The notes below the pieces were generated by a model. The model saw only the letters and a program-made list of their open reading frames with translations. It ran no database searches and was not told the DNA's origin. The translations under genes were made by a program, and so were the position numbers. Below, piece by piece: positions 1-50,711 of a DNA stretch of 50,711 nucleotides; within the stretch, counting starts at the first letter, position 1; the number at the start of each line of letters is the position of its first letter. This DNA comes from an uncultured bacterium (GTDB lineage Bacteria > Eisenbacteria > RBG-16-71-46), in assembly GCA_964619155.1 (NCBI GenBank), contig CAZUEM010000007.1:1-50711 (forward strand). The letters run 5' to 3'.

Positions 1-78
1 GCCGGGCTGCGCGGCCGACTCGGCGGCCCCGGCGCGGCGGCGCGCGCGGCGGCCGCGCTCGCGGGGATGTTCGCGTGA
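1..78 (+). CDS. 3' end of unidentified upstream CDS (partial, runs off window)
   Basis: Frame 1 is open from the window edge to TGA 76-78. The stop overlaps the GTG start of the next gene (GTGA). Only 25 codons are visible, so the product cannot be identified. Confidence 0.3.
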   Translation, partial: AGLRGRLGGPGAAARAAAALAGMFA

Positions 79-740
79 GCCGCGGCGCGCACCCGTGGTG
101 GATGGGGCCGGCCACGGCCCTCGCGGCCGCGGTGATCGGGCTGCTCGCCCGCACGTGGCGCTTCGAGGTGCACGACGACCCCGGCTACGTCGAGGGGCTC
201 GAGCGCGGGGAGAGGTTCGCGTACGCGCTCTGGCACGCGCGGATGCTGCCGCTCGTCTGGCACCACCGGAACGGAGGGCACGTCGTGCTGGTCAGCCGGT
301 CGCGCGACGGCGAGCTCATCACGCGCATCATCGAGCGCTTCGGCTTCCGCACCGCGCGCGGCTCGAGCACGCGCGGCGGCGAGGCGGCGATCCGCGAACT
401 GCTCGCGGCCGCCGCGGCGGGCCGCTCGATCGCCTTCACGCCCGACGGTCCGCGCGGCCCCGCGGAGGTCGCCAAGTCCGGGCTCACGGTGGTGGCGGGC
501 CAGGCCGGGCTGCGCGTGGCGCCGACCGCCGCGGCGTCGCCCGACGCCTGGCGGCTGCGCTCGTGGGACGGCTTCCGGATCCCGAAGCCCTTCGCGCGCG
601 TGGTGATCGGGCACGGCGCGCCGCTCGCGATCGCGCCTCCCGGCGATCCCGGGACGGCCGAGCGCGAACGCGCGCGGGCGGAGGCGGCGCTGCGCGAGCT
701 GACGGCCGAGGTCGCGCGGCGCGCCGGGGAGCGCGCGTGA
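75..740 (+). CDS. DUF374-family protein (lysophospholipid-acyltransferase-like, Kdo-transferase associated)
   Basis: 221-aa ORF with an FTPDGPRGP-type motif and the overall pattern I associate with DUF374. It lies directly upstream of waaA with a stop/start overlap at 737-740, the usual DUF374 context. Confidence 0.7.
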   Translation: MSRGAHPWWMGPATALAAAVIGLLARTWRFEVHDDPGYVEGLERGERFAYALWHARMLPLVWHHRNGGHVVLVSRSRDGELITRIIERFGFRTARGSSTRGGEAAIRELLAAAAAGRSIAFTPDGPRGPAEVAKSGLTVVAGQAGLRVAPTAAASPDAWRLRSWDGFRIPKPFARVVIGHGAPLAIAPPGDPGTAERERARAEAALRELTAEVARRAGERA

Positions 741-1984
741 GCGCCGCCTGGTGGGCGTACCGCGCCGCCGCGCCGCTGCTCGGCTCGGTGGCTCCGGCCG
801 CGGGTTTCTTCGCCTCGCCGCAGGACCGTCCGTACTGGCGCGAGCGCCTCGGCGAGGTGGACCTGCCGGGAGGCTGCCACGCCTGGGTGCACGCCGCCTC
901 GCTCGGCGAAGCGGCCGGCGTGCCGCCGCTGCTTCGCGAACTGCGGGCCGCCGCGCCCGGGGCGCGCTTCTGGCTGACGGCCACCTCGCGCACGGGCCGG
1001 CAACGCCTCGCCGCGCTCCAGCCGCAGGCGTCGCTCGCGCCGATCGACTCGCCGCAGGCGGTGCGGCGGTTCGTGGCCGGCGTCCAGCCGCAGCGGCTGC
1101 TGCTCATCGAGACCGAGTTGTGGCCGCACTGGCTGATGCGCGCGGCCGCCGAGGACCTCCCGGTCGCGGTGGTGAGCGCGCGGATGTCGGACCGCTCGGT
1201 GCGGCGCTACCGCGGGCTGGGCGGCGGGCTGCGCCGGCTGGTCGGCGGGCTGGCCGCCGTGCTCTGCCAGAGCGACGAGGACGTCGCGCGCTGGCGGGCG
1301 ATCGGCTCGCCGCCCGGGCGCACGCTCGCGATCGGGAACCTGAAGAGCGACGGGCTCCCGCGCCCGGCGGCCGACCGCGGCGCCGAACGCGCGGCGCTCG
1401 GGCTCGACCCGGACCGCCCGCTGCTCGTGCTGGGCAGCCTGCGGCCGGGCGAGCCGCGCGCGCTCGCGAAGGCGTGGTGCTCGCTCCCTTCGGCGCTCCG
1501 CGCGCGCTGGCAGGTCGTGGCGGTGCCGCGGCACCCGCGCGCCTCCGACGAGCTGCGCGCCGAGGCCGTTTCCGCCGGGGCGACCGTGGGGACGGCCGCG
1601 CCCGGGCCCGGCGCCTGGCGCTGGGACGACCGCATGGGCGTGCTCGCGGGCTGGTACCGGGCCGCCGAAGCCGCGTTCGTGGGCGGCAGCCTGGCGCCGT
1701 GGGGCGGGCACAACCCGCTCGAGCCCGCGGCCTGCGGGGCGGCGGTGCTCTACGGCCCGCACCATCCCTCGCAGGCGTCGTACGTGCGGGCGCTGCGGGC
1801 GAAGGACGCGATCGTGATCGCGGGCGCCGGCGAGCCGCTCGAGTCGGCGCTGCGAATGCTGCTCGGGGACGACGCCGCGCGCGAGACGCGCGCCCGGGCG
1901 GCGCTCGCGGTCGCCGAGGAGCAGCGCGGCGCCGCGGCCGCCACCGTGGCGCGGCTCGTGGAGTGGGGCCTGTGGCCGGCCTGA
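737..1984 (+). CDS. waaA: 3-deoxy-D-manno-octulosonic acid (Kdo) transferase
   Basis: In-frame GTG at 737 within ORF 95..1984. Carries the WaaA hallmarks WVHAASLGE and ETELWPHW and a C-terminal GT-B half (GGSLAPWGGHNPLEPA). Confidence 0.9.
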   Translation: MSAAWWAYRAAAPLLGSVAPAAGFFASPQDRPYWRERLGEVDLPGGCHAWVHAASLGEAAGVPPLLRELRAAAPGARFWLTATSRTGRQRLAALQPQASLAPIDSPQAVRRFVAGVQPQRLLLIETELWPHWLMRAAAEDLPVAVVSARMSDRSVRRYRGLGGGLRRLVGGLAAVLCQSDEDVARWRAIGSPPGRTLAIGNLKSDGLPRPAADRGAERAALGLDPDRPLLVLGSLRPGEPRALAKAWCSLPSALRARWQVVAVPRHPRASDELRAEAVSAGATVGTAAPGPGAWRWDDRMGVLAGWYRAAEAAFVGGSLAPWGGHNPLEPAACGAAVLYGPHHPSQASYVRALRAKDAIVIAGAGEPLESALRMLLGDDAARETRARAALAVAEEQRGAAAATVARLVEWGLWPA

Positions 1985-2940
1985 GCGGTCCGCTCGCGCG
2001 CGCCGCGGCGTCGCTCTACGCGCTCGGCTGGGAGGCCCGGCGGGCGGCCTACGCCCGCGGCTGGGCGGCGCCCGAGCGCGTCGGCGCGCGCGTGGCCAGC
2101 GTCGGCAACCTCACCGCCGGCGGCGCGGGCAAGACGACGCTCGTGCTGCACCTGGCCGCGCGCGCCCGCGAACGCGGCGTGGACGCGGCCGTGGTGTGCC
2201 GGCGCTACCGTCCCGGGCCGGAGGGCGAGGGCGACGAGGAGCGGCTGTTCCGCGCCGCGGTCGGCGCCACGCGGTGCTTCGCGGGCACGGGCAAGCTCGC
2301 GCTGGCGCGCGCGGCGGCCGCGGCCGGGGCGCGGCTCGTGCTCGTGGACGACGGCTTCCAGCACTGGCCGCTCGCGCGGGACGCGGACGTCGTGCTGCTC
2401 GACCGCACCGACCTCTTCGGCGGCGGCGCGCTGCTGCCGGCCGGGCGGCTGCGCGAGCCGCTGCGCGCGCTGCAGCGCGCCAGCGCGGTGGTCGTGACGC
2501 GCCTGGGCGCGGGGGAGGATCCGGCGCCGCTGATCGAGCGGGTGCGGCCGTTCGCGCCCGCGGCGCTCCTCGGGGCGGCGCGTCACGAGGTCTCGTTCGT
2601 GCGCGCTCCGGGCGGCGGCGCGACCGGGGCGCGCGGGGCCGCCCACGTCGTGACCGCGACGGGAAACCCCGCGGCGGTGGCCGCCAGCGCGGCCGAGGCG
2701 GGCTTCGCCCCGGTCACGCACTCCGCCTACCGCGACCACCACTGGTTCACGCCCGCCGAGGCGGACCGCGAGGCCGGGCGCGCCGGGGCCGGCACGCTCC
2801 TCGTCTCGGCCAAGGATGCCGTACGCTGGCCCGCGGCCGCGGGACGGCGCCCCTGCGTGCTCGAGGTCGAATGGCGCTGGGTGGCGGGGGGCGTCGCGAT
2901 CGAGGCCCACGTGTTCGGCGACCCGGCGCCCCAACCCTGA
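1972..2940 (+). CDS. lpxK: tetraacyldisaccharide 4'-kinase
   Basis: Distal part of ORF 751..2940. P-loop VGNLTAGGAGKTT, then LVDDGFQHWPL and LPAGRLREP motifs typical of LpxK. The start is uncertain (GTG 1963 or 1972, CTG 1981). Confidence 0.85.
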   Translation: MAGLSGPLARAAASLYALGWEARRAAYARGWAAPERVGARVASVGNLTAGGAGKTTLVLHLAARARERGVDAAVVCRRYRPGPEGEGDEERLFRAAVGATRCFAGTGKLALARAAAAAGARLVLVDDGFQHWPLARDADVVLLDRTDLFGGGALLPAGRLREPLRALQRASAVVVTRLGAGEDPAPLIERVRPFAPAALLGAARHEVSFVRAPGGGATGARGAAHVVTATGNPAAVAASAAEAGFAPVTHSAYRDHHWFTPAEADREAGRAGAGTLLVSAKDAVRWPAAAGRRPCVLEVEWRWVAGGVAIEAHVFGDPAPQP

Positions 2941-2954
2941 AGGAGCGAGCGAGC

Positions 2955-4589
2955 GTGTCGGACGCGGACGTCCTCATCCTGGGCAGCGGCATCGGCGGGC
3001 TGACGCTGGCGCTCGAGGCGGCGCGGCACGGCCGCGTGCTCGTCGTCACCAAGCGCGAGGCCAACGACTCGAACACCAACATGGCGCAGGGCGGCATCGC
3101 CGCGGTCTTCGACCGCGAGGACAGCTTCGAGCGCCACGTCGCCGACACGCTGCGCTCCGGCGACGGGCTGTGCGACGAGAACGTCGTGCGCGCGGTCGTG
3201 CGCGAGGCGCCGGGGCGCGTCGCGGAGCTGGCGCGGCTCGGCGTGCCGTTCGACCGGCGGGGCGGCTCGTTCGAGCTGGGCCGCGAGGGCGGGCACTCGC
3301 GGCGACGCATCGTGCACGCCACCGACTTCACGGGCCGCTCGGTGCAGCAGGTGCTGCTCGCCCGCGTGCGCGAGCACCCCGGCATCCGCGTGCTCGAGAA
3401 CCACGTCGGCGTGGACCTCATCCTCGACTCGAAGCTCCGCCGCGGGCGGCGCCCGGGGCGCGACACGGTGTGGGGCGCGTACGTGATGGACCGGCAGACG
3501 CACCGCATCCGGCCGCTCACCGCGGCGGTCACCGTGCTCGCGACGGGGGGCTGCGGCAAGGTCTACCTCTACACGAGCAATCCCGACGTCGCGACCGGCG
3601 ACGGGCTCGCCATGGCCTACCGGGCCGGCGCCACCGTCGAGAGCCTCGAGTTCGTGCAGTTCCACCCGACCTGCCTCTACCACCGCGGCGCGCGCACCTT
3701 CCTCGTCTCCGAGGCGGTGCGCGGCGAGGGCGCGCTGCTGCGCACGCTGGACGGCGCCCGCTTCATGCCGCGCTACCACCGGCTCGCGGAGCTGGCGCCG
3801 CGCGACGTCGTGGCGCGCGCCATCGACCGCGAGATGAAGCGGCGGGGCGACGAGCACGTCTGGCTCGACATCACGCGCGCGCCGGCGGCCCGCGTTCGCG
3901 CGCGGTTCCCGAACATCGACGCCCAGCTGCGGGCGCTCGGCATCGACATGACGAAGGAGCCGATCCCGGTCGTGCCGGCCGCGCACTACATGTGCGGCGG
4001 CGTGCGCGCGACCGTCGGCGGGCGGACGGACCTCGACGGGCTGCTCGCGATCGGCGAGGTCGCCTGCACCGGCCTGCACGGCGCGAACCGCCTCGCGAGC
4101 AACTCGCTGCTCGAGGCGCTGGTCGGCGCGCACCACGCGGCTGCGGAGATCGCGGCGCGCCTCGCGAAGCGGCCGGCGCCGCCGAAGGCGGATCCGTGGC
4201 GCGCGCGCGGCACGCACCCGCCGCACGAGGCGGTGGTCTTCGACCACAACTGGGACACGGTGCGCCGGGTGATGTGGGACCTCGTGGGCATCGTCCGCAC
4301 CGACGAGCGCCTCGCGTTCGCGGCGCGGCGCCTGGCGCTGCTGAGCGACGAGATCGAACGCGACTACGAGCGGCTGCGGCTCTCGCCCGACCTGGTCGAG
4401 CTGCGCAACATCGCGCTCGTCGGCAGCCTGATCGTGGCGAGCGCGCAGCGGCGCCGGGAGAGCCGCGGGCTGCACTTCAACCTCGACCACCCGCGGCGCG
4501 TGTCCGCCGAGGCGCGCCGGCGCACGCGGCTCCGCCGCGGGCGGGGCCCGCGCGCGGCGCTTGTGCCCGGCGAACGCAGCCGCCTATAG
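2955..4589 (+). CDS. nadB: L-aspartate oxidase
   Basis: GTG 2955 within ORF 2196..4589. FAD motif DVLILGSGIGG, then NTNMAQGGIAA, FVQFHPT, HYMCGGV and GANRLASNSLLE, a typical NadB/succinate-dehydrogenase flavoprotein pattern. Confidence 0.9.
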   Translation: MSDADVLILGSGIGGLTLALEAARHGRVLVVTKREANDSNTNMAQGGIAAVFDREDSFERHVADTLRSGDGLCDENVVRAVVREAPGRVAELARLGVPFDRRGGSFELGREGGHSRRRIVHATDFTGRSVQQVLLARVREHPGIRVLENHVGVDLILDSKLRRGRRPGRDTVWGAYVMDRQTHRIRPLTAAVTVLATGGCGKVYLYTSNPDVATGDGLAMAYRAGATVESLEFVQFHPTCLYHRGARTFLVSEAVRGEGALLRTLDGARFMPRYHRLAELAPRDVVARAIDREMKRRGDEHVWLDITRAPAARVRARFPNIDAQLRALGIDMTKEPIPVVPAAHYMCGGVRATVGGRTDLDGLLAIGEVACTGLHGANRLASNSLLEALVGAHHAAAEIAARLAKRPAPPKADPWRARGTHPPHEAVVFDHNWDTVRRVMWDLVGIVRTDERLAFAARRLALLSDEIERDYERLRLSPDLVELRNIALVGSLIVASAQRRRESRGLHFNLDHPRRVSAEARRRTRLRRGRGPRAALVPGERSRL

Positions 4590-4590
4590 T
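4561..4590 (+). promoter_or_regulatory. putative promoter (TTGTGC-N18-TATAGT) embedded in the 3' end of nadB
   Basis: TATAGT at 4585-90 contains the nadB TAG stop. GGAGGA follows at 4599-4604 and GTG at 4609 for the next gene. The -35 is weak. Confidence 0.3.
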
Positions 4591-4608
4591 GCCGCGCCGG
4601 AGGACGAC

Positions 4609-5025
4609 GTGAGCGCTGACACCTTCTGGGACACCGTGGACGCGCTGCGCGAGACGCAGCGGCGCTACGCGCGCGAGGCCTACGGGTTCGTGGTGGCCGC
4701 CCTCGGCGAGACCGTGCGCGGGCTGCCGCCCGGGCGACTCGCCGACCCCGAGCGCCGGCATCTCTCGGGCCGCGAGCTGCTCGTCGGCGTCGTTGCGATG
4801 GCGCGGCGCGAGTTCGGGCCGCTGGCCCCGACCGTGTTCCGCGAGTGGGGGGTGGCGGCCGCCGAGGACGTGGGCGAGATCGTCTTCGCCCTGGTGCGCG
4901 CCGGCCAGCTGAGCGCCCGGCCCGAGGACACGATGGACGACTTCCGGGGCGGGTTCGACCTCGCGGCCGAGCTCTCGCGCGGGGGCGATGGCGGCCCCGG
5001 TCCCCGGCGGGCCCCGGCGGCCTGA
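4609..5025 (+). CDS. conserved hypothetical protein (possibly Minf_1886/TIGR04138-like)
   Basis: GTG 4609 is preceded by GGAGGA (4599-4604) in ORF 4561..5025. The sequence (HLSGRELL...FREWGV...DVGEIVFALV...DDFRGGFD) resembles a small family I recall from Verrucomicrobia and Planctomycetes. The family name comes from memory only. Confidence 0.45.
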   Translation: MSADTFWDTVDALRETQRRYAREAYGFVVAALGETVRGLPPGRLADPERRHLSGRELLVGVVAMARREFGPLAPTVFREWGVAAAEDVGEIVFALVRAGQLSARPEDTMDDFRGGFDLAAELSRGGDGGPGPRRAPAA

Positions 5026-5028
5026 CGC

Positions 5029-6849
5029 GTGCACGAGTTCGTCCGCCTCCTCCGCCTGCTGCGACCGTACCGCCGCCGCCTCGCCGCGGCGATCGCGTGC
5101 ATGCTGCTCTATTCCGCCGCGTTCACCGCCTCGCTGACGCTCGTGGACCCGTTCACGCGCCTGATGTTCGGCGCGTCCCCGCCGCCGGCGGCCGGGCTGG
5201 CCGCGGGCGGGGCGTCCGCGGGCTGGCTCGACCGGCTGCCGGCCGCCTGGCACCAGTGGCTGTTCGAGGCGGACCGGCTGGTGGCGTTCGAGCGGCTGTG
5301 CGGCGTCATCCTCGCGCTCTTCCTGCTCAAGAACGCGGCCGACTACGTCGCGTCGTACCTGAGCGTCTCGGTCGAGCAGGCGGCGATGCGCGACCTGCGC
5401 CGGGCGCTGTTCGCGCACCTCTCGCGCCTCTCGCTCGACTTCTACCACGGCCGCCGCGCGGGCACGCTGATCTCGCGACTGACGAACGACGTCGAGGCGC
5501 TGCGCAGCACGCTGGCGGTGAGCATCAGCAACCTGCTCAAGGACGGCCTGACGCTGATCGGCAGCCTGGTGATCGTGTTCGTGGCGTCGTGGAAGCTGGC
5601 GCTCTTCGCGATGGTGGTCGTGCCGCCCGCGGCGCTGGCGCTGGTGGCGATCGGGCGCAACATGCGCCGCCGCTCGAACCGGGCGCAGGAGAAGATGGCG
5701 GACCTGACCAGCGTGCTGCAGGAGTCCATCGCCGGCGTGCGCGTGGTGCAGGCGTTCGGCATGGAGCGCTACGAGGCCGGGCGGTTCGAGAAGGCGAACG
5801 GCGGCTACTACACCGCGTTCGTGCGCCTGCGGCGCGTCTCGGCCGCGGCCAAGCCGCTCAGCGAGATGGCGATCATCGCCGTCGCGGTGGCGATCGCGTG
5901 GATGGGCGCGCGCGAGATCCTGCACGTCGAGAGCCTGCCCCCGTCGCGGTTCTTCCAGTTCGTGACCGCGCTGCTGGCGACCATCTCGCCGATCAAGAGC
6001 CTGAGCGAGATGAACAGCACGATCGCGGCCGGCATGGGCGCCGCCGACCGCGTGTTCGGCCTGCTCGACACGCCGTCCACGATCGCCGAGAAGCCGGGCG
6101 CCGCGGACCTGTCGCCGTTCGCGGGCGAGATCCGCTACGAGGGCGTGTCGTTCGGCTACGACCCCGCCACCCCGGTGCTGCAGGACGTGTCGTTCGCGGT
6201 GCGCCGCGGCGAGGTGGTGGCGCTCGTCGGGGCGAGCGGCGCCGGCAAGAGCACGACGCTCGACCTGCTCGCGCGCTTCTACGACCCGACCGGGGGGCGC
6301 GTGACGCTGGACGGCACCGACCTGCGGGACGCGACGCTGCGCTCGCTGCGCGGCCAGCTCGGGATCGTGACGCAGGAGACGATCCTGTTCCACGACACGG
6401 TGCGCGCGAACATCGCCTACGGCCTCGCGGACGCCTCCGACGCCGACGTCGAACGGGCGGCGCGCGCGGCGCACGCGCACGACTTCGTCTCGCGCCTGCC
6501 GGAGGGCTACGCCACGCTGGTCGGCGACCGCGGCGTGCGGCTCTCGGGCGGCGAGCGCCAGCGCCTGGCGATCGCGCGGGCGCTGCTGCGGAACCCGCCG
6601 ATCCTGCTGCTGGACGAGGCCACGTCGGCGCTCGACACCGAGAGCGAGCGGCTCGTGCAGGAGGCGCTCGAGCAGCTCATGCGCGACCGCACGGTGCTCG
6701 TCATCGCCCACCGGCTCTCGACCGTGCAGCACGCCGACCGCATCCTCGTCTTCGACGGCGGGCGCATCGTGCAGCAGGGCCCGCACGCCGAGCTGGTCTC
6801 GGCGGACGGCCCGTACCGGCGGCTGCACGAGCTGCAGTTCCGGGACTGA
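5029..6849 (+). CDS. msbA: ABC transporter permease/ATP-binding protein, lipid A export (MsbA-like)
   Basis: 606 aa. N-terminal six-TM exporter domain followed by Walker [10 protein letters not shown], signature LSGGERQR and Walker [13 protein letters not shown]. It sits in an LPS gene context. Confidence 0.85.
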
Positions 6850-6850
6850 C

Positions 6851-7912
6851 GTGGCCCGCCGCGCCGTCGCCGTCCCCGCCGGGGGCTTCCGCGAGATCGC
6901 GGTGCTGCGGCTCTCGTCGCTCGGCGACGTGGTGCTGACGCTGCCGGTCGTGCACGCGCTGCGCGCGGCCTTCCCCGGCGCGCGGCTCCACTACTGGGTG
7001 AAGGAGGAGTACGCCGGCCTGGTGCGCCACGACCCGGCGGTGGACCACGTGCGCGTGCTCGAGCGCGACGCCCGGCGGCTCGAGGACCTCGTGTCCATGG
7101 GCGCGGAGCTCGAGGACTGCGACCTGATCGTGGACCTGCACGGCAGCGTGCGGACGCGCGTGCTCACGGCGCGGCAGAAGGCGCCGGTGCTGCGCGCGCC
7201 GTCCGAGCGGCTGCTGCGCGAGCGCTGGGTGCGGGCGCGCTGGACGCGCCCGCGGCCGGCGTCGCACGCGACCGCGCGCGCGGCCGCGGCGATCGCGCCC
7301 CTGGGGCTCGTCGCCCCGGGCGCGCCGCGCGTGAGCGCGGGGGCCGAGGCCGAGGTGTGGGCCGGGGCGTTCGTCGCCGGCTGGGCGGGCGGCGCCCCGG
7401 TGGTGGCGCTCTGCCCGGGCGCGCGCCACGCCACCAAGCGCTGGCCGGAGGAGCGCTGGTGCGCGCTCGACCGGGCGCTGGCCGGCGCGGGGGTGCGCCG
7501 CCTCGTGCTGACGACCGCGGCCGAGCGCCGCGAGCTGCCCGCGCTCGCCGCGCGGGTGGACGCCGACCCGGGGGCGCGCTGGTGCCTCGAGCCGCTGCCG
7601 CGCCTGGCGGCGCTCCTGTCGCGCGTGCGCGCCGCGGTCACGCACGACAGCGGCCTCATGCACCTCGCCGCCGCGCGCGGCGCGAAGGTGGTGGCGCTCT
7701 TCGGGAGCACCTCGCCGGTCCTGGGCTTCGGGCCGAGCGGGGAGGGGCACGCGGTGCTGTGCCGGAACGAACCCTGCCAGCCCTGCACGCTGCACGGCCT
7801 GGCCGCCTGCCCGCGGCGCCACTTCCGGTGCATGACGCTCATCGCCCCGGACGAAGTCCTCGGCGCGCTGCGCGCGGCCGGCGCCTTGTCGCCCGGCGAG
7901 GCTCTCGCCTAG
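6851..7912 (+). CDS. glycosyltransferase family 9 (LPS heptosyltransferase-like)
   Basis: 353 aa. N-terminal [12 protein letters not shown] and C-terminal [25 protein letters not shown] motifs are typical of GT9. Confidence 0.8.
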
Positions 7913-7976
7913 ACTCCCCGCCTTCCCGAAACCCCGCAGCACCGCTGCCCGCGTTCCGCAACGTCCGGAGATCCGT

Positions 7977-9425
7977 GTGAGCGACGCCCCGTCCCGCAAG
8001 CAGTTCGTCGAGGAGCTGACCGACCAGACCGACGATTTCTCGCGCTGGTACACCGAGGTCGTGCGCAAGGCGCAGCTGGCGGACTATTCGCCCGTGCGCG
8101 GCTCGATGGTGATCCGGCCGTACGGCTACGGGCTGTGGGAGAACATGCAGGGCGCGCTCGACCGGCGGATCAAGGAGACGGGGCACCAGAACGCCTACTT
8201 CCCGCTGCTCATCCCCGAGTCGCTGCTGCAGCTCGAGGCGGACCACGTCGAGGGCTTCGCGCCCGAGTGCGCGTGGGTCACCGAGGGCGGGCGCGAGAAG
8301 CTCGAGGAACGCTTCGCGATCCGGCCGACGAGCGAGGCGATCATCGGCCACATGTACTCGAAGTGGATCGAGTCCTACCGCGACCTGCCGGTGCTCATCA
8401 ACCAGTGGGCCAACGTCATGCGCTGGGAGAAGGTCACGCGGCTCTTCCTGCGCACGTCGGAGTTCCTGTGGCAGGAGGGGCACACCGCGCACGCGACCGA
8501 GCCGGAGTGCCTCGAGGAAGTGCTGCGCATGCTCGAGGTCTACCGCGACTTCGTCGAGACCGAACTGGCGATCCCGGTCTACGCGGGCAAGAAGAGCGAC
8601 GCCGAGCGCTTCGCGGGCGCGCAGGACACGTACGCGATCGAGGCCCTGATGAAGGACGGCAAGGCGCTGCAGGCCGGGACCTCGCACCACCTCGGGCAGC
8701 ACTTCGCGAAGGTGTTCGACATCACGTACCAGGACGAGCAGGGCAGGCGGCAGCACGTGTGGCAGACCTCGTGGGGCGTCTCGACGCGCCTCGTGGGCGC
8801 CATCGTGATGACGCACGGCGACGACCACGGCCTGCGCCTGCCTCCGAACGTGGCGCCCATCCAGGCGGTCGTGGTGCCCATCTGGCGCAAGGAGGAGGAC
8901 CGCGCCGCGGTGCTGGCGTTCGTCGCGAAGGTGAAGGAGGCGCTCGGCCGCGCCGTGCGCGTGCACGTGGACGACCGGGACCAGTACACGCCGGGCTGGA
9001 AGTACAACGAGTACGAGATGCGCGGCGTGCCGGTGCGCCTGGAGGTCGGCCCGAAGGACGTCGCGAACTCGGCCGTGATGAGCGTGCGGCGCGACACCCG
9101 CGGCAAGGAGTCCATCCCGCTCGCCTCGCTGGCGGAGCGGCTGCCGGCGCTGCTCGCCGAGGTGCAGGGCTCGCTCTTCGAGCAGGCGAAGGCGTTCCGC
9201 GACGCGAACACCGTGCTCGTGGCCGGGAAGGACGAGGTGATCGCGCACTTCGCGGCCGAGAAGCGCGGCTTCGTCGCGGTGCCGTGGGACGGCAGCGCGG
9301 CGTTCGAGGCCGAGGTGAAGGAGGCCTGCGGCGCGACCCTGCGCTGCCTGCCGTTCGACCTCTCGCGCTTCGGGAGCCTCGAGCGCCCCGGCCACCGCGT
9401 GGCGCTGTTCGCGCGGGCGTACTGA
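7977..9425 (+). CDS. proS: proline--tRNA ligase (short, archaeal/eukaryote-like type)
   Basis: 482 aa. Shows class II motifs (FRTSEFLWQEGHTAH, GTSHHLGQHF), has no bacterial insertion domain, and ends in Tyr (..ARAY) as this ProRS type does. Confidence 0.9.
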   Translation: MSDAPSRKQFVEELTDQTDDFSRWYTEVVRKAQLADYSPVRGSMVIRPYGYGLWENMQGALDRRIKETGHQNAYFPLLIPESLLQLEADHVEGFAPECAWVTEGGREKLEERFAIRPTSEAIIGHMYSKWIESYRDLPVLINQWANVMRWEKVTRLFLRTSEFLWQEGHTAHATEPECLEEVLRMLEVYRDFVETELAIPVYAGKKSDAERFAGAQDTYAIEALMKDGKALQAGTSHHLGQHFAKVFDITYQDEQGRRQHVWQTSWGVSTRLVGAIVMTHGDDHGLRLPPNVAPIQAVVVPIWRKEEDRAAVLAFVAKVKEALGRAVRVHVDDRDQYTPGWKYNEYEMRGVPVRLEVGPKDVANSAVMSVRRDTRGKESIPLASLAERLPALLAEVQGSLFEQAKAFRDANTVLVAGKDEVIAHFAAEKRGFVAVPWDGSAAFEAEVKEACGATLRCLPFDLSRFGSLERPGHRVALFARAY

Positions 9426-9444
9426 GCGCCGCGCCGGGCGACGC

Positions 9445-10431
9445 ATGCGCCGGATTCTCGTCCGCCTGCCGAACTGGCTGGGGGACGCGCTCATGGCCCG
9501 GCCGCTGCTGCACGCCCTGAGGGCCGCGTTTCCGGACGCCGCGATCGCGGCCGTCGGGCCCGCGCCGCTGCTCGGGCTGCTGGGCCCCGAGCGGCTGTGG
9601 GGCGAATCGCACGCGTGGCCCGCGGGCGCGGGCGCGGCCCTGCGCGCCCCGCGGGCGGACCTCGCGCTCGTGCTGCCCCCGTCCTTCTCGAGCGCCTGGT
9701 TCGCGTGGCGCTCGGGCGCGCGCGTCCGCGTGGGCTTCGCGCACGAGGGGCGTTCGTTTCTCCTGACGCGCGCGCTGCGGCGGCCGGCCCGCGGCGAGCG
9801 GCACCTCTCGCGCGAGTACCTCGAGCTCGGCGAAGCGGCGGGCGTGACCGCGGCGGGCCCTCCGCCCGTGCTGCCGGTGGCCGCGGACGCGAGGGCCGAG
9901 GCCCGCGCGCTGGCCGGGCCGGCGGTGGAGGGCCCCTACGCGGTGCTCGCCCCGGGCGCGACGTACGGGCCCGCCAAGCGCTGGCCCGCGGCGCGCTTCG
10001 CCGAGACCGGGAGGCGGCTGGCGGAGCGGGGCTGGAAGCTCCTCGCCTGCGGCGCGGCGGGGGAGCGGGAGGCCTGCGAGGAGGTCGCGCGCGGCTGCGG
10101 CGCGACGGCGCTCGCCGGGCGCACGTCGCTCGCGGCGATGGCGGCGCTGTGCGCGGACGCGGCGGCCGTGGTGAGCAACGACTCGGGGCTCGCGCACCTG
10201 GCGGCGGCGGCCGGCGCCCCGACGGTGACGGTGTTCGGGTCCACGAGCAGCGCCTGGACGGCGCCGCTCGGCCCCCGGACGGCGGTCGTGCAGCGGCCGC
10301 CGGTGTGCTCGCCGTGCTTCGCGCGCACGTGCCGGATCGGCTACGGGTGCCTCGAGGCGGTGGGCGTGGACGACGTGCTGGCGGCGCTGGAGCGCGCGCG
10401 CCGCGGACCTGGCGGAGGGACGGACGCATGA
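9445..10431 (+). CDS. waaF: lipopolysaccharide heptosyltransferase II-like GT9
   Basis: 328 aa. Motifs LPNWLGDALMARP and NDSGLAHLAAAAGAPTVTVFGSTS. Assignment to heptosyltransferase II specifically is tentative. Confidence 0.75.
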   Translation: MRRILVRLPNWLGDALMARPLLHALRAAFPDAAIAAVGPAPLLGLLGPERLWGESHAWPAGAGAALRAPRADLALVLPPSFSSAWFAWRSGARVRVGFAHEGRSFLLTRALRRPARGERHLSREYLELGEAAGVTAAGPPPVLPVAADARAEARALAGPAVEGPYAVLAPGATYGPAKRWPAARFAETGRRLAERGWKLLACGAAGEREACEEVARGCGATALAGRTSLAAMAALCADAAAVVSNDSGLAHLAAAAGAPTVTVFGSTSSAWTAPLGPRTAVVQRPPVCSPCFARTCRIGYGCLEAVGVDDVLAALERARRGPGGGTDA

Positions 10432-11504
10432 AGGTGCTGGTGCACGGTGGTTCGGCGGCGGCGCCCGGCGGTCGGCTGCGCCCGGCGCTCGTGGGGCTGG
10501 CGCGCCGCGGGCACGACGTCCGCTGGTTCGGCCCGGGCGCGCCGGAGGAGCCGGGGATCGTCCCCGTGGCGGCGGGCCGCGACCTCGCCGGCCTCGGGGT
10601 GGACGCGGTCGTGGGCGGGCCCGGCGTCGTGGCGGTCGCGTTCGCGGGCTGGCGGGCGGGGGCGCGGGTGCTGCTCGCCGCGACGGACGAGCGGGCGATG
10701 GAGCGCTGGACGCTCGTGGACCGCTGGGCATGGGACTCGCTGCACGCCGGTGCGCTGATCGAGGAAGCGGACGCCGCGGCCGCGCGCATGCACGCGCGCG
10801 AACTGCCGCTCGAGCGTTTCGCGCTGTGGGCCGGGGAGCCCGCGCCCGCCGCGCCGGACGTGACGCATGCCGACGTCGAGATCCTCGAGCGCGCGCTCGA
10901 GCGCGCCCTGGCGCGGCAGGCCCGGCGCGGTCCGCGCCCGGCGGCGTTCCTCGACCGCGACGGCACGCTGGTCGCGGAACGCGGCTACCTCGCCGACCCG
11001 GGCGGTCTCGCACTGCTGCCCGGCGTTCCGGCGGCGCTCCGGGCGATGCGCGACGCGGGCATCCCGCTCATCGTGATCTCGAACCAGGCCGGCGTGGGCC
11101 GCGGGCTCTTCCCGCTTTCGCGCGTCCACGAGGTGATGGCGGAACTGCGGCGGCGGCTGCGCGCGGAGGGCGTCGAACTGGACGCGGTCTACTTCTGTCC
11201 GCACGCGCCGGGGGACGGCTGCGGCTGCCGCAAGCCGGGCACGGACCTGCTCGTGCGGGCCGCCGAGGACCAGTGCGTGGCGCTCGCCTCGTCCATGATG
11301 GTCGGGGACAAGCGGCTCGACGCCGCGACCGGGCAGGCCGCCGGGGGCTTCGGCGTGCTGGTGCGGACGGGCTACGGCCGCGAGGAGGAATCCCGCGCGG
11401 ACGACGGCGAGTTCCCGCGGCGGCCGGACCACGTCTTCGACGGCCTGCCGGAGGCCGCGGCGTGGTTCATCGCGGGCACCGAGGCGCATTTCGGGACGGC
11501 CTGA
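10428..11504 (+). CDS. gmhB: D-glycero-D-manno-heptose 1,7-bisphosphate phosphatase (GmhB, HAD-IIIA) fused to an N-terminal ~175-aa domain
   Basis: ATG 10428 overlaps the upstream stop (ATGA). The C-terminal half carries FLDRDGTL, ISNQAGVGRG, CPHAPGDGCGCRKP and MVGDKRLD, which are GmhB signatures. The N-terminal half (MKVLVHGGS...) looks like half of a GT-B Rossmann domain. Confidence 0.8.
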   Translation: MKVLVHGGSAAAPGGRLRPALVGLARRGHDVRWFGPGAPEEPGIVPVAAGRDLAGLGVDAVVGGPGVVAVAFAGWRAGARVLLAATDERAMERWTLVDRWAWDSLHAGALIEEADAAAARMHARELPLERFALWAGEPAPAAPDVTHADVEILERALERALARQARRGPRPAAFLDRDGTLVAERGYLADPGGLALLPGVPAALRAMRDAGIPLIVISNQAGVGRGLFPLSRVHEVMAELRRRLRAEGVELDAVYFCPHAPGDGCGCRKPGTDLLVRAAEDQCVALASSMMVGDKRLDAATGQAAGGFGVLVRTGYGREEESRADDGEFPRRPDHVFDGLPEAAAWFIAGTEAHFGTA

Positions 11505-11511
11505 GCCGTCC
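11494..11511. terminator. short hairpin between convergent gmhB and DUF4388 genes
   Basis: GGACGGC-CTGA-GCCGTCC, a 7-bp stem with a 4-nt loop that contains the gmhB stop codon. No U-tract. It is the only structure in the 22-nt convergent gap. Confidence 0.25.
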
Positions 11512-11526
11512 TGGCGCTGGCCCTCC

Positions 11527-12624
11527 TCAGCGGTGGGGGCGCAGCTCGAGCCAGTAGGCCTGCCCGGAGGCGTCGGCGCGATAGGCGAGCACGTACCCGG
11601 GCAGCGTGACCTGGTCGCGGGCGATCCACCGGTCCTCGACGAGGTCCTCGATGCGCGGCGGGTAGTTGCCGCGCTCGCGGTGGAACAGTTCGAGCGCGTA
11701 GCGCAGGTCGCGCTCCTGCGCGGCCGCGAACACGTCGCGGGCGGGCTGGGCGGCGGCGGGCGAGGGCAGTTGCGCGGCCAGGGTGCGCAGGCCGAACACG
11801 GCCGCCAGCACGGCGGCGGACAGCGCGAGGTCGCGCGCGATCCGCCCGCGGCCGCCGCGCGGGGGCTGCGGCTTCGCCGGGACCGCGGCGGGCGCGGGCG
11901 CCGGAACCTTGCCGGGGGCGCGGCGGCCCACGAACTCGATCCAGTTCGAGTCGTGCATCCGCTGCAGCGCTTCGTAGGCCTCGTACTCGGTGAGCGGCGC
12001 GGCCTCGAGGATCTCGGCCACCGTGTGCTGGCCGTCGATGATGCCGAACAGTTCGCGCTCCTCCTCGGAGAGCGGCTCGTCCGGGTCGGGAAGGTCGCGC
12101 ACGCCGAGCAGCTGGTGGGGGTCCTTGAAGAGCGTGACGAAGCGCTTCTGCTCGTCCACGCGGCGCGACGCCTCGATGAGGGCGCCTTCGACGCTCAAGG
12201 AGGCCACCGGCGGGTGCGGCCACCTGGCGTTCGGGTCGAAGCGGTAGTTGCCGTTCTCCCAGCGCACGATGCGCATCAGCTCCTCGAGGATCTGGCGCTC
12301 CACGTAGTGCGCCAGTTCCTGGCCGTCGAGGTAACGGCCGTTGAGGAGCAGGTCCTCGAGGTCGCGCGACGACTCACGCTGGATGCTCAGGATGCCGCGG
12401 TGCTGCTCCTCGGACAGCCGCTTGGTCTCGAGCAGGAACGCGAGCAGCGGGTCGTCCTTGGCGGGGCCGGGCCCGCGGGTCGAGACGATGCGCCCGTCGA
12501 TCACCCAGACGCAGGCGCGCTCGGTGTTCCACTCGAGCGTCAGGCAGCCGCTCTTCCGCTGCGTGCCGATGAGCTGGAGGATCTCGGTGGAGGCGAAGTC
12601 GCGGAGATTGCCCTGGAGCGCCAT
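11527..12624 (-). CDS. DUF4388 domain protein with C-terminal TM segment and small periplasmic domain
   Basis: 365 aa. The N-terminus LQGNLRDFASTEILQLIGTQRKSGCLTLE...VWVIDGRIV is the DUF4388 pattern. A Pro/Ala linker is followed by a TM helix (LALSAAVLAAVFGL) and an ~85-aa tail. Confidence 0.75.
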   Translation of the reverse strand: MALQGNLRDFASTEILQLIGTQRKSGCLTLEWNTERACVWVIDGRIVSTRGPGPAKDDPLLAFLLETKRLSEEQHRGILSIQRESSRDLEDLLLNGRYLDGQELAHYVERQILEELMRIVRWENGNYRFDPNARWPHPPVASLSVEGALIEASRRVDEQKRFVTLFKDPHQLLGVRDLPDPDEPLSEEERELFGIIDGQHTVAEILEAAPLTEYEAYEALQRMHDSNWIEFVGRRAPGKVPAPAPAAVPAKPQPPRGGRGRIARDLALSAAVLAAVFGLRTLAAQLPSPAAAQPARDVFAAAQERDLRYALELFHRERGNYPPRIEDLVEDRWIARDQVTLPGYVLAYRADASGQAYWLELRPHR

Positions 12625-12631
12625 GACCGGC

Positions 12632-14713
12632 CTACGCGGCTTCCGGCGTCACGCGCCGGGTGGCCTGGGTGATGCGTCCGCGCTGGGACGCGGCGAGCGC
12701 GGCGTCGCGCGCGCGCTCGCGCGCGTGCAGCCGCAGGTAGCCGAGGACGGAGACCGCGAGGACGAGCGCGTAGCCGCCGAGCAGGACGGCCGCGGGGACC
12801 TCCTGCGCCGACAGCCCGAGGCGCGGCTCGATCGCGAACGGCGGCGGCGCGCCGATCCAGGCGCGCGCCATCAGCGTGCCGGCGGCGAGCAGCGCGACCG
12901 CCGTGAAGACGCGGCGCTGGGCGAGGTGCCCGTAGCCGGGCAGGAGCATCGCCAGGGCCATGCGGACGAGGTGGGAGCGGCGGCCGATCGCGAAGCGGTG
13001 CCGCGCGAGCAGGACGCGCGCGAACTCGGCCGTCTCGCCCTGCGCCTCGACGCCCACGCATGCCTCGCACAGCGCGTGCTCGCGGCGCCGCTCCGCGCAG
13101 CGGCGGCAGACGATGGCCCCGCAGTTGCCGCACGCCCGCAGCGGCACGTCGCGCTGCTGGCGCAGGCCGAGCAGCAGGCCGGCCAGCGCCAGCACGGCGG
13201 CCGCGATGGCGTGCCGCCAGCCGGAGGTTTCCACGTGGCGGCGAAGCGATACGGGCAGCGAGCCGGTGAGGTCGGCGGGCAGGGGCGCGTCGGCGAGGGC
13301 CTTCCAGAAGATCCGCGGCGTCATCCACTGGTCGGCGAGCGGGAGCGCGCCGTCGCTGGTGGCCTGCGCCTGGTAGCGCTTGACCAGCTCGAAGTTCACG
13401 GCGGACGCGCGCTGCAGGTGCTCGTTGGCCTTCGGGTAGTCGAAGCGCAGCGTGTGGATCTGCGCGGCGTTGAAGTGGGGCGCGGCGGTGGCCGGATGGG
13501 CGGCGATCGCGCGATCGTAGGCGGCGAGCGCCTCGTCGAAGCGGCCGGCGGCGGCGAGCACGTTGCCGAGGTTGTTCCAGGCCCGGTCGTCGTCGGGGCG
13601 CAGCTCGGCGGCGCGCCGGTAGGCGCGCTCGGCCACGTCGAGGTGGCCGCCGCGGCGGGCCGTCCAGCCGAGCCCGAAGTGGAGGATGGGATTGGCGGGG
13701 TGCGCGGCGGTGAGCCCGGCCAACCGGGCCTCGCGGGCCGGGTCGTACTTCGCGTTCTCGAGCGTGGGCACGGCGTAGAAGGGTGGCGCGTTCTCGTGCA
13801 GCGGTAGCGACATGCGCTCCACGACGCGCAGCGTGAGCGGCATGGTGGCCGTCGCGCCGAGGAGGAGCACGAAGAGCGCGCGCTCGCGCAGCCGCAGGTG
13901 CGGCCACAGCACGCCGAGGAAGAACAGGGTGGGGAGCGTCCACCCGAAGCCCGCGAGGTAGGCGAGGACGGCCAGCGCGGGCCCCCACGCCCGGGCCGCG
14001 CGCGGCGAGGCGAAGCGCGCCAGTTCCTCCTGCCACACGTGCGTCAACTCGCGGCGGCGGAGCCAGGCCACGAGCATGGCGGCGAACAGCAGTCCGGCGA
14101 ACAGCGACTCCAGGAGCAGGATGGTGGCGTTCGCGACCAGGTTGAGCTGCAGCGAAAAGTTCTGGCGCAGCAGTTCGACCACCGTCGCGTAGTGGAGCAG
14201 CGCCTGGCTCGGGTCGCGGACCAGCGTCCACGAGGCGAGCGTCAGGTGCGGCTCGATGAACGACGGGTCGAGTTCCGACGCTCCCCGCACGTCGAGCACG
14301 GCCTCGTCCTCCTGTCCCGCCTGGCGGACCATGAGGCCGCGGCGGTAGAAGAGGCGGGCTTCGTCGGGGAGCGACGCGAGGTGGGCGGCCGCGCGGTAGT
14401 CCACCCACTCCTGGACATGGCGCAGGTCCGCGGGCGGCGCGGGGGCCGCGGTCGCGGGTTTCGCGGCGGGCGCGGCTGCGGGCGCGACCGCGCGGGGAGC
14501 GCTCGCGACGGGGGCCTCGACGGCCGCCGCGGGGATGGCGATGAAGTCGGGAGCCGGCGCGGAGAGCGAGTCCGCCTGCGCGCGCGCCGGGACGGGGAGG
14601 AGGGCGCCCGCCAGCGCCGCGGCGAGGACCGCGCCGGCCAGCGCGCCCGGCGGCGCGAGCGTGCGGCGTCGCTTCCGGGCTTCGACGTGCGATGTGAGGA
14701 CCCTGGGGGCCAT
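12632..14713 (-). CDS. polytopic membrane protein with TPR repeats and an internal 4-Cys motif
   Basis: 693 aa. Has a signal/TM N-terminus, several hydrophobic helices, TPR-like repeats (AERAYRRAAELRPDDDRAWNNLGNVLAAAGRFDEALAAYDRAI) and CGNCGAIVCRRC...LCEAC. An 8-nt gap to the DUF4388 gene suggests an operon. Confidence 0.65.
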   Translation of the reverse strand: MAPRVLTSHVEARKRRRTLAPPGALAGAVLAAALAGALLPVPARAQADSLSAPAPDFIAIPAAAVEAPVASAPRAVAPAAAPAAKPATAAPAPPADLRHVQEWVDYRAAAHLASLPDEARLFYRRGLMVRQAGQEDEAVLDVRGASELDPSFIEPHLTLASWTLVRDPSQALLHYATVVELLRQNFSLQLNLVANATILLLESLFAGLLFAAMLVAWLRRRELTHVWQEELARFASPRAARAWGPALAVLAYLAGFGWTLPTLFFLGVLWPHLRLRERALFVLLLGATATMPLTLRVVERMSLPLHENAPPFYAVPTLENAKYDPAREARLAGLTAAHPANPILHFGLGWTARRGGHLDVAERAYRRAAELRPDDDRAWNNLGNVLAAAGRFDEALAAYDRAIAAHPATAAPHFNAAQIHTLRFDYPKANEHLQRASAVNFELVKRYQAQATSDGALPLADQWMTPRIFWKALADAPLPADLTGSLPVSLRRHVETSGWRHAIAAAVLALAGLLLGLRQQRDVPLRACGNCGAIVCRRCAERRREHALCEACVGVEAQGETAEFARVLLARHRFAIGRRSHLVRMALAMLLPGYGHLAQRRVFTAVALLAAGTLMARAWIGAPPPFAIEPRLGLSAQEVPAAVLLGGYALVLAVSVLGYLRLHARERARDAALAASQRGRITQATRRVTPEAA

Positions 14714-14717
14714 TCCC

Positions 14718-14746
14718 TTGACACTCCGGATGGGCGCTCCTACCTT
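14718..14746 (+). promoter_or_regulatory. putative sigma70-type promoter upstream of asnS (TTGACA-N17-TACCTT)
   Basis: TTGACA at 14718-14723, a 17-nt spacer, and TACCTT at 14741-14746, in the divergent intergenic region. Confidence 0.45.
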
Positions 14747-14804
14747 GCGGCTCGATCGCCCGCGTTATCGGCGGACAGTCTGGAACGCTTGAGAGGGTTC
14801 TCCG

Positions 14805-14869
14805 GCTCCCGATTCCGTGTTTCCCGGCCCGCGCGGCGCCCGCGCACGGCCCCCGGAAGGGAGCTTTTT
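14805..14869 (+). promoter_or_regulatory. GC-rich extended hairpin followed by T5 in the asnS leader (attenuator-like)
   Basis: GCTCCC (14805-10) pairs with GGGAGC (14859-64), enclosing further stems (CCGTG 14815-19 with CACGG 14845-49). TTTTT follows directly at 14865-69. T-runs are very rare in this window. Confidence 0.3.
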
Positions 14870-14900
14870 CGTTCGGGTTGGACCCTGGGAGCATCTCGCC

Positions 14901-16217
14901 ATGAGTGACACGTCGATCGCGCCGCCCCCCTGGATCCGGGTCGGACAGGCTGCCGGGCACGTCGGGGAGCGCGTCGAGATCCGCGGCTGGGTGCTCCACC
15001 GCCGCTCCAGCGGCAAGGTGCAGTTCCTCGTCCTGCGCGACGGCTCGGGCCAGATCCAGTGCGTGGCCGGCGTGCGGGACCTGCCGCCCGAGCAGTGGGA
15101 GGCCAGCGCGGCGCTCACGCAGGAATCGGCGGTGATCGTGCGCGGCACGCTCAAGGCGGACGCCCGGCAGGTGGGGGGCGTGGAACTCGGGCTCGACGGC
15201 CTGACGGTGGTCTCGACAGCGCCGGAATACCCGATCACGCCCAAGGAACACGGCACCGACTTCCTGATGGACCACCGCCACCTGTGGCTGCGCTCGCCGC
15301 GCCAGCAGGCGATCCTGCGCATCCGCGCTGAGATCATCGCCGGCTTCCGGGAGTTCATGGACCGCGAGGGCTTCGTGCTCGTGGACGCGCCGATCTTCAC
15401 GCCCAGCGCGTGCGAGGGCACGACGACGCTCTTCGAGACGCAGTACTTCGACGACAAGGCGTACCTGACGCAGAGCGGCCAGCTTTACATGGAGGCCGCC
15501 GCGATGGCGTTCGGGCGCGCCTACTGCTTCGGCCCCGCGTTCCGCGCCGAGAAGAGCAAGACGCGCCGGCACCTGATCGAGTTCTGGATGATGGAGCCCG
15601 AGTGGGCGTTCGCGACGCTCGAGGACGTGATTGCGCTCGAGGAGCGGCTGCTCGTGGACGTGGTGGCGCGCGTGCTGGACCGCCGCGGCGAGGACCTCAA
15701 GACGGTCGAGCGCGACACCTCGAAGCTCGAGAAGGTGCGCGGACCGTTCCCTCGCATCCACTACGACGACGCCGTGCGCATGCTCCACGAGGCGGGCCGC
15801 GAGTTCGAGTACGGCGGCGACTTCGGGGCGCCCGACGAGACGGAACTGTCGGGCCGTTACGACACCCCGGTGTTCGTGACGAACTACCCGGCCGCGGTGA
15901 AGGCGTTCTACATGGAGCCGGATCCGAAGAACCCTGCGCTCTGCCTGTCCTGCGACTGCCTCGCGCCCGAGGGCTACGGCGAGATCGTCGGTGGCGGCCA
16001 GCGCATGGCGTCGCTGGACCTGCTGACCCGCCGGATCGACGAGCACGGCCTGCCGCAGTCGGCCTTCGAGTGGTACAAGGACCTGCGCCGGTACGGCTCG
16101 GTCCCGCATGCGGGCTTCGGGATCGGGGTGGAGCGGACGCTCGCCTGGATCGCGGGCCTCGACCACGTGCGCGAGAGCATTCCGTTCCCGCGCATGCTCT
16201 ACCGGCTGGCGCCGTGA
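14901..16217 (+). CDS. asnS: asparagine--tRNA ligase
   Basis: ATG 14901 (GGGAG upstream) within ORF 14817..16217. N-terminal OB domain ([26 protein letters not shown]) and class IIb motifs ([34 protein letters not shown]). Confidence 0.9.
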
Positions 16218-16281
16218 CGTGCGCGGCGAGAGCGGTTCGCGGTCCCCGTCCGGGGGGCGGCCGGCCGCACAGAGCTTTGCA

Positions 16282-16311
16282 TTGACATGCGTTACGCCCC
16301 CTCCCTACACT
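16282..16311 (+). promoter_or_regulatory. putative sigma70-type promoter (TTGACA-N18-TACACT) upstream of PstS-like gene
   Basis: TTGACA at 16282-16287 and TACACT at 16306-16311. The ATG at 16287 used by the ORF track lies inside the -35 element. Confidence 0.35.
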
Positions 16312-16322
16312 CAGGCCACTTC

Positions 16323-17255
16323 GTGACCCGGAGCGCCGGACGTGTTGCCCACCGTCCGGTCGTGCTCCTGCTGGTGTGCGCCCTCTTCGGCCTCTCCGGG
16401 TGCGCGCCGGATCGCTCCCTTCGATCCGTGGAAGATTCCGAGACCAGCGGGCGTATCAAGATCGTCTGCTCGCCCGAGTTGCGGGCGATGATGGACCGGG
16501 AACTGGAAGCGTTTCGGAAGCTCTACCCGACCGCCGGCTTCGAGATGACGACCGGCGATTCGCGAGAGGGGGTGGCGGCCCTGATGAGCCAGACCGTGGA
16601 CCTCGTGGCTGCCGCCCGCGAGTTGGAGCTCGAGGAGCGCGACGTGCGCGTCAAAGGCGGGATGGAGATCGAAGGCTACCGGGTCGGGAAGGACGCCGTG
16701 TGCGTGCTCGTGCACCCCGGCAACCCGCTTCTCAGCCTCTCGCTCGAGGACCTTCGCCGCATCTACCTCGGCGAGGCGACGCGCTGGGAGGACGTGCGCG
16801 GCGCGGGCGGCGCCATCGTGCCGGTCATCCCGCCCCCCGGCGGCGACCTCATGGCGGCGTTCGTCCAGCGGGTGATGGGCGGGCAGGCGCCGACGGCGCC
16901 CGCGCGCCGCGCAGAGTCCGACTCGGCGGTCGCCGCGCTCGTGCTGGCCGACCCGCGCGCGATCGGTTTCACGTCCTCCGTCCACGCCGGGGGGGACGCG
17001 AAGGTGCTGCGCCTCTCGGCGCTGACCGGGCTGCCCGACTGGAAGCCGGACGCGCAGCGCGTCCACGACGGCGACTACCCGCTGTCGCGGGTGATCAACC
17101 TCTACGTCCGTTCGAAGGGCGCGAAGCTCGCGAACGGGCTCGTGACGTTCGTCTCGAGCCGCGACGGGCAGCAGATCCTCCACGAGTCCGGCTTCGTGCC
17201 GACCGCGGTGCCCGTGCGTTTCGTCCGACGCTCCCCGATGCTGGGCACGCACTGA
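16323..17255 (+). CDS. PstS-family (PBP-like 2) substrate-binding lipoprotein, orphan
   Basis: In-frame GTG 16323 gives a classical lipoprotein signal (RSAGRVAHRPVVLLLVCALFGLSGC). The body matches the phosphate-binding-protein-like fold pattern (GRIKIVCSPEL..., YPLSRVINLYV). No pstCAB genes are nearby. An alternative start is 16287. Confidence 0.7.
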   Translation: MTRSAGRVAHRPVVLLLVCALFGLSGCAPDRSLRSVEDSETSGRIKIVCSPELRAMMDRELEAFRKLYPTAGFEMTTGDSREGVAALMSQTVDLVAAARELELEERDVRVKGGMEIEGYRVGKDAVCVLVHPGNPLLSLSLEDLRRIYLGEATRWEDVRGAGGAIVPVIPPPGGDLMAAFVQRVMGGQAPTAPARRAESDSAVAALVLADPRAIGFTSSVHAGGDAKVLRLSALTGLPDWKPDAQRVHDGDYPLSRVINLYVRSKGAKLANGLVTFVSSRDGQQILHESGFVPTAVPVRFVRRSPMLGTH

Positions 17256-17281
17256 CCCTGAGGAGAAGCCAAGCGCAAGCC

Positions 17282-19063
17282 ATGAACAGCCAGATTCGCT
17301 ACCGGTGGACCGTTCGTTCGCTCCTCCTCCCGGCGGTCGCCTTCCTCGCCCTCGCGCTCGCCCCCGGGGCGGCGCGCGCGGACGACCTCAAGGACGCCCG
17401 GGCGGCGCTCGCGGCGGGCCAGAACGAGCAGGCGCTGCGGCTCTTCGAGCGCGTCGCGTCGCAGGGGTTCGCGGAGGGCCGGGCGGGCGTGGGGCAGGTG
17501 CACCTGCGCCGGCGCGACTACGTGCAGGCGAAGGCGGCGTTCGAGCAGGCCCAGAAGATGGACCCGAACCTCGCGCTGGCCTGGTACGGCCTCGGCGAGG
17601 TCGAGCGCCGCCAGGAGCGGTACGCCGAGGCGGTGCCGTTCTTCCAGAAGGCCGTCGAGATCGACCGCAAGTACCCGGAGGCCCAGCTCGCGCTCGGCGA
17701 GTGCCTCACGCAGGTGAAGAAGCACGACGAGGCCATCCGGGCGCTGAGCCCGGGCCTGAACTGGGGCACGAAGTGGAAGCCGCGCTTCCTGGTCGCGCTC
17801 GGCAACGTCGAGATGAGCCGCGACTCGCTGCGCGACGCCGGCATCTACTTCACGCAGGCCCAGCAGGCCGCGCCCGAGGACCCGGTCACGAACCGCGCCC
17901 TGGGCGACTTCTACCTCCGGCGCGGCATCGGCTCGCTGGCGGTCCCGAACTACGAGCGGGCCGTCGCGCTCGACAGCGGCGACGTGGAGCTTCGCTACGC
18001 CCTCGCGAAGGCGCTCGAGTACGACCAGCGCAACAACGACGCCCTCGAGGCCTACCAGGGCGTGGTCGGCCGCGACCCCGAGTTCGGCCCAGGGCAGCTG
18101 TCGCTCGGCAGCCTTCTCTACCGCGCCGGGCAGGCGGACCCCAAGCGCTACGCGGAGGCCCGGCCGTACCTCGAGAAGTACACGCAGCTCGCGCCGAACG
18201 ATCCGCGCGGCTGGAGCCTGCTCGGGCGCGACCTGTACTTCCTCAAGCTCAAGGACGAGGCCGTCGAGGCGATGACGAAGGCGGTCTCGCTGGGCGAGAA
18301 GAACAAGGACATGTACACGATCCTCGGCCGGGCCCAGGTGGACCGGAGGGAATGGCAGGCGGCGATCGACGCCTACGCCAAGGGCGAGCCGAACGTGACC
18401 GACCAGTTCAAGATCGGGCAGATGCTCGTCATCCTCGGCCGGCTGACGGAGGCCGACTCGATGTACAAGGCGATGATCGCCCGCGACTCGACGTCGAGCG
18501 ACGCGAAGTTCGCCATGGTGGAACTGGGCAAGCTGGCGTTCCGGCAGCGCGACTACCCGGCCGCCCTGGCGGCCCTGCAGCGCCGAATCCTGCTTGACCC
18601 GCCTTCGGACGAGGCTTACTACTACGCCGGGCTGTCCCACAAGGAACTCAAGCAGTTGCCCGAGGCCGTCACGGCGCTCCGCCAGGCGGCGGCGCTGGCC
18701 CCGGGCAAGGCCGACCGGCACTTCTGGCTGGGCCTCGTGCTCGCGTCCGCGGATTCCGTCGCGGAGGCGAACGCGGCCCTGTCGCGCATGGTGGAAATCG
18801 ACTCCACCAGCAAGAATGCCGCGATCGCCTACCAGCAGTTGGGTTACCGTGCGCTCCTCGAGAAGAGCTGGCCGCAGGCCATCGCCCTCCTCGAACGCTC
18901 GGCGTCCCTGGACGACAAGAACGTGATGACGCTCACCTGGCTCGCCCAGGGCTACCAGAACTCGGGAAACAAGGCGAAGGCGGTCGAGGTCTACCGGCGC
19001 GTCCTGTCCCTGCAGCCGGACAACGCGGACGCCAGGAACGGACTGAAGGTGCTCGGAGCCTGA
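17282..19063 (+). CDS. secreted tetratricopeptide-repeat protein
   Basis: ATG 17282 within ORF 16376..19063. Signal peptide (LLLPAVAFLALALAPGAARA) followed by more than 10 TPR-like repeats along the whole length. Confidence 0.8.
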   Translation: MNSQIRYRWTVRSLLLPAVAFLALALAPGAARADDLKDARAALAAGQNEQALRLFERVASQGFAEGRAGVGQVHLRRRDYVQAKAAFEQAQKMDPNLALAWYGLGEVERRQERYAEAVPFFQKAVEIDRKYPEAQLALGECLTQVKKHDEAIRALSPGLNWGTKWKPRFLVALGNVEMSRDSLRDAGIYFTQAQQAAPEDPVTNRALGDFYLRRGIGSLAVPNYERAVALDSGDVELRYALAKALEYDQRNNDALEAYQGVVGRDPEFGPGQLSLGSLLYRAGQADPKRYAEARPYLEKYTQLAPNDPRGWSLLGRDLYFLKLKDEAVEAMTKAVSLGEKNKDMYTILGRAQVDRREWQAAIDAYAKGEPNVTDQFKIGQMLVILGRLTEADSMYKAMIARDSTSSDAKFAMVELGKLAFRQRDYPAALAALQRRILLDPPSDEAYYYAGLSHKELKQLPEAVTALRQAAALAPGKADRHFWLGLVLASADSVAEANAALSRMVEIDSTSKNAAIAYQQLGYRALLEKSWPQAIALLERSASLDDKNVMTLTWLAQGYQNSGNKAKAVEVYRRVLSLQPDNADARNGLKVLGA

Positions 19064-19069
19064 GCCGGG

Positions 19070-19089
19070 CGTGCGGGACGCCCCGCACG
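19070..19089 (+). terminator. hairpin downstream of TPR gene
   Basis: C-GTGCGGG-ACGC-CCCGCAC-G, an 8-bp stem with no U-tract. It may be an intra-operon stabiliser rather than a terminator. Confidence 0.2.
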
Positions 19090-19116
19090 GCTCGCGGGAT
19101 CGGCACGGAGGGAAGG

Positions 19117-19473
19117 ATGGCATCTCTGAAGAGTCGGCAGGTGGGAAGCATCACGATCCTGCAGCCCAAGGGCTACCTCACGGGCGGCGAGGAGACCGAG
19201 GAGCTCGAGAAGGCCATCTCACAGCTCAATGCCGAGGGCAGCAAGCACCTCGTGATGAACCTGAGCGAGACGCAGCACCTGAACTCGACGGCGCTCGGCG
19301 TGTTCATCCGCGCGCGCGACCAGTTCATCCGCCGCGGCGGCCAGGTGAAACTGTGCTCGGTGGACAAGCGCATCGAGAACATCTTCGTGATCACCAAGCT
19401 GTCCATGGTGTTCGACGTCTACCCGACCGAGGAGCAGGCGATCGCCAGCTTCGCGGAGCGGGAATCCGTCTAG
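19117..19473 (+). CDS. STAS-domain protein (anti-sigma-factor antagonist family)
   Basis: 118 aa with a SpoIIAA/RsbV-like pattern. LVMNLSETQHLNSTALGVFI retains the Ser at the phosphorylatable position. Confidence 0.8.
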   Translation: MASLKSRQVGSITILQPKGYLTGGEETEELEKAISQLNAEGSKHLVMNLSETQHLNSTALGVFIRARDQFIRRGGQVKLCSVDKRIENIFVITKLSMVFDVYPTEEQAIASFAERESV

Positions 19474-19492
19474 GTCCCGCGGGGGGGTCGTC

Positions 19493-19840
19493 ATGGCCGT
19501 CGGCCGAAAGCAGGTCCGCAGCATCGTCGTCCTCGTTCCGAAGGGGCGCTTCTACGGCGACAAGGAAACGGACGACCTCGACAAGGCGATTCTCAGCGAG
19601 GCGACCGCGGGCAACCTGCGGCTCGTCCTCAACATGGCCGAGTGCGAGGCGCTCAACTCGATCGCCATCGGCGTGCTGATGAAGGCGTACACGAGCTACA
19701 AGAACCGTGGCGGCGAGATCAAGCTCTGCGGCCTCGGCAAGCGGCTCAAGGACCTCTTCGTCATGACCAAGCTCATCATGGTTTTCGATCACCACGACAC
19801 CGAAGAGCAGGCGCTCGCGGCGTTCGCGGAGGTCGAGTAG
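19493..19840 (+). CDS. STAS-domain protein (anti-sigma-factor antagonist family), tandem paralog
   Basis: 115 aa, colinear with the preceding STAS protein (LVLNMAECEALNSIAIGVLM ... KLCGLGKRLKDLFVMTKL). Confidence 0.8.
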   Translation: MAVGRKQVRSIVVLVPKGRFYGDKETDDLDKAILSEATAGNLRLVLNMAECEALNSIAIGVLMKAYTSYKNRGGEIKLCGLGKRLKDLFVMTKLIMVFDHHDTEEQALAAFAEVE

Positions 19841-19988
19841 CAGCCCTCGCCTGACCGGGTCGGGGGGACGTTCCGGAAGCAGGTCGCGACCGCGGCCCGG
19901 GCGGAGAGAAAGTCTCATCCGCTGAACAGCAACCACCGACGGACGGCGCGATGTCGCCGGCCCGAGGTGACGGAGGAATGACAGAGCA

Positions 19989-20729
19989 ATGGCCAGATTT
20001 CTCGTTCCGCTGTATTTCATCCTCGCGACGGTGGTTTCGTTCCTCGCCTGGTGGAACATGCCGGCCCTCGGAGAGCTCGGGAAGCAGATGAAGGAAGCCG
20101 GACCGCTGGTGGCCCTGCTCATCCTGCTGCTGATCCTGCAGATCTCGTTCGTTCTGGAGCGCACCTGGAGCCTCAACAAGGCCAAGGGGCGCGGTTCGCT
20201 GCCGGAGTTCCTCAACAACGTCCGCAAGAGGATTCAGGCGAACGACGTTGACGGAGCCATCGCGCTGTGCGGCCAGCAGCGCGGCTCGGCGGCCAACGTG
20301 ATGCGCGCGGGGCTCGAGCGGTACAAGATGCTTCGCGCGGAAGGCGCTCCGAAGGACAAGATCGTCGCCGAGACGCAGGCGGCCATCCAGGAGGCCAATG
20401 GCCTCGAGGTGCCGCTGCTCGAACGGAACCTCATCGCCCTCTCGACGATCGCCTCGATCGGCACGATGGTCGGCCTGCTCGGAACGACGATCGGCATGAT
20501 CCGTTCCTTCGCGGCGCTCGGCCATTCGGGAGCCGTCGATGCCACCAAGCTCGCCGTCGGCATTTCCGAAGCCCTCGTCAACACGGCCGGCGGGCTCGCC
20601 GTGGCCATCCTCGGCATCGTCATGTACAACGTCTTCGTCACTCGCGTGGATGGTTTCAACTACATGATGGACGAAGCGTCGTACGAGGCCGTGCAGTTGC
20701 TGGCGGCCAACGCCAGCGAAAAGAAGTAG
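19989..20729 (+). CDS. exbB: MotA/TolQ/ExbB proton-channel family protein
   Basis: 246 aa with three TM helices and the conserved STIASIGTMVGLLGTTIGMIRSF and ISEALVNTAGGL segments. Confidence 0.85.
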   Translation: MARFLVPLYFILATVVSFLAWWNMPALGELGKQMKEAGPLVALLILLLILQISFVLERTWSLNKAKGRGSLPEFLNNVRKRIQANDVDGAIALCGQQRGSAANVMRAGLERYKMLRAEGAPKDKIVAETQAAIQEANGLEVPLLERNLIALSTIASIGTMVGLLGTTIGMIRSFAALGHSGAVDATKLAVGISEALVNTAGGLAVAILGIVMYNVFVTRVDGFNYMMDEASYEAVQLLAANASEKK

Positions 20730-20745
20730 CGGGGGGGTCGGGCAC

Positions 20746-21249
20746 ATGCTCAAGAAGATGCGCCGCGTCGGCATCTCCATCGACATGACGCCGATGGTCG
20801 ACGTGGCGTTCCTCCTGCTGATCTTCTTCATGGCGACAACCCAGTTCAAGCCGCCCGAGCGGGACAAGATCAACCTTCCGGACTCGAACTCGCCGGCCAA
20901 GTCTCCCGAATCCGACATCATCACGATCTCGGTGACCGCGCCCAAGCCGGAGAACGACAACGTCTCGGTGGTTCGCATCATCTACCGGCAGGGTGGTCAG
21001 GAAGTCGAGCGGACACTCCCGCCCGAGTCCGTGAAGATGGACCTGGGGCCGGCCCTGAGCTCGGCGCGCGCGGCGAACCCGCGGGCCCGCGTCCTCGTGA
21101 AGATGGACAAGGACGCCCAGTTCGGGGTGATGGCAGACATGATGGGCGCGTTCCAGGAGTCGAACGCGACCCGGTTCAACGTGCAGACCAACCTTTCCCA
21201 GGGGGGCGGCGTGTTCAAGCGGGAAGCTCCCCCTGCCGGTGCGAAATAG
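20746..21249 (+). CDS. exbD: ExbD/TolR biopolymer transport protein
   Basis: 167 aa. Shows the IDMTPMVDVAFLLLIFFM signature (conserved Asp in the TM helix) and a periplasmic domain. Confidence 0.85.
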   Translation: MLKKMRRVGISIDMTPMVDVAFLLLIFFMATTQFKPPERDKINLPDSNSPAKSPESDIITISVTAPKPENDNVSVVRIIYRQGGQEVERTLPPESVKMDLGPALSSARAANPRARVLVKMDKDAQFGVMADMMGAFQESNATRFNVQTNLSQGGGVFKREAPPAGAK

Positions 21250-21277
21250 CGCGGCTTACGCCTGGAGGTGATTCGCG

Positions 21278-21781
21278 ATGGGTGCCGTAGACACCCCACA
21301 ACCCCGAAGTAGCGGCAAGAAAGGCGGAACGGGCTTCCATCGTCCCAAGCGCCGTGTCGGCATCCGCATCGACATGACGCCGATGGTGGACGTGGCCTTC
21401 CTCCTGCTCATCTTCTTCATGGTGACCACGGTCTTCCGGACGCCGCAGGCGCTGGAGATCAACCTGCCGCCGGACAACGACACGCCGGCCCAGATCGCCG
21501 AGTCGAAGGTGCTGCAGCTGAGGGTCCTCGGGGACGACCGGATCTTCTGGAAGCGCGGGTCGAAGGAGGACCCGTGGTCCCGGACGGTCGCCGCGTCCAT
21601 GAAGGACGTGCTGAAGCCGCTCGCAGGAAACAAGGATCTCGTGGTCCTCATCAAGATCGACCGTGAAGCGCGCTTCGACAACATGGTCACGATCATCGAC
21701 CAGCTCGACATCGCGAAACTCGGCCGCTTCTCGATCCTCGAGCTGCCGGAGAAGGAGAAAGCCGAGGTGGCGAACCTGTGA
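21278..21781 (+). CDS. exbD: ExbD/TolR biopolymer transport protein (second copy)
   Basis: 167 aa with the same IDMTPMVDVAFLLLIFFM signature. The periplasmic part has diverged from copy 1. Confidence 0.85.
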   Translation: MGAVDTPQPRSSGKKGGTGFHRPKRRVGIRIDMTPMVDVAFLLLIFFMVTTVFRTPQALEINLPPDNDTPAQIAESKVLQLRVLGDDRIFWKRGSKEDPWSRTVAASMKDVLKPLAGNKDLVVLIKIDREARFDNMVTIIDQLDIAKLGRFSILELPEKEKAEVANL

Positions 21782-22500
21782 GCGCGCGCAAGATCACACT
21801 CTATGAGTTCATGCCCTACGGGGCGCCGGAGCTCATGGAGGTCGCCCAGAAGTACATGACCCGGGCCCTGACCGTGTCGATGGCGGGCCTGGTGGTCATC
21901 TTCGCGAGCCTGATCGGGCTCGTCTTCTGGCTGGCCAACCGGCCGGTCGAGACGAGCACGATCGTGGTGCCGTATCGCGAGCTGGCGGCCCCGCCGCCGC
22001 TCACGGACGCCGCGGCGCCGCCCAAGGTGCAGGTGACGACGCAGGTGGCCCCGCCGGCGGCGGCGGTCCCCGTGCCCGTCCCGGACGCCGAGGCCCCGCA
22101 GGAGCAGACGATCGCGTCGCAGGAGGAGCTGTCGGCCGCATCGCCGGGCGTCAGCACCGAGGGCGACGGCGGTGACATCGTGGTGGCGCCTCCGAGCGAG
22201 GAGGAACTGCCCCGGTTCGGCGAGTACGTGTACGTCGAGGAACTGCCCGAGGCCGTGACGCGCGTCGCGCCCCAGTACCCGGACATCGCCCGCGAGGCGG
22301 GCGTGGACGGCACCGTGCTGGTGCAGGCGCTGGTCGGCAAGGACGGCAGGGTGAAGGACGTGCGGGTCCAGAAGTCGATCCCCATGCTCGACGCGTCGGC
22401 GATCGCCGCGGTCAAGCAGTGGGTGTTCAAGCCCGCGCTCTCGAACAACAAGCCGGTCGCGGTGTGGGTCGCCGTGCCGGTCAAGTTCAGCCTGCACTAG
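21778..22500 (+). CDS. tonB: energy transducer TonB
   Basis: GTG 21778 overlaps the exbD stop. TM anchor, Pro/Ala-rich spacer, then a TonB C-terminal domain (YPDIAREAGVDGTVLVQALVGKDGRVKDVRV...AAVKQWVFKPA). Confidence 0.85.
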   Translation: MSARKITLYEFMPYGAPELMEVAQKYMTRALTVSMAGLVVIFASLIGLVFWLANRPVETSTIVVPYRELAAPPPLTDAAAPPKVQVTTQVAPPAAAVPVPVPDAEAPQEQTIASQEELSAASPGVSTEGDGGDIVVAPPSEEELPRFGEYVYVEELPEAVTRVAPQYPDIAREAGVDGTVLVQALVGKDGRVKDVRVQKSIPMLDASAIAAVKQWVFKPALSNNKPVAVWVAVPVKFSLH

Positions 22501-22524
22501 CGCTCCCGGCGCCACGCGGATCGG

Positions 22525-22558
22525 CGGGCGCGCGGAACCTCCGGGCTCCGCGCGCCCG
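22525..22558 (+). terminator. strong GC hairpin downstream of tonB
   Basis: GGGCGCGCGGA (22526-36) pairs perfectly with TCCGCGCGCCC (22547-57), plus a flanking C-G pair. It is followed by GTTCCGCGTTCC, so the U-tract is poor. Confidence 0.4.
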
Positions 22559-22623
22559 TTCCGCGTTCCGGGCGGGTCGGCCCGCGCCCGGGGGGGCATT
22601 TCCCGCGCCGGTCCGTGCCGGGT

Positions 22624-22652
22624 TTGACCGGGGTCGGGAGGCTGCCTACCGT
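22624..22652 (+). promoter_or_regulatory. putative sigma70-type promoter (TTGACC-N17-TACCGT) upstream of Yip1 gene
   Basis: TTGACC at 22624-29, a 17-nt spacer, and TACCGT at 22647-52. It lies downstream of the tonB hairpin and upstream of ATG 22699. Confidence 0.4.
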
Positions 22653-22698
22653 GGCCGCCGTCTGCCGCATCCCGCCCCTCCGTCCCAGGAGCCCTGCC

Positions 22699-23448
22699 AT
22701 GTCGTTGCAGCCCGAGACGCCCGCCCCCGCGGCGCCGGCGCCTTCGCTTTTCGGGCGCGCCGTCGCGATCTTCACCCGCCCCGCGTCCGCATGGGCCGGG
22801 CTCGAGGAACGGCCCCAGTGGTGGTTCCCGGCGCTGGTCTGCGCCCTGGCCCAGTTCGCCGTGATGCTGCCGCTCTACGAGCGGGCCTACCTGCCCATGT
22901 ACTACGAGCAGCTCGACGCCCAGATCGCCTCCGGGGCGATCGACGCCGCCGCCGCCGACCGGGCCCAGCAGATCATGGAGTCGGGCTTCATGGGCGCGAT
23001 CGTGGCCGGCACGGCCTCGGTGATGGGCGTCCTGATGACGCTGGGACTCGCGCTGCTCGTCTGGTTCGGAGTCGGCTTCATCCTCGGGGCGCGCTTCCGC
23101 TACCGGCTCGCGCTCGAGGTGACGGCCTGGTCGGGGCTGGTCTGGCTCCCGCAGAGCCTCGCGTTCTTCGCGCTCGCCTGGTCACAGGAGACCATGAAGG
23201 GCATCCACTTCGGCCTCGCCGCCTTCCTTCCGGAGGCCGACCCGCCGTCCAAGGTCCAGGCCATGCTCACGGTCCTGCTCGACGTCGTGAGCCCGTTCAA
23301 CGTCTGGTTCCTCGCGGTCGCCGTGCTCGGCTGCGCGGCCCTCAGCGGCGCCCCGCGGCGGAACCTCGCCTGGGTGCTCGGGGGACTCGCGGTGGCGCTG
23401 GGAGTGGTCTCGGCGCTGCTGACGGGCTGGCTCTCCCCGGGCTCCTGA
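22699..23448 (+). CDS. Yip1-domain integral membrane protein
   Basis: ATG 22699 (CAGGAG upstream) within ORF 22615..23448. N-terminal FGRAVAIFTRPASAWAGL...WWFPAL followed by five hydrophobic helices, the pattern typical of the bacterial Yip1/DUF1282 type. Confidence 0.65.
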   Translation: MSLQPETPAPAAPAPSLFGRAVAIFTRPASAWAGLEERPQWWFPALVCALAQFAVMLPLYERAYLPMYYEQLDAQIASGAIDAAAADRAQQIMESGFMGAIVAGTASVMGVLMTLGLALLVWFGVGFILGARFRYRLALEVTAWSGLVWLPQSLAFFALAWSQETMKGIHFGLAAFLPEADPPSKVQAMLTVLLDVVSPFNVWFLAVAVLGCAALSGAPRRNLAWVLGGLAVALGVVSALLTGWLSPGS

Positions 23449-23542
23449 AGCGGCCGCCGCGAAACCCGTTCGCCGCCCGCCCCGTAGACATCGCGCGCCG
23501 TGACACGTCTCGGCGCATCACCGTATCAGCAGCACGAGAGGA

Positions 23543-24838
23543 GTGAATCGTCGGATGCGCCGAGTCTTCCTGATTGTGACCGCCCTGGCCGCCGTCTCGA
23601 CCCTTCCCGCTTCGGCCGCGACCCTGACCGCCGATGGTGCGGTCAAGATCGCGCTGCAGCGCAGCGCCAGCCTCGTGCAGGCCAACGCCGCCGTGGACGG
23701 CGCCACCGCGGGCCTGTGGGGCGCCTACGCGGGCGTCCTGCCGCGCGTCAGCGGTTCGATGAGCCGCTCCGGCAGCGCGACGGACCCGCCGTACGACTAT
23801 TCGCACGGCAACGGCGGCGGCCTCTCCGGAAGCTGGTCGGTGCTGAGCCTGTCGAACTGGTCGTCGCTCGCAGGCGCGCGCGCGAACATGAGCGCGGCCA
23901 GGCTCGACAGGGCCGCGGCGCGCGCCGACGTGGTGCTCGCGACCAAGCGGCAGTTCTACGAGGTGGTGAAGTCCATGCACCTGGCCCGGGTCTCGTCGCA
24001 GGCGCTGCGCCTCGCGCGCGACGACGAGCGCAGGGTGCGGGCTCTCTTCGAGGTCGGGTCCGTCTCGAAGAGTGACCTGCTGAAGGCCCAGGTGCGCACG
24101 TCGCAGTCCGAGCTCGACTCGCTGCTCGCCGACCACGCGGTGCTGGCGCAGCGCATCGGCCTCGCGCGGCAGATCGGCGTGAGCGAGGAGAGCCTCGGCG
24201 ACATCGACTCGACGCTCACGGCGAGCCCGGTGCCGGTGGACGCGGCCGTGGTGCTCGCCGACGCCAGGGAACGCCGCCCCGACGTGCGCGCGGCGCAGGC
24301 GGGCCTGCGCTCGGCCGAGTTCGGGATGCGCGCCGCGCAGCTCGCGCGCCTGCCCGAGCTGTCGGCCTCCGGGAGCTGGACGGCCAGCAACCCGGGGTCG
24401 CCCGTCGCCGACCCGTCCTTCCCGGGCGCGTTCACGGGGCGCGACTGGTCGCACACCAAGCGCGGCACGATCTCCCTCACGATGCCGGTCTTCGACCTGA
24501 CCGTGGAGTCGGGCATCGCGAGCGCGCGAGCGAGCCTGCGCAGGGCGCGGGAGGCCCGCGAGGCCGTGCTGCGCGACCTCGACGGCGAGGTCCGGCAGGT
24601 CGTGCTGTCGTACCAGGAGGCCGTCGAGCGCGAGGTGCTGGCCCGCCGCACCGTGGAGTCCGCGGGCGAGAACCTCAACCTCGTGCAGCAGAAGTACAAC
24701 GTCGGCTCCGCGACGATCCTGGACCTGATCGATTCGCAGGTGCAGTACCAGAGCGCGCAGAGCAGCCTCGTCTCCGCCCTGGCCGCGATCCGCGTGGCGG
24801 AAGCTTCGCTCGACCGCGTGCGCGGCAAGGCCGAGTGA
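23543..24838 (+). CDS. TolC-family outer membrane efflux protein
   Basis: 431 aa. Signal peptide, then two repeated OEP halves with coiled-coil heptads (..AVKIALQRSASLVQANAAVD.., ..NLNLVQQKYNVGSATILDLIDSQVQY..). Confidence 0.85.
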   Translation: MNRRMRRVFLIVTALAAVSTLPASAATLTADGAVKIALQRSASLVQANAAVDGATAGLWGAYAGVLPRVSGSMSRSGSATDPPYDYSHGNGGGLSGSWSVLSLSNWSSLAGARANMSAARLDRAAARADVVLATKRQFYEVVKSMHLARVSSQALRLARDDERRVRALFEVGSVSKSDLLKAQVRTSQSELDSLLADHAVLAQRIGLARQIGVSEESLGDIDSTLTASPVPVDAAVVLADARERRPDVRAAQAGLRSAEFGMRAAQLARLPELSASGSWTASNPGSPVADPSFPGAFTGRDWSHTKRGTISLTMPVFDLTVESGIASARASLRRAREAREAVLRDLDGEVRQVVLSYQEAVEREVLARRTVESAGENLNLVQQKYNVGSATILDLIDSQVQYQSAQSSLVSALAAIRVAEASLDRVRGKAE

Positions 24839-24860
24839 CCCGAAAGGAACGCGTCGCCGC

Positions 24861-26144
24861 ATGAAGAAGAAGGTCTGGCTGTGGGTCGTCCTGGGCGTCG
24901 TGGTCGTGGGCGCCCTCGTGGCCGCGAACGTCGCCCGCAACTCGCGGGGCAAGGTCGAGACCGTGCAGATGGCGCTCGTCCGCCGCGAGGACATCACGTC
25001 GCGCGTCCGTGCGCCGGGGAAGATCGAGGCGAAGACGCGCGTCCAGGTCAGCGCCGACATCATGGGGCGCATCGTGCTGTTGCGCGTGAAGGAGGGCGAC
25101 CGCGTCCGCAAGGGCGAGCTGATGCTGCAGCTCGACGACACCCAGTACCGCAGCGCCCACACCCAGGCGCGGGCCGCGTACGCCGCCGCGCAGGCCCGCC
25201 AGCGCGAGGCGCAGACGACCCTGCGCATCAACGAGGCCAACTTCGCCCGCCAGCGTTCGCTGTACGACCAGAAGCTGCTGTCGCAGGCGGAGTGGGAGCA
25301 GGCCCAGAGCGCGAACGAGAGCGCCCGCGTGGCCGCGGCCACGGCGGCCGAGGACGCGGCGCGCACGAAGGCCGCGCTCGACGCGGCGGCCGACAACCTG
25401 TCGAAGTGCCGCTTCCTCGCCCCGTTCGACGGGGTGGTGAGCGCGCTCAACGTCGAGGCCGGCGAGAACGTCATCATGGGCACCATGAACAACGCCGGCA
25501 CCCAGATCCTCACGGTGTCCGACATGTCGCGCATGCTGGTGCGCGCCGACGTGGACGAGACCGACATCGTGGACCTGAAGATCGGGCAGAAGGTGAAGAT
25601 CTCCGTGGACGCCGTGCCCGACACGACGTTCCCGGGCACGGTGACCGAGATCGGCAACACCGCGAAGCGGTCGCTGACCTCCACGGTCGAGGGCCAGACG
25701 GACTTCGAGGTGAAGGTCGTGTTCGACGACAACGTGCCGCAGGTGCGGCCCGGGATGACCGCGGACGTCAACATCGACACCGGCACGCGCGAGAAGACGC
25801 TCGTGGTGCCCATCCAGTCGGTCGTGGTGCGCACGCAGCGCGAGCTGGACCGCGCCGCCCGCAAGCCGGGCGGGCGCGCGAAGCGCTCGAAGGCGGCCAC
25901 CGTCAGCGCGGACGAGGACACGGTGGGCCGGCGCGACGCCGAGATCACCGGCGTGTTCGTCTCCCGCAACGGGGTGGCGGCCTTCGTGCCGGTCCGCACG
26001 GGCCTCTCGAGCGAGACCATGATCGAGATTTTCGGCGAGCTGAAGGAGGGCGACACCGTCGTGTCGGGCCCCTACAAGGCGCTGCGCGACCTCAAGCCGG
26101 GCGGCAAGGTGAAGAAGGAAGCCGCCGGCAAGGAGAAGAAGTGA
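24861..26144 (+). CDS. efflux periplasmic adaptor subunit (HlyD/MacA family)
   Basis: 427 aa. TM anchor, lipoyl-like segments ([19 protein letters not shown]; [18 protein letters not shown]), a long alpha-hairpin and a beta-barrel domain. Confidence 0.85.
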
Positions 26145-26151
26145 GCCCGGC

Positions 26152-26874
26152 ATGCTGATCCAGATCCGCGACCTGCACCGGCACTACCAGGTGGGCGACC
26201 AGGAGGTCCGCGCGCTCGACGGAGTGGACCTCGACATCGCCCCGAACGAGTACGTGGCGATCATGGGTCCGTCGGGCTCCGGCAAGTCGACGCTCATGAA
26301 CATCCTCGGCTGCCTCGACACGCCGTCGCGCGGCTCCTACCGGCTCAAGGACCAGGAGATCGCGAAGATGTCGGACGACGAGCTGGCCCGGATCCGGAAC
26401 CAGGAGATCGGGTTCGTCTTCCAGACGTTCAACCTGCTCGCTCGCGCCGACGCGCTGCACAACGTCGAGCTGCCGCTGGTCTACGCGGGGCTCAAGCACG
26501 AGGAGCGCCGGCAGCGGGCGCGCGAGAGCCTGGAGCTGGTGGGGCTCGGCGACCGCATGAAGCACAAGCCGAACGAACTCTCCGGCGGCCAGCGGCAGCG
26601 CGTGGCGATCGCGCGCGCGCTCGTCAACCGGCCGAGCATCATCCTCGCCGACGAGCCGACCGGAAACCTGGACTCCCGCACGGGCGAGGAGATCATGGTC
26701 GCGTTCGAGCGCATCTGGCGGCAGGGAAACACGGTGATCCTCGTGACGCACGAGGCCGACATCGCCGAGCACGCGCGGCGCGTCGTGCGCATGAAGGACG
26801 GGCGCATCGAGAGCGACCACCCGAACCCCCATCCGCGCTCGGCGGGCGTCGCGGGGGGCGGCGCGCCCGAATGA
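26152..26874 (+). CDS. ABC transporter ATP-binding protein (MacB/LolD-type)
   Basis: 240 aa. Walker [10 protein letters not shown], signature LSGGQRQR, Walker [13 protein letters not shown] and an H-loop VTHE. Confidence 0.9.
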
Positions 26875-28088
26875 ACCTGCGCGAGAGCATCGGCATTGCT
26901 CTCGGCGGCGTGCGCGCGAACAAGCTGCGGTCGTTCCTCACGCTCCTCGGGACCATCATCGGCGTCTCGTCGGTGATCGCCGTCGTGTCGTTCGTCGAGG
27001 GACTCAACCGTTTCGTCACCCAGAAGCTGCTCAACGCGGGCGCGAACGTGTTCGTGGTGGACAAGTACGGGTTCATCACGAGCCGCGAGCAGTTCGAGGA
27101 GGCGGTGAAGCGGCCCGACGTCACCCTGGAGGACGCCGAGGCGCTCCGGGACGGCGTCGAGCACGTGACGCTGGTGGTGCCGCAGGCCGGGGCCGCCGCG
27201 CCGCTGCGCTACCGCAACCGCACCATGCGGGCGGTGTCGCTGCAGGGGCGGGGCGCCGGCTACGACCTCGTGGACGACGTCGCGATCGGCGAGGGCCGGC
27301 ACCTGTCGGAGTTCGACGACATCGGCCGGCGGCCGGTGTGCGTCGTCGGGCCGGAGGTGGCCGAGGAGTTGTTCGGTTCGCTGCCCGCCCTGGGCCGCTC
27401 GATCCGGGTGGGGGCGTACGAGTTCCAGGTGGTCGGGGTGACGAAGGCGAAGGGCAAGATGTTCGGCCAGTCCCAGGACCGCTTCGTCACCGTGCCGATC
27501 CGGACGTTCCAGAAGTACTGGCAGGCGCGCGGGTCGCTGCAGATCGCGCTCAAGAGCGTGGACCAGTCCTCGATGCCGCTGGCCGAGCAGGAGGCGCGCA
27601 ACATCATGCGCGCCCGGAGGCACCAGCGTCCGGGCCAGCCCGACGCGTTCGGCATCACGAACTCCGAGACCTGGCTGACGCTCTACCGCACGCTGACCGG
27701 AGGCATCTTCATCCTCACGATCGGCGTGTCCGCGATCTCGCTCGTGGTCGGCGGCATCGTGATCATGAACATCATGCTCGTGTCGGTGACCGAGCGGACG
27801 AAGGAGATCGGCGTGCGCAAGGCGCTCGGCGCGCGCCGCCGCGACATCCTCACCCAGTTCCTGGTCGAGGCCACGACGCTGTCGCTCTCGGGCGGCCTCA
27901 TCGGCATCGTGCTCGGCGGCGGGCTCGCGCTGCTCGTCGGAGCGGTCAGTCCGCTCCCGGCGGCCCTCAGCCTGCCCGCGGTGCTCCTCGGCATCGTGAT
28001 GAGCACGGGCGTCGGCGTGTTCTTCGGCTCCTACCCGGCCTTCCGCGCGGCCCGCCTCGACCCGATCGAGGCGCTGCGATACGAGTGA
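26871..28088 (+). CDS. ABC transporter permease (FtsX/MacB-type, with periplasmic domain)
   Basis: 405 aa. TM1, a large periplasmic domain, then the FtsX module ([34 protein letters not shown]). The start overlaps the ATPase stop. Confidence 0.85.
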
Positions 28089-28092
28089 CGCG

Positions 28093-29364
28093 ATGAAGCT
28101 CGGCTTCCTGGTCCGCGAGACGTTCGCGATGGCGCGCGGCGCCCTGGTGGCGAACCGGATGCGCTCGGTGCTGGCGCTGCTGGGCGTGGTCATCGGCGTC
28201 GCGACCGTGATCAGCATGGTGTCGCTCATCAACGGCTTCCAGCGCTCGTTCCAGCAGAGCATCCAGTCGTTCGGCAACAACACGATCTACATCCGCCGCA
28301 TCCGGCCCGGCATCAGCTTCTCGGACGGCATTCCCGACAGCCTCAAGCAGCGCAAGGCGTTCTCGATGGAGGACGCGCGCGCGATCCTGGAGCAGGCCCC
28401 CGCGGTGCGCGCGGTCGCTCCGCTCAAATGGCCGTTCAACGACATCACGCTGAACCACCGCGGCCGGAACACGCGCTCGACGTTCGTCTTCGGCACGAAC
28501 GAGGCGTACCTCGTGGCCCACAGCTACGACCTCTCGCGCGGCCGGTTCTTCACGCAGGAGGAGGTGCGGAAGAACGCCAACGTCGTCGTGATCGGCAAGG
28601 ACACGCGCGAGACGCTGTTCGGCACCGCCAGCGGCATCGGCAAGACCATCCGCGTCGGCGGGATCCCGTTCACGGTGATCGGCGAGTTCGAGGAGAAGGG
28701 ACGTTTCCTCGGGAACAACTTCGACGAGGTGGCGTGCGTCCCGTTCACGGCGGTGGACAAGTACTGGGCGGCGCCTTCCGACGCCCCGCCGTGGGTGCCC
28801 CGCAAGGGCGAGCTGTTCCTGGACGCGGTGGCCGTCTCGCCGGAGCAGAGCGAGGAGGCGATGCGGCAGATCTCGGAGGTCCTGCGGGTCCGCCGGCAGG
28901 TGCCGAGCAACAAACTGAACGACTTCGTCGTGTTCAGCGACGACGCGTTCCTGTCGCTCTACAACACGGTCACCGGCGGCATCGTGGCCCTCATGACCCT
29001 GATCTCGTCCATCTCGCTGCTGGTCGGCGGCATCGGCGTGATGAACATCATGCTCGTGGCCGTGACCGAGCGGACGCGCGAGATCGGCGTGCGCAAGGCG
29101 CTCGGCGCCCCGCGGCGGGCCATCCTGCTGCAGTTCCTGCTGGAGTCGGTGCTGCTCACCGCGGGGGGCGGCCTGCTCGGCGTGCTGATCGGCGCGGGCG
29201 TGGCGTGGCTCGTGCGCGCCCTGAGCCCGCTGCCGACGTTCGTCTCGCCCTGGTCGGTGGTCACGGGCCTCGTCTTCTCGGCCGGGATCGGCATCTTCTT
29301 CGGGCTCTACCCGGCGATGCGCGCCTCCCGGCTCGACCCGGTGGACTCGCTGCGCTACGAGTAG
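28093..29364 (+). CDS. ABC transporter permease (FtsX/MacB-type), second paralog
   Basis: 423 aa with the same architecture ([34 protein letters not shown]). Confidence 0.85.
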   Translation: MKLGFLVRETFAMARGALVANRMRSVLALLGVVIGVATVISMVSLINGFQRSFQQSIQSFGNNTIYIRRIRPGISFSDGIPDSLKQRKAFSMEDARAILEQAPAVRAVAPLKWPFNDITLNHRGRNTRSTFVFGTNEAYLVAHSYDLSRGRFFTQEEVRKNANVVVIGKDTRETLFGTASGIGKTIRVGGIPFTVIGEFEEKGRFLGNNFDEVACVPFTAVDKYWAAPSDAPPWVPRKGELFLDAVAVSPEQSEEAMRQISEVLRVRRQVPSNKLNDFVVFSDDAFLSLYNTVTGGIVALMTLISSISLLVGGIGVMNIMLVAVTERTREIGVRKALGAPRRAILLQFLLESVLLTAGGGLLGVLIGAGVAWLVRALSPLPTFVSPWSVVTGLVFSAGIGIFFGLYPAMRASRLDPVDSLRYE

Positions 29365-29394
29365 CCGCCGGGGCCGCGCGCCCGCGCGCGATGC

Positions 29395-29403
29395 TGCTAT
29401 AGT
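29395..29403 (+). promoter_or_regulatory. extended -10 element (TGCTATAGT) just upstream of uvrA
   Basis: TGn at 29395-97 plus TATAGT at 29398-29403. Only 9 nt separate it from ATG 29413, which implies a leaderless or nearly leaderless transcript. No recognisable -35. Confidence 0.3.
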
Positions 29404-29412
29404 CGCGCGCCC

Positions 29413-32289
<2,877 letters not shown>

Positions 32290-32339
32290 CGACCACCGCA
32301 ACCGCTGAGCACGTTCGAACGTCGACGCGGGCCCGGACG

Positions 32340-33383
32340 ATGAAGGCCATCGTCAAGGCCGCGTCCGCACCCGGCATCGAGATTCGCGAGGTGCCGGTGC
32401 CCGTCCCCGGACCGGGCGAGATTCTCCTCAAGGTCAAGCGCGCCGGCGTGTGCGGGACCGACCTGCACATCTGGGTGTGGGACCGCTGGTCGCAGGGGCG
32501 GGTGAAGCCGCCGGTGACGGTGGGGCACGAGTTCGTCGGCGAAGTGGTCGAGCTCGGCCCGGACGTGACGAACGTGAAGCTCGGGGACCTCGTGTCCTCG
32601 GAGAGCCACGTCGTCTGCCACACGTGCACGGCCTGCCGCAACAACCTCGGCCACGTCTGCGAGAACACCCGGATCCTGGGCGTGGACATCAACGGCGGCT
32701 TCGCCGAGTACGTGGCGATCCCGGCCGTCAACGCCTGGCACATCCCGCCGGGCATCCCGATCGAGGTCGCCGCGATCATGGAGCCCACGGGCAACGCGGT
32801 GCACACCGCGTTCGCCGGGCCGCTGTCCGGCTGCAACATCGGCGTCACGGGCTGCGGGCCGATCGGCCTGTTCTCGATCGGCATCGCGAAGGCGGCCGGC
32901 GCCACCCGGGTGATCGCCTCCGACGTCTCGCCGTACCGGCTCGAGCTCGCGCGCCGGATGAACGCGGACGCGGTCATCGACGTCTCGAAGGAGAGCTTCG
33001 TGGACCGCGTGCGCGAACTGACGCACGGCCGCGGCCTGGACGGCGTGCTCGAGATGTCGGGCAAGCCCGAGGCGATGCGCGACGGGCTCATGGCGCTCCG
33101 CAACGGCGGGCGGCTGTCGCTCCTCGGCCTGCCGTCGGAGCCTTTCGATCTCGACTGGAACCGCCTGCTCATCTTCAAGGGCATCACGCTGCACGGCATC
33201 GTCGGCCGCCGGATGTACGAGACCTGGGACCAGCTCGACCAGCTGCTGCGCTCGGGGCGCCTCGACCTGCGGCCGTCCATCACGCACACCATGCCCATGG
33301 AGGAGTTCGACGCCGCCATCGCCCTGCTCCGCGAGGGGCGGGCGGGCAAGGTCGTGCTGGTGCCGTGGGGCGAGAAGGCCTAG
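32340..33383 (+). CDS. tdh: L-threonine 3-dehydrogenase
   Basis: ATG 32340 gives MKAIVKA..., colinear with E. coli Tdh. Zn-ADH motifs [10 protein letters not shown] and [12 protein letters not shown], plus GCGPIGL for NAD binding. An alternative ATG at 32286 overlaps the uvrA stop. Confidence 0.85.
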
Positions 33384-33396
33384 GGGGGGCGCGAAC

Positions 33397-34605
33397 GTGT
33401 ACGACACCCTGAAGCCGGCCCTGGCGGCCGAGCTGGCGAAGATCCGCGACGGCGGGCTCTACAAGGGCGAGCGCGTCATCGCCTCCCCGCAGGGGGCGGC
33501 GGTGCGGCTCGAGGACGGGCGCGAGGTGCTGGTCTTCTGCGCCAACAACTACCTCGGGCTCTCCAGCCACCCGAAGGTCATCGAGGCGGCGCACCGCGCG
33601 CTCGACTCGCACGGTTACGGCATGTCCTCGGTGCGCTTCATCTGCGGCACCCAGGACCTGCACAAGCAGCTCGAGCGCCGGATCTCGGAGTTCCTCGGCA
33701 CCGAGGACACGATCCTCTACGCGGCCTGCTTCGACGCGAACGGCGGCGTGTTCGAGCCGCTGCTGGGCGAGCACGACGCCGTGATCAGCGACGCGCTCAA
33801 CCACGCGTCCATCATCGACGGCGTGCGGCTGTGCAAGGCGAAGCGCTGGCGGTTCGAGAACAACGACATGGGCGACCTCGAGCGCTGCCTGAAGGAGGCC
33901 GACGCCCAGGGCTGCCCGCAGAAGCTGGTCGTGACGGACGGAGTCTTCAGCATGGACGGAACGATCGCCAACCTGAAGGCGATCGTGGAACTGGCCGAGA
34001 GGCACCGGGCGCTGGTCATGATCGACGAGTGCCACTCGATGGGCTTCGTCGGCCGGACCGGACGGGGCACCCCCGAGCTGCACGGGGTGCAGGGCCGCGT
34101 GGACATCATCACGGGCACGCTCGGCAAGGCCCTCGGCGGGGCGCTCGGGGGCTTCACCTCGGGGCGGCGGGAGATCGTCGAGATGCTGCGCCAGCGCTCG
34201 CGGCCCTACCTGTTCTCGAACGCGCTGCCGCCGGCGGTCGTGGGGGCGAGCATCGCCGTGTTCGACCTGCTGTCGTCCACGACCGAGCTGCGCGACCGGC
34301 TCGAAGCGAACACGATCCGCTTCCGCGAGGGGATGACCAGGGCGGGCTTCGAGCTGAAGCCCGGAAGCCACCCGATCGTGCCCATCATGCTGTACGACGA
34401 GCGGCTCGCGCACGACATGGCGGCGAAGCTGCTCGAGCGCGGCATCTACGTCATCGGCTTCTCGTTCCCGGTCGTCCCGCGCGGCCAGGCGCGCATCCGC
34501 GTGCAGCTCTCGGCGGCGCACACCGACTCGCAGATCGACCGCGCGATCGCCGCGTTCACCGAAGTCGGGCGCGAACTCGGCGTGCTGAAGGCCGCGGCGC
34601 GCTGA
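33397..34605 (+). CDS. kbl: glycine C-acetyltransferase (2-amino-3-ketobutyrate CoA ligase)
   Basis: 402 aa. Alpha-oxoamine synthase pattern with [20 protein letters not shown] and the PLP-lysine motif GTLGKALGG. It lies directly after tdh. Confidence 0.9.
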
Positions 34606-34685
34606 CGGGCGACGGGTTCCGGGCGACGGGCGCTCCGCGCGGGGCGCCCGCCGCCTCACGCGCCCGCCCCGCGCCCGCCGGAAGC

Positions 34686-34714
34686 TTGACCCGTCCGGGA
34701 GCGCGGCCTACCTT
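34686..34714 (+). promoter_or_regulatory. putative sigma70-type promoter (TTGACC-N17-TACCTT) upstream of gcvT
   Basis: TTGACC at 34686-91, a 17-nt spacer, and TACCTT at 34709-14. CAGGAG follows at 34738-43 and GTG at 34751. Confidence 0.45.
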
Positions 34715-34750
34715 CGCCGCGCACGTCCCTCTCACACAGGAGCGACTCGC

Positions 34751-35860
34751 GTGACACCCGCCACGACACTCAAACAGACTCCGTTCACGGAGTTCCATCG
34801 CGCGGCCGGCGCGAAGCTCGTGGAGTTCGCGGGCTTCGAGATGCCGGTCCGGTACACGGGCGACGTCCGGGAGCACCTCGCGGTGCGCAACGCCGCCGGC
34901 CTCTTCGACATCACCCACATGGGCGAGTTCGAGGTGCGCGGCGCCGGCGCCTCGGCCTGGCTCGACCGGATGGTCACGAACCACGTCGGCGGCATGGCCG
35001 TGGGCCAGGCGATCTACTCGCCGATGTGCCGGCCCGACGGCGGCATCGTGGACGACCTGCTCGTCTACCGCTACGACGACCACTACATGCTGGTCGTGAA
35101 CGCCTCGAACATGGCGAAGGACTTCGCCTGGCTCGACGCGCACCGGCCGGCGGACGTGACGCTGGTGGACCGCTCCGCCGAGACGGCGCTGCTCGCGCTG
35201 CAGGGCCCGAAGGCGGCCGCCGTCCTGGCGGGCGCGGTTCCGCCGGCGGCGCTCGACCTCGGCTTCTACCGGTTCACGACCGGCGCGGTCTTCGGCGCGC
35301 CCGCCACGATTTCGCGCACGGGATACACGGGCGAGGACGGCTTCGAGCTCTACTTCGCCCCGGCGCACGGCGCGCAGGTCTGGCAGGGGCTGGTCGCCGC
35401 CGGCGCTCCGCACGGCCTCGAGTTCATCGGGCTCGGCGCGCGCGACACGCTGCGCCTCGAGATGGGCTACATGCTCTACGGGAACGACATCGACGACACC
35501 ACGACGCCGCTCGAAGCGGGGATCGGCTGGACGGTGAAGCTCGCCAAGGGCGATTTCCACGGCCGCGACGTGATGGTGAAGCAGAAGGCCGAGGGCCTGA
35601 AGCGCAGGCTCGTCGGCTTCCAGCTCGACGGCCGCCGCGTGCCGCGCCACGGCATGACCATCGTCTCGGCGGGCCGGCCCGTCGGCCGGGTGACCAGCGG
35701 GACCTTCAGCCCGACGCTCGAACGGCCCATCGGCATGGGCTACGTCGAGACGCCGCTCGCGGCGCTCGGGACCGACATCGAAATCCAGGCCGGAAACGCC
35801 TTGCTGCCCGCGCGGGTCACCGCGCGGCCGTTCCACACGCGCGGCTCGATCCGCTCCTGA
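34751..35860 (+). CDS. gcvT: glycine cleavage system aminomethyltransferase T
   Basis: 369 aa. FAGFEMPVRYTG..EHLAVRNAAGLFDITHMGEF and YTGEDGFEL are characteristic GcvT motifs. Confidence 0.9.
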   Translation: MTPATTLKQTPFTEFHRAAGAKLVEFAGFEMPVRYTGDVREHLAVRNAAGLFDITHMGEFEVRGAGASAWLDRMVTNHVGGMAVGQAIYSPMCRPDGGIVDDLLVYRYDDHYMLVVNASNMAKDFAWLDAHRPADVTLVDRSAETALLALQGPKAAAVLAGAVPPAALDLGFYRFTTGAVFGAPATISRTGYTGEDGFELYFAPAHGAQVWQGLVAAGAPHGLEFIGLGARDTLRLEMGYMLYGNDIDDTTTPLEAGIGWTVKLAKGDFHGRDVMVKQKAEGLKRRLVGFQLDGRRVPRHGMTIVSAGRPVGRVTSGTFSPTLERPIGMGYVETPLAALGTDIEIQAGNALLPARVTARPFHTRGSIRS

Positions 35861-35872
35861 GCCGCAGGGAGG

Positions 35873-36268
35873 ATGCACGTGGGTTACCCGGACGACGTCC
35901 GCTACACGAAGGATCACGAGTGGGCCCGCGAGGAAGGCGGGCTGATCACGGTCGGCATCACGGGCTGGGCGACCGACCAGCTCGGTGACGTGGTGTTCGT
36001 CGAGCTGCCCGAGCCCGGGCGCGCGCTGGAGGCCGGCAAGGCGTTCGGCGTCGTCGAGGCGGTGAAGACGGTGAGCGACCTCTACGCCCCGGTCGCGGGC
36101 GAGGTCGTGGAGGTGAACGGCGCGCTGGCGGACAACCCGGCGGTCGTGAACCAGTCGCCCTACGGCGACGGCTGGATGATCCGGATCCGGCCGGCGAACG
36201 CCGGCGACTTCGCGACGCTCCTCTCGCACGACGACTACGAGAAGCTGATCGAGGAGCAGCACGCCTGA
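35873..36268 (+). CDS. gcvH: glycine cleavage system H protein
   Basis: 131 aa. YTKDHEWAR and the lipoyl-lysine motif VEAVKTVSDLYAP, then NQSPYGDGWM. Confidence 0.9.
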   Translation: MHVGYPDDVRYTKDHEWAREEGGLITVGITGWATDQLGDVVFVELPEPGRALEAGKAFGVVEAVKTVSDLYAPVAGEVVEVNGALADNPAVVNQSPYGDGWMIRIRPANAGDFATLLSHDDYEKLIEEQHA

Positions 36269-36294
36269 GCCTCCCGCCCGCCGCGGCCCGCGCG

Positions 36295-36843
36295 GTGCGC
36301 CGGGCGGGGGCGGCCCGCCGCCGGGTGCTCCGCCTCCTGGCGGCGGCCGTGGCCGCGGCGGCCGTTGCGGCCGCGCCTGCGGGCGCGGCCGGCGCTCCGC
36401 CGCCGCCGCCGTCGCCGCCTTCGGCGCTGATGTTCCAGGACGTCCCGGGCGACGCCGGGCACGCGCTCGACCTCGACTGGGCGCTCTCGCCGGACGACAC
36501 CGCCGGCGGGGCGGGCGTGAGCGGGTACCTGCTGCTGCGCGCGAACTCGCCGGGGGGGCCGTGGGCGGTGATCGAGTCCGTGGGCGCGGGCGTGCGGCGC
36601 ACGCGTGACGGGGCCGCGCACCGCGACTCGGCCTACTTCTACCGCGTCGTCGCCGTGGGCCCCGGGGGGCGGACGCCGGCCGGCGCGGTCGCGGGCCCGG
36701 CGATCGCCCGCGCGGCCTGGTACCTCACCGAGTGGGCCGCGCTGGGGGCCGCGCTCCTCGTCGGGGCGATCGGCTGGGGTGTGCTCTCGCGCCGCGCCAG
36801 ACGCCCCCGGAACGCGGCCGGGGACGCACCCGGCGAGCCGTGA
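36295..36843 (+). CDS. hypothetical FN3-like exported protein with C-terminal TM anchor
   Basis: 182 aa. Ala-rich signal peptide, a single beta-sandwich-like segment (VSGYLLLRANSPGGPW...AYFYRVVAVGPGG), a TM helix (WAALGAALLVGAIGWGVL) and a basic tail. The stop overlaps the next gene's GTG. Confidence 0.5.
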   Translation: MRRAGAARRRVLRLLAAAVAAAAVAAAPAGAAGAPPPPPSPPSALMFQDVPGDAGHALDLDWALSPDDTAGGAGVSGYLLLRANSPGGPWAVIESVGAGVRRTRDGAAHRDSAYFYRVVAVGPGGRTPAGAVAGPAIARAAWYLTEWAALGAALLVGAIGWGVLSRRARRPRNAAGDAPGEP

Positions 36844-37634
36844 GCGCGGACCTTCCGGTGGTGCTGTGGTGCGATGGGGCGCACCCGGCCCCGGAAAACA
36901 TGCGCCGCGACGCCGCGCTGCTCGCGGCCGCCGCCGCGGACCCGGAGCGGCCTGCGGTGCTGCGCCTGTTCCGCTTCGCGCCCCCGGGCGTGACGCTGGG
37001 CGCGAACCAGCTCCCCGAGCGCGAACTGGACCTGCCGCGCCTCGCCGCGTCGGGGGTGGAGTGGGCGGTGCGCCCGACGGGCGGCCGCGCCATCTGGCAC
37101 GACGAGGAGTGGACGTTCTCGCTCTCGGCGCGGCTCGGGCCCGGGGGATGGGCGGCGGACGCGCGGGCGGCCTACGCGCGCACCTCCGGGCTGCTCGCGG
37201 GCGCGTTCCGGGCTCTGGGCGTGCCGGTGGAACGGTCGGCGGGCTCGCCGCGGGGCGTGGGCGCGCCCCGGGCGCACGGCGGCCCCGCGGCCCCGTGCTT
37301 CGCCTCGACGGCGCGCCACGAGCTGACGCTGGAGGGACGCAAGTTCGCGGGCATCGCCCAGCGCGAGAGCGGCGGGGCGCTGCTGCAGCAGGGGAGCCTC
37401 CTTCTCGGCGAGTCGCACCTGCGGCTGGCCGCGTGGCTGCGCCTCGGGGACGCGGATCGCACCCGCGTGCGGGAGGCGCTCGCCGCCTCGACCGCGCACG
37501 CCGGCCGCTGGCTCCCGCCGGGGACGCCCGTCGGCGTGCTCGCGGACGCGCTGGCCGCGGCGCTGCCCGGCGCCCGGCGCGTGACGGGCCCCGAGGGCGA
37601 CGTGCTCGCGGAAGCTCCCGGGGCGCGCGGGTGA
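36840..37634 (+). CDS. lipoate-protein ligase / octanoyltransferase family protein (BPL_LplA_LipB domain)
   Basis: GTG 36840 within ORF 36732..37634. Motifs RPTGGRAIWHDEEWTFS and LEGRKFAGIAQR (catalytic Lys) match the LplA/LipB fold. It sits in a glycine-cleavage context. Confidence 0.75.
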   Translation: MSADLPVVLWCDGAHPAPENMRRDAALLAAAAADPERPAVLRLFRFAPPGVTLGANQLPERELDLPRLAASGVEWAVRPTGGRAIWHDEEWTFSLSARLGPGGWAADARAAYARTSGLLAGAFRALGVPVERSAGSPRGVGAPRAHGGPAAPCFASTARHELTLEGRKFAGIAQRESGGALLQQGSLLLGESHLRLAAWLRLGDADRTRVREALAASTAHAGRWLPPGTPVGVLADALAAALPGARRVTGPEGDVLAEAPGARG

Positions 37635-37635
37635 C

Positions 37636-37663
37636 GGCGCCGGCCTTGCCTCGACCGCGCTCG
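37636..37663 (+). promoter_or_regulatory. putative sigma70-type promoter (TTGCCT-N16-TATACT) upstream of ABC importer operon
   Basis: TTGCCT at 37636-41 and TATACT at 37658-63. GGAAGGAG follows at 37703-10 and ATG at 37718. Confidence 0.45.
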
Positions 37664-37717
37664 TTCCTATACTCGCGGCGCGCCGGCGGGCGGCGCGCGA
37701 CCGGAAGGAGTCGAGGC

Positions 37718-39541
37718 ATGCGGATCGGACCGAGGTCCCGATGGTTCGCGCTGGCGTTCGCGGCCGTCGCGGCGTCCGCGGGCTGCGGTGGCGGCGCGCC
37801 GCGCGAGGCGTGGGTGGACCGCGAGCCGCTGCCGGCGGACACGATGGTCACGCCGATGGCCGAGCCCGGCGTCCACGGCGGCCGGTTCCGCGTCGGCGTG
37901 TCGTCCCCGCCACGCACCTTCAACCCGGTCGTCGCCAACGAGACGTCGTCGAACGACGTCTGCGGCCGCCTCTACACCTCGCTGACCGACGTGGACTACG
38001 CGACGGGCGGCGACCTGCCGCTCGTCGCGAAGTCCTGGGAGTTCAGCGCGGACGAGCGCACGGTGACGTTCCGGCTGCGGCGGGGACTGCGCTTCAGCGA
38101 CGGCCGTCCGCTCACCGCCGAGGACGTGAAGTTCAGCTTCGACGTCTACATGGACGACTCGCTGCGCTCGGCGGCGCAGGAGGCGCTCACCTGGCGCGAC
38201 GAGCGGACGGGCGAGCGGCGCAAGTTCGCCTACGCCGCCCCCGACTCGTACACCTTCACGGTCACGGGCCCGCGGCCGTACGCGATGATGCTCGCGGCGA
38301 CCGGCTCGATCCGGCTGCTGCCGAAGCACGTGCTCGAGGCGCGCTGGCGGGCCGGCGGCCTCGCGTCGGCCTACAACATCGACACGCCGCCCGAGTCGCT
38401 GGTCACCAGCGGACCGTGGCGGCTGCGCGAGTTCGTCCCCGGCGAGAAGGTGGAGCTGGAGCGCAATCCGTACTGGTTCGGCGTGGACGCCGCGGGACGC
38501 CGCCTGCCGTACCTGGACGCGCTCGTGTTCGTGGTCACCAAGGACCAGGAGAACGCGGCGCTCAGGTTCCAGGCGGGGGAGATCGACGCCCTCGACAACC
38601 TGCGGCCGGCGGACTACCCGGACCTGCTGCGCGGCCGCGGCCGCGGCGAGTACCGGCTCCACGAGCTCGGGCCCTCGTTCAACACCAACTTCCTCTGGTT
38701 CAACCTCAATCCCGCGCCGCGGGGCGCGCCGGGCGAGCCGGCAGTGGGCGCGGTCAAGTACGCGTGGTTCTCGCGCCGGGAGTTCCGGCAGGCGGTCTCG
38801 AAGGCGATCGATCGCGACGCGCTGATCGCGGGGCCGCTGCACGGTTTCGGCTACCGCAACTGGAGCACGATGACCCCCGGCAACCGGCTCTGGCACGACT
38901 CGACGCTCGTCGGCGTGGACGACGACCCGGAAGGGGCGGTGCGGCTGCTCGAGGGGCTCGGCATGAAGGACCGGGACGGCGACGGCGTGCGCGAGGACGC
39001 GTCCGGGCACCCGGTGGAGTTCGCCCTCACCACGAACGCCGACAACCCGTGGCGCAAGGAGATGGTCAACCTGATCCGCGACGACCTCGCGAAGGTCGGC
39101 GTTCGCGTCACGCCGGCGCCGCTCGACTTCAACACCCTGATCACGCGGTACCGGAACGATTTCCAGTACGACGCCATCCTGCTCGGGCAGGGGTCCGCGG
39201 TGCCCGCGGACCCCGGCATGGGCCAGAACGTCTGGCGGTCGTCGGGCGCCACGCACTACTGGCGCGTGCGCTCGCCCTCGCCGGCCACCCCCGAGGAGGC
39301 GCGCGTGGACGAGCTGATGGCCCGCATCGTCTACACGCGCGACCCGGCCGCCCGCCGGGCCGCGTGGGGCGAACTCATGCGCATCGTCAACGACGAGTGC
39401 TGGCTCGTCTGGCTGCCGGTCATGGACCTCAAGCTCCCGGTGCGCTCGAAGTTCGGCAACGTCGCGCCCAGCCCGATGCCGCACCGCGTGCTGTGGAACT
39501 CCGACCGCATCTTCGAACGGCCCGGGGCCGCGAAGCCCTGA
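37718..39541 (+). CDS. ABC transporter substrate-binding lipoprotein, family 5 (Opp/Dpp/Nik type)
   Basis: ATG 37718 within ORF 36605..39541. Lipobox ASAGC. SBP_bac_5 pattern (RTFNPVVANETSSNDVCGRLYTSL, LVAKSWEFSADERTVTFRLRRGLRFSDGRPLTAEDVKFS). Confidence 0.85.
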   Translation: MRIGPRSRWFALAFAAVAASAGCGGGAPREAWVDREPLPADTMVTPMAEPGVHGGRFRVGVSSPPRTFNPVVANETSSNDVCGRLYTSLTDVDYATGGDLPLVAKSWEFSADERTVTFRLRRGLRFSDGRPLTAEDVKFSFDVYMDDSLRSAAQEALTWRDERTGERRKFAYAAPDSYTFTVTGPRPYAMMLAATGSIRLLPKHVLEARWRAGGLASAYNIDTPPESLVTSGPWRLREFVPGEKVELERNPYWFGVDAAGRRLPYLDALVFVVTKDQENAALRFQAGEIDALDNLRPADYPDLLRGRGRGEYRLHELGPSFNTNFLWFNLNPAPRGAPGEPAVGAVKYAWFSRREFRQAVSKAIDRDALIAGPLHGFGYRNWSTMTPGNRLWHDSTLVGVDDDPEGAVRLLEGLGMKDRDGDGVREDASGHPVEFALTTNADNPWRKEMVNLIRDDLAKVGVRVTPAPLDFNTLITRYRNDFQYDAILLGQGSAVPADPGMGQNVWRSSGATHYWRVRSPSPATPEEARVDELMARIVYTRDPAARRAAWGELMRIVNDECWLVWLPVMDLKLPVRSKFGNVAPSPMPHRVLWNSDRIFERPGAAKP

Positions 39542-39548
39542 GTCGCCG

Positions 39549-40517
39549 ATGCGAACCTACGTCCTGCGCCGGCTGCTCCAGGTGGTGCCGCTGCTGCTCG
39601 GCGTCTCGGCGCTGACGTTCGTGCTGCTGCAGCTCGCGCCGGGCGACTTTCTCGCCACGGTCGCGGAGAACCCGCAGGTCTCCGCGGAGACGCTCGAGCG
39701 GATGCGCCGCGAGTTCGGGCTCGACCGGCCGTGGTACGTGCAGTACGGCCTCTACCTGAAGAACGTCTTCCTGCATTTCGACTTCGGGTACTCCTTCGCC
39801 TACCGCCTGCCGGTCTTCGCGGTGCTCGGCAAGGCGGTGCTCAACACGCTGCTGCTGGCCTGCGCCGCGATGCTGGTGACGTGGGGCCTGGCGATCCCGC
39901 TCGGGGTCGCCGCCGCGGCGCGCCAGCACGGCTGGACCGACCGCGCGCTGTCGCTGGCCGCGTTCGTGTCCCTGTCGGTCCCCGAGGTGCTGTCGGGCCT
40001 GCTCCTGCTCATGCTGGCCGCCAACACCGGCTGGTTCCCGGTGGGCGGGATGCGTTCGGACGACGCGGCCCACCTCGGCCCGCTGGCGCGCGCGTTCGAC
40101 GTCGCCCATCACCTCGTGCTGCCGGCGCTGGTCGTCGGGCTCGTGCCGGTCGCCGGGCGCATGCGGCAGATGCGGGCCAGCCTGCTGGACGTGCTGCACC
40201 TCGATTACGTGACGGTGGCCCGCGCCAAGGGCCTGCCGGAGCGGCGCGTGCTGGTCCACCACGCGCTCCGCAACGCGCTCAACCCGATGATCACGCTGTT
40301 CGGATTCACCCTCGGATCGCTGCTTTCGGGATCGTTCGTGGCGGAGACCATCTTCTCGTGGCCGGGCCTGGGCACGATCGTGCTCGACGCGATCCGCGCC
40401 GAGGACCAGTACCTGGTGATGGGCGCGGTGACGATGGCCGCGGCCGTCCTCATGCTGGGCAATCTCGTCGCCGACCTGCTGCTCGCGGCGGCCGACCCGA
40501 GGATCGCGCGTGAGTGA
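39549..40517 (+). CDS. ABC transporter permease (OppB/DppB type)
   Basis: 322 aa. MRTYVLRRLLQVVPLLLGVSALTFVLLQLAPGDF is the canonical DppB/OppB N-terminus. An EAA-like loop is present (YVTVARAKGLPERRVLVHHALRNAL). Confidence 0.9.
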   Translation: MRTYVLRRLLQVVPLLLGVSALTFVLLQLAPGDFLATVAENPQVSAETLERMRREFGLDRPWYVQYGLYLKNVFLHFDFGYSFAYRLPVFAVLGKAVLNTLLLACAAMLVTWGLAIPLGVAAAARQHGWTDRALSLAAFVSLSVPEVLSGLLLLMLAANTGWFPVGGMRSDDAAHLGPLARAFDVAHHLVLPALVVGLVPVAGRMRQMRASLLDVLHLDYVTVARAKGLPERRVLVHHALRNALNPMITLFGFTLGSLLSGSFVAETIFSWPGLGTIVLDAIRAEDQYLVMGAVTMAAAVLMLGNLVADLLLAAADPRIARE

Positions 40518-41618
40518 CGGCGTCCGCGACGGCGGGCCCGTCCGGGCGGGAGGCGGGCGATTCCGGGCCCGGCTGCGGCGCAGCCCGCTGGCGCTGGGCG
40601 GGCTCGGCCTGCTCGCGCTCCTGTACGGCGCCGCGCTCGGGGCCCCGTTCCTCGCGCCGTACGGCGAGAACGACCTCGACCGGGGCCGGTTCTTCCACCC
40701 GCCGACGCCGGTGCGCTGGGTGGACGCCGGCGGCCGCTTCCACCCGGGCGGGTTCGTGTACGCGACCGAGCCGGACGCCGCGGCCCCCGCGGGCTTCCGC
40801 GAGGACCGTTCGCGCCCGCTGCCGCTGCGCTGGTTCGCGCGCGGCGGGCCCTACCGCTGGCTGGGCCTCGTGCCCGGGGACCGGCACCTCGTGGGCGTGG
40901 ACGCGCCGGGCCGGCTGTACCTGCTCGGCGCCGACCGCCAGGGCCGCGACATCCTCTCGCGCGCGCTCTACGGGGCGCAGGTCTCGCTGACGGTCGGGCT
41001 CGTCGGCATCCTGGTGTCGTTCGCGCTCGGCATGGTGCTCGGCGCCGTGTCCGGCTACTTCGGGGGCTGGGCGGACGAAACGCTCATGCGCGTCACCGAG
41101 CTGCTGCTCACGATCCCGGGCCTGTACCTGATCGTCGCGCTGCGCGCGGTCTTCCCGGCGCAGCTGCCGAGCCGGCAGACGTACCTCGCGATCGTCGTGG
41201 TCCTCGCGTTCCTCGGCTGGGCGGGGCTCGCGCGGGTCATCCGCGGGATGGTGCTGTCCATCCGCCGCGCCGAGTTCGTGCTCGCCGCGGAGGCGCTGGG
41301 CATGAGCCGGCTGCGCGTGATCGTGCGCCACATCCTGCCGAACACGGCGTCGTTCGTGATCGTCGCCGCCACCGTCGCGGTGCCGGGCTACATCCTGGGC
41401 GAGGTGTTCCTGTCGTTCCTCGGCATGGGCGTGCAGGAGCCCGCCGCCTCGTGGGGCAACATGCTCGCCGACGCCCGCTCGCTGAGCGTGTTGCGGAACC
41501 AGCCGTGGATGCTGTACACGCCCGCGGTGGCCATCTTCGTCACCGTGATGGCCTTCAACCTGTTCGGGGACGGCCTGCGGGACGCCCTCGATCCGCGCGG
41601 CACCACCGGGGGACGCCC

Positions 41619-41622
<4 letters not shown>
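40510..41622 (+). CDS. ABC transporter permease (OppC/DppC type)
   Basis: 370 aa. [22 protein letters not shown] and the EAA loop [23 protein letters not shown]. The periplasmic insertion is longer than usual. Confidence 0.85.
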
Positions 41623-42631
<1,009 letters not shown>

Positions 42632-42635
<4 letters not shown>

Positions 42636-43612
42636 GCGCGCCGCTGCTCGCGGTGAGCGGGCTCACCAAGCACTTCCCGATCCGGCGGGGGTTGTTCGGC
42701 CGCGTGACCGGCCAGGTGAGGGCGGTGGACGGCGTCAGCTTCGAGGTGCGCCGCGGCGAGACGCTGGGGCTCGTGGGCGAGAGCGGCTGCGGCAAGACCA
42801 CGACGGGGCGCGCCATCCTGCGGCTCGTGGAGCCGACCTCCGGCAGCGTGCGCTTCGACGGCGCGGAGGTGACGCGGCTGCGCCGCCCCGAGTTGCGCGC
42901 GCTGCGCCGGCGCATGCAGATCGTCTTCCAGGATCCGTATTCGAGCCTCAACCCGCGGCTCACGGTCGGGGCGATGATCGGCGAGGCGCTCTCCATTCAC
43001 CGTCTCGCCCGCGGCGCGGCGGCGCGCGAGCGGATCGCCGAACTGCTCTCGCTGGTGGGTCTGTCGCCGGACCACGCCCGGCGCTACCCGCACGAGTTCT
43101 CGGGCGGCCAGCGGCAGCGCATCGGCATCGCCCGGGCGCTGGCCGTGGGGCCGGAACTGCTCGTCCTCGACGAGCCCGTGTCGGCGCTCGACGTCTCGAT
43201 CCAGGCGCAGATCGTGAACCTGCTGCAGGACCTGCAGGAGCGGCTCGGCCTCACGTACGTGTTCGTGGCGCACGACCTGTCCGTGGTCGAGCACATCAGC
43301 ACGCGCGTCGCGGTCATGTACCTCGGCCGCATCGTGGAGATCGCCGGGCGCGACGAGCTGTACGCGAACCCGCGGCATCCGTACACGCAGTCGCTGCTCT
43401 CGGCGGTGCCGGTCCCGGACCCGGAGCGGCCGCGCTCGCGGATCGTGCTCGAGGGCGACGTGCCGAGCCCGGCGCGGCCGCCCTCGGGCTGCGCGTTCCA
43501 CCCGCGCTGCTTCCTCGCGGCGCGGACGCCCGGCCGGGAGCGCTGCGCCGCCGAGCGGCCGGAACTGCGCGAAGTCGCCCCGGGGCACTTCGTGGCCTGC
43601 CACTTCGCCTGA
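42632..43612 (+). CDS. ABC transporter ATP-binding protein (OppF/DppF type)
   Basis: GTG 42632. Walker [33 protein letters not shown] and a C-terminal GCAFHPRC motif. Confidence 0.9.
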
Positions 43613-44116
43613 CCGCCGGCGGGCGGCGCGCGGCCCCTGCGCGATCCGCCCCGGCCGCCGGGAGAAATCCCCCGAACGGCGCCGCCCCGCGGCGGGGCAG
43701 GACGCGACCGCGCAACGCGCCGGCGGGCGGCCTGCAACGCGGGGCCGCCGCCGGAGGCCCGGAATCGCGGGGTTTCGCGCAACGGCGCACCGAGTGACAC
43801 GCACATGCGCCGGGCCGGGGGGCCTCGCGGCGTCCGGCACCGCCCTTGCAGTGATCGTCCCGTGAAGGCTCGAGCGACGAACGCCGCAACGTCGAAAGAG
43901 CGGCGCGAGGCGCGAAGGGCCCACAACCGAACGGGAAGTGTTCCCTGGTCGACTCGTGATTGGCAGTTGGTGGGCTGATCCCCCTATCGCGAGCGAAGGA
44001 GTCTACCGGACCGCACACGGTCGTATCGGGGAACTTATTGACGGGCCCTGCTGCCTGCGGCGCCATTGGCCTCCGTGCTCGACTCACGCGACCGTGACGC
44101 AGGGCCCATGAAAGGC

Positions 44117-44146
44117 GAGCCGCGCCCACCCCGGTGGGCGCGGCTC
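44117..44146 (+). terminator. very strong hairpin inside the long gap upstream of the BMC locus
   Basis: AG-GCCGCGCCCAC / CCCG loop / GTGGGCGCGGC-CT, a perfect 13-bp stem (44117-29 with 44134-46). Followed by CGGCGTTTGCGG, a weak U-tract. No plus-strand CDS ends within 500 nt, so it may close a non-coding transcript. Confidence 0.35.
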
Positions 44147-44180
44147 CGGCGTTTGCGGTGCGCGGCCCGCGCCTCGGGCG

Positions 44181-44209
44181 TTGACCATTGCGCGGCCGGG
44201 GTTTAGCTT
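44181..44209 (+). promoter_or_regulatory. putative sigma70-type promoter of the BMC operon (TTGACC-N17-TAGCTT)
   Basis: TTGACC at 44181-86, a 17-nt spacer, and TAGCTT at 44204-09. It lies about 50 nt upstream of the first shell gene. Confidence 0.45.
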
Positions 44210-44216
44210 CCGGCCA

Positions 44217-44242
44217 CCCGCGACGGTTGCCGCCGTCGCGGG
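44217..44242 (+). promoter_or_regulatory. 5'-UTR stem-loop at predicted BMC transcript start
   Basis: CCCGCGACGG (44217-26) pairs with CCGTCGCGGG (44233-42) around the loop TTGCCG. It sits just before GGAGG (44253-57) and ATG 44260. Confidence 0.35.
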
Positions 44243-44259
44243 CACCGGTACGGAGGCGC

Positions 44260-44553
44260 ATGGAAAGTCCTCGAGCCCGCCGGGCCCTCGGCCTGGTGGA
44301 AACGCGCGGTTTCACGGCGGCGGTCGAAGCCGCCGACGCCATGGCGAAGGCGGCCCGCGTGGAGATCGTCCGCTACGAGGTGGTGCGGGCCGCGCTGGTG
44401 ACGGTGCTCGTCCGGGGACCGCTCGCCGAGGTCGAGGCCGCCGTCGCGGCGGGCTCGGCGCAGGCGGCGCGCGTCGGCGAGGTGTTCCGCGCCCACGTGA
44501 TCCCGGCCCCGGCGCCCGACATCGAGTTCATCCTGGAGCGGCGCCGCTCCTGA
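44260..44553 (+). CDS. BMC-H shell protein (Pfam00936 hexamer), divergent pore/edge
   Basis: ATG 44260 within ORF 44188..44553. [26 protein letters not shown]...LVTVLVRG...[11 protein letters not shown] is colinear with PduA/EutM. The pore loop reads YEVVRAA instead of YEKIGSG, and IPRPH is replaced by IPAPA. Confidence 0.85.
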
Positions 44554-44600
44554 AGGACCGCCGCGCCCGCCCGAGTCCGCAGCACCACACGGAGGTAGCG

Positions 44601-44900
44601 ATGCAGGAAGAGGCCCTGGGTCTGATCGAGACGCGCGGATTCGTCGCGATGGTCGAAGCGTCGGATGCGATGGTGAAGGCCGCGCGCGTGACGCTGGTCC
44701 ATTACGAGAAGATCGGCGGCGGCTACGTGACGACCGTCGTGCGCGGCGACGTCGCGGCGGTGCGCGCGGCGACCGAGGCCGGCGCGGCCGCGGCCGCGAA
44801 GGTGGGCGAGGTGGTCTCCGTGCACGTCATCCCGCGCCCGCACGGCCAGCTCGAGGACGCGCTGCCCATCCGGCAACCCGACGCTCCGGCCAAGAAGTAG
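44601..44900 (+). CDS. BMC-H shell protein (canonical hexamer)
   Basis: ATG 44601 (GGAGG upstream) within ORF 44181..44900. [50 protein letters not shown]...VHVIPRPH is a near-consensus PduA/CcmK-like sequence. Confidence 0.9.
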
Positions 44901-44902
44901 CG

Positions 44903-45208
44903 ATGATCCTCGCGCAGGTGCTCGGCACGGTCGTGTCGACGCGCAAGGACCCGGGGCTCTCGGGCCTCAAGCTCATGCTCGCCCGCGAGGTGGACGGCCA
45001 GTTCAAGCCGGCCGGGAACTTCGTGGTGGCCGTGGACGCGGTGGGCGCGGGGGCGGGCGAGCTGGTGCTGGTCGCCGCCGGGTCCTCGGCCCGCCTGACC
45101 GAGGTCACGAAGGACCGGCCGGTGGACCACGTCATCTGCGGCATCGTGGACGCGGTCGAATCGGGCGGCCGTGACGTCTACCTGAAGAGCGCCGGGCTCC
45201 CGGGCTGA
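44903..45208 (+). CDS. BMC-P vertex protein (EutN/CcmL family)
   Basis: 101 aa. MILAQVLGTVVSTRK...VAVDAVGAGAGELVLVAAGSSAR...VDHVICGIVD matches the EutN/PduN pattern. Confidence 0.85.
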   Translation: MILAQVLGTVVSTRKDPGLSGLKLMLAREVDGQFKPAGNFVVAVDAVGAGAGELVLVAAGSSARLTEVTKDRPVDHVICGIVDAVESGGRDVYLKSAGLPG

Positions 45209-45215
45209 CCCCGCC

Positions 45216-46628
45216 ATGTCGCTCGACCCCGCGCGCATCGAGTCCATCGTCTCCGAGGTGCTCGCGCGCCTCGACGCGCCCGGGGGCGCGGGGCCCGGCG
45301 GCACGCCGGGTCTGCACCGCACGCTCGACGAGGCGGTGGCCGGCGCGAGGCGCGCCTTCGCCGCGTTCCGCGAGGTGCCCGTCGAGGTGCGGGGCCGCAT
45401 CGTCGCGGCCGTCCGCCAGGCGATGCTCGCGAATCTCGATCTGCTCGCGAAGACGGCCGTGGACGAGACCGGGCTCGGGCGCGTCGCGGACAAGCTCCTC
45501 AAGAACCGCCTCGTGGCCGAGAAGACCCCCGGCGTCGAGGACCTCGAGCCGGGCGTTTGGACGGGCGACCACGGGCTGACGCTCTGGGAGCGCGCCCCGT
45601 ACGGACCCATCGCGGTGATCACGCCGGTCACGAACCCGAGCGAGACCATCATCTGCAACGGCATCGGCATGATCGCCGGCGGCAACACCGCGGTCTTCTG
45701 CCCGCACCCGGGCGCGCGCAAGGTCTCGACGCTCACGATCGACCTGTTCAACCGCGCGGCGCGCCGCGCCGGCGCCCCGGAGCCGCTGCTGCACACGGTC
45801 GAGGAGCCGACGATCGACGTGGCCAAGGCGCTGCTGCGCTACCCGGGCATCCGGCTCAACGTCGTCACGGGCGGCCCCGGGGTGGTGAAGGAAGCGATGG
45901 ACTCGGGCAAGAAGTCCATCTGCGCCGGGCCGGGCAACCCGCCGTCGGTGGTGGACGAGACCGCCGACCTCGACCAGGCCGCGCGCGACCTCGTCATGGG
46001 CGCCTCGCTCGACAACAACATCATCTGCACCGACGAGAAGGAGATCGTCTGCGTCTCGATCGTCGCCGACCGGCTCAAGGAGCGGATGGCGGCGGCGGGC
46101 GCCGTGGTGCTGGCGCCGCACCAGGTCGAGCAGGTGCGCAGGCTCGTGCTCGAGTACGAGAAGGGCCCGCGCCGCCACGCGGGCGTGAACAAGAAGTACG
46201 TCGGCCGCGACGTGGACGTGATCCTGCGCGACGCCGGCATCCCGTGCGACCCGGCGAAGCGCCTCGCGCTGTGCGAGGTGGACGGCGACCACCCGTTCCT
46301 GTGGACGGAGATGATGATGCCGGTGCTGCCGCTCGTGCGCGTGCGGAACGTGGACGAGGGGATCGACTTCGCTCTCGAGGTCGAGCACGGCTACCGCCAC
46401 ACCGCCTCGATGCACAGCCGCAACATCGACAAGCTCTCGAAGATGGCGCGCGCGTGCGACTGCTCCATCTTCGTGAAGAACGGCCCCAACGCCGCGGGAC
46501 TGGGCTGGAACGGGGAAGGCCCGACCAGCTTCACGATCGCGAGCCCCACCGGCGAGGGCATGACCACGGCGCGCAGCTTCACGCGGCTGCGCCGCTGCAC
46601 CCTCGTGGACCGGTTCCGGATCGTATGA
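45216..46628 (+). CDS. CoA-acylating aldehyde dehydrogenase (PduP/EutE-like) with N-terminal encapsulation peptide
   Basis: 470 aa. N-terminal amphipathic helix LDPARIESIVSEVLARL plus a Gly/Pro linker. The ALDH core has ITPVTNPSET, GPGNPP and the catalytic-Cys segment LDNNIICTDEKE, as in BMC-associated AldDH. Confidence 0.85.
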   Translation: MSLDPARIESIVSEVLARLDAPGGAGPGGTPGLHRTLDEAVAGARRAFAAFREVPVEVRGRIVAAVRQAMLANLDLLAKTAVDETGLGRVADKLLKNRLVAEKTPGVEDLEPGVWTGDHGLTLWERAPYGPIAVITPVTNPSETIICNGIGMIAGGNTAVFCPHPGARKVSTLTIDLFNRAARRAGAPEPLLHTVEEPTIDVAKALLRYPGIRLNVVTGGPGVVKEAMDSGKKSICAGPGNPPSVVDETADLDQAARDLVMGASLDNNIICTDEKEIVCVSIVADRLKERMAAAGAVVLAPHQVEQVRRLVLEYEKGPRRHAGVNKKYVGRDVDVILRDAGIPCDPAKRLALCEVDGDHPFLWTEMMMPVLPLVRVRNVDEGIDFALEVEHGYRHTASMHSRNIDKLSKMARACDCSIFVKNGPNAAGLGWNGEGPTSFTIASPTGEGMTTARSFTRLRRCTLVDRFRIV

Positions 46629-47176
46629 ACCCCGTCGCCATCGCCGCGGTCGAGACCTCGAGCATCGCCCAGGGCGTCGTCGCCGCCGACGCCATGCTCA
46701 AGACGGCCGACGTCGGGCTGCTGCAGGCGGCCACGCTCTCGCCCGGGCGCTACTGGGTGCTGATCGGCGGCGAGGTCGCGCCCGTGCGGGCCTCGCACCG
46801 GCGCGGGGTCGAGGTCGCGGCCGACGCGCTGCTCGACCAGCTCTTCATCCCGCAGCTGCACGAGGGCGTGCTGCCGGCGCTGCGCGGCGCCGTGCCGCTG
46901 GGGGCCGACGACGCGCTCGGCATCCTCGAGACCCTCACCGCCGCCTCGGCGATCGTCGCCGCGGACGCGGCGGTCAAGGCGGCGAACGTGACCGTGCGCG
47001 ACGTGCGGCTGGCGAACGGCATCGGGGGCAAGGGAGTCGTGTCGCTCTCCGGCCCGGTGAGCGCCGTGCAGGCCGCCGTGGAGGCGGGCCGCGCGGACGC
47101 GCTCCGGCGCGGGCTGCTCGCGCGCTCGGTGGTGATCCCGCGCCTCGACCCGCAGCTGCGCGCCCGGATGGGCTGA
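46625..47176 (+). CDS. BMC-T shell protein (tandem BMC domains, PduT-like)
   Basis: ATG 46625 overlaps the AldDH stop (ATGA). 183 aa with two BMC domains colinear with PduT (AIAAVETSSIAQGVVAADAMLK...; LGILETLTAASAIVAADAAVKAANV...GIGGKGV...VIPRL). Confidence 0.8.
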   Translation: MNPVAIAAVETSSIAQGVVAADAMLKTADVGLLQAATLSPGRYWVLIGGEVAPVRASHRRGVEVAADALLDQLFIPQLHEGVLPALRGAVPLGADDALGILETLTAASAIVAADAAVKAANVTVRDVRLANGIGGKGVVSLSGPVSAVQAAVEAGRADALRRGLLARSVVIPRLDPQLRARMG

Positions 47177-47460
47177 TGCACTTCGCGCGCGTCATCGGCA
47201 CGGTCGTCTGCACCGAGAAGGTGCGGCCCTGGCGCGGCGCCCGGCTGCTGCTGATCGAGCCCTGCGACTCGGCGGGCGCGGCGAGCGGGGCGCGGCCGCT
47301 CGCCGCCGTGGACCTCGTCTCGGCGGCGCCGGGCCAGCTGGTCTTCTACGTGCGCGGCCGCGAGGCCGCCGTGGCGCTGCGCGACCCCGAGAACCCGGCC
47401 GACGCGGCCATCGTCGGGATCGTGGACGCGGTCCGCGAGGCGCCCGGGGCGGTGCGCTGA
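47176..47460 (+). CDS. BMC-P vertex protein (EutN/CcmL family), second copy
   Basis: 94 aa. MHFARVIGTVVCTEK...AAVDLVSAAPGQLVFYVRG...AAIVGIVD. The start overlaps the upstream stop. Confidence 0.8.
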   Translation: MHFARVIGTVVCTEKVRPWRGARLLLIEPCDSAGAASGARPLAAVDLVSAAPGQLVFYVRGREAAVALRDPENPADAAIVGIVDAVREAPGAVR

Positions 47461-47732
47461 TGTTCCTCGCGCGGGTCGTGGGCGAGGTGGTCGCCACGAT
47501 CAAGCACCCGCACCTGCACGCGCAGCGGCTGCTGCTCGTGCAGCCCGAACCCACCCCGGGGCGCGCGCGGCCGCAGTCGGTGATCGCGGTGGACAGCGTG
47601 GACGCGGGGATCGGCGACCGGGTCCTGGTGGCCGACGAGGGCAACACCGCCGCCCAGGTCCTGCGCATGGCGCGCGGCCCGGTGCGCACCGTGATCGTCG
47701 GGGTCGTGGACGAAACGGACCTGCCGGTCTGA
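47460..47732 (+). CDS. BMC-P vertex protein (EutN/CcmL family), third copy
   Basis: 90 aa. MFLARVVGEVVATIKHP...IAVDSVDAGIGDRVLVADEGN...TVIVGVVD. The start overlaps the upstream stop. Confidence 0.8.
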   Translation: MFLARVVGEVVATIKHPHLHAQRLLLVQPEPTPGRARPQSVIAVDSVDAGIGDRVLVADEGNTAAQVLRMARGPVRTVIVGVVDETDLPV

Positions 47733-47751
47733 ACCCCGGCTCGATCCGGAC

Positions 47752-47780
47752 TTTACCGGGGGGCGCGCGGCGATTATTTT
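47752..47780 (+). promoter_or_regulatory. putative sigma70-type promoter (TTTACC-N17-TATTTT) upstream of FmdB-like gene
   Basis: TTTACC at 47752-57 and TATTTT at 47775-80, an unusually AT-rich hexamer for this genome. Confidence 0.4.
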
Positions 47781-47805
47781 CCCCGGGTCACGTGCGGGGG
47801 TGGGT

Positions 47806-48039
47806 GTGCCGCTCTACGACTACCGATGCACCGCGTGCCGACGTAACTTCGAGTCGTTGCTCGACCGCTGGGACTCCCCGGCGCCGCCCTGCCCGCACTG
47901 CGGGGCCGCGGCGGTCCAGCGGCAGTTGAGCGTCTTCGCCGTCGGGGCCGCTTCGGAGACCTGCGACTCGCCGCGCCGTGGCAGCGGCGCGGGGCCGTGC
48001 GGGTCCTCGGGCTGCGCCTGTCGTCCGTTACCGAACTGA
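47806..48039 (+). CDS. FmdB-family zinc-ribbon protein (CxxC...CxxC)
   Basis: GTG 47806 gives MPLYDYRCTACRRNFE...CPHCG, the canonical N-terminus of the FmdB/CxxC_CxxC_SSSS family. The tail is Cys/Gly-rich. Confidence 0.75.
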   Translation: MPLYDYRCTACRRNFESLLDRWDSPAPPCPHCGAAAVQRQLSVFAVGAASETCDSPRRGSGAGPCGSSGCACRPLPN

Positions 48040-48070
48040 TGTCGCCGAGGTTCTTCAGGGGGGAACCCAC

Positions 48071-48376
48071 ATGACGAAGGCCGACCTGGTCGACTCGATC
48101 GCGCAGGAGAGCGGGATCTCCCGCAACCATGCGGCGATCATCGTCGACGGACTGCTCGACGCGGTGTGCCGCGCGCTGAGCGAAGGCAAGCATCTCGAGA
48201 TCCGCGGATTCGGCACCTTCAAGGTCCGCGAGCGACGCGCCCGCCGTGCCCGCAACCCCCGGAGCGGCACGGAAGTGCTGGTGCCCGCGAAGCTCGTCCC
48301 CGTTTTCAAGCCCAGCCGGGAGCTCAAGGCTCTCGTGCTGGAGCGCGCCAACCAGGAACAGACGGTCGCCGGCTGA
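48071..48376 (+). CDS. HU/IHF-family DNA-binding protein
   Basis: ATG 48071 within ORF 47978..48376. MTKADLVDSIA...IRGFGTFKVRERRARRARNPRSGTEVLVPAKLVPVFKPS is the classic HU/IHF fold with its beta-arm. Confidence 0.9.
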   Translation: MTKADLVDSIAQESGISRNHAAIIVDGLLDAVCRALSEGKHLEIRGFGTFKVRERRARRARNPRSGTEVLVPAKLVPVFKPSRELKALVLERANQEQTVAG

Positions 48377-48400
48377 CGGCCGCGTCGAGAAGGAGCAGGA

Positions 48401-48496
48401 ATGGGTTCTGGAAAGAAGCGGAAGCGCAAGAAGATCGCCACCCACAAGCGTAAGAAGCGCCTCCGGAAGAACCGCCATAAGAAGCGCATCCGCTGA
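48401..48496 (+). CDS. 31-aa highly basic peptide, bS22-like (AURKAIP1/COX24-type small ribosomal protein)
   Basis: Not in the ORF track because it is too short. AAGGAGCAGGA RBS, then ATG 48401: MGSGKKRKRKKIATHKRKKRLRKNRHKKRIR, ending TGA 48494-96. Resembles mycobacterial/Bacteroidetes bS22 ([21 protein letters not shown]...) from memory. Confidence 0.6.
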   Translation: MGSGKKRKRKKIATHKRKKRLRKNRHKKRIR

Positions 48497-48650
48497 CCGG
48501 CCCCTTCGGGACGCCGAACCGGCCCGCCGCATCCTCGGCCGCGCGCACTTCGCGCGCGGCCGTTGGACTTTCGACCTCTCGCGGCGCTGGCCGGGCGGCG
48601 TCCGCGAACTGACCTGGAAGGGCGCCCACGCCCCGGAGGACGGCGACTAC

Positions 48651-50249
48651 GTGATCGCCGAAGTTCCCTGGGGCGAGCCGGCCCACCTCGTCGAGGTGCT
48701 GGGCGCCGACGACCGGCCGGAGTTCGACGCCCTCGCGGTGGCCTCCCAGTTCCGCCTGCGGACCCGCTTCCCGGCCGCGGCGGAGGCGGAGGCCGCCGCG
48801 TTCGCGGAGCCCTGCGCCGCCGACTGGCGCGGGCGCGAGGACCTGCGGGAGCGGGTCGCGTTCACGATCGACCCCGCCGACGCCCGCGACCACGACGACG
48901 CGCTCTCGGTGCGGGACGCGGGCGACGGCCTCGTGGAGGCCGGCATCCACATCGCCGACGTCTCGCATTACGTCCGCGAGGGCGGCGCGCTCGACGCCGA
49001 GGCGCGCGAGCGGGGCACGAGCGTCTACCTGCCGGACGGGGTGGTGCCGATGCTGCCCGAGCGCCTGTCGGCCGGACTGTGCTCGCTGCGGGAGGGGCGC
49101 GACCGGCTCGCGCTCAGCGTGTTCGCGACGCTGGACGGGCGCGGCGCGCTGCACCGCTACCGCTTCGCCGAGACCGTGATCCGCAGCCGGGCGAAGCTCG
49201 CCTACGAGGAAGTGGAGTCCGCGCTGCACGGCGGGCCGCGGCTGCCGGACGCCCTGCAGGACGCCTGCGAACGCCTGATGGCGCTCGCGCGCGTCCTGCG
49301 GCGGCGGCGGCTGGCGGTCGGGGCGCTCGCGATCGAATCGCCCGAGGCGAAGGCGGTGGTGGACGAACGCGGGGCGCCGCTGCGCCTCGAGCGCCGGCCG
49401 CACCTCGAGAGCCACGAACTGGTCGAGGAGTTCATGCTGCTGGCCAACCGCTGCGTCGGCGAGGCCGGGAGCGTGCGCGGCGCGGGGCTGCTGTGGCGCG
49501 TCCACGAGCCGCCGCTCGAGCGCAAGCTCGAGGAGCTGGACGGCATGCTGCGCGCGCTCGGGCTGCCGCGGCTCGGGCGGACCGACGAGCCCCACCGCGC
49601 GCTGCAGGCGCTGCTCGCCGTCCCGCTGGACCCGGCGCGCCGGCGGCTCGTGCACCGGCTCGCGCTGCGCTCGCTGGCGCGCGCGCGCTACCTCGAGCGC
49701 GACCTCGGGCATTTCGGGCTCGCCACCCGCGAGTACTGCCACTTCACCTCGCCGATCCGGCGCTACCCGGACCTGCACGTGCACCGGCGCGTGCGCGAGT
49801 GGATTCACGGCCGGCGCGACGCGGCGTGGGACCCGCACGCGAACGCCGCGCTCGCCGCGCGCTGCAGCGACGCCGAACAGAACGCGACCGAGGCCGAACG
49901 CGAGGCGGTGCGCGTCAAGGGGCTGCGCCACCTCGAGGGGAGACTCGGAGAGCGGGTCTCGGGTAGTATCTCCGGCCTGCTGCCACGGGGGTTCTTCGTG
50001 GAGCTCGACGACGCGCCCGTGGACGGATTCGTGCGCGTCGGGATGGACCTGGACGACCGATTCGATCTCGACCCCGCGGGGGTGCGCCTGGTCGGGCGCC
50101 GCACGCGCCGGCGCTTCACGCTCGGCGATCCCGTCGAAGTCGTGATCGCTCGCGTGGACGTGCCGGGGCGCGAATGCGACTTCGCGCTCGTACCCACTGG
50201 CTCGCGGCGGGGCCGCCGCGGCGAACCGAGGAGGCAAGGATGGCGGTGA
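48651..50249 (+). CDS. rnr: ribonuclease R / RNB-family 3'-5' exoribonuclease (5' end uncertain)
   Basis: ORF 48246..50249. RNB motifs FTIDPADARDHDDALS, SVYLPDGVVPMLPERLS and HFGLATREYCHFTSPIRRYPDL, plus a C-terminal S1 domain (SGSISGLLPRGFFVELD). 48651 is the first canonical start (GTG) after the small basic ORF. Homology appears to extend upstream to about 48530. Confidence 0.8.
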   Translation: MIAEVPWGEPAHLVEVLGADDRPEFDALAVASQFRLRTRFPAAAEAEAAAFAEPCAADWRGREDLRERVAFTIDPADARDHDDALSVRDAGDGLVEAGIHIADVSHYVREGGALDAEARERGTSVYLPDGVVPMLPERLSAGLCSLREGRDRLALSVFATLDGRGALHRYRFAETVIRSRAKLAYEEVESALHGGPRLPDALQDACERLMALARVLRRRRLAVGALAIESPEAKAVVDERGAPLRLERRPHLESHELVEEFMLLANRCVGEAGSVRGAGLLWRVHEPPLERKLEELDGMLRALGLPRLGRTDEPHRALQALLAVPLDPARRRLVHRLALRSLARARYLERDLGHFGLATREYCHFTSPIRRYPDLHVHRRVREWIHGRRDAAWDPHANAALAARCSDAEQNATEAEREAVRVKGLRHLEGRLGERVSGSISGLLPRGFFVELDDAPVDGFVRVGMDLDDRFDLDPAGVRLVGRRTRRRFTLGDPVEVVIARVDVPGRECDFALVPTGSRRGRRGEPRRQGWR

Positions 50250-50711
50250 AGAAGGCGACGCGGCGGCGGGAGCGCCGCGTGAGCATGCGCGTGGACGCGC
50301 GGCTCAGCATGCGGGTGGAGGGGACGCCGGACGGCAGCGCGTCGGCGCAGATCGTCACCGAGAGCCAGAACGTCTCGGCGAGCGGCATCTACTGCCTGAG
50401 CTCGCACTTCCTGCCCCCGCTCTCGAAGGTGCAGCTCACGATCGTGCTGCCGAAGCTGCCCGGCCGGACCCACGCGCAGGAGCTCGTGAAGTGCGAGGGG
50501 ATCGTGGTGCGCTGCGAACTGCTGGCGCAGAAGAAGTCCGACCCGCGCTACCAGCTCGCCTGCATGTTCACGGGGCTGGAACGCTCCCGGCAGGAGCTGC
50601 TCGAGGAGTTCGTGGCCTGGCGGAACCTGCAGGCGCTGCGCGCCGCGCTCGCGCCGCGCTCGCGGACCGCGCCGAAGGCGGCGCGCACGGCGCCCGCACG
50701 CCGCACCGCGG
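50240..50711 (+). CDS. PilZ-domain protein (partial, runs off window)
   Basis: GAGGAGG RBS then ATG 50240, overlapping the rnr stop by 10 nt. RRRERRVSMR (RxxxR) and QNVSASGIYC (N/DxSxxG) are the c-di-GMP-binding PilZ motifs. The frame is open to the window end. Confidence 0.7.
   Translation, partial: MAVKKATRRRERRVSMRVDARLSMRVEGTPDGSASAQIVTESQNVSASGIYCLSSHFLPPLSKVQLTIVLPKLPGRTHAQELVKCEGIVVRCELLAQKKSDPRYQLACMFTGLERSRQELLEEFVAWRNLQALRAALAPRSRTAPKAARTAPARRTA

Follow-up and report, generated by a model that had tools for sequence, protein, structure and literature searches.

The seven tightly packed plus-strand genes at positions 44260-47732 of the 50.7-kb stretch of DNA analysed here (the window) almost certainly constitute a MIC7-type metabolosome operon of Candidatus Eisenbacteria. 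Sutter et al. (2021, Nat Commun 12:3809, Supplementary Data 2; PMC8217296) had already listed this type as MIC7 (Metabolosome with Incomplete Core 7), so the locus adds a further representative to a type already described. Blending identity, origin and mechanism into one judgement, we consider it probable that a MIC7 operon of reductive origin, with its partner enzymes supplied in trans, is the best overall explanation. New here are the occurrence of the Eisenbacteria form of MIC7 in the genomes of about 29 species and on over 50 metagenome contigs, as against six loci in the catalogue (PMC8217296), and the observation that sister lineages hold a fuller locus at the same chromosomal site.

The genes follow each other in the order H1-H2-P1-AldDH-T-P2-P3, with intergenic gaps of 47, 2 and 7 nt from H1 to AldDH and overlaps of 4, 1 and 1 nt from AldDH to P3:

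44260-44553, plus strand: BMC-H paralogue 1 (H1); PF00936, 3.4e-25
44601-44900, plus strand: BMC-H paralogue 2 (H2); PF00936, 6.8e-30; EutM model NF012018, 137.7 bits against a cut-off of 133
44903-45208, plus strand: BMC-P paralogue 1 (P1; pentamer, vertex protein); PF03319, 5.6e-29
45216-46628, plus strand: CoA-acylating aldehyde dehydrogenase (AldDH, EutE/PduP type); PF00171; NF011927, 620 bits
45228-45308, plus strand: predicted encapsulation peptide (residues 5-19) and Gly/Pro-rich linker (residues 20-31) at the AldDH N-terminus; conserved hydrophobic face
46625-47176, plus strand: BMC-T (T; tandem BMC domains, pseudohexameric trimer); two PF00936 domains, 1.9e-39
47176-47460, plus strand: BMC-P paralogue 2 (P2); PF03319 EutN_CcmL, 8.5e-22
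47460-47732, plus strand: BMC-P paralogue 3 (P3); PF03319 EutN_CcmL, 9.3e-24

These Pfam and NCBIfam matches bear out the initial annotation, which had recognised two BMC-H, one BMC-T, three BMC-P and a single AldDH cargo, and Pfam confirmed the flanks it had named, an Opp importer on the 5' side and FmdB, HU, RNase and PilZ on the 3' side. An Opp-type importer (SBP_bac_5, ABC_tran/oligo_HPY) and LplA precede the BMC genes; those that follow encode a Zn-ribbon protein (FmdB-like), HU, a basic peptide of 31 aa, an RNase of the RNB/S1 kind and PilZ. The GC content of the window is 72-80%, in line with the MAG name RBG_16_71_46.

MIC7 was defined on genomes of Eisenbacteria and Latescibacteria. 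In the catalogue, an AldDH with an N-terminal encapsulation peptide is its only enzyme, accompanied by one canonical and one specialised BMC-H, by BMC-P proteins from three different major clades (green, grey and orange), and by BMC-Ts of the "drab" kind ("Ts_drab"), which have neither a pore cysteine nor a PduS neighbour (PMC8217296). The same traits are found in the window locus: Candidatus Eisenbacteria, AldDH as the only enzyme with a predicted N-terminal peptide, two kinds of BMC-H, and a Cys-less BMC-T. The closest link to the catalogue is through the genome RBG_16_71_46, whose contig MFFQ01000037 carries the order H-H-P-AldDH-T-P-P with protein identities of 69-91% to the window and with matching flanks (LplA and OppABCDF upstream; HU, RNase and PilZ downstream). 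The catalogue trees label two proteins of this genome as MIC7 (main), namely the 182-aa BMC-T A2W00_06470 ("Ts_drab") and the 101-aa BMC-P A2W00_06480 ("fadedGreen") (PMC8217296). We linked the proteins of the RBG_16_71_46 locus to these entries by matching size and type; its 182-aa BMC-T is 71% identical to T, and its 101-aa BMC-P is 81% identical to P1. As for the BMC-P clades, the orthologue of P1 thus matches in size the green-clade entry, and the three window paralogues share only 39-42% mutual identity (P2 with P1 and P3, 39-41%; P3 with P1 and P2, 41-42%).

The earlier reading as an incomplete-core metabolosome is literally what the name MIC says. The initial annotation had also considered a described type with known satellite core genes; the described type is there, but as satellite the catalogue gives MIC7 no enzymes, only BMC-Tdp, and its Tdp tree supplement holds no Eisenbacteria entry (PMC8217296).

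Judged from the sequences, the locus encodes everything expected for an icosahedral shell: a canonical H2, a specialised H1, a pseudohexameric BMC-T without an Fe-S site, and three distinct pentamers. H2 has the features of the canonical major shell hexamer, with a KIGGGY pore and an IPRPH edge, and is 86-96% identical across the roughly 29 species. H1, which shares 57% identity with H2, carries a non-canonical pore loop (YEVVRAAL) and the edge motif IPAPAP rather than IPRPH, both kept in most of the orthologues recovered with H1 as query across the lineage. The description of T as PduT-like holds for the fold but not beyond it: T aligns end to end (residues 5-178) with the PduT model TIGR02526, yet scores 86 bits against a cut-off of 250, and has serine (ATLSPGRY) at the position of the Fe-S ligand cysteine of PduT. 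This pore residue is serine in 30 of 30 loci of the MIC7 lineage and cysteine in 15 of 15 fuller, "complete" loci of the sister lineages described below, and the change from cysteine to serine is coupled to the absence of PduS.

The AldDH belongs to the EutE/PduP-type acylating subfamily (NF011927/PRK15398 in NCBIfam, with a cut-off of 403 bits). Among solved structures it comes closest to the BMC aldehyde dehydrogenases 5JFL/5JFM/5JFN, 6GVS and 4C3S, with 5JFL as the top PDB match (4e-128) and the catalytic cysteine aligned. This residue, Cys271 in the motif NNIICTDEKE, is invariant in 23 homologues. Homologues with 70-92% identity, where named, are nearly all from Candidatus Eisenbacteria, RBG_16_71_46 included. 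At the N-terminus, residues 5-19 (DPARIESIVSEVLARL) place hydrophobic residues at positions i, i+3, i+4, i+7, i+8 and i+11, followed by the Gly/Pro linker. Across the 23 homologues, I8, I11, V12, V15, L16 and L19 show little or no variation, and the linker is unconserved. The predicted peptide probably directs the enzyme into the shell; when we looked for an encapsulation-peptide-like terminus on the window proteins, AldDH was the only one to have it.

The claim that no signature enzyme, phosphotransacylase or ADH partner lies nearby extends well beyond its original range, as none was found in the 50.7-kb window, nor directly outside the BMC genes when over 100 related loci were examined. Reading the translations of the approximately 48 called window genes by eye, with Pfam on the ten flanking genes, we found no signature enzyme; the window also contains no PduL-type phosphotransacylase (PF06130), no PduS and no encapsulation-tagged partner. 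Its sole gene with an ADH fold is a Zn-ADH (32286-33383), 11 kb away and adjoining a class I/II aminotransferase and GcvT/H, which looks Tdh-like and appears to have no encapsulation peptide. A canonical complete-core metabolosome (PDU, EUT, GRM, PVM or RMM) is thus rejected for want of a signature enzyme, PduL/Pta and a locus ADH. Over about 10 kb around the locus in the approximately 29 genomes of the MIC7 lineage (L001-L031), and across related metagenome contigs totalling 377 kb, there was no match to Aldolase_II, PTAC or PduS and no ADH with an encapsulation peptide, and no satellite partner enzyme turned up among the inspected homologues. The genomic context of seven aldolase or PTAC homologues labelled Eisenbacteria was inspected, and every one of them sits in a complete locus.

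The seven-gene architecture recurs in L001-L031, with all seven ORFs intact. It is also present in 52 of 59 metagenome contigs that were found via the element downstream of OppF and had enough DNA beyond it. The other seven have no BMC genes just 3' of the Opp-linked element, so the cassette is dispensable in some genomes; at that spot, L111, L138, L141 and L154 carry an S8 protease, and in L161 HU follows directly. The dN/dS values of the seven genes (0.03-0.4; H2, 0.03-0.11) are similar to those of OppF and HU and are approximate because dS is depressed by the extreme GC3 (>90%). The locus is vertically inherited and under purifying selection.

In sister lineages (NCBI-labelled Candidatus Eisenbacteria and Candidatus Effluviviaceae; Effluviviacota), the corresponding chromosomal site, 5' of HU and PilZ, is occupied by the fuller locus, arranged as PduL, H, H, P, AldDH, PduS, PduT (with cysteine), P, P and, last, a class II aldolase bearing a predicted encapsulation peptide. 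In one of these (L037), PTAC, PduS and Aldolase_II were identified by Pfam, and others (L083-L089, L210 and L211) show the fuller architecture followed by HU, the 31-aa peptide and PilZ. MIC7 and the complete loci (e.g., L037, L083, L084 and L210) are syntenic: they share the core order H-H-P-AldDH-(X)-T-P-P, including the BMC-P triplet, and downstream HU, the 31-aa basic peptide and PilZ. Their AldDHs are 56-60% identical to that of the window, with a predicted N-terminal encapsulation peptide in both. The complete loci additionally encode a PduS-like flavoprotein, a BMC-T that has the Fe-S cysteine, an S49 peptidase and two enzymes with predicted encapsulation peptides: PduL (PF06130), where the peptide is N-terminal, and a class II aldolase (PF00596), where it is C-terminal and which also contains a Cys-rich segment. 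Glycosyltransferases lie upstream instead of Opp. A midpoint-rooted NJ tree of 89 AldDHs resolves MIC7 as a tight clade separate from that of the complete loci, and other phyla fall outside the two. The nearest non-MIC7 sequences are a solo AldDH with an encapsulation peptide (L034) and AldDHs from loci with class II aldolase, PTAC and PduS.

Given the fuller locus at the same site, MIC7 most likely arose by reduction from an aldolase-type metabolosome that still persists in the sister lineages, and from the synteny and the midpoint-rooted tree we infer that the direction of evolution was loss rather than gain. Inside the shell, AldDH would oxidise a presumably short-chain aldehyde to acyl-CoA. 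The class II aldolase of the fuller locus points to an ancestral chemistry of the aldolase type, in which cleavage of a sugar phosphate would give lactaldehyde or glycolaldehyde, as in PVM-like BMCs. The ancestral substrate is uncertain because the catalogue places the MIC7 AldDH closest to SPU3, a deoxyribose-phosphate type (PMC8217296), whereas mostly class II aldolase loci are nearby in our tree. In the MIC7 lineage, neither the locus nor its surroundings encode an aldehyde source or the recycling of CoA and NAD, all of which would be supplied in trans. We lean slightly towards this reductive origin and in-trans mechanism holding jointly.

A self-sufficient organelle that scavenges cytosolic or external aldehydes with AldDH alone, and has no encapsulated partners anywhere in the genome, is a possible but doubtful alternative. 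NAD+ and CoA/acyl-CoA would then cross the shell, perhaps via H1 with its altered pore or via the BMC-T that lacks the cysteine. The conserved, non-canonical H1 pore loop without a Gly-rich motif speaks for this alternative. So do the purifying selection that keeps the locus despite absent partners, the lack of encapsulation-tagged PTAC, aldolase, PduS or ADH in the window, and the empty searches around the locus, on contigs and for satellites. However, this absence is a weak negative, drawn from the window, the locus surroundings and the contigs, and to our knowledge all characterised metabolosomes recycle their cofactors internally (reviewed in PMC8217296). That MIC7 is a truly minimal one-enzyme metabolosome, evolved from an organelle with aldolase, PduL and PduS-PduT and exchanging NAD+ and CoA through a remodelled shell (H1 pore, Cys-less BMC-T), seems unlikely; if true, it would break this rule of internal recycling. 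The fuller locus at the same site and the seven BMC-less contigs would also suit a degenerating remnant that has lost aldolase, PduL and PduS by deletion and no longer forms a functional organelle. This is very improbable given the intact ORFs in about 29 species, the identity and low dN/dS of H2, the invariant catalytic cysteine and nearly invariant hydrophobic face of the peptide in AldDH, and a serine fixed in all 30 BMC-Ts, which is not random decay. Scarcely credible is a previously undescribed BMC type, the stronger reading of the initial annotation, since, despite the lack of a signature enzyme and an assigned function, orthology to the catalogued RBG_16_71_46 locus, identical in gene order and flanks, refutes it and places the window locus cleanly in MIC7.

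Among known systems, MIC7 of Sutter et al. (2021) shows no structural difference from the window locus. T shares the tandem BMC-domain fold with PduT, the Fe-S BMC-T of the Pdu microcompartment, which has the [4Fe-4S] ligand cysteine and pairs with PduS, whereas T has serine and no PduS partner. The complete loci resemble the PVM-like, MUF2 and MIC4 types in architecture. The PVM BMC of Planctomycetes and Verrucomicrobia, reportedly described by Erbilgin and colleagues in 2014 (cited in PMC8217296), is said to act on fucose and rhamnose. Its signature enzyme, a class II aldolase, belongs to the family that also occurs in the complete loci of the sister lineages, and PVM shares with the window locus an acylating AldDH bearing an encapsulation peptide; in contrast to the window locus, PVM encodes an aldolase, a PTAC and a lactaldehyde reductase. 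The HO BMC of Haliangium ochraceum, a structural model shell, likewise combines AldDH and a BMC-P triplet in a main locus with no obvious signature enzyme, and neither system has an assigned function. Unlike the window locus, it possesses one BMC-H, three BMC-T including a double-stacking Tdp, and an aldolase satellite, and it belongs to a different phylum.

Because the calling of long open reading frames fails at 70–75% GC, we located genes in the window, whose G+C content is 72–80%, from third-position GC (GC3 frame method). The bacterial microcompartment (BMC) locus is arranged as follows:

44260-47732, forward strand, seven genes, with spacers of 47, 2 and 7 nt followed by overlaps of 4, 1 and 1 nt

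Pfam and NCBIfam identified two single-domain BMC-H shell proteins (PF00936; H1 and H2), one tandem-domain BMC-T, three BMC-P (PF03319), and one CoA-acylating aldehyde dehydrogenase (AldDH), confirming the shell set with a single tagged enzyme described in the initial annotation. The AldDH scores 620 bits against NF011927/PRK15398, the EutE/PduP acylating subfamily, and among solved structures it is closest to aldehyde dehydrogenases of microcompartments (5JFL/5JFM/5JFN, 6GVS, and 4C3S), with the catalytic cysteine aligned. Its N-terminus, DPARIESIVSEVLARL, precedes a Gly/Pro linker and places hydrophobic residues at i, i+3, i+4, i+7, and i+8, the pattern of an encapsulation peptide; these residues are invariant or nearly so across 23 homologues, and the linker is variable. 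An encapsulation-peptide-like terminus was found on no other protein of the window. The locus encodes a full shell and one encapsulation-tagged acylating AldDH with conserved catalytic residues. Among the shell proteins, H2 carries the canonical KIGGGY pore and an IPRPH edge, H1 carries YEVVRAAL and IPAPAP, the BMC-T has a serine (ATLSPGRY) at the position of the Fe-S ligand cysteine of PduT, and the three BMC-P share only 39–42% mutual identity. Scans for sigma-70 promoters and intrinsic terminators between 43500 and 48100 gave nothing exceeding shuffled sequences.

The AldDH has thousands of homologues, and the named ones at 70–92% identity are almost all from Candidatus Eisenbacteria metagenome-assembled genomes (MAGs), RBG_16_71_46 among them. 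Trees of the 2021 BMC catalogue tag two proteins of this genome, A2W00_06470 (a 182-residue BMC-T, drab) and A2W00_06480 (a 101-residue BMC-P), as MIC7 (main), i.e., Metabolosome with Incomplete Core 7, a type of 6 loci with a standard and a specialised BMC-H and a BMC-P triplet (Sutter et al., 2021; PMC8217296). The RBG_16_71_46 contig (L001) reads LplA, OppABCDF, a spacer of about 700–800 nt, H, H, P (101 residues), AldDH, T (182 residues), P, P, HU, RNase, and PilZ; gene order and flanks are identical to those of the window, with protein identities of 69–91%. This match, together with the BMC-T serine, the H1 and H2 motifs, and the presence of a BMC-P triplet, therefore places the window locus in MIC7, Ts_drab subtype. 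The initial annotation, which saw either an incomplete-core metabolosome or a BMC type of unassigned chemistry, was right in substance but not in its novelty, as the locus was already catalogued. It had named placement in a described type with known satellite core genes as the outcome that would speak against it; the locus does fall in a described type, but MIC7 has no known satellite core enzymes. Locus type, phylum, gene content, and the status “function unknown” were all published in the 2021 catalogue (PMC8217296), to which a probable origin by reduction and the complete loci of syntenic relatives are modest additions.

Scanning GTDB species, each represented by a single genome, returned 80 loci, onto which the window proteins were mapped. 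About 29 species (L003-L031 and RBG_16_71_46) have an AldDH at least 70% identical to that of the window. All loci extending far enough share its exact architecture and flanks with no added enzyme, and beyond this group AldDH identity falls sharply to at most 60%. The seven genes are intact across the lineage (H2 is 86–96% identical) and under purifying selection, with dN/dS values of 0.03–0.4, similar to OppF and HU; these values are approximate, since the extreme GC3 depresses dS.

The locus can be absent from its site. We scanned metagenomes with a conserved intergenic motif of the OppF-to-H1 spacer and obtained 80 contigs of the window's lineage, 59 of them with enough downstream DNA. The sequence runs on into H1 or H2 in 52 of the 59, and seven have no BMC genes after the motif. 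Four have a secreted subtilisin-like (S8) protease of about 670 residues in their place, and one has HU directly:

L111 11041-13116, reverse strand, S8 protease replacing the BMC genes
L138 1351-3393, reverse strand, S8 protease replacing the BMC genes
L141 757-2751, forward strand, S8 protease replacing the BMC genes
L154 338-2353, forward strand, S8 protease replacing the BMC genes
L161 9842-10520, BMC genes absent, Opp-linked element running straight into HU

The BMC cassette is thus dispensable within a conserved neighbourhood, its presence or absence varying at one fixed position of the chromosome. No homologue of PduL, PduS, or class II aldolase was present in these contigs, which total 377 kb.

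The spacer itself contains a nearly invariant element, whereas the remaining spacer is not conserved to this degree:

43940-44034 of the window, forward strand, element of roughly 95 nt in the 650-nt OppF-to-H1 spacer, core GGGCUGAUCCCCCUAUCGCGAGCGAAGGAGUC
L001 8618-8738, same element
L003 850-971 (a further locus of the lineage), same element

All 28 lineage loci with upstream DNA have it in the same orientation, and the complete loci of the sister lineages described below lack it. In 27 sequences it folds into a long irregular hairpin of 28 pairs, with 99.1% of cells paired and compensatory changes at five pairs. The covariation score was reached in none of 500 shuffles, and slid controls were far lower; the single-sequence energy is unremarkable for the GC content (z = -1.06), and there is no Rfam match. 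A BMC-specific riboswitch or regulator was considered and rejected: the element always follows OppF at a distance of about 300–370 nt and in the same orientation, regardless of whether H1, the S8 protease, or HU comes next, and it stays by OppF in the seven contigs without BMC genes. We therefore regard it as an RNA-like element, either linked to Opp or independent, and as a candidate new sRNA or Opp 3′-UTR element of Eisenbacteria.

The flanks reported in the initial annotation were borne out, with an Opp-type ABC importer upstream and a Zn-ribbon protein, HU, a 31-residue basic peptide, an RNB-family RNase, and PilZ downstream. The bS22-like peptide, MGSGKKRKRKKIATHKRKKRLRKNRHKKRIR (48401-48496, forward strand), directly follows HU, and a gene of 31 residues occupies the equivalent place in complete-locus lineages (L083, L084, L088, and L210); HU, this small gene, and PilZ mark the common right-hand boundary of the BMC site. 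Opp adjoins the BMC only in the window's lineage, sister loci having glycosyltransferases there, and it stays in contigs without BMC. Just upstream of the Opp operon, 32286-37634 (forward strand) encodes a Tdh-like Zn-ADH, a Kbl-like class I/II aminotransferase, GcvT, GcvH, an unknown gene, and LplA, which looks like threonine-to-glycine catabolism with glycine cleavage; its products showed no encapsulation peptides, and nothing was found that connects it to the BMC. A functional tie of the BMC to the importer or to this cluster found no support. Farther upstream, at 19117-29364 (forward strand), where GC content is below that of the remainder of the window (64–67% at 18–22 kb), translations judged by eye resemble two STAS-like proteins, ExbB, two ExbD, TonB, TolC-like and HlyD-like proteins, a MacB-type ATPase, and two permeases of FtsX type.

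Fuller loci occur in sister lineages. L037, L038, L041 (labelled Candidatus Effluviviaceae), L042, L043, and L047 show the same core order followed by HU and PilZ, with insertions and an AldDH 56–60% identical. Effluviviacota has been described as a sister phylum of Eisenbacteria, and BMC genes with PduP have been reported there (PMC11323493, 2024). Pfam shows the additions in L037 to be a PduL-type phosphotransacylase lying upstream, a PduS-like Nuo51/RnfC/4Fe-4S protein that separates AldDH from BMC-T, and, after the last BMC-P, a class II aldolase (PF00596) and an S49 peptidase. Its PduL bears an encapsulation peptide at the N-terminus, MEDVERIASEVLRRL, and its aldolase one at the C-terminus, DEAIVQAVIREVQKAL, along with a Cys-rich segment and a long linker. 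Every context inspected among the relatives recovered with this aldolase and PduL (L083-L089, L210, and L211) reads GT-GT-PduL-H-H-P-AldDH-PduS-T-P-P-aldolase-S49-HU-31aa-(flavin reductase)-PilZ. The BMC-T pore residue is cysteine in 15 of 15 complete loci (ATAICPGKF in L037) and serine in 30 of 30 loci of the MIC7 lineage. The BMC-linked class II aldolases of the sister loci (L037 14128-15003, homologues P0151, P0160, P0182, and others) share a conserved Cys-rich segment, e.g., CFSCGACD or CVSCGAC, that follows the catalytic domain and precedes the C-terminal encapsulation peptide. This segment co-occurs with PduS and the cysteine-bearing PduT and may be a metal or Fe-S site.

A neighbor-joining tree of 89 AldDHs shows a tight MIC7 clade, adjoined by L034 and then by the complete-locus clade; loci of other phyla, many also carrying class II aldolase or PduS, fall outside. 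The L034 enzyme (9743-11338, forward strand; Eisenbacteria-labelled MAG ant_bin.20), the nearest relative of the MIC7 clade, is 532 residues long; its N-terminus carries a clear encapsulation peptide, its linker is unusually long at about 60 residues, and no shell genes lie within 10 kb. Searching 5.8 billion proteins with the sister-locus aldolase and PduL recovered many relatives. Among Eisenbacteria-labelled matches with inspected context (aldolases P0151, P0198, and P0147, the last on the contig of L041; PduL P0291), none was a satellite partner in the MIC7 lineage, all lying inside complete loci, as did three unlabelled matches (P0182, P0209, and P0337). Drawn from these inspected contexts, this is a weak negative for satellite partners.

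The simplest reading is that one ancestral metabolosome was located upstream of HU. The window's lineage would have lost PduL, PduS, aldolase, and peptidase from the locus, and the PduT cysteine would have gone together with its redox partner; that the change ran in this direction is our inference. The shell would enclose the AldDH, converting aldehyde, CoA, and NAD+ to acyl-CoA and NADH, with the aldehyde source and cofactor recycling presumably supplied from outside the locus. A lesser though real possibility is that the organelle truly runs on one enzyme, its shell being permeable to cofactors. A decaying remnant is unlikely because of the conservation of the locus.

Loci with AldDH alone (MIC, HO, and FRAG types) are a recognised puzzle. 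As a discovery this locus matters little, but it is of some use as a case study. Its compact seven-gene operon would be a convenient minimal shell-plus-cargo system for expression, and MIC7 and the complete loci offer a natural “before and after” comparison of how a metabolosome manages once its signature and cofactor-recycling enzymes are gone. The syntenic relative with class II aldolase, PduL, and PduS/PduT also gives a concrete hypothesis for the ancestral chemistry of Eisenbacteria MIC7: the aldehyde, lactaldehyde or glycolaldehyde, would have come from a class II aldolase acting on a sugar-phosphate, as in PVM-type BMCs.
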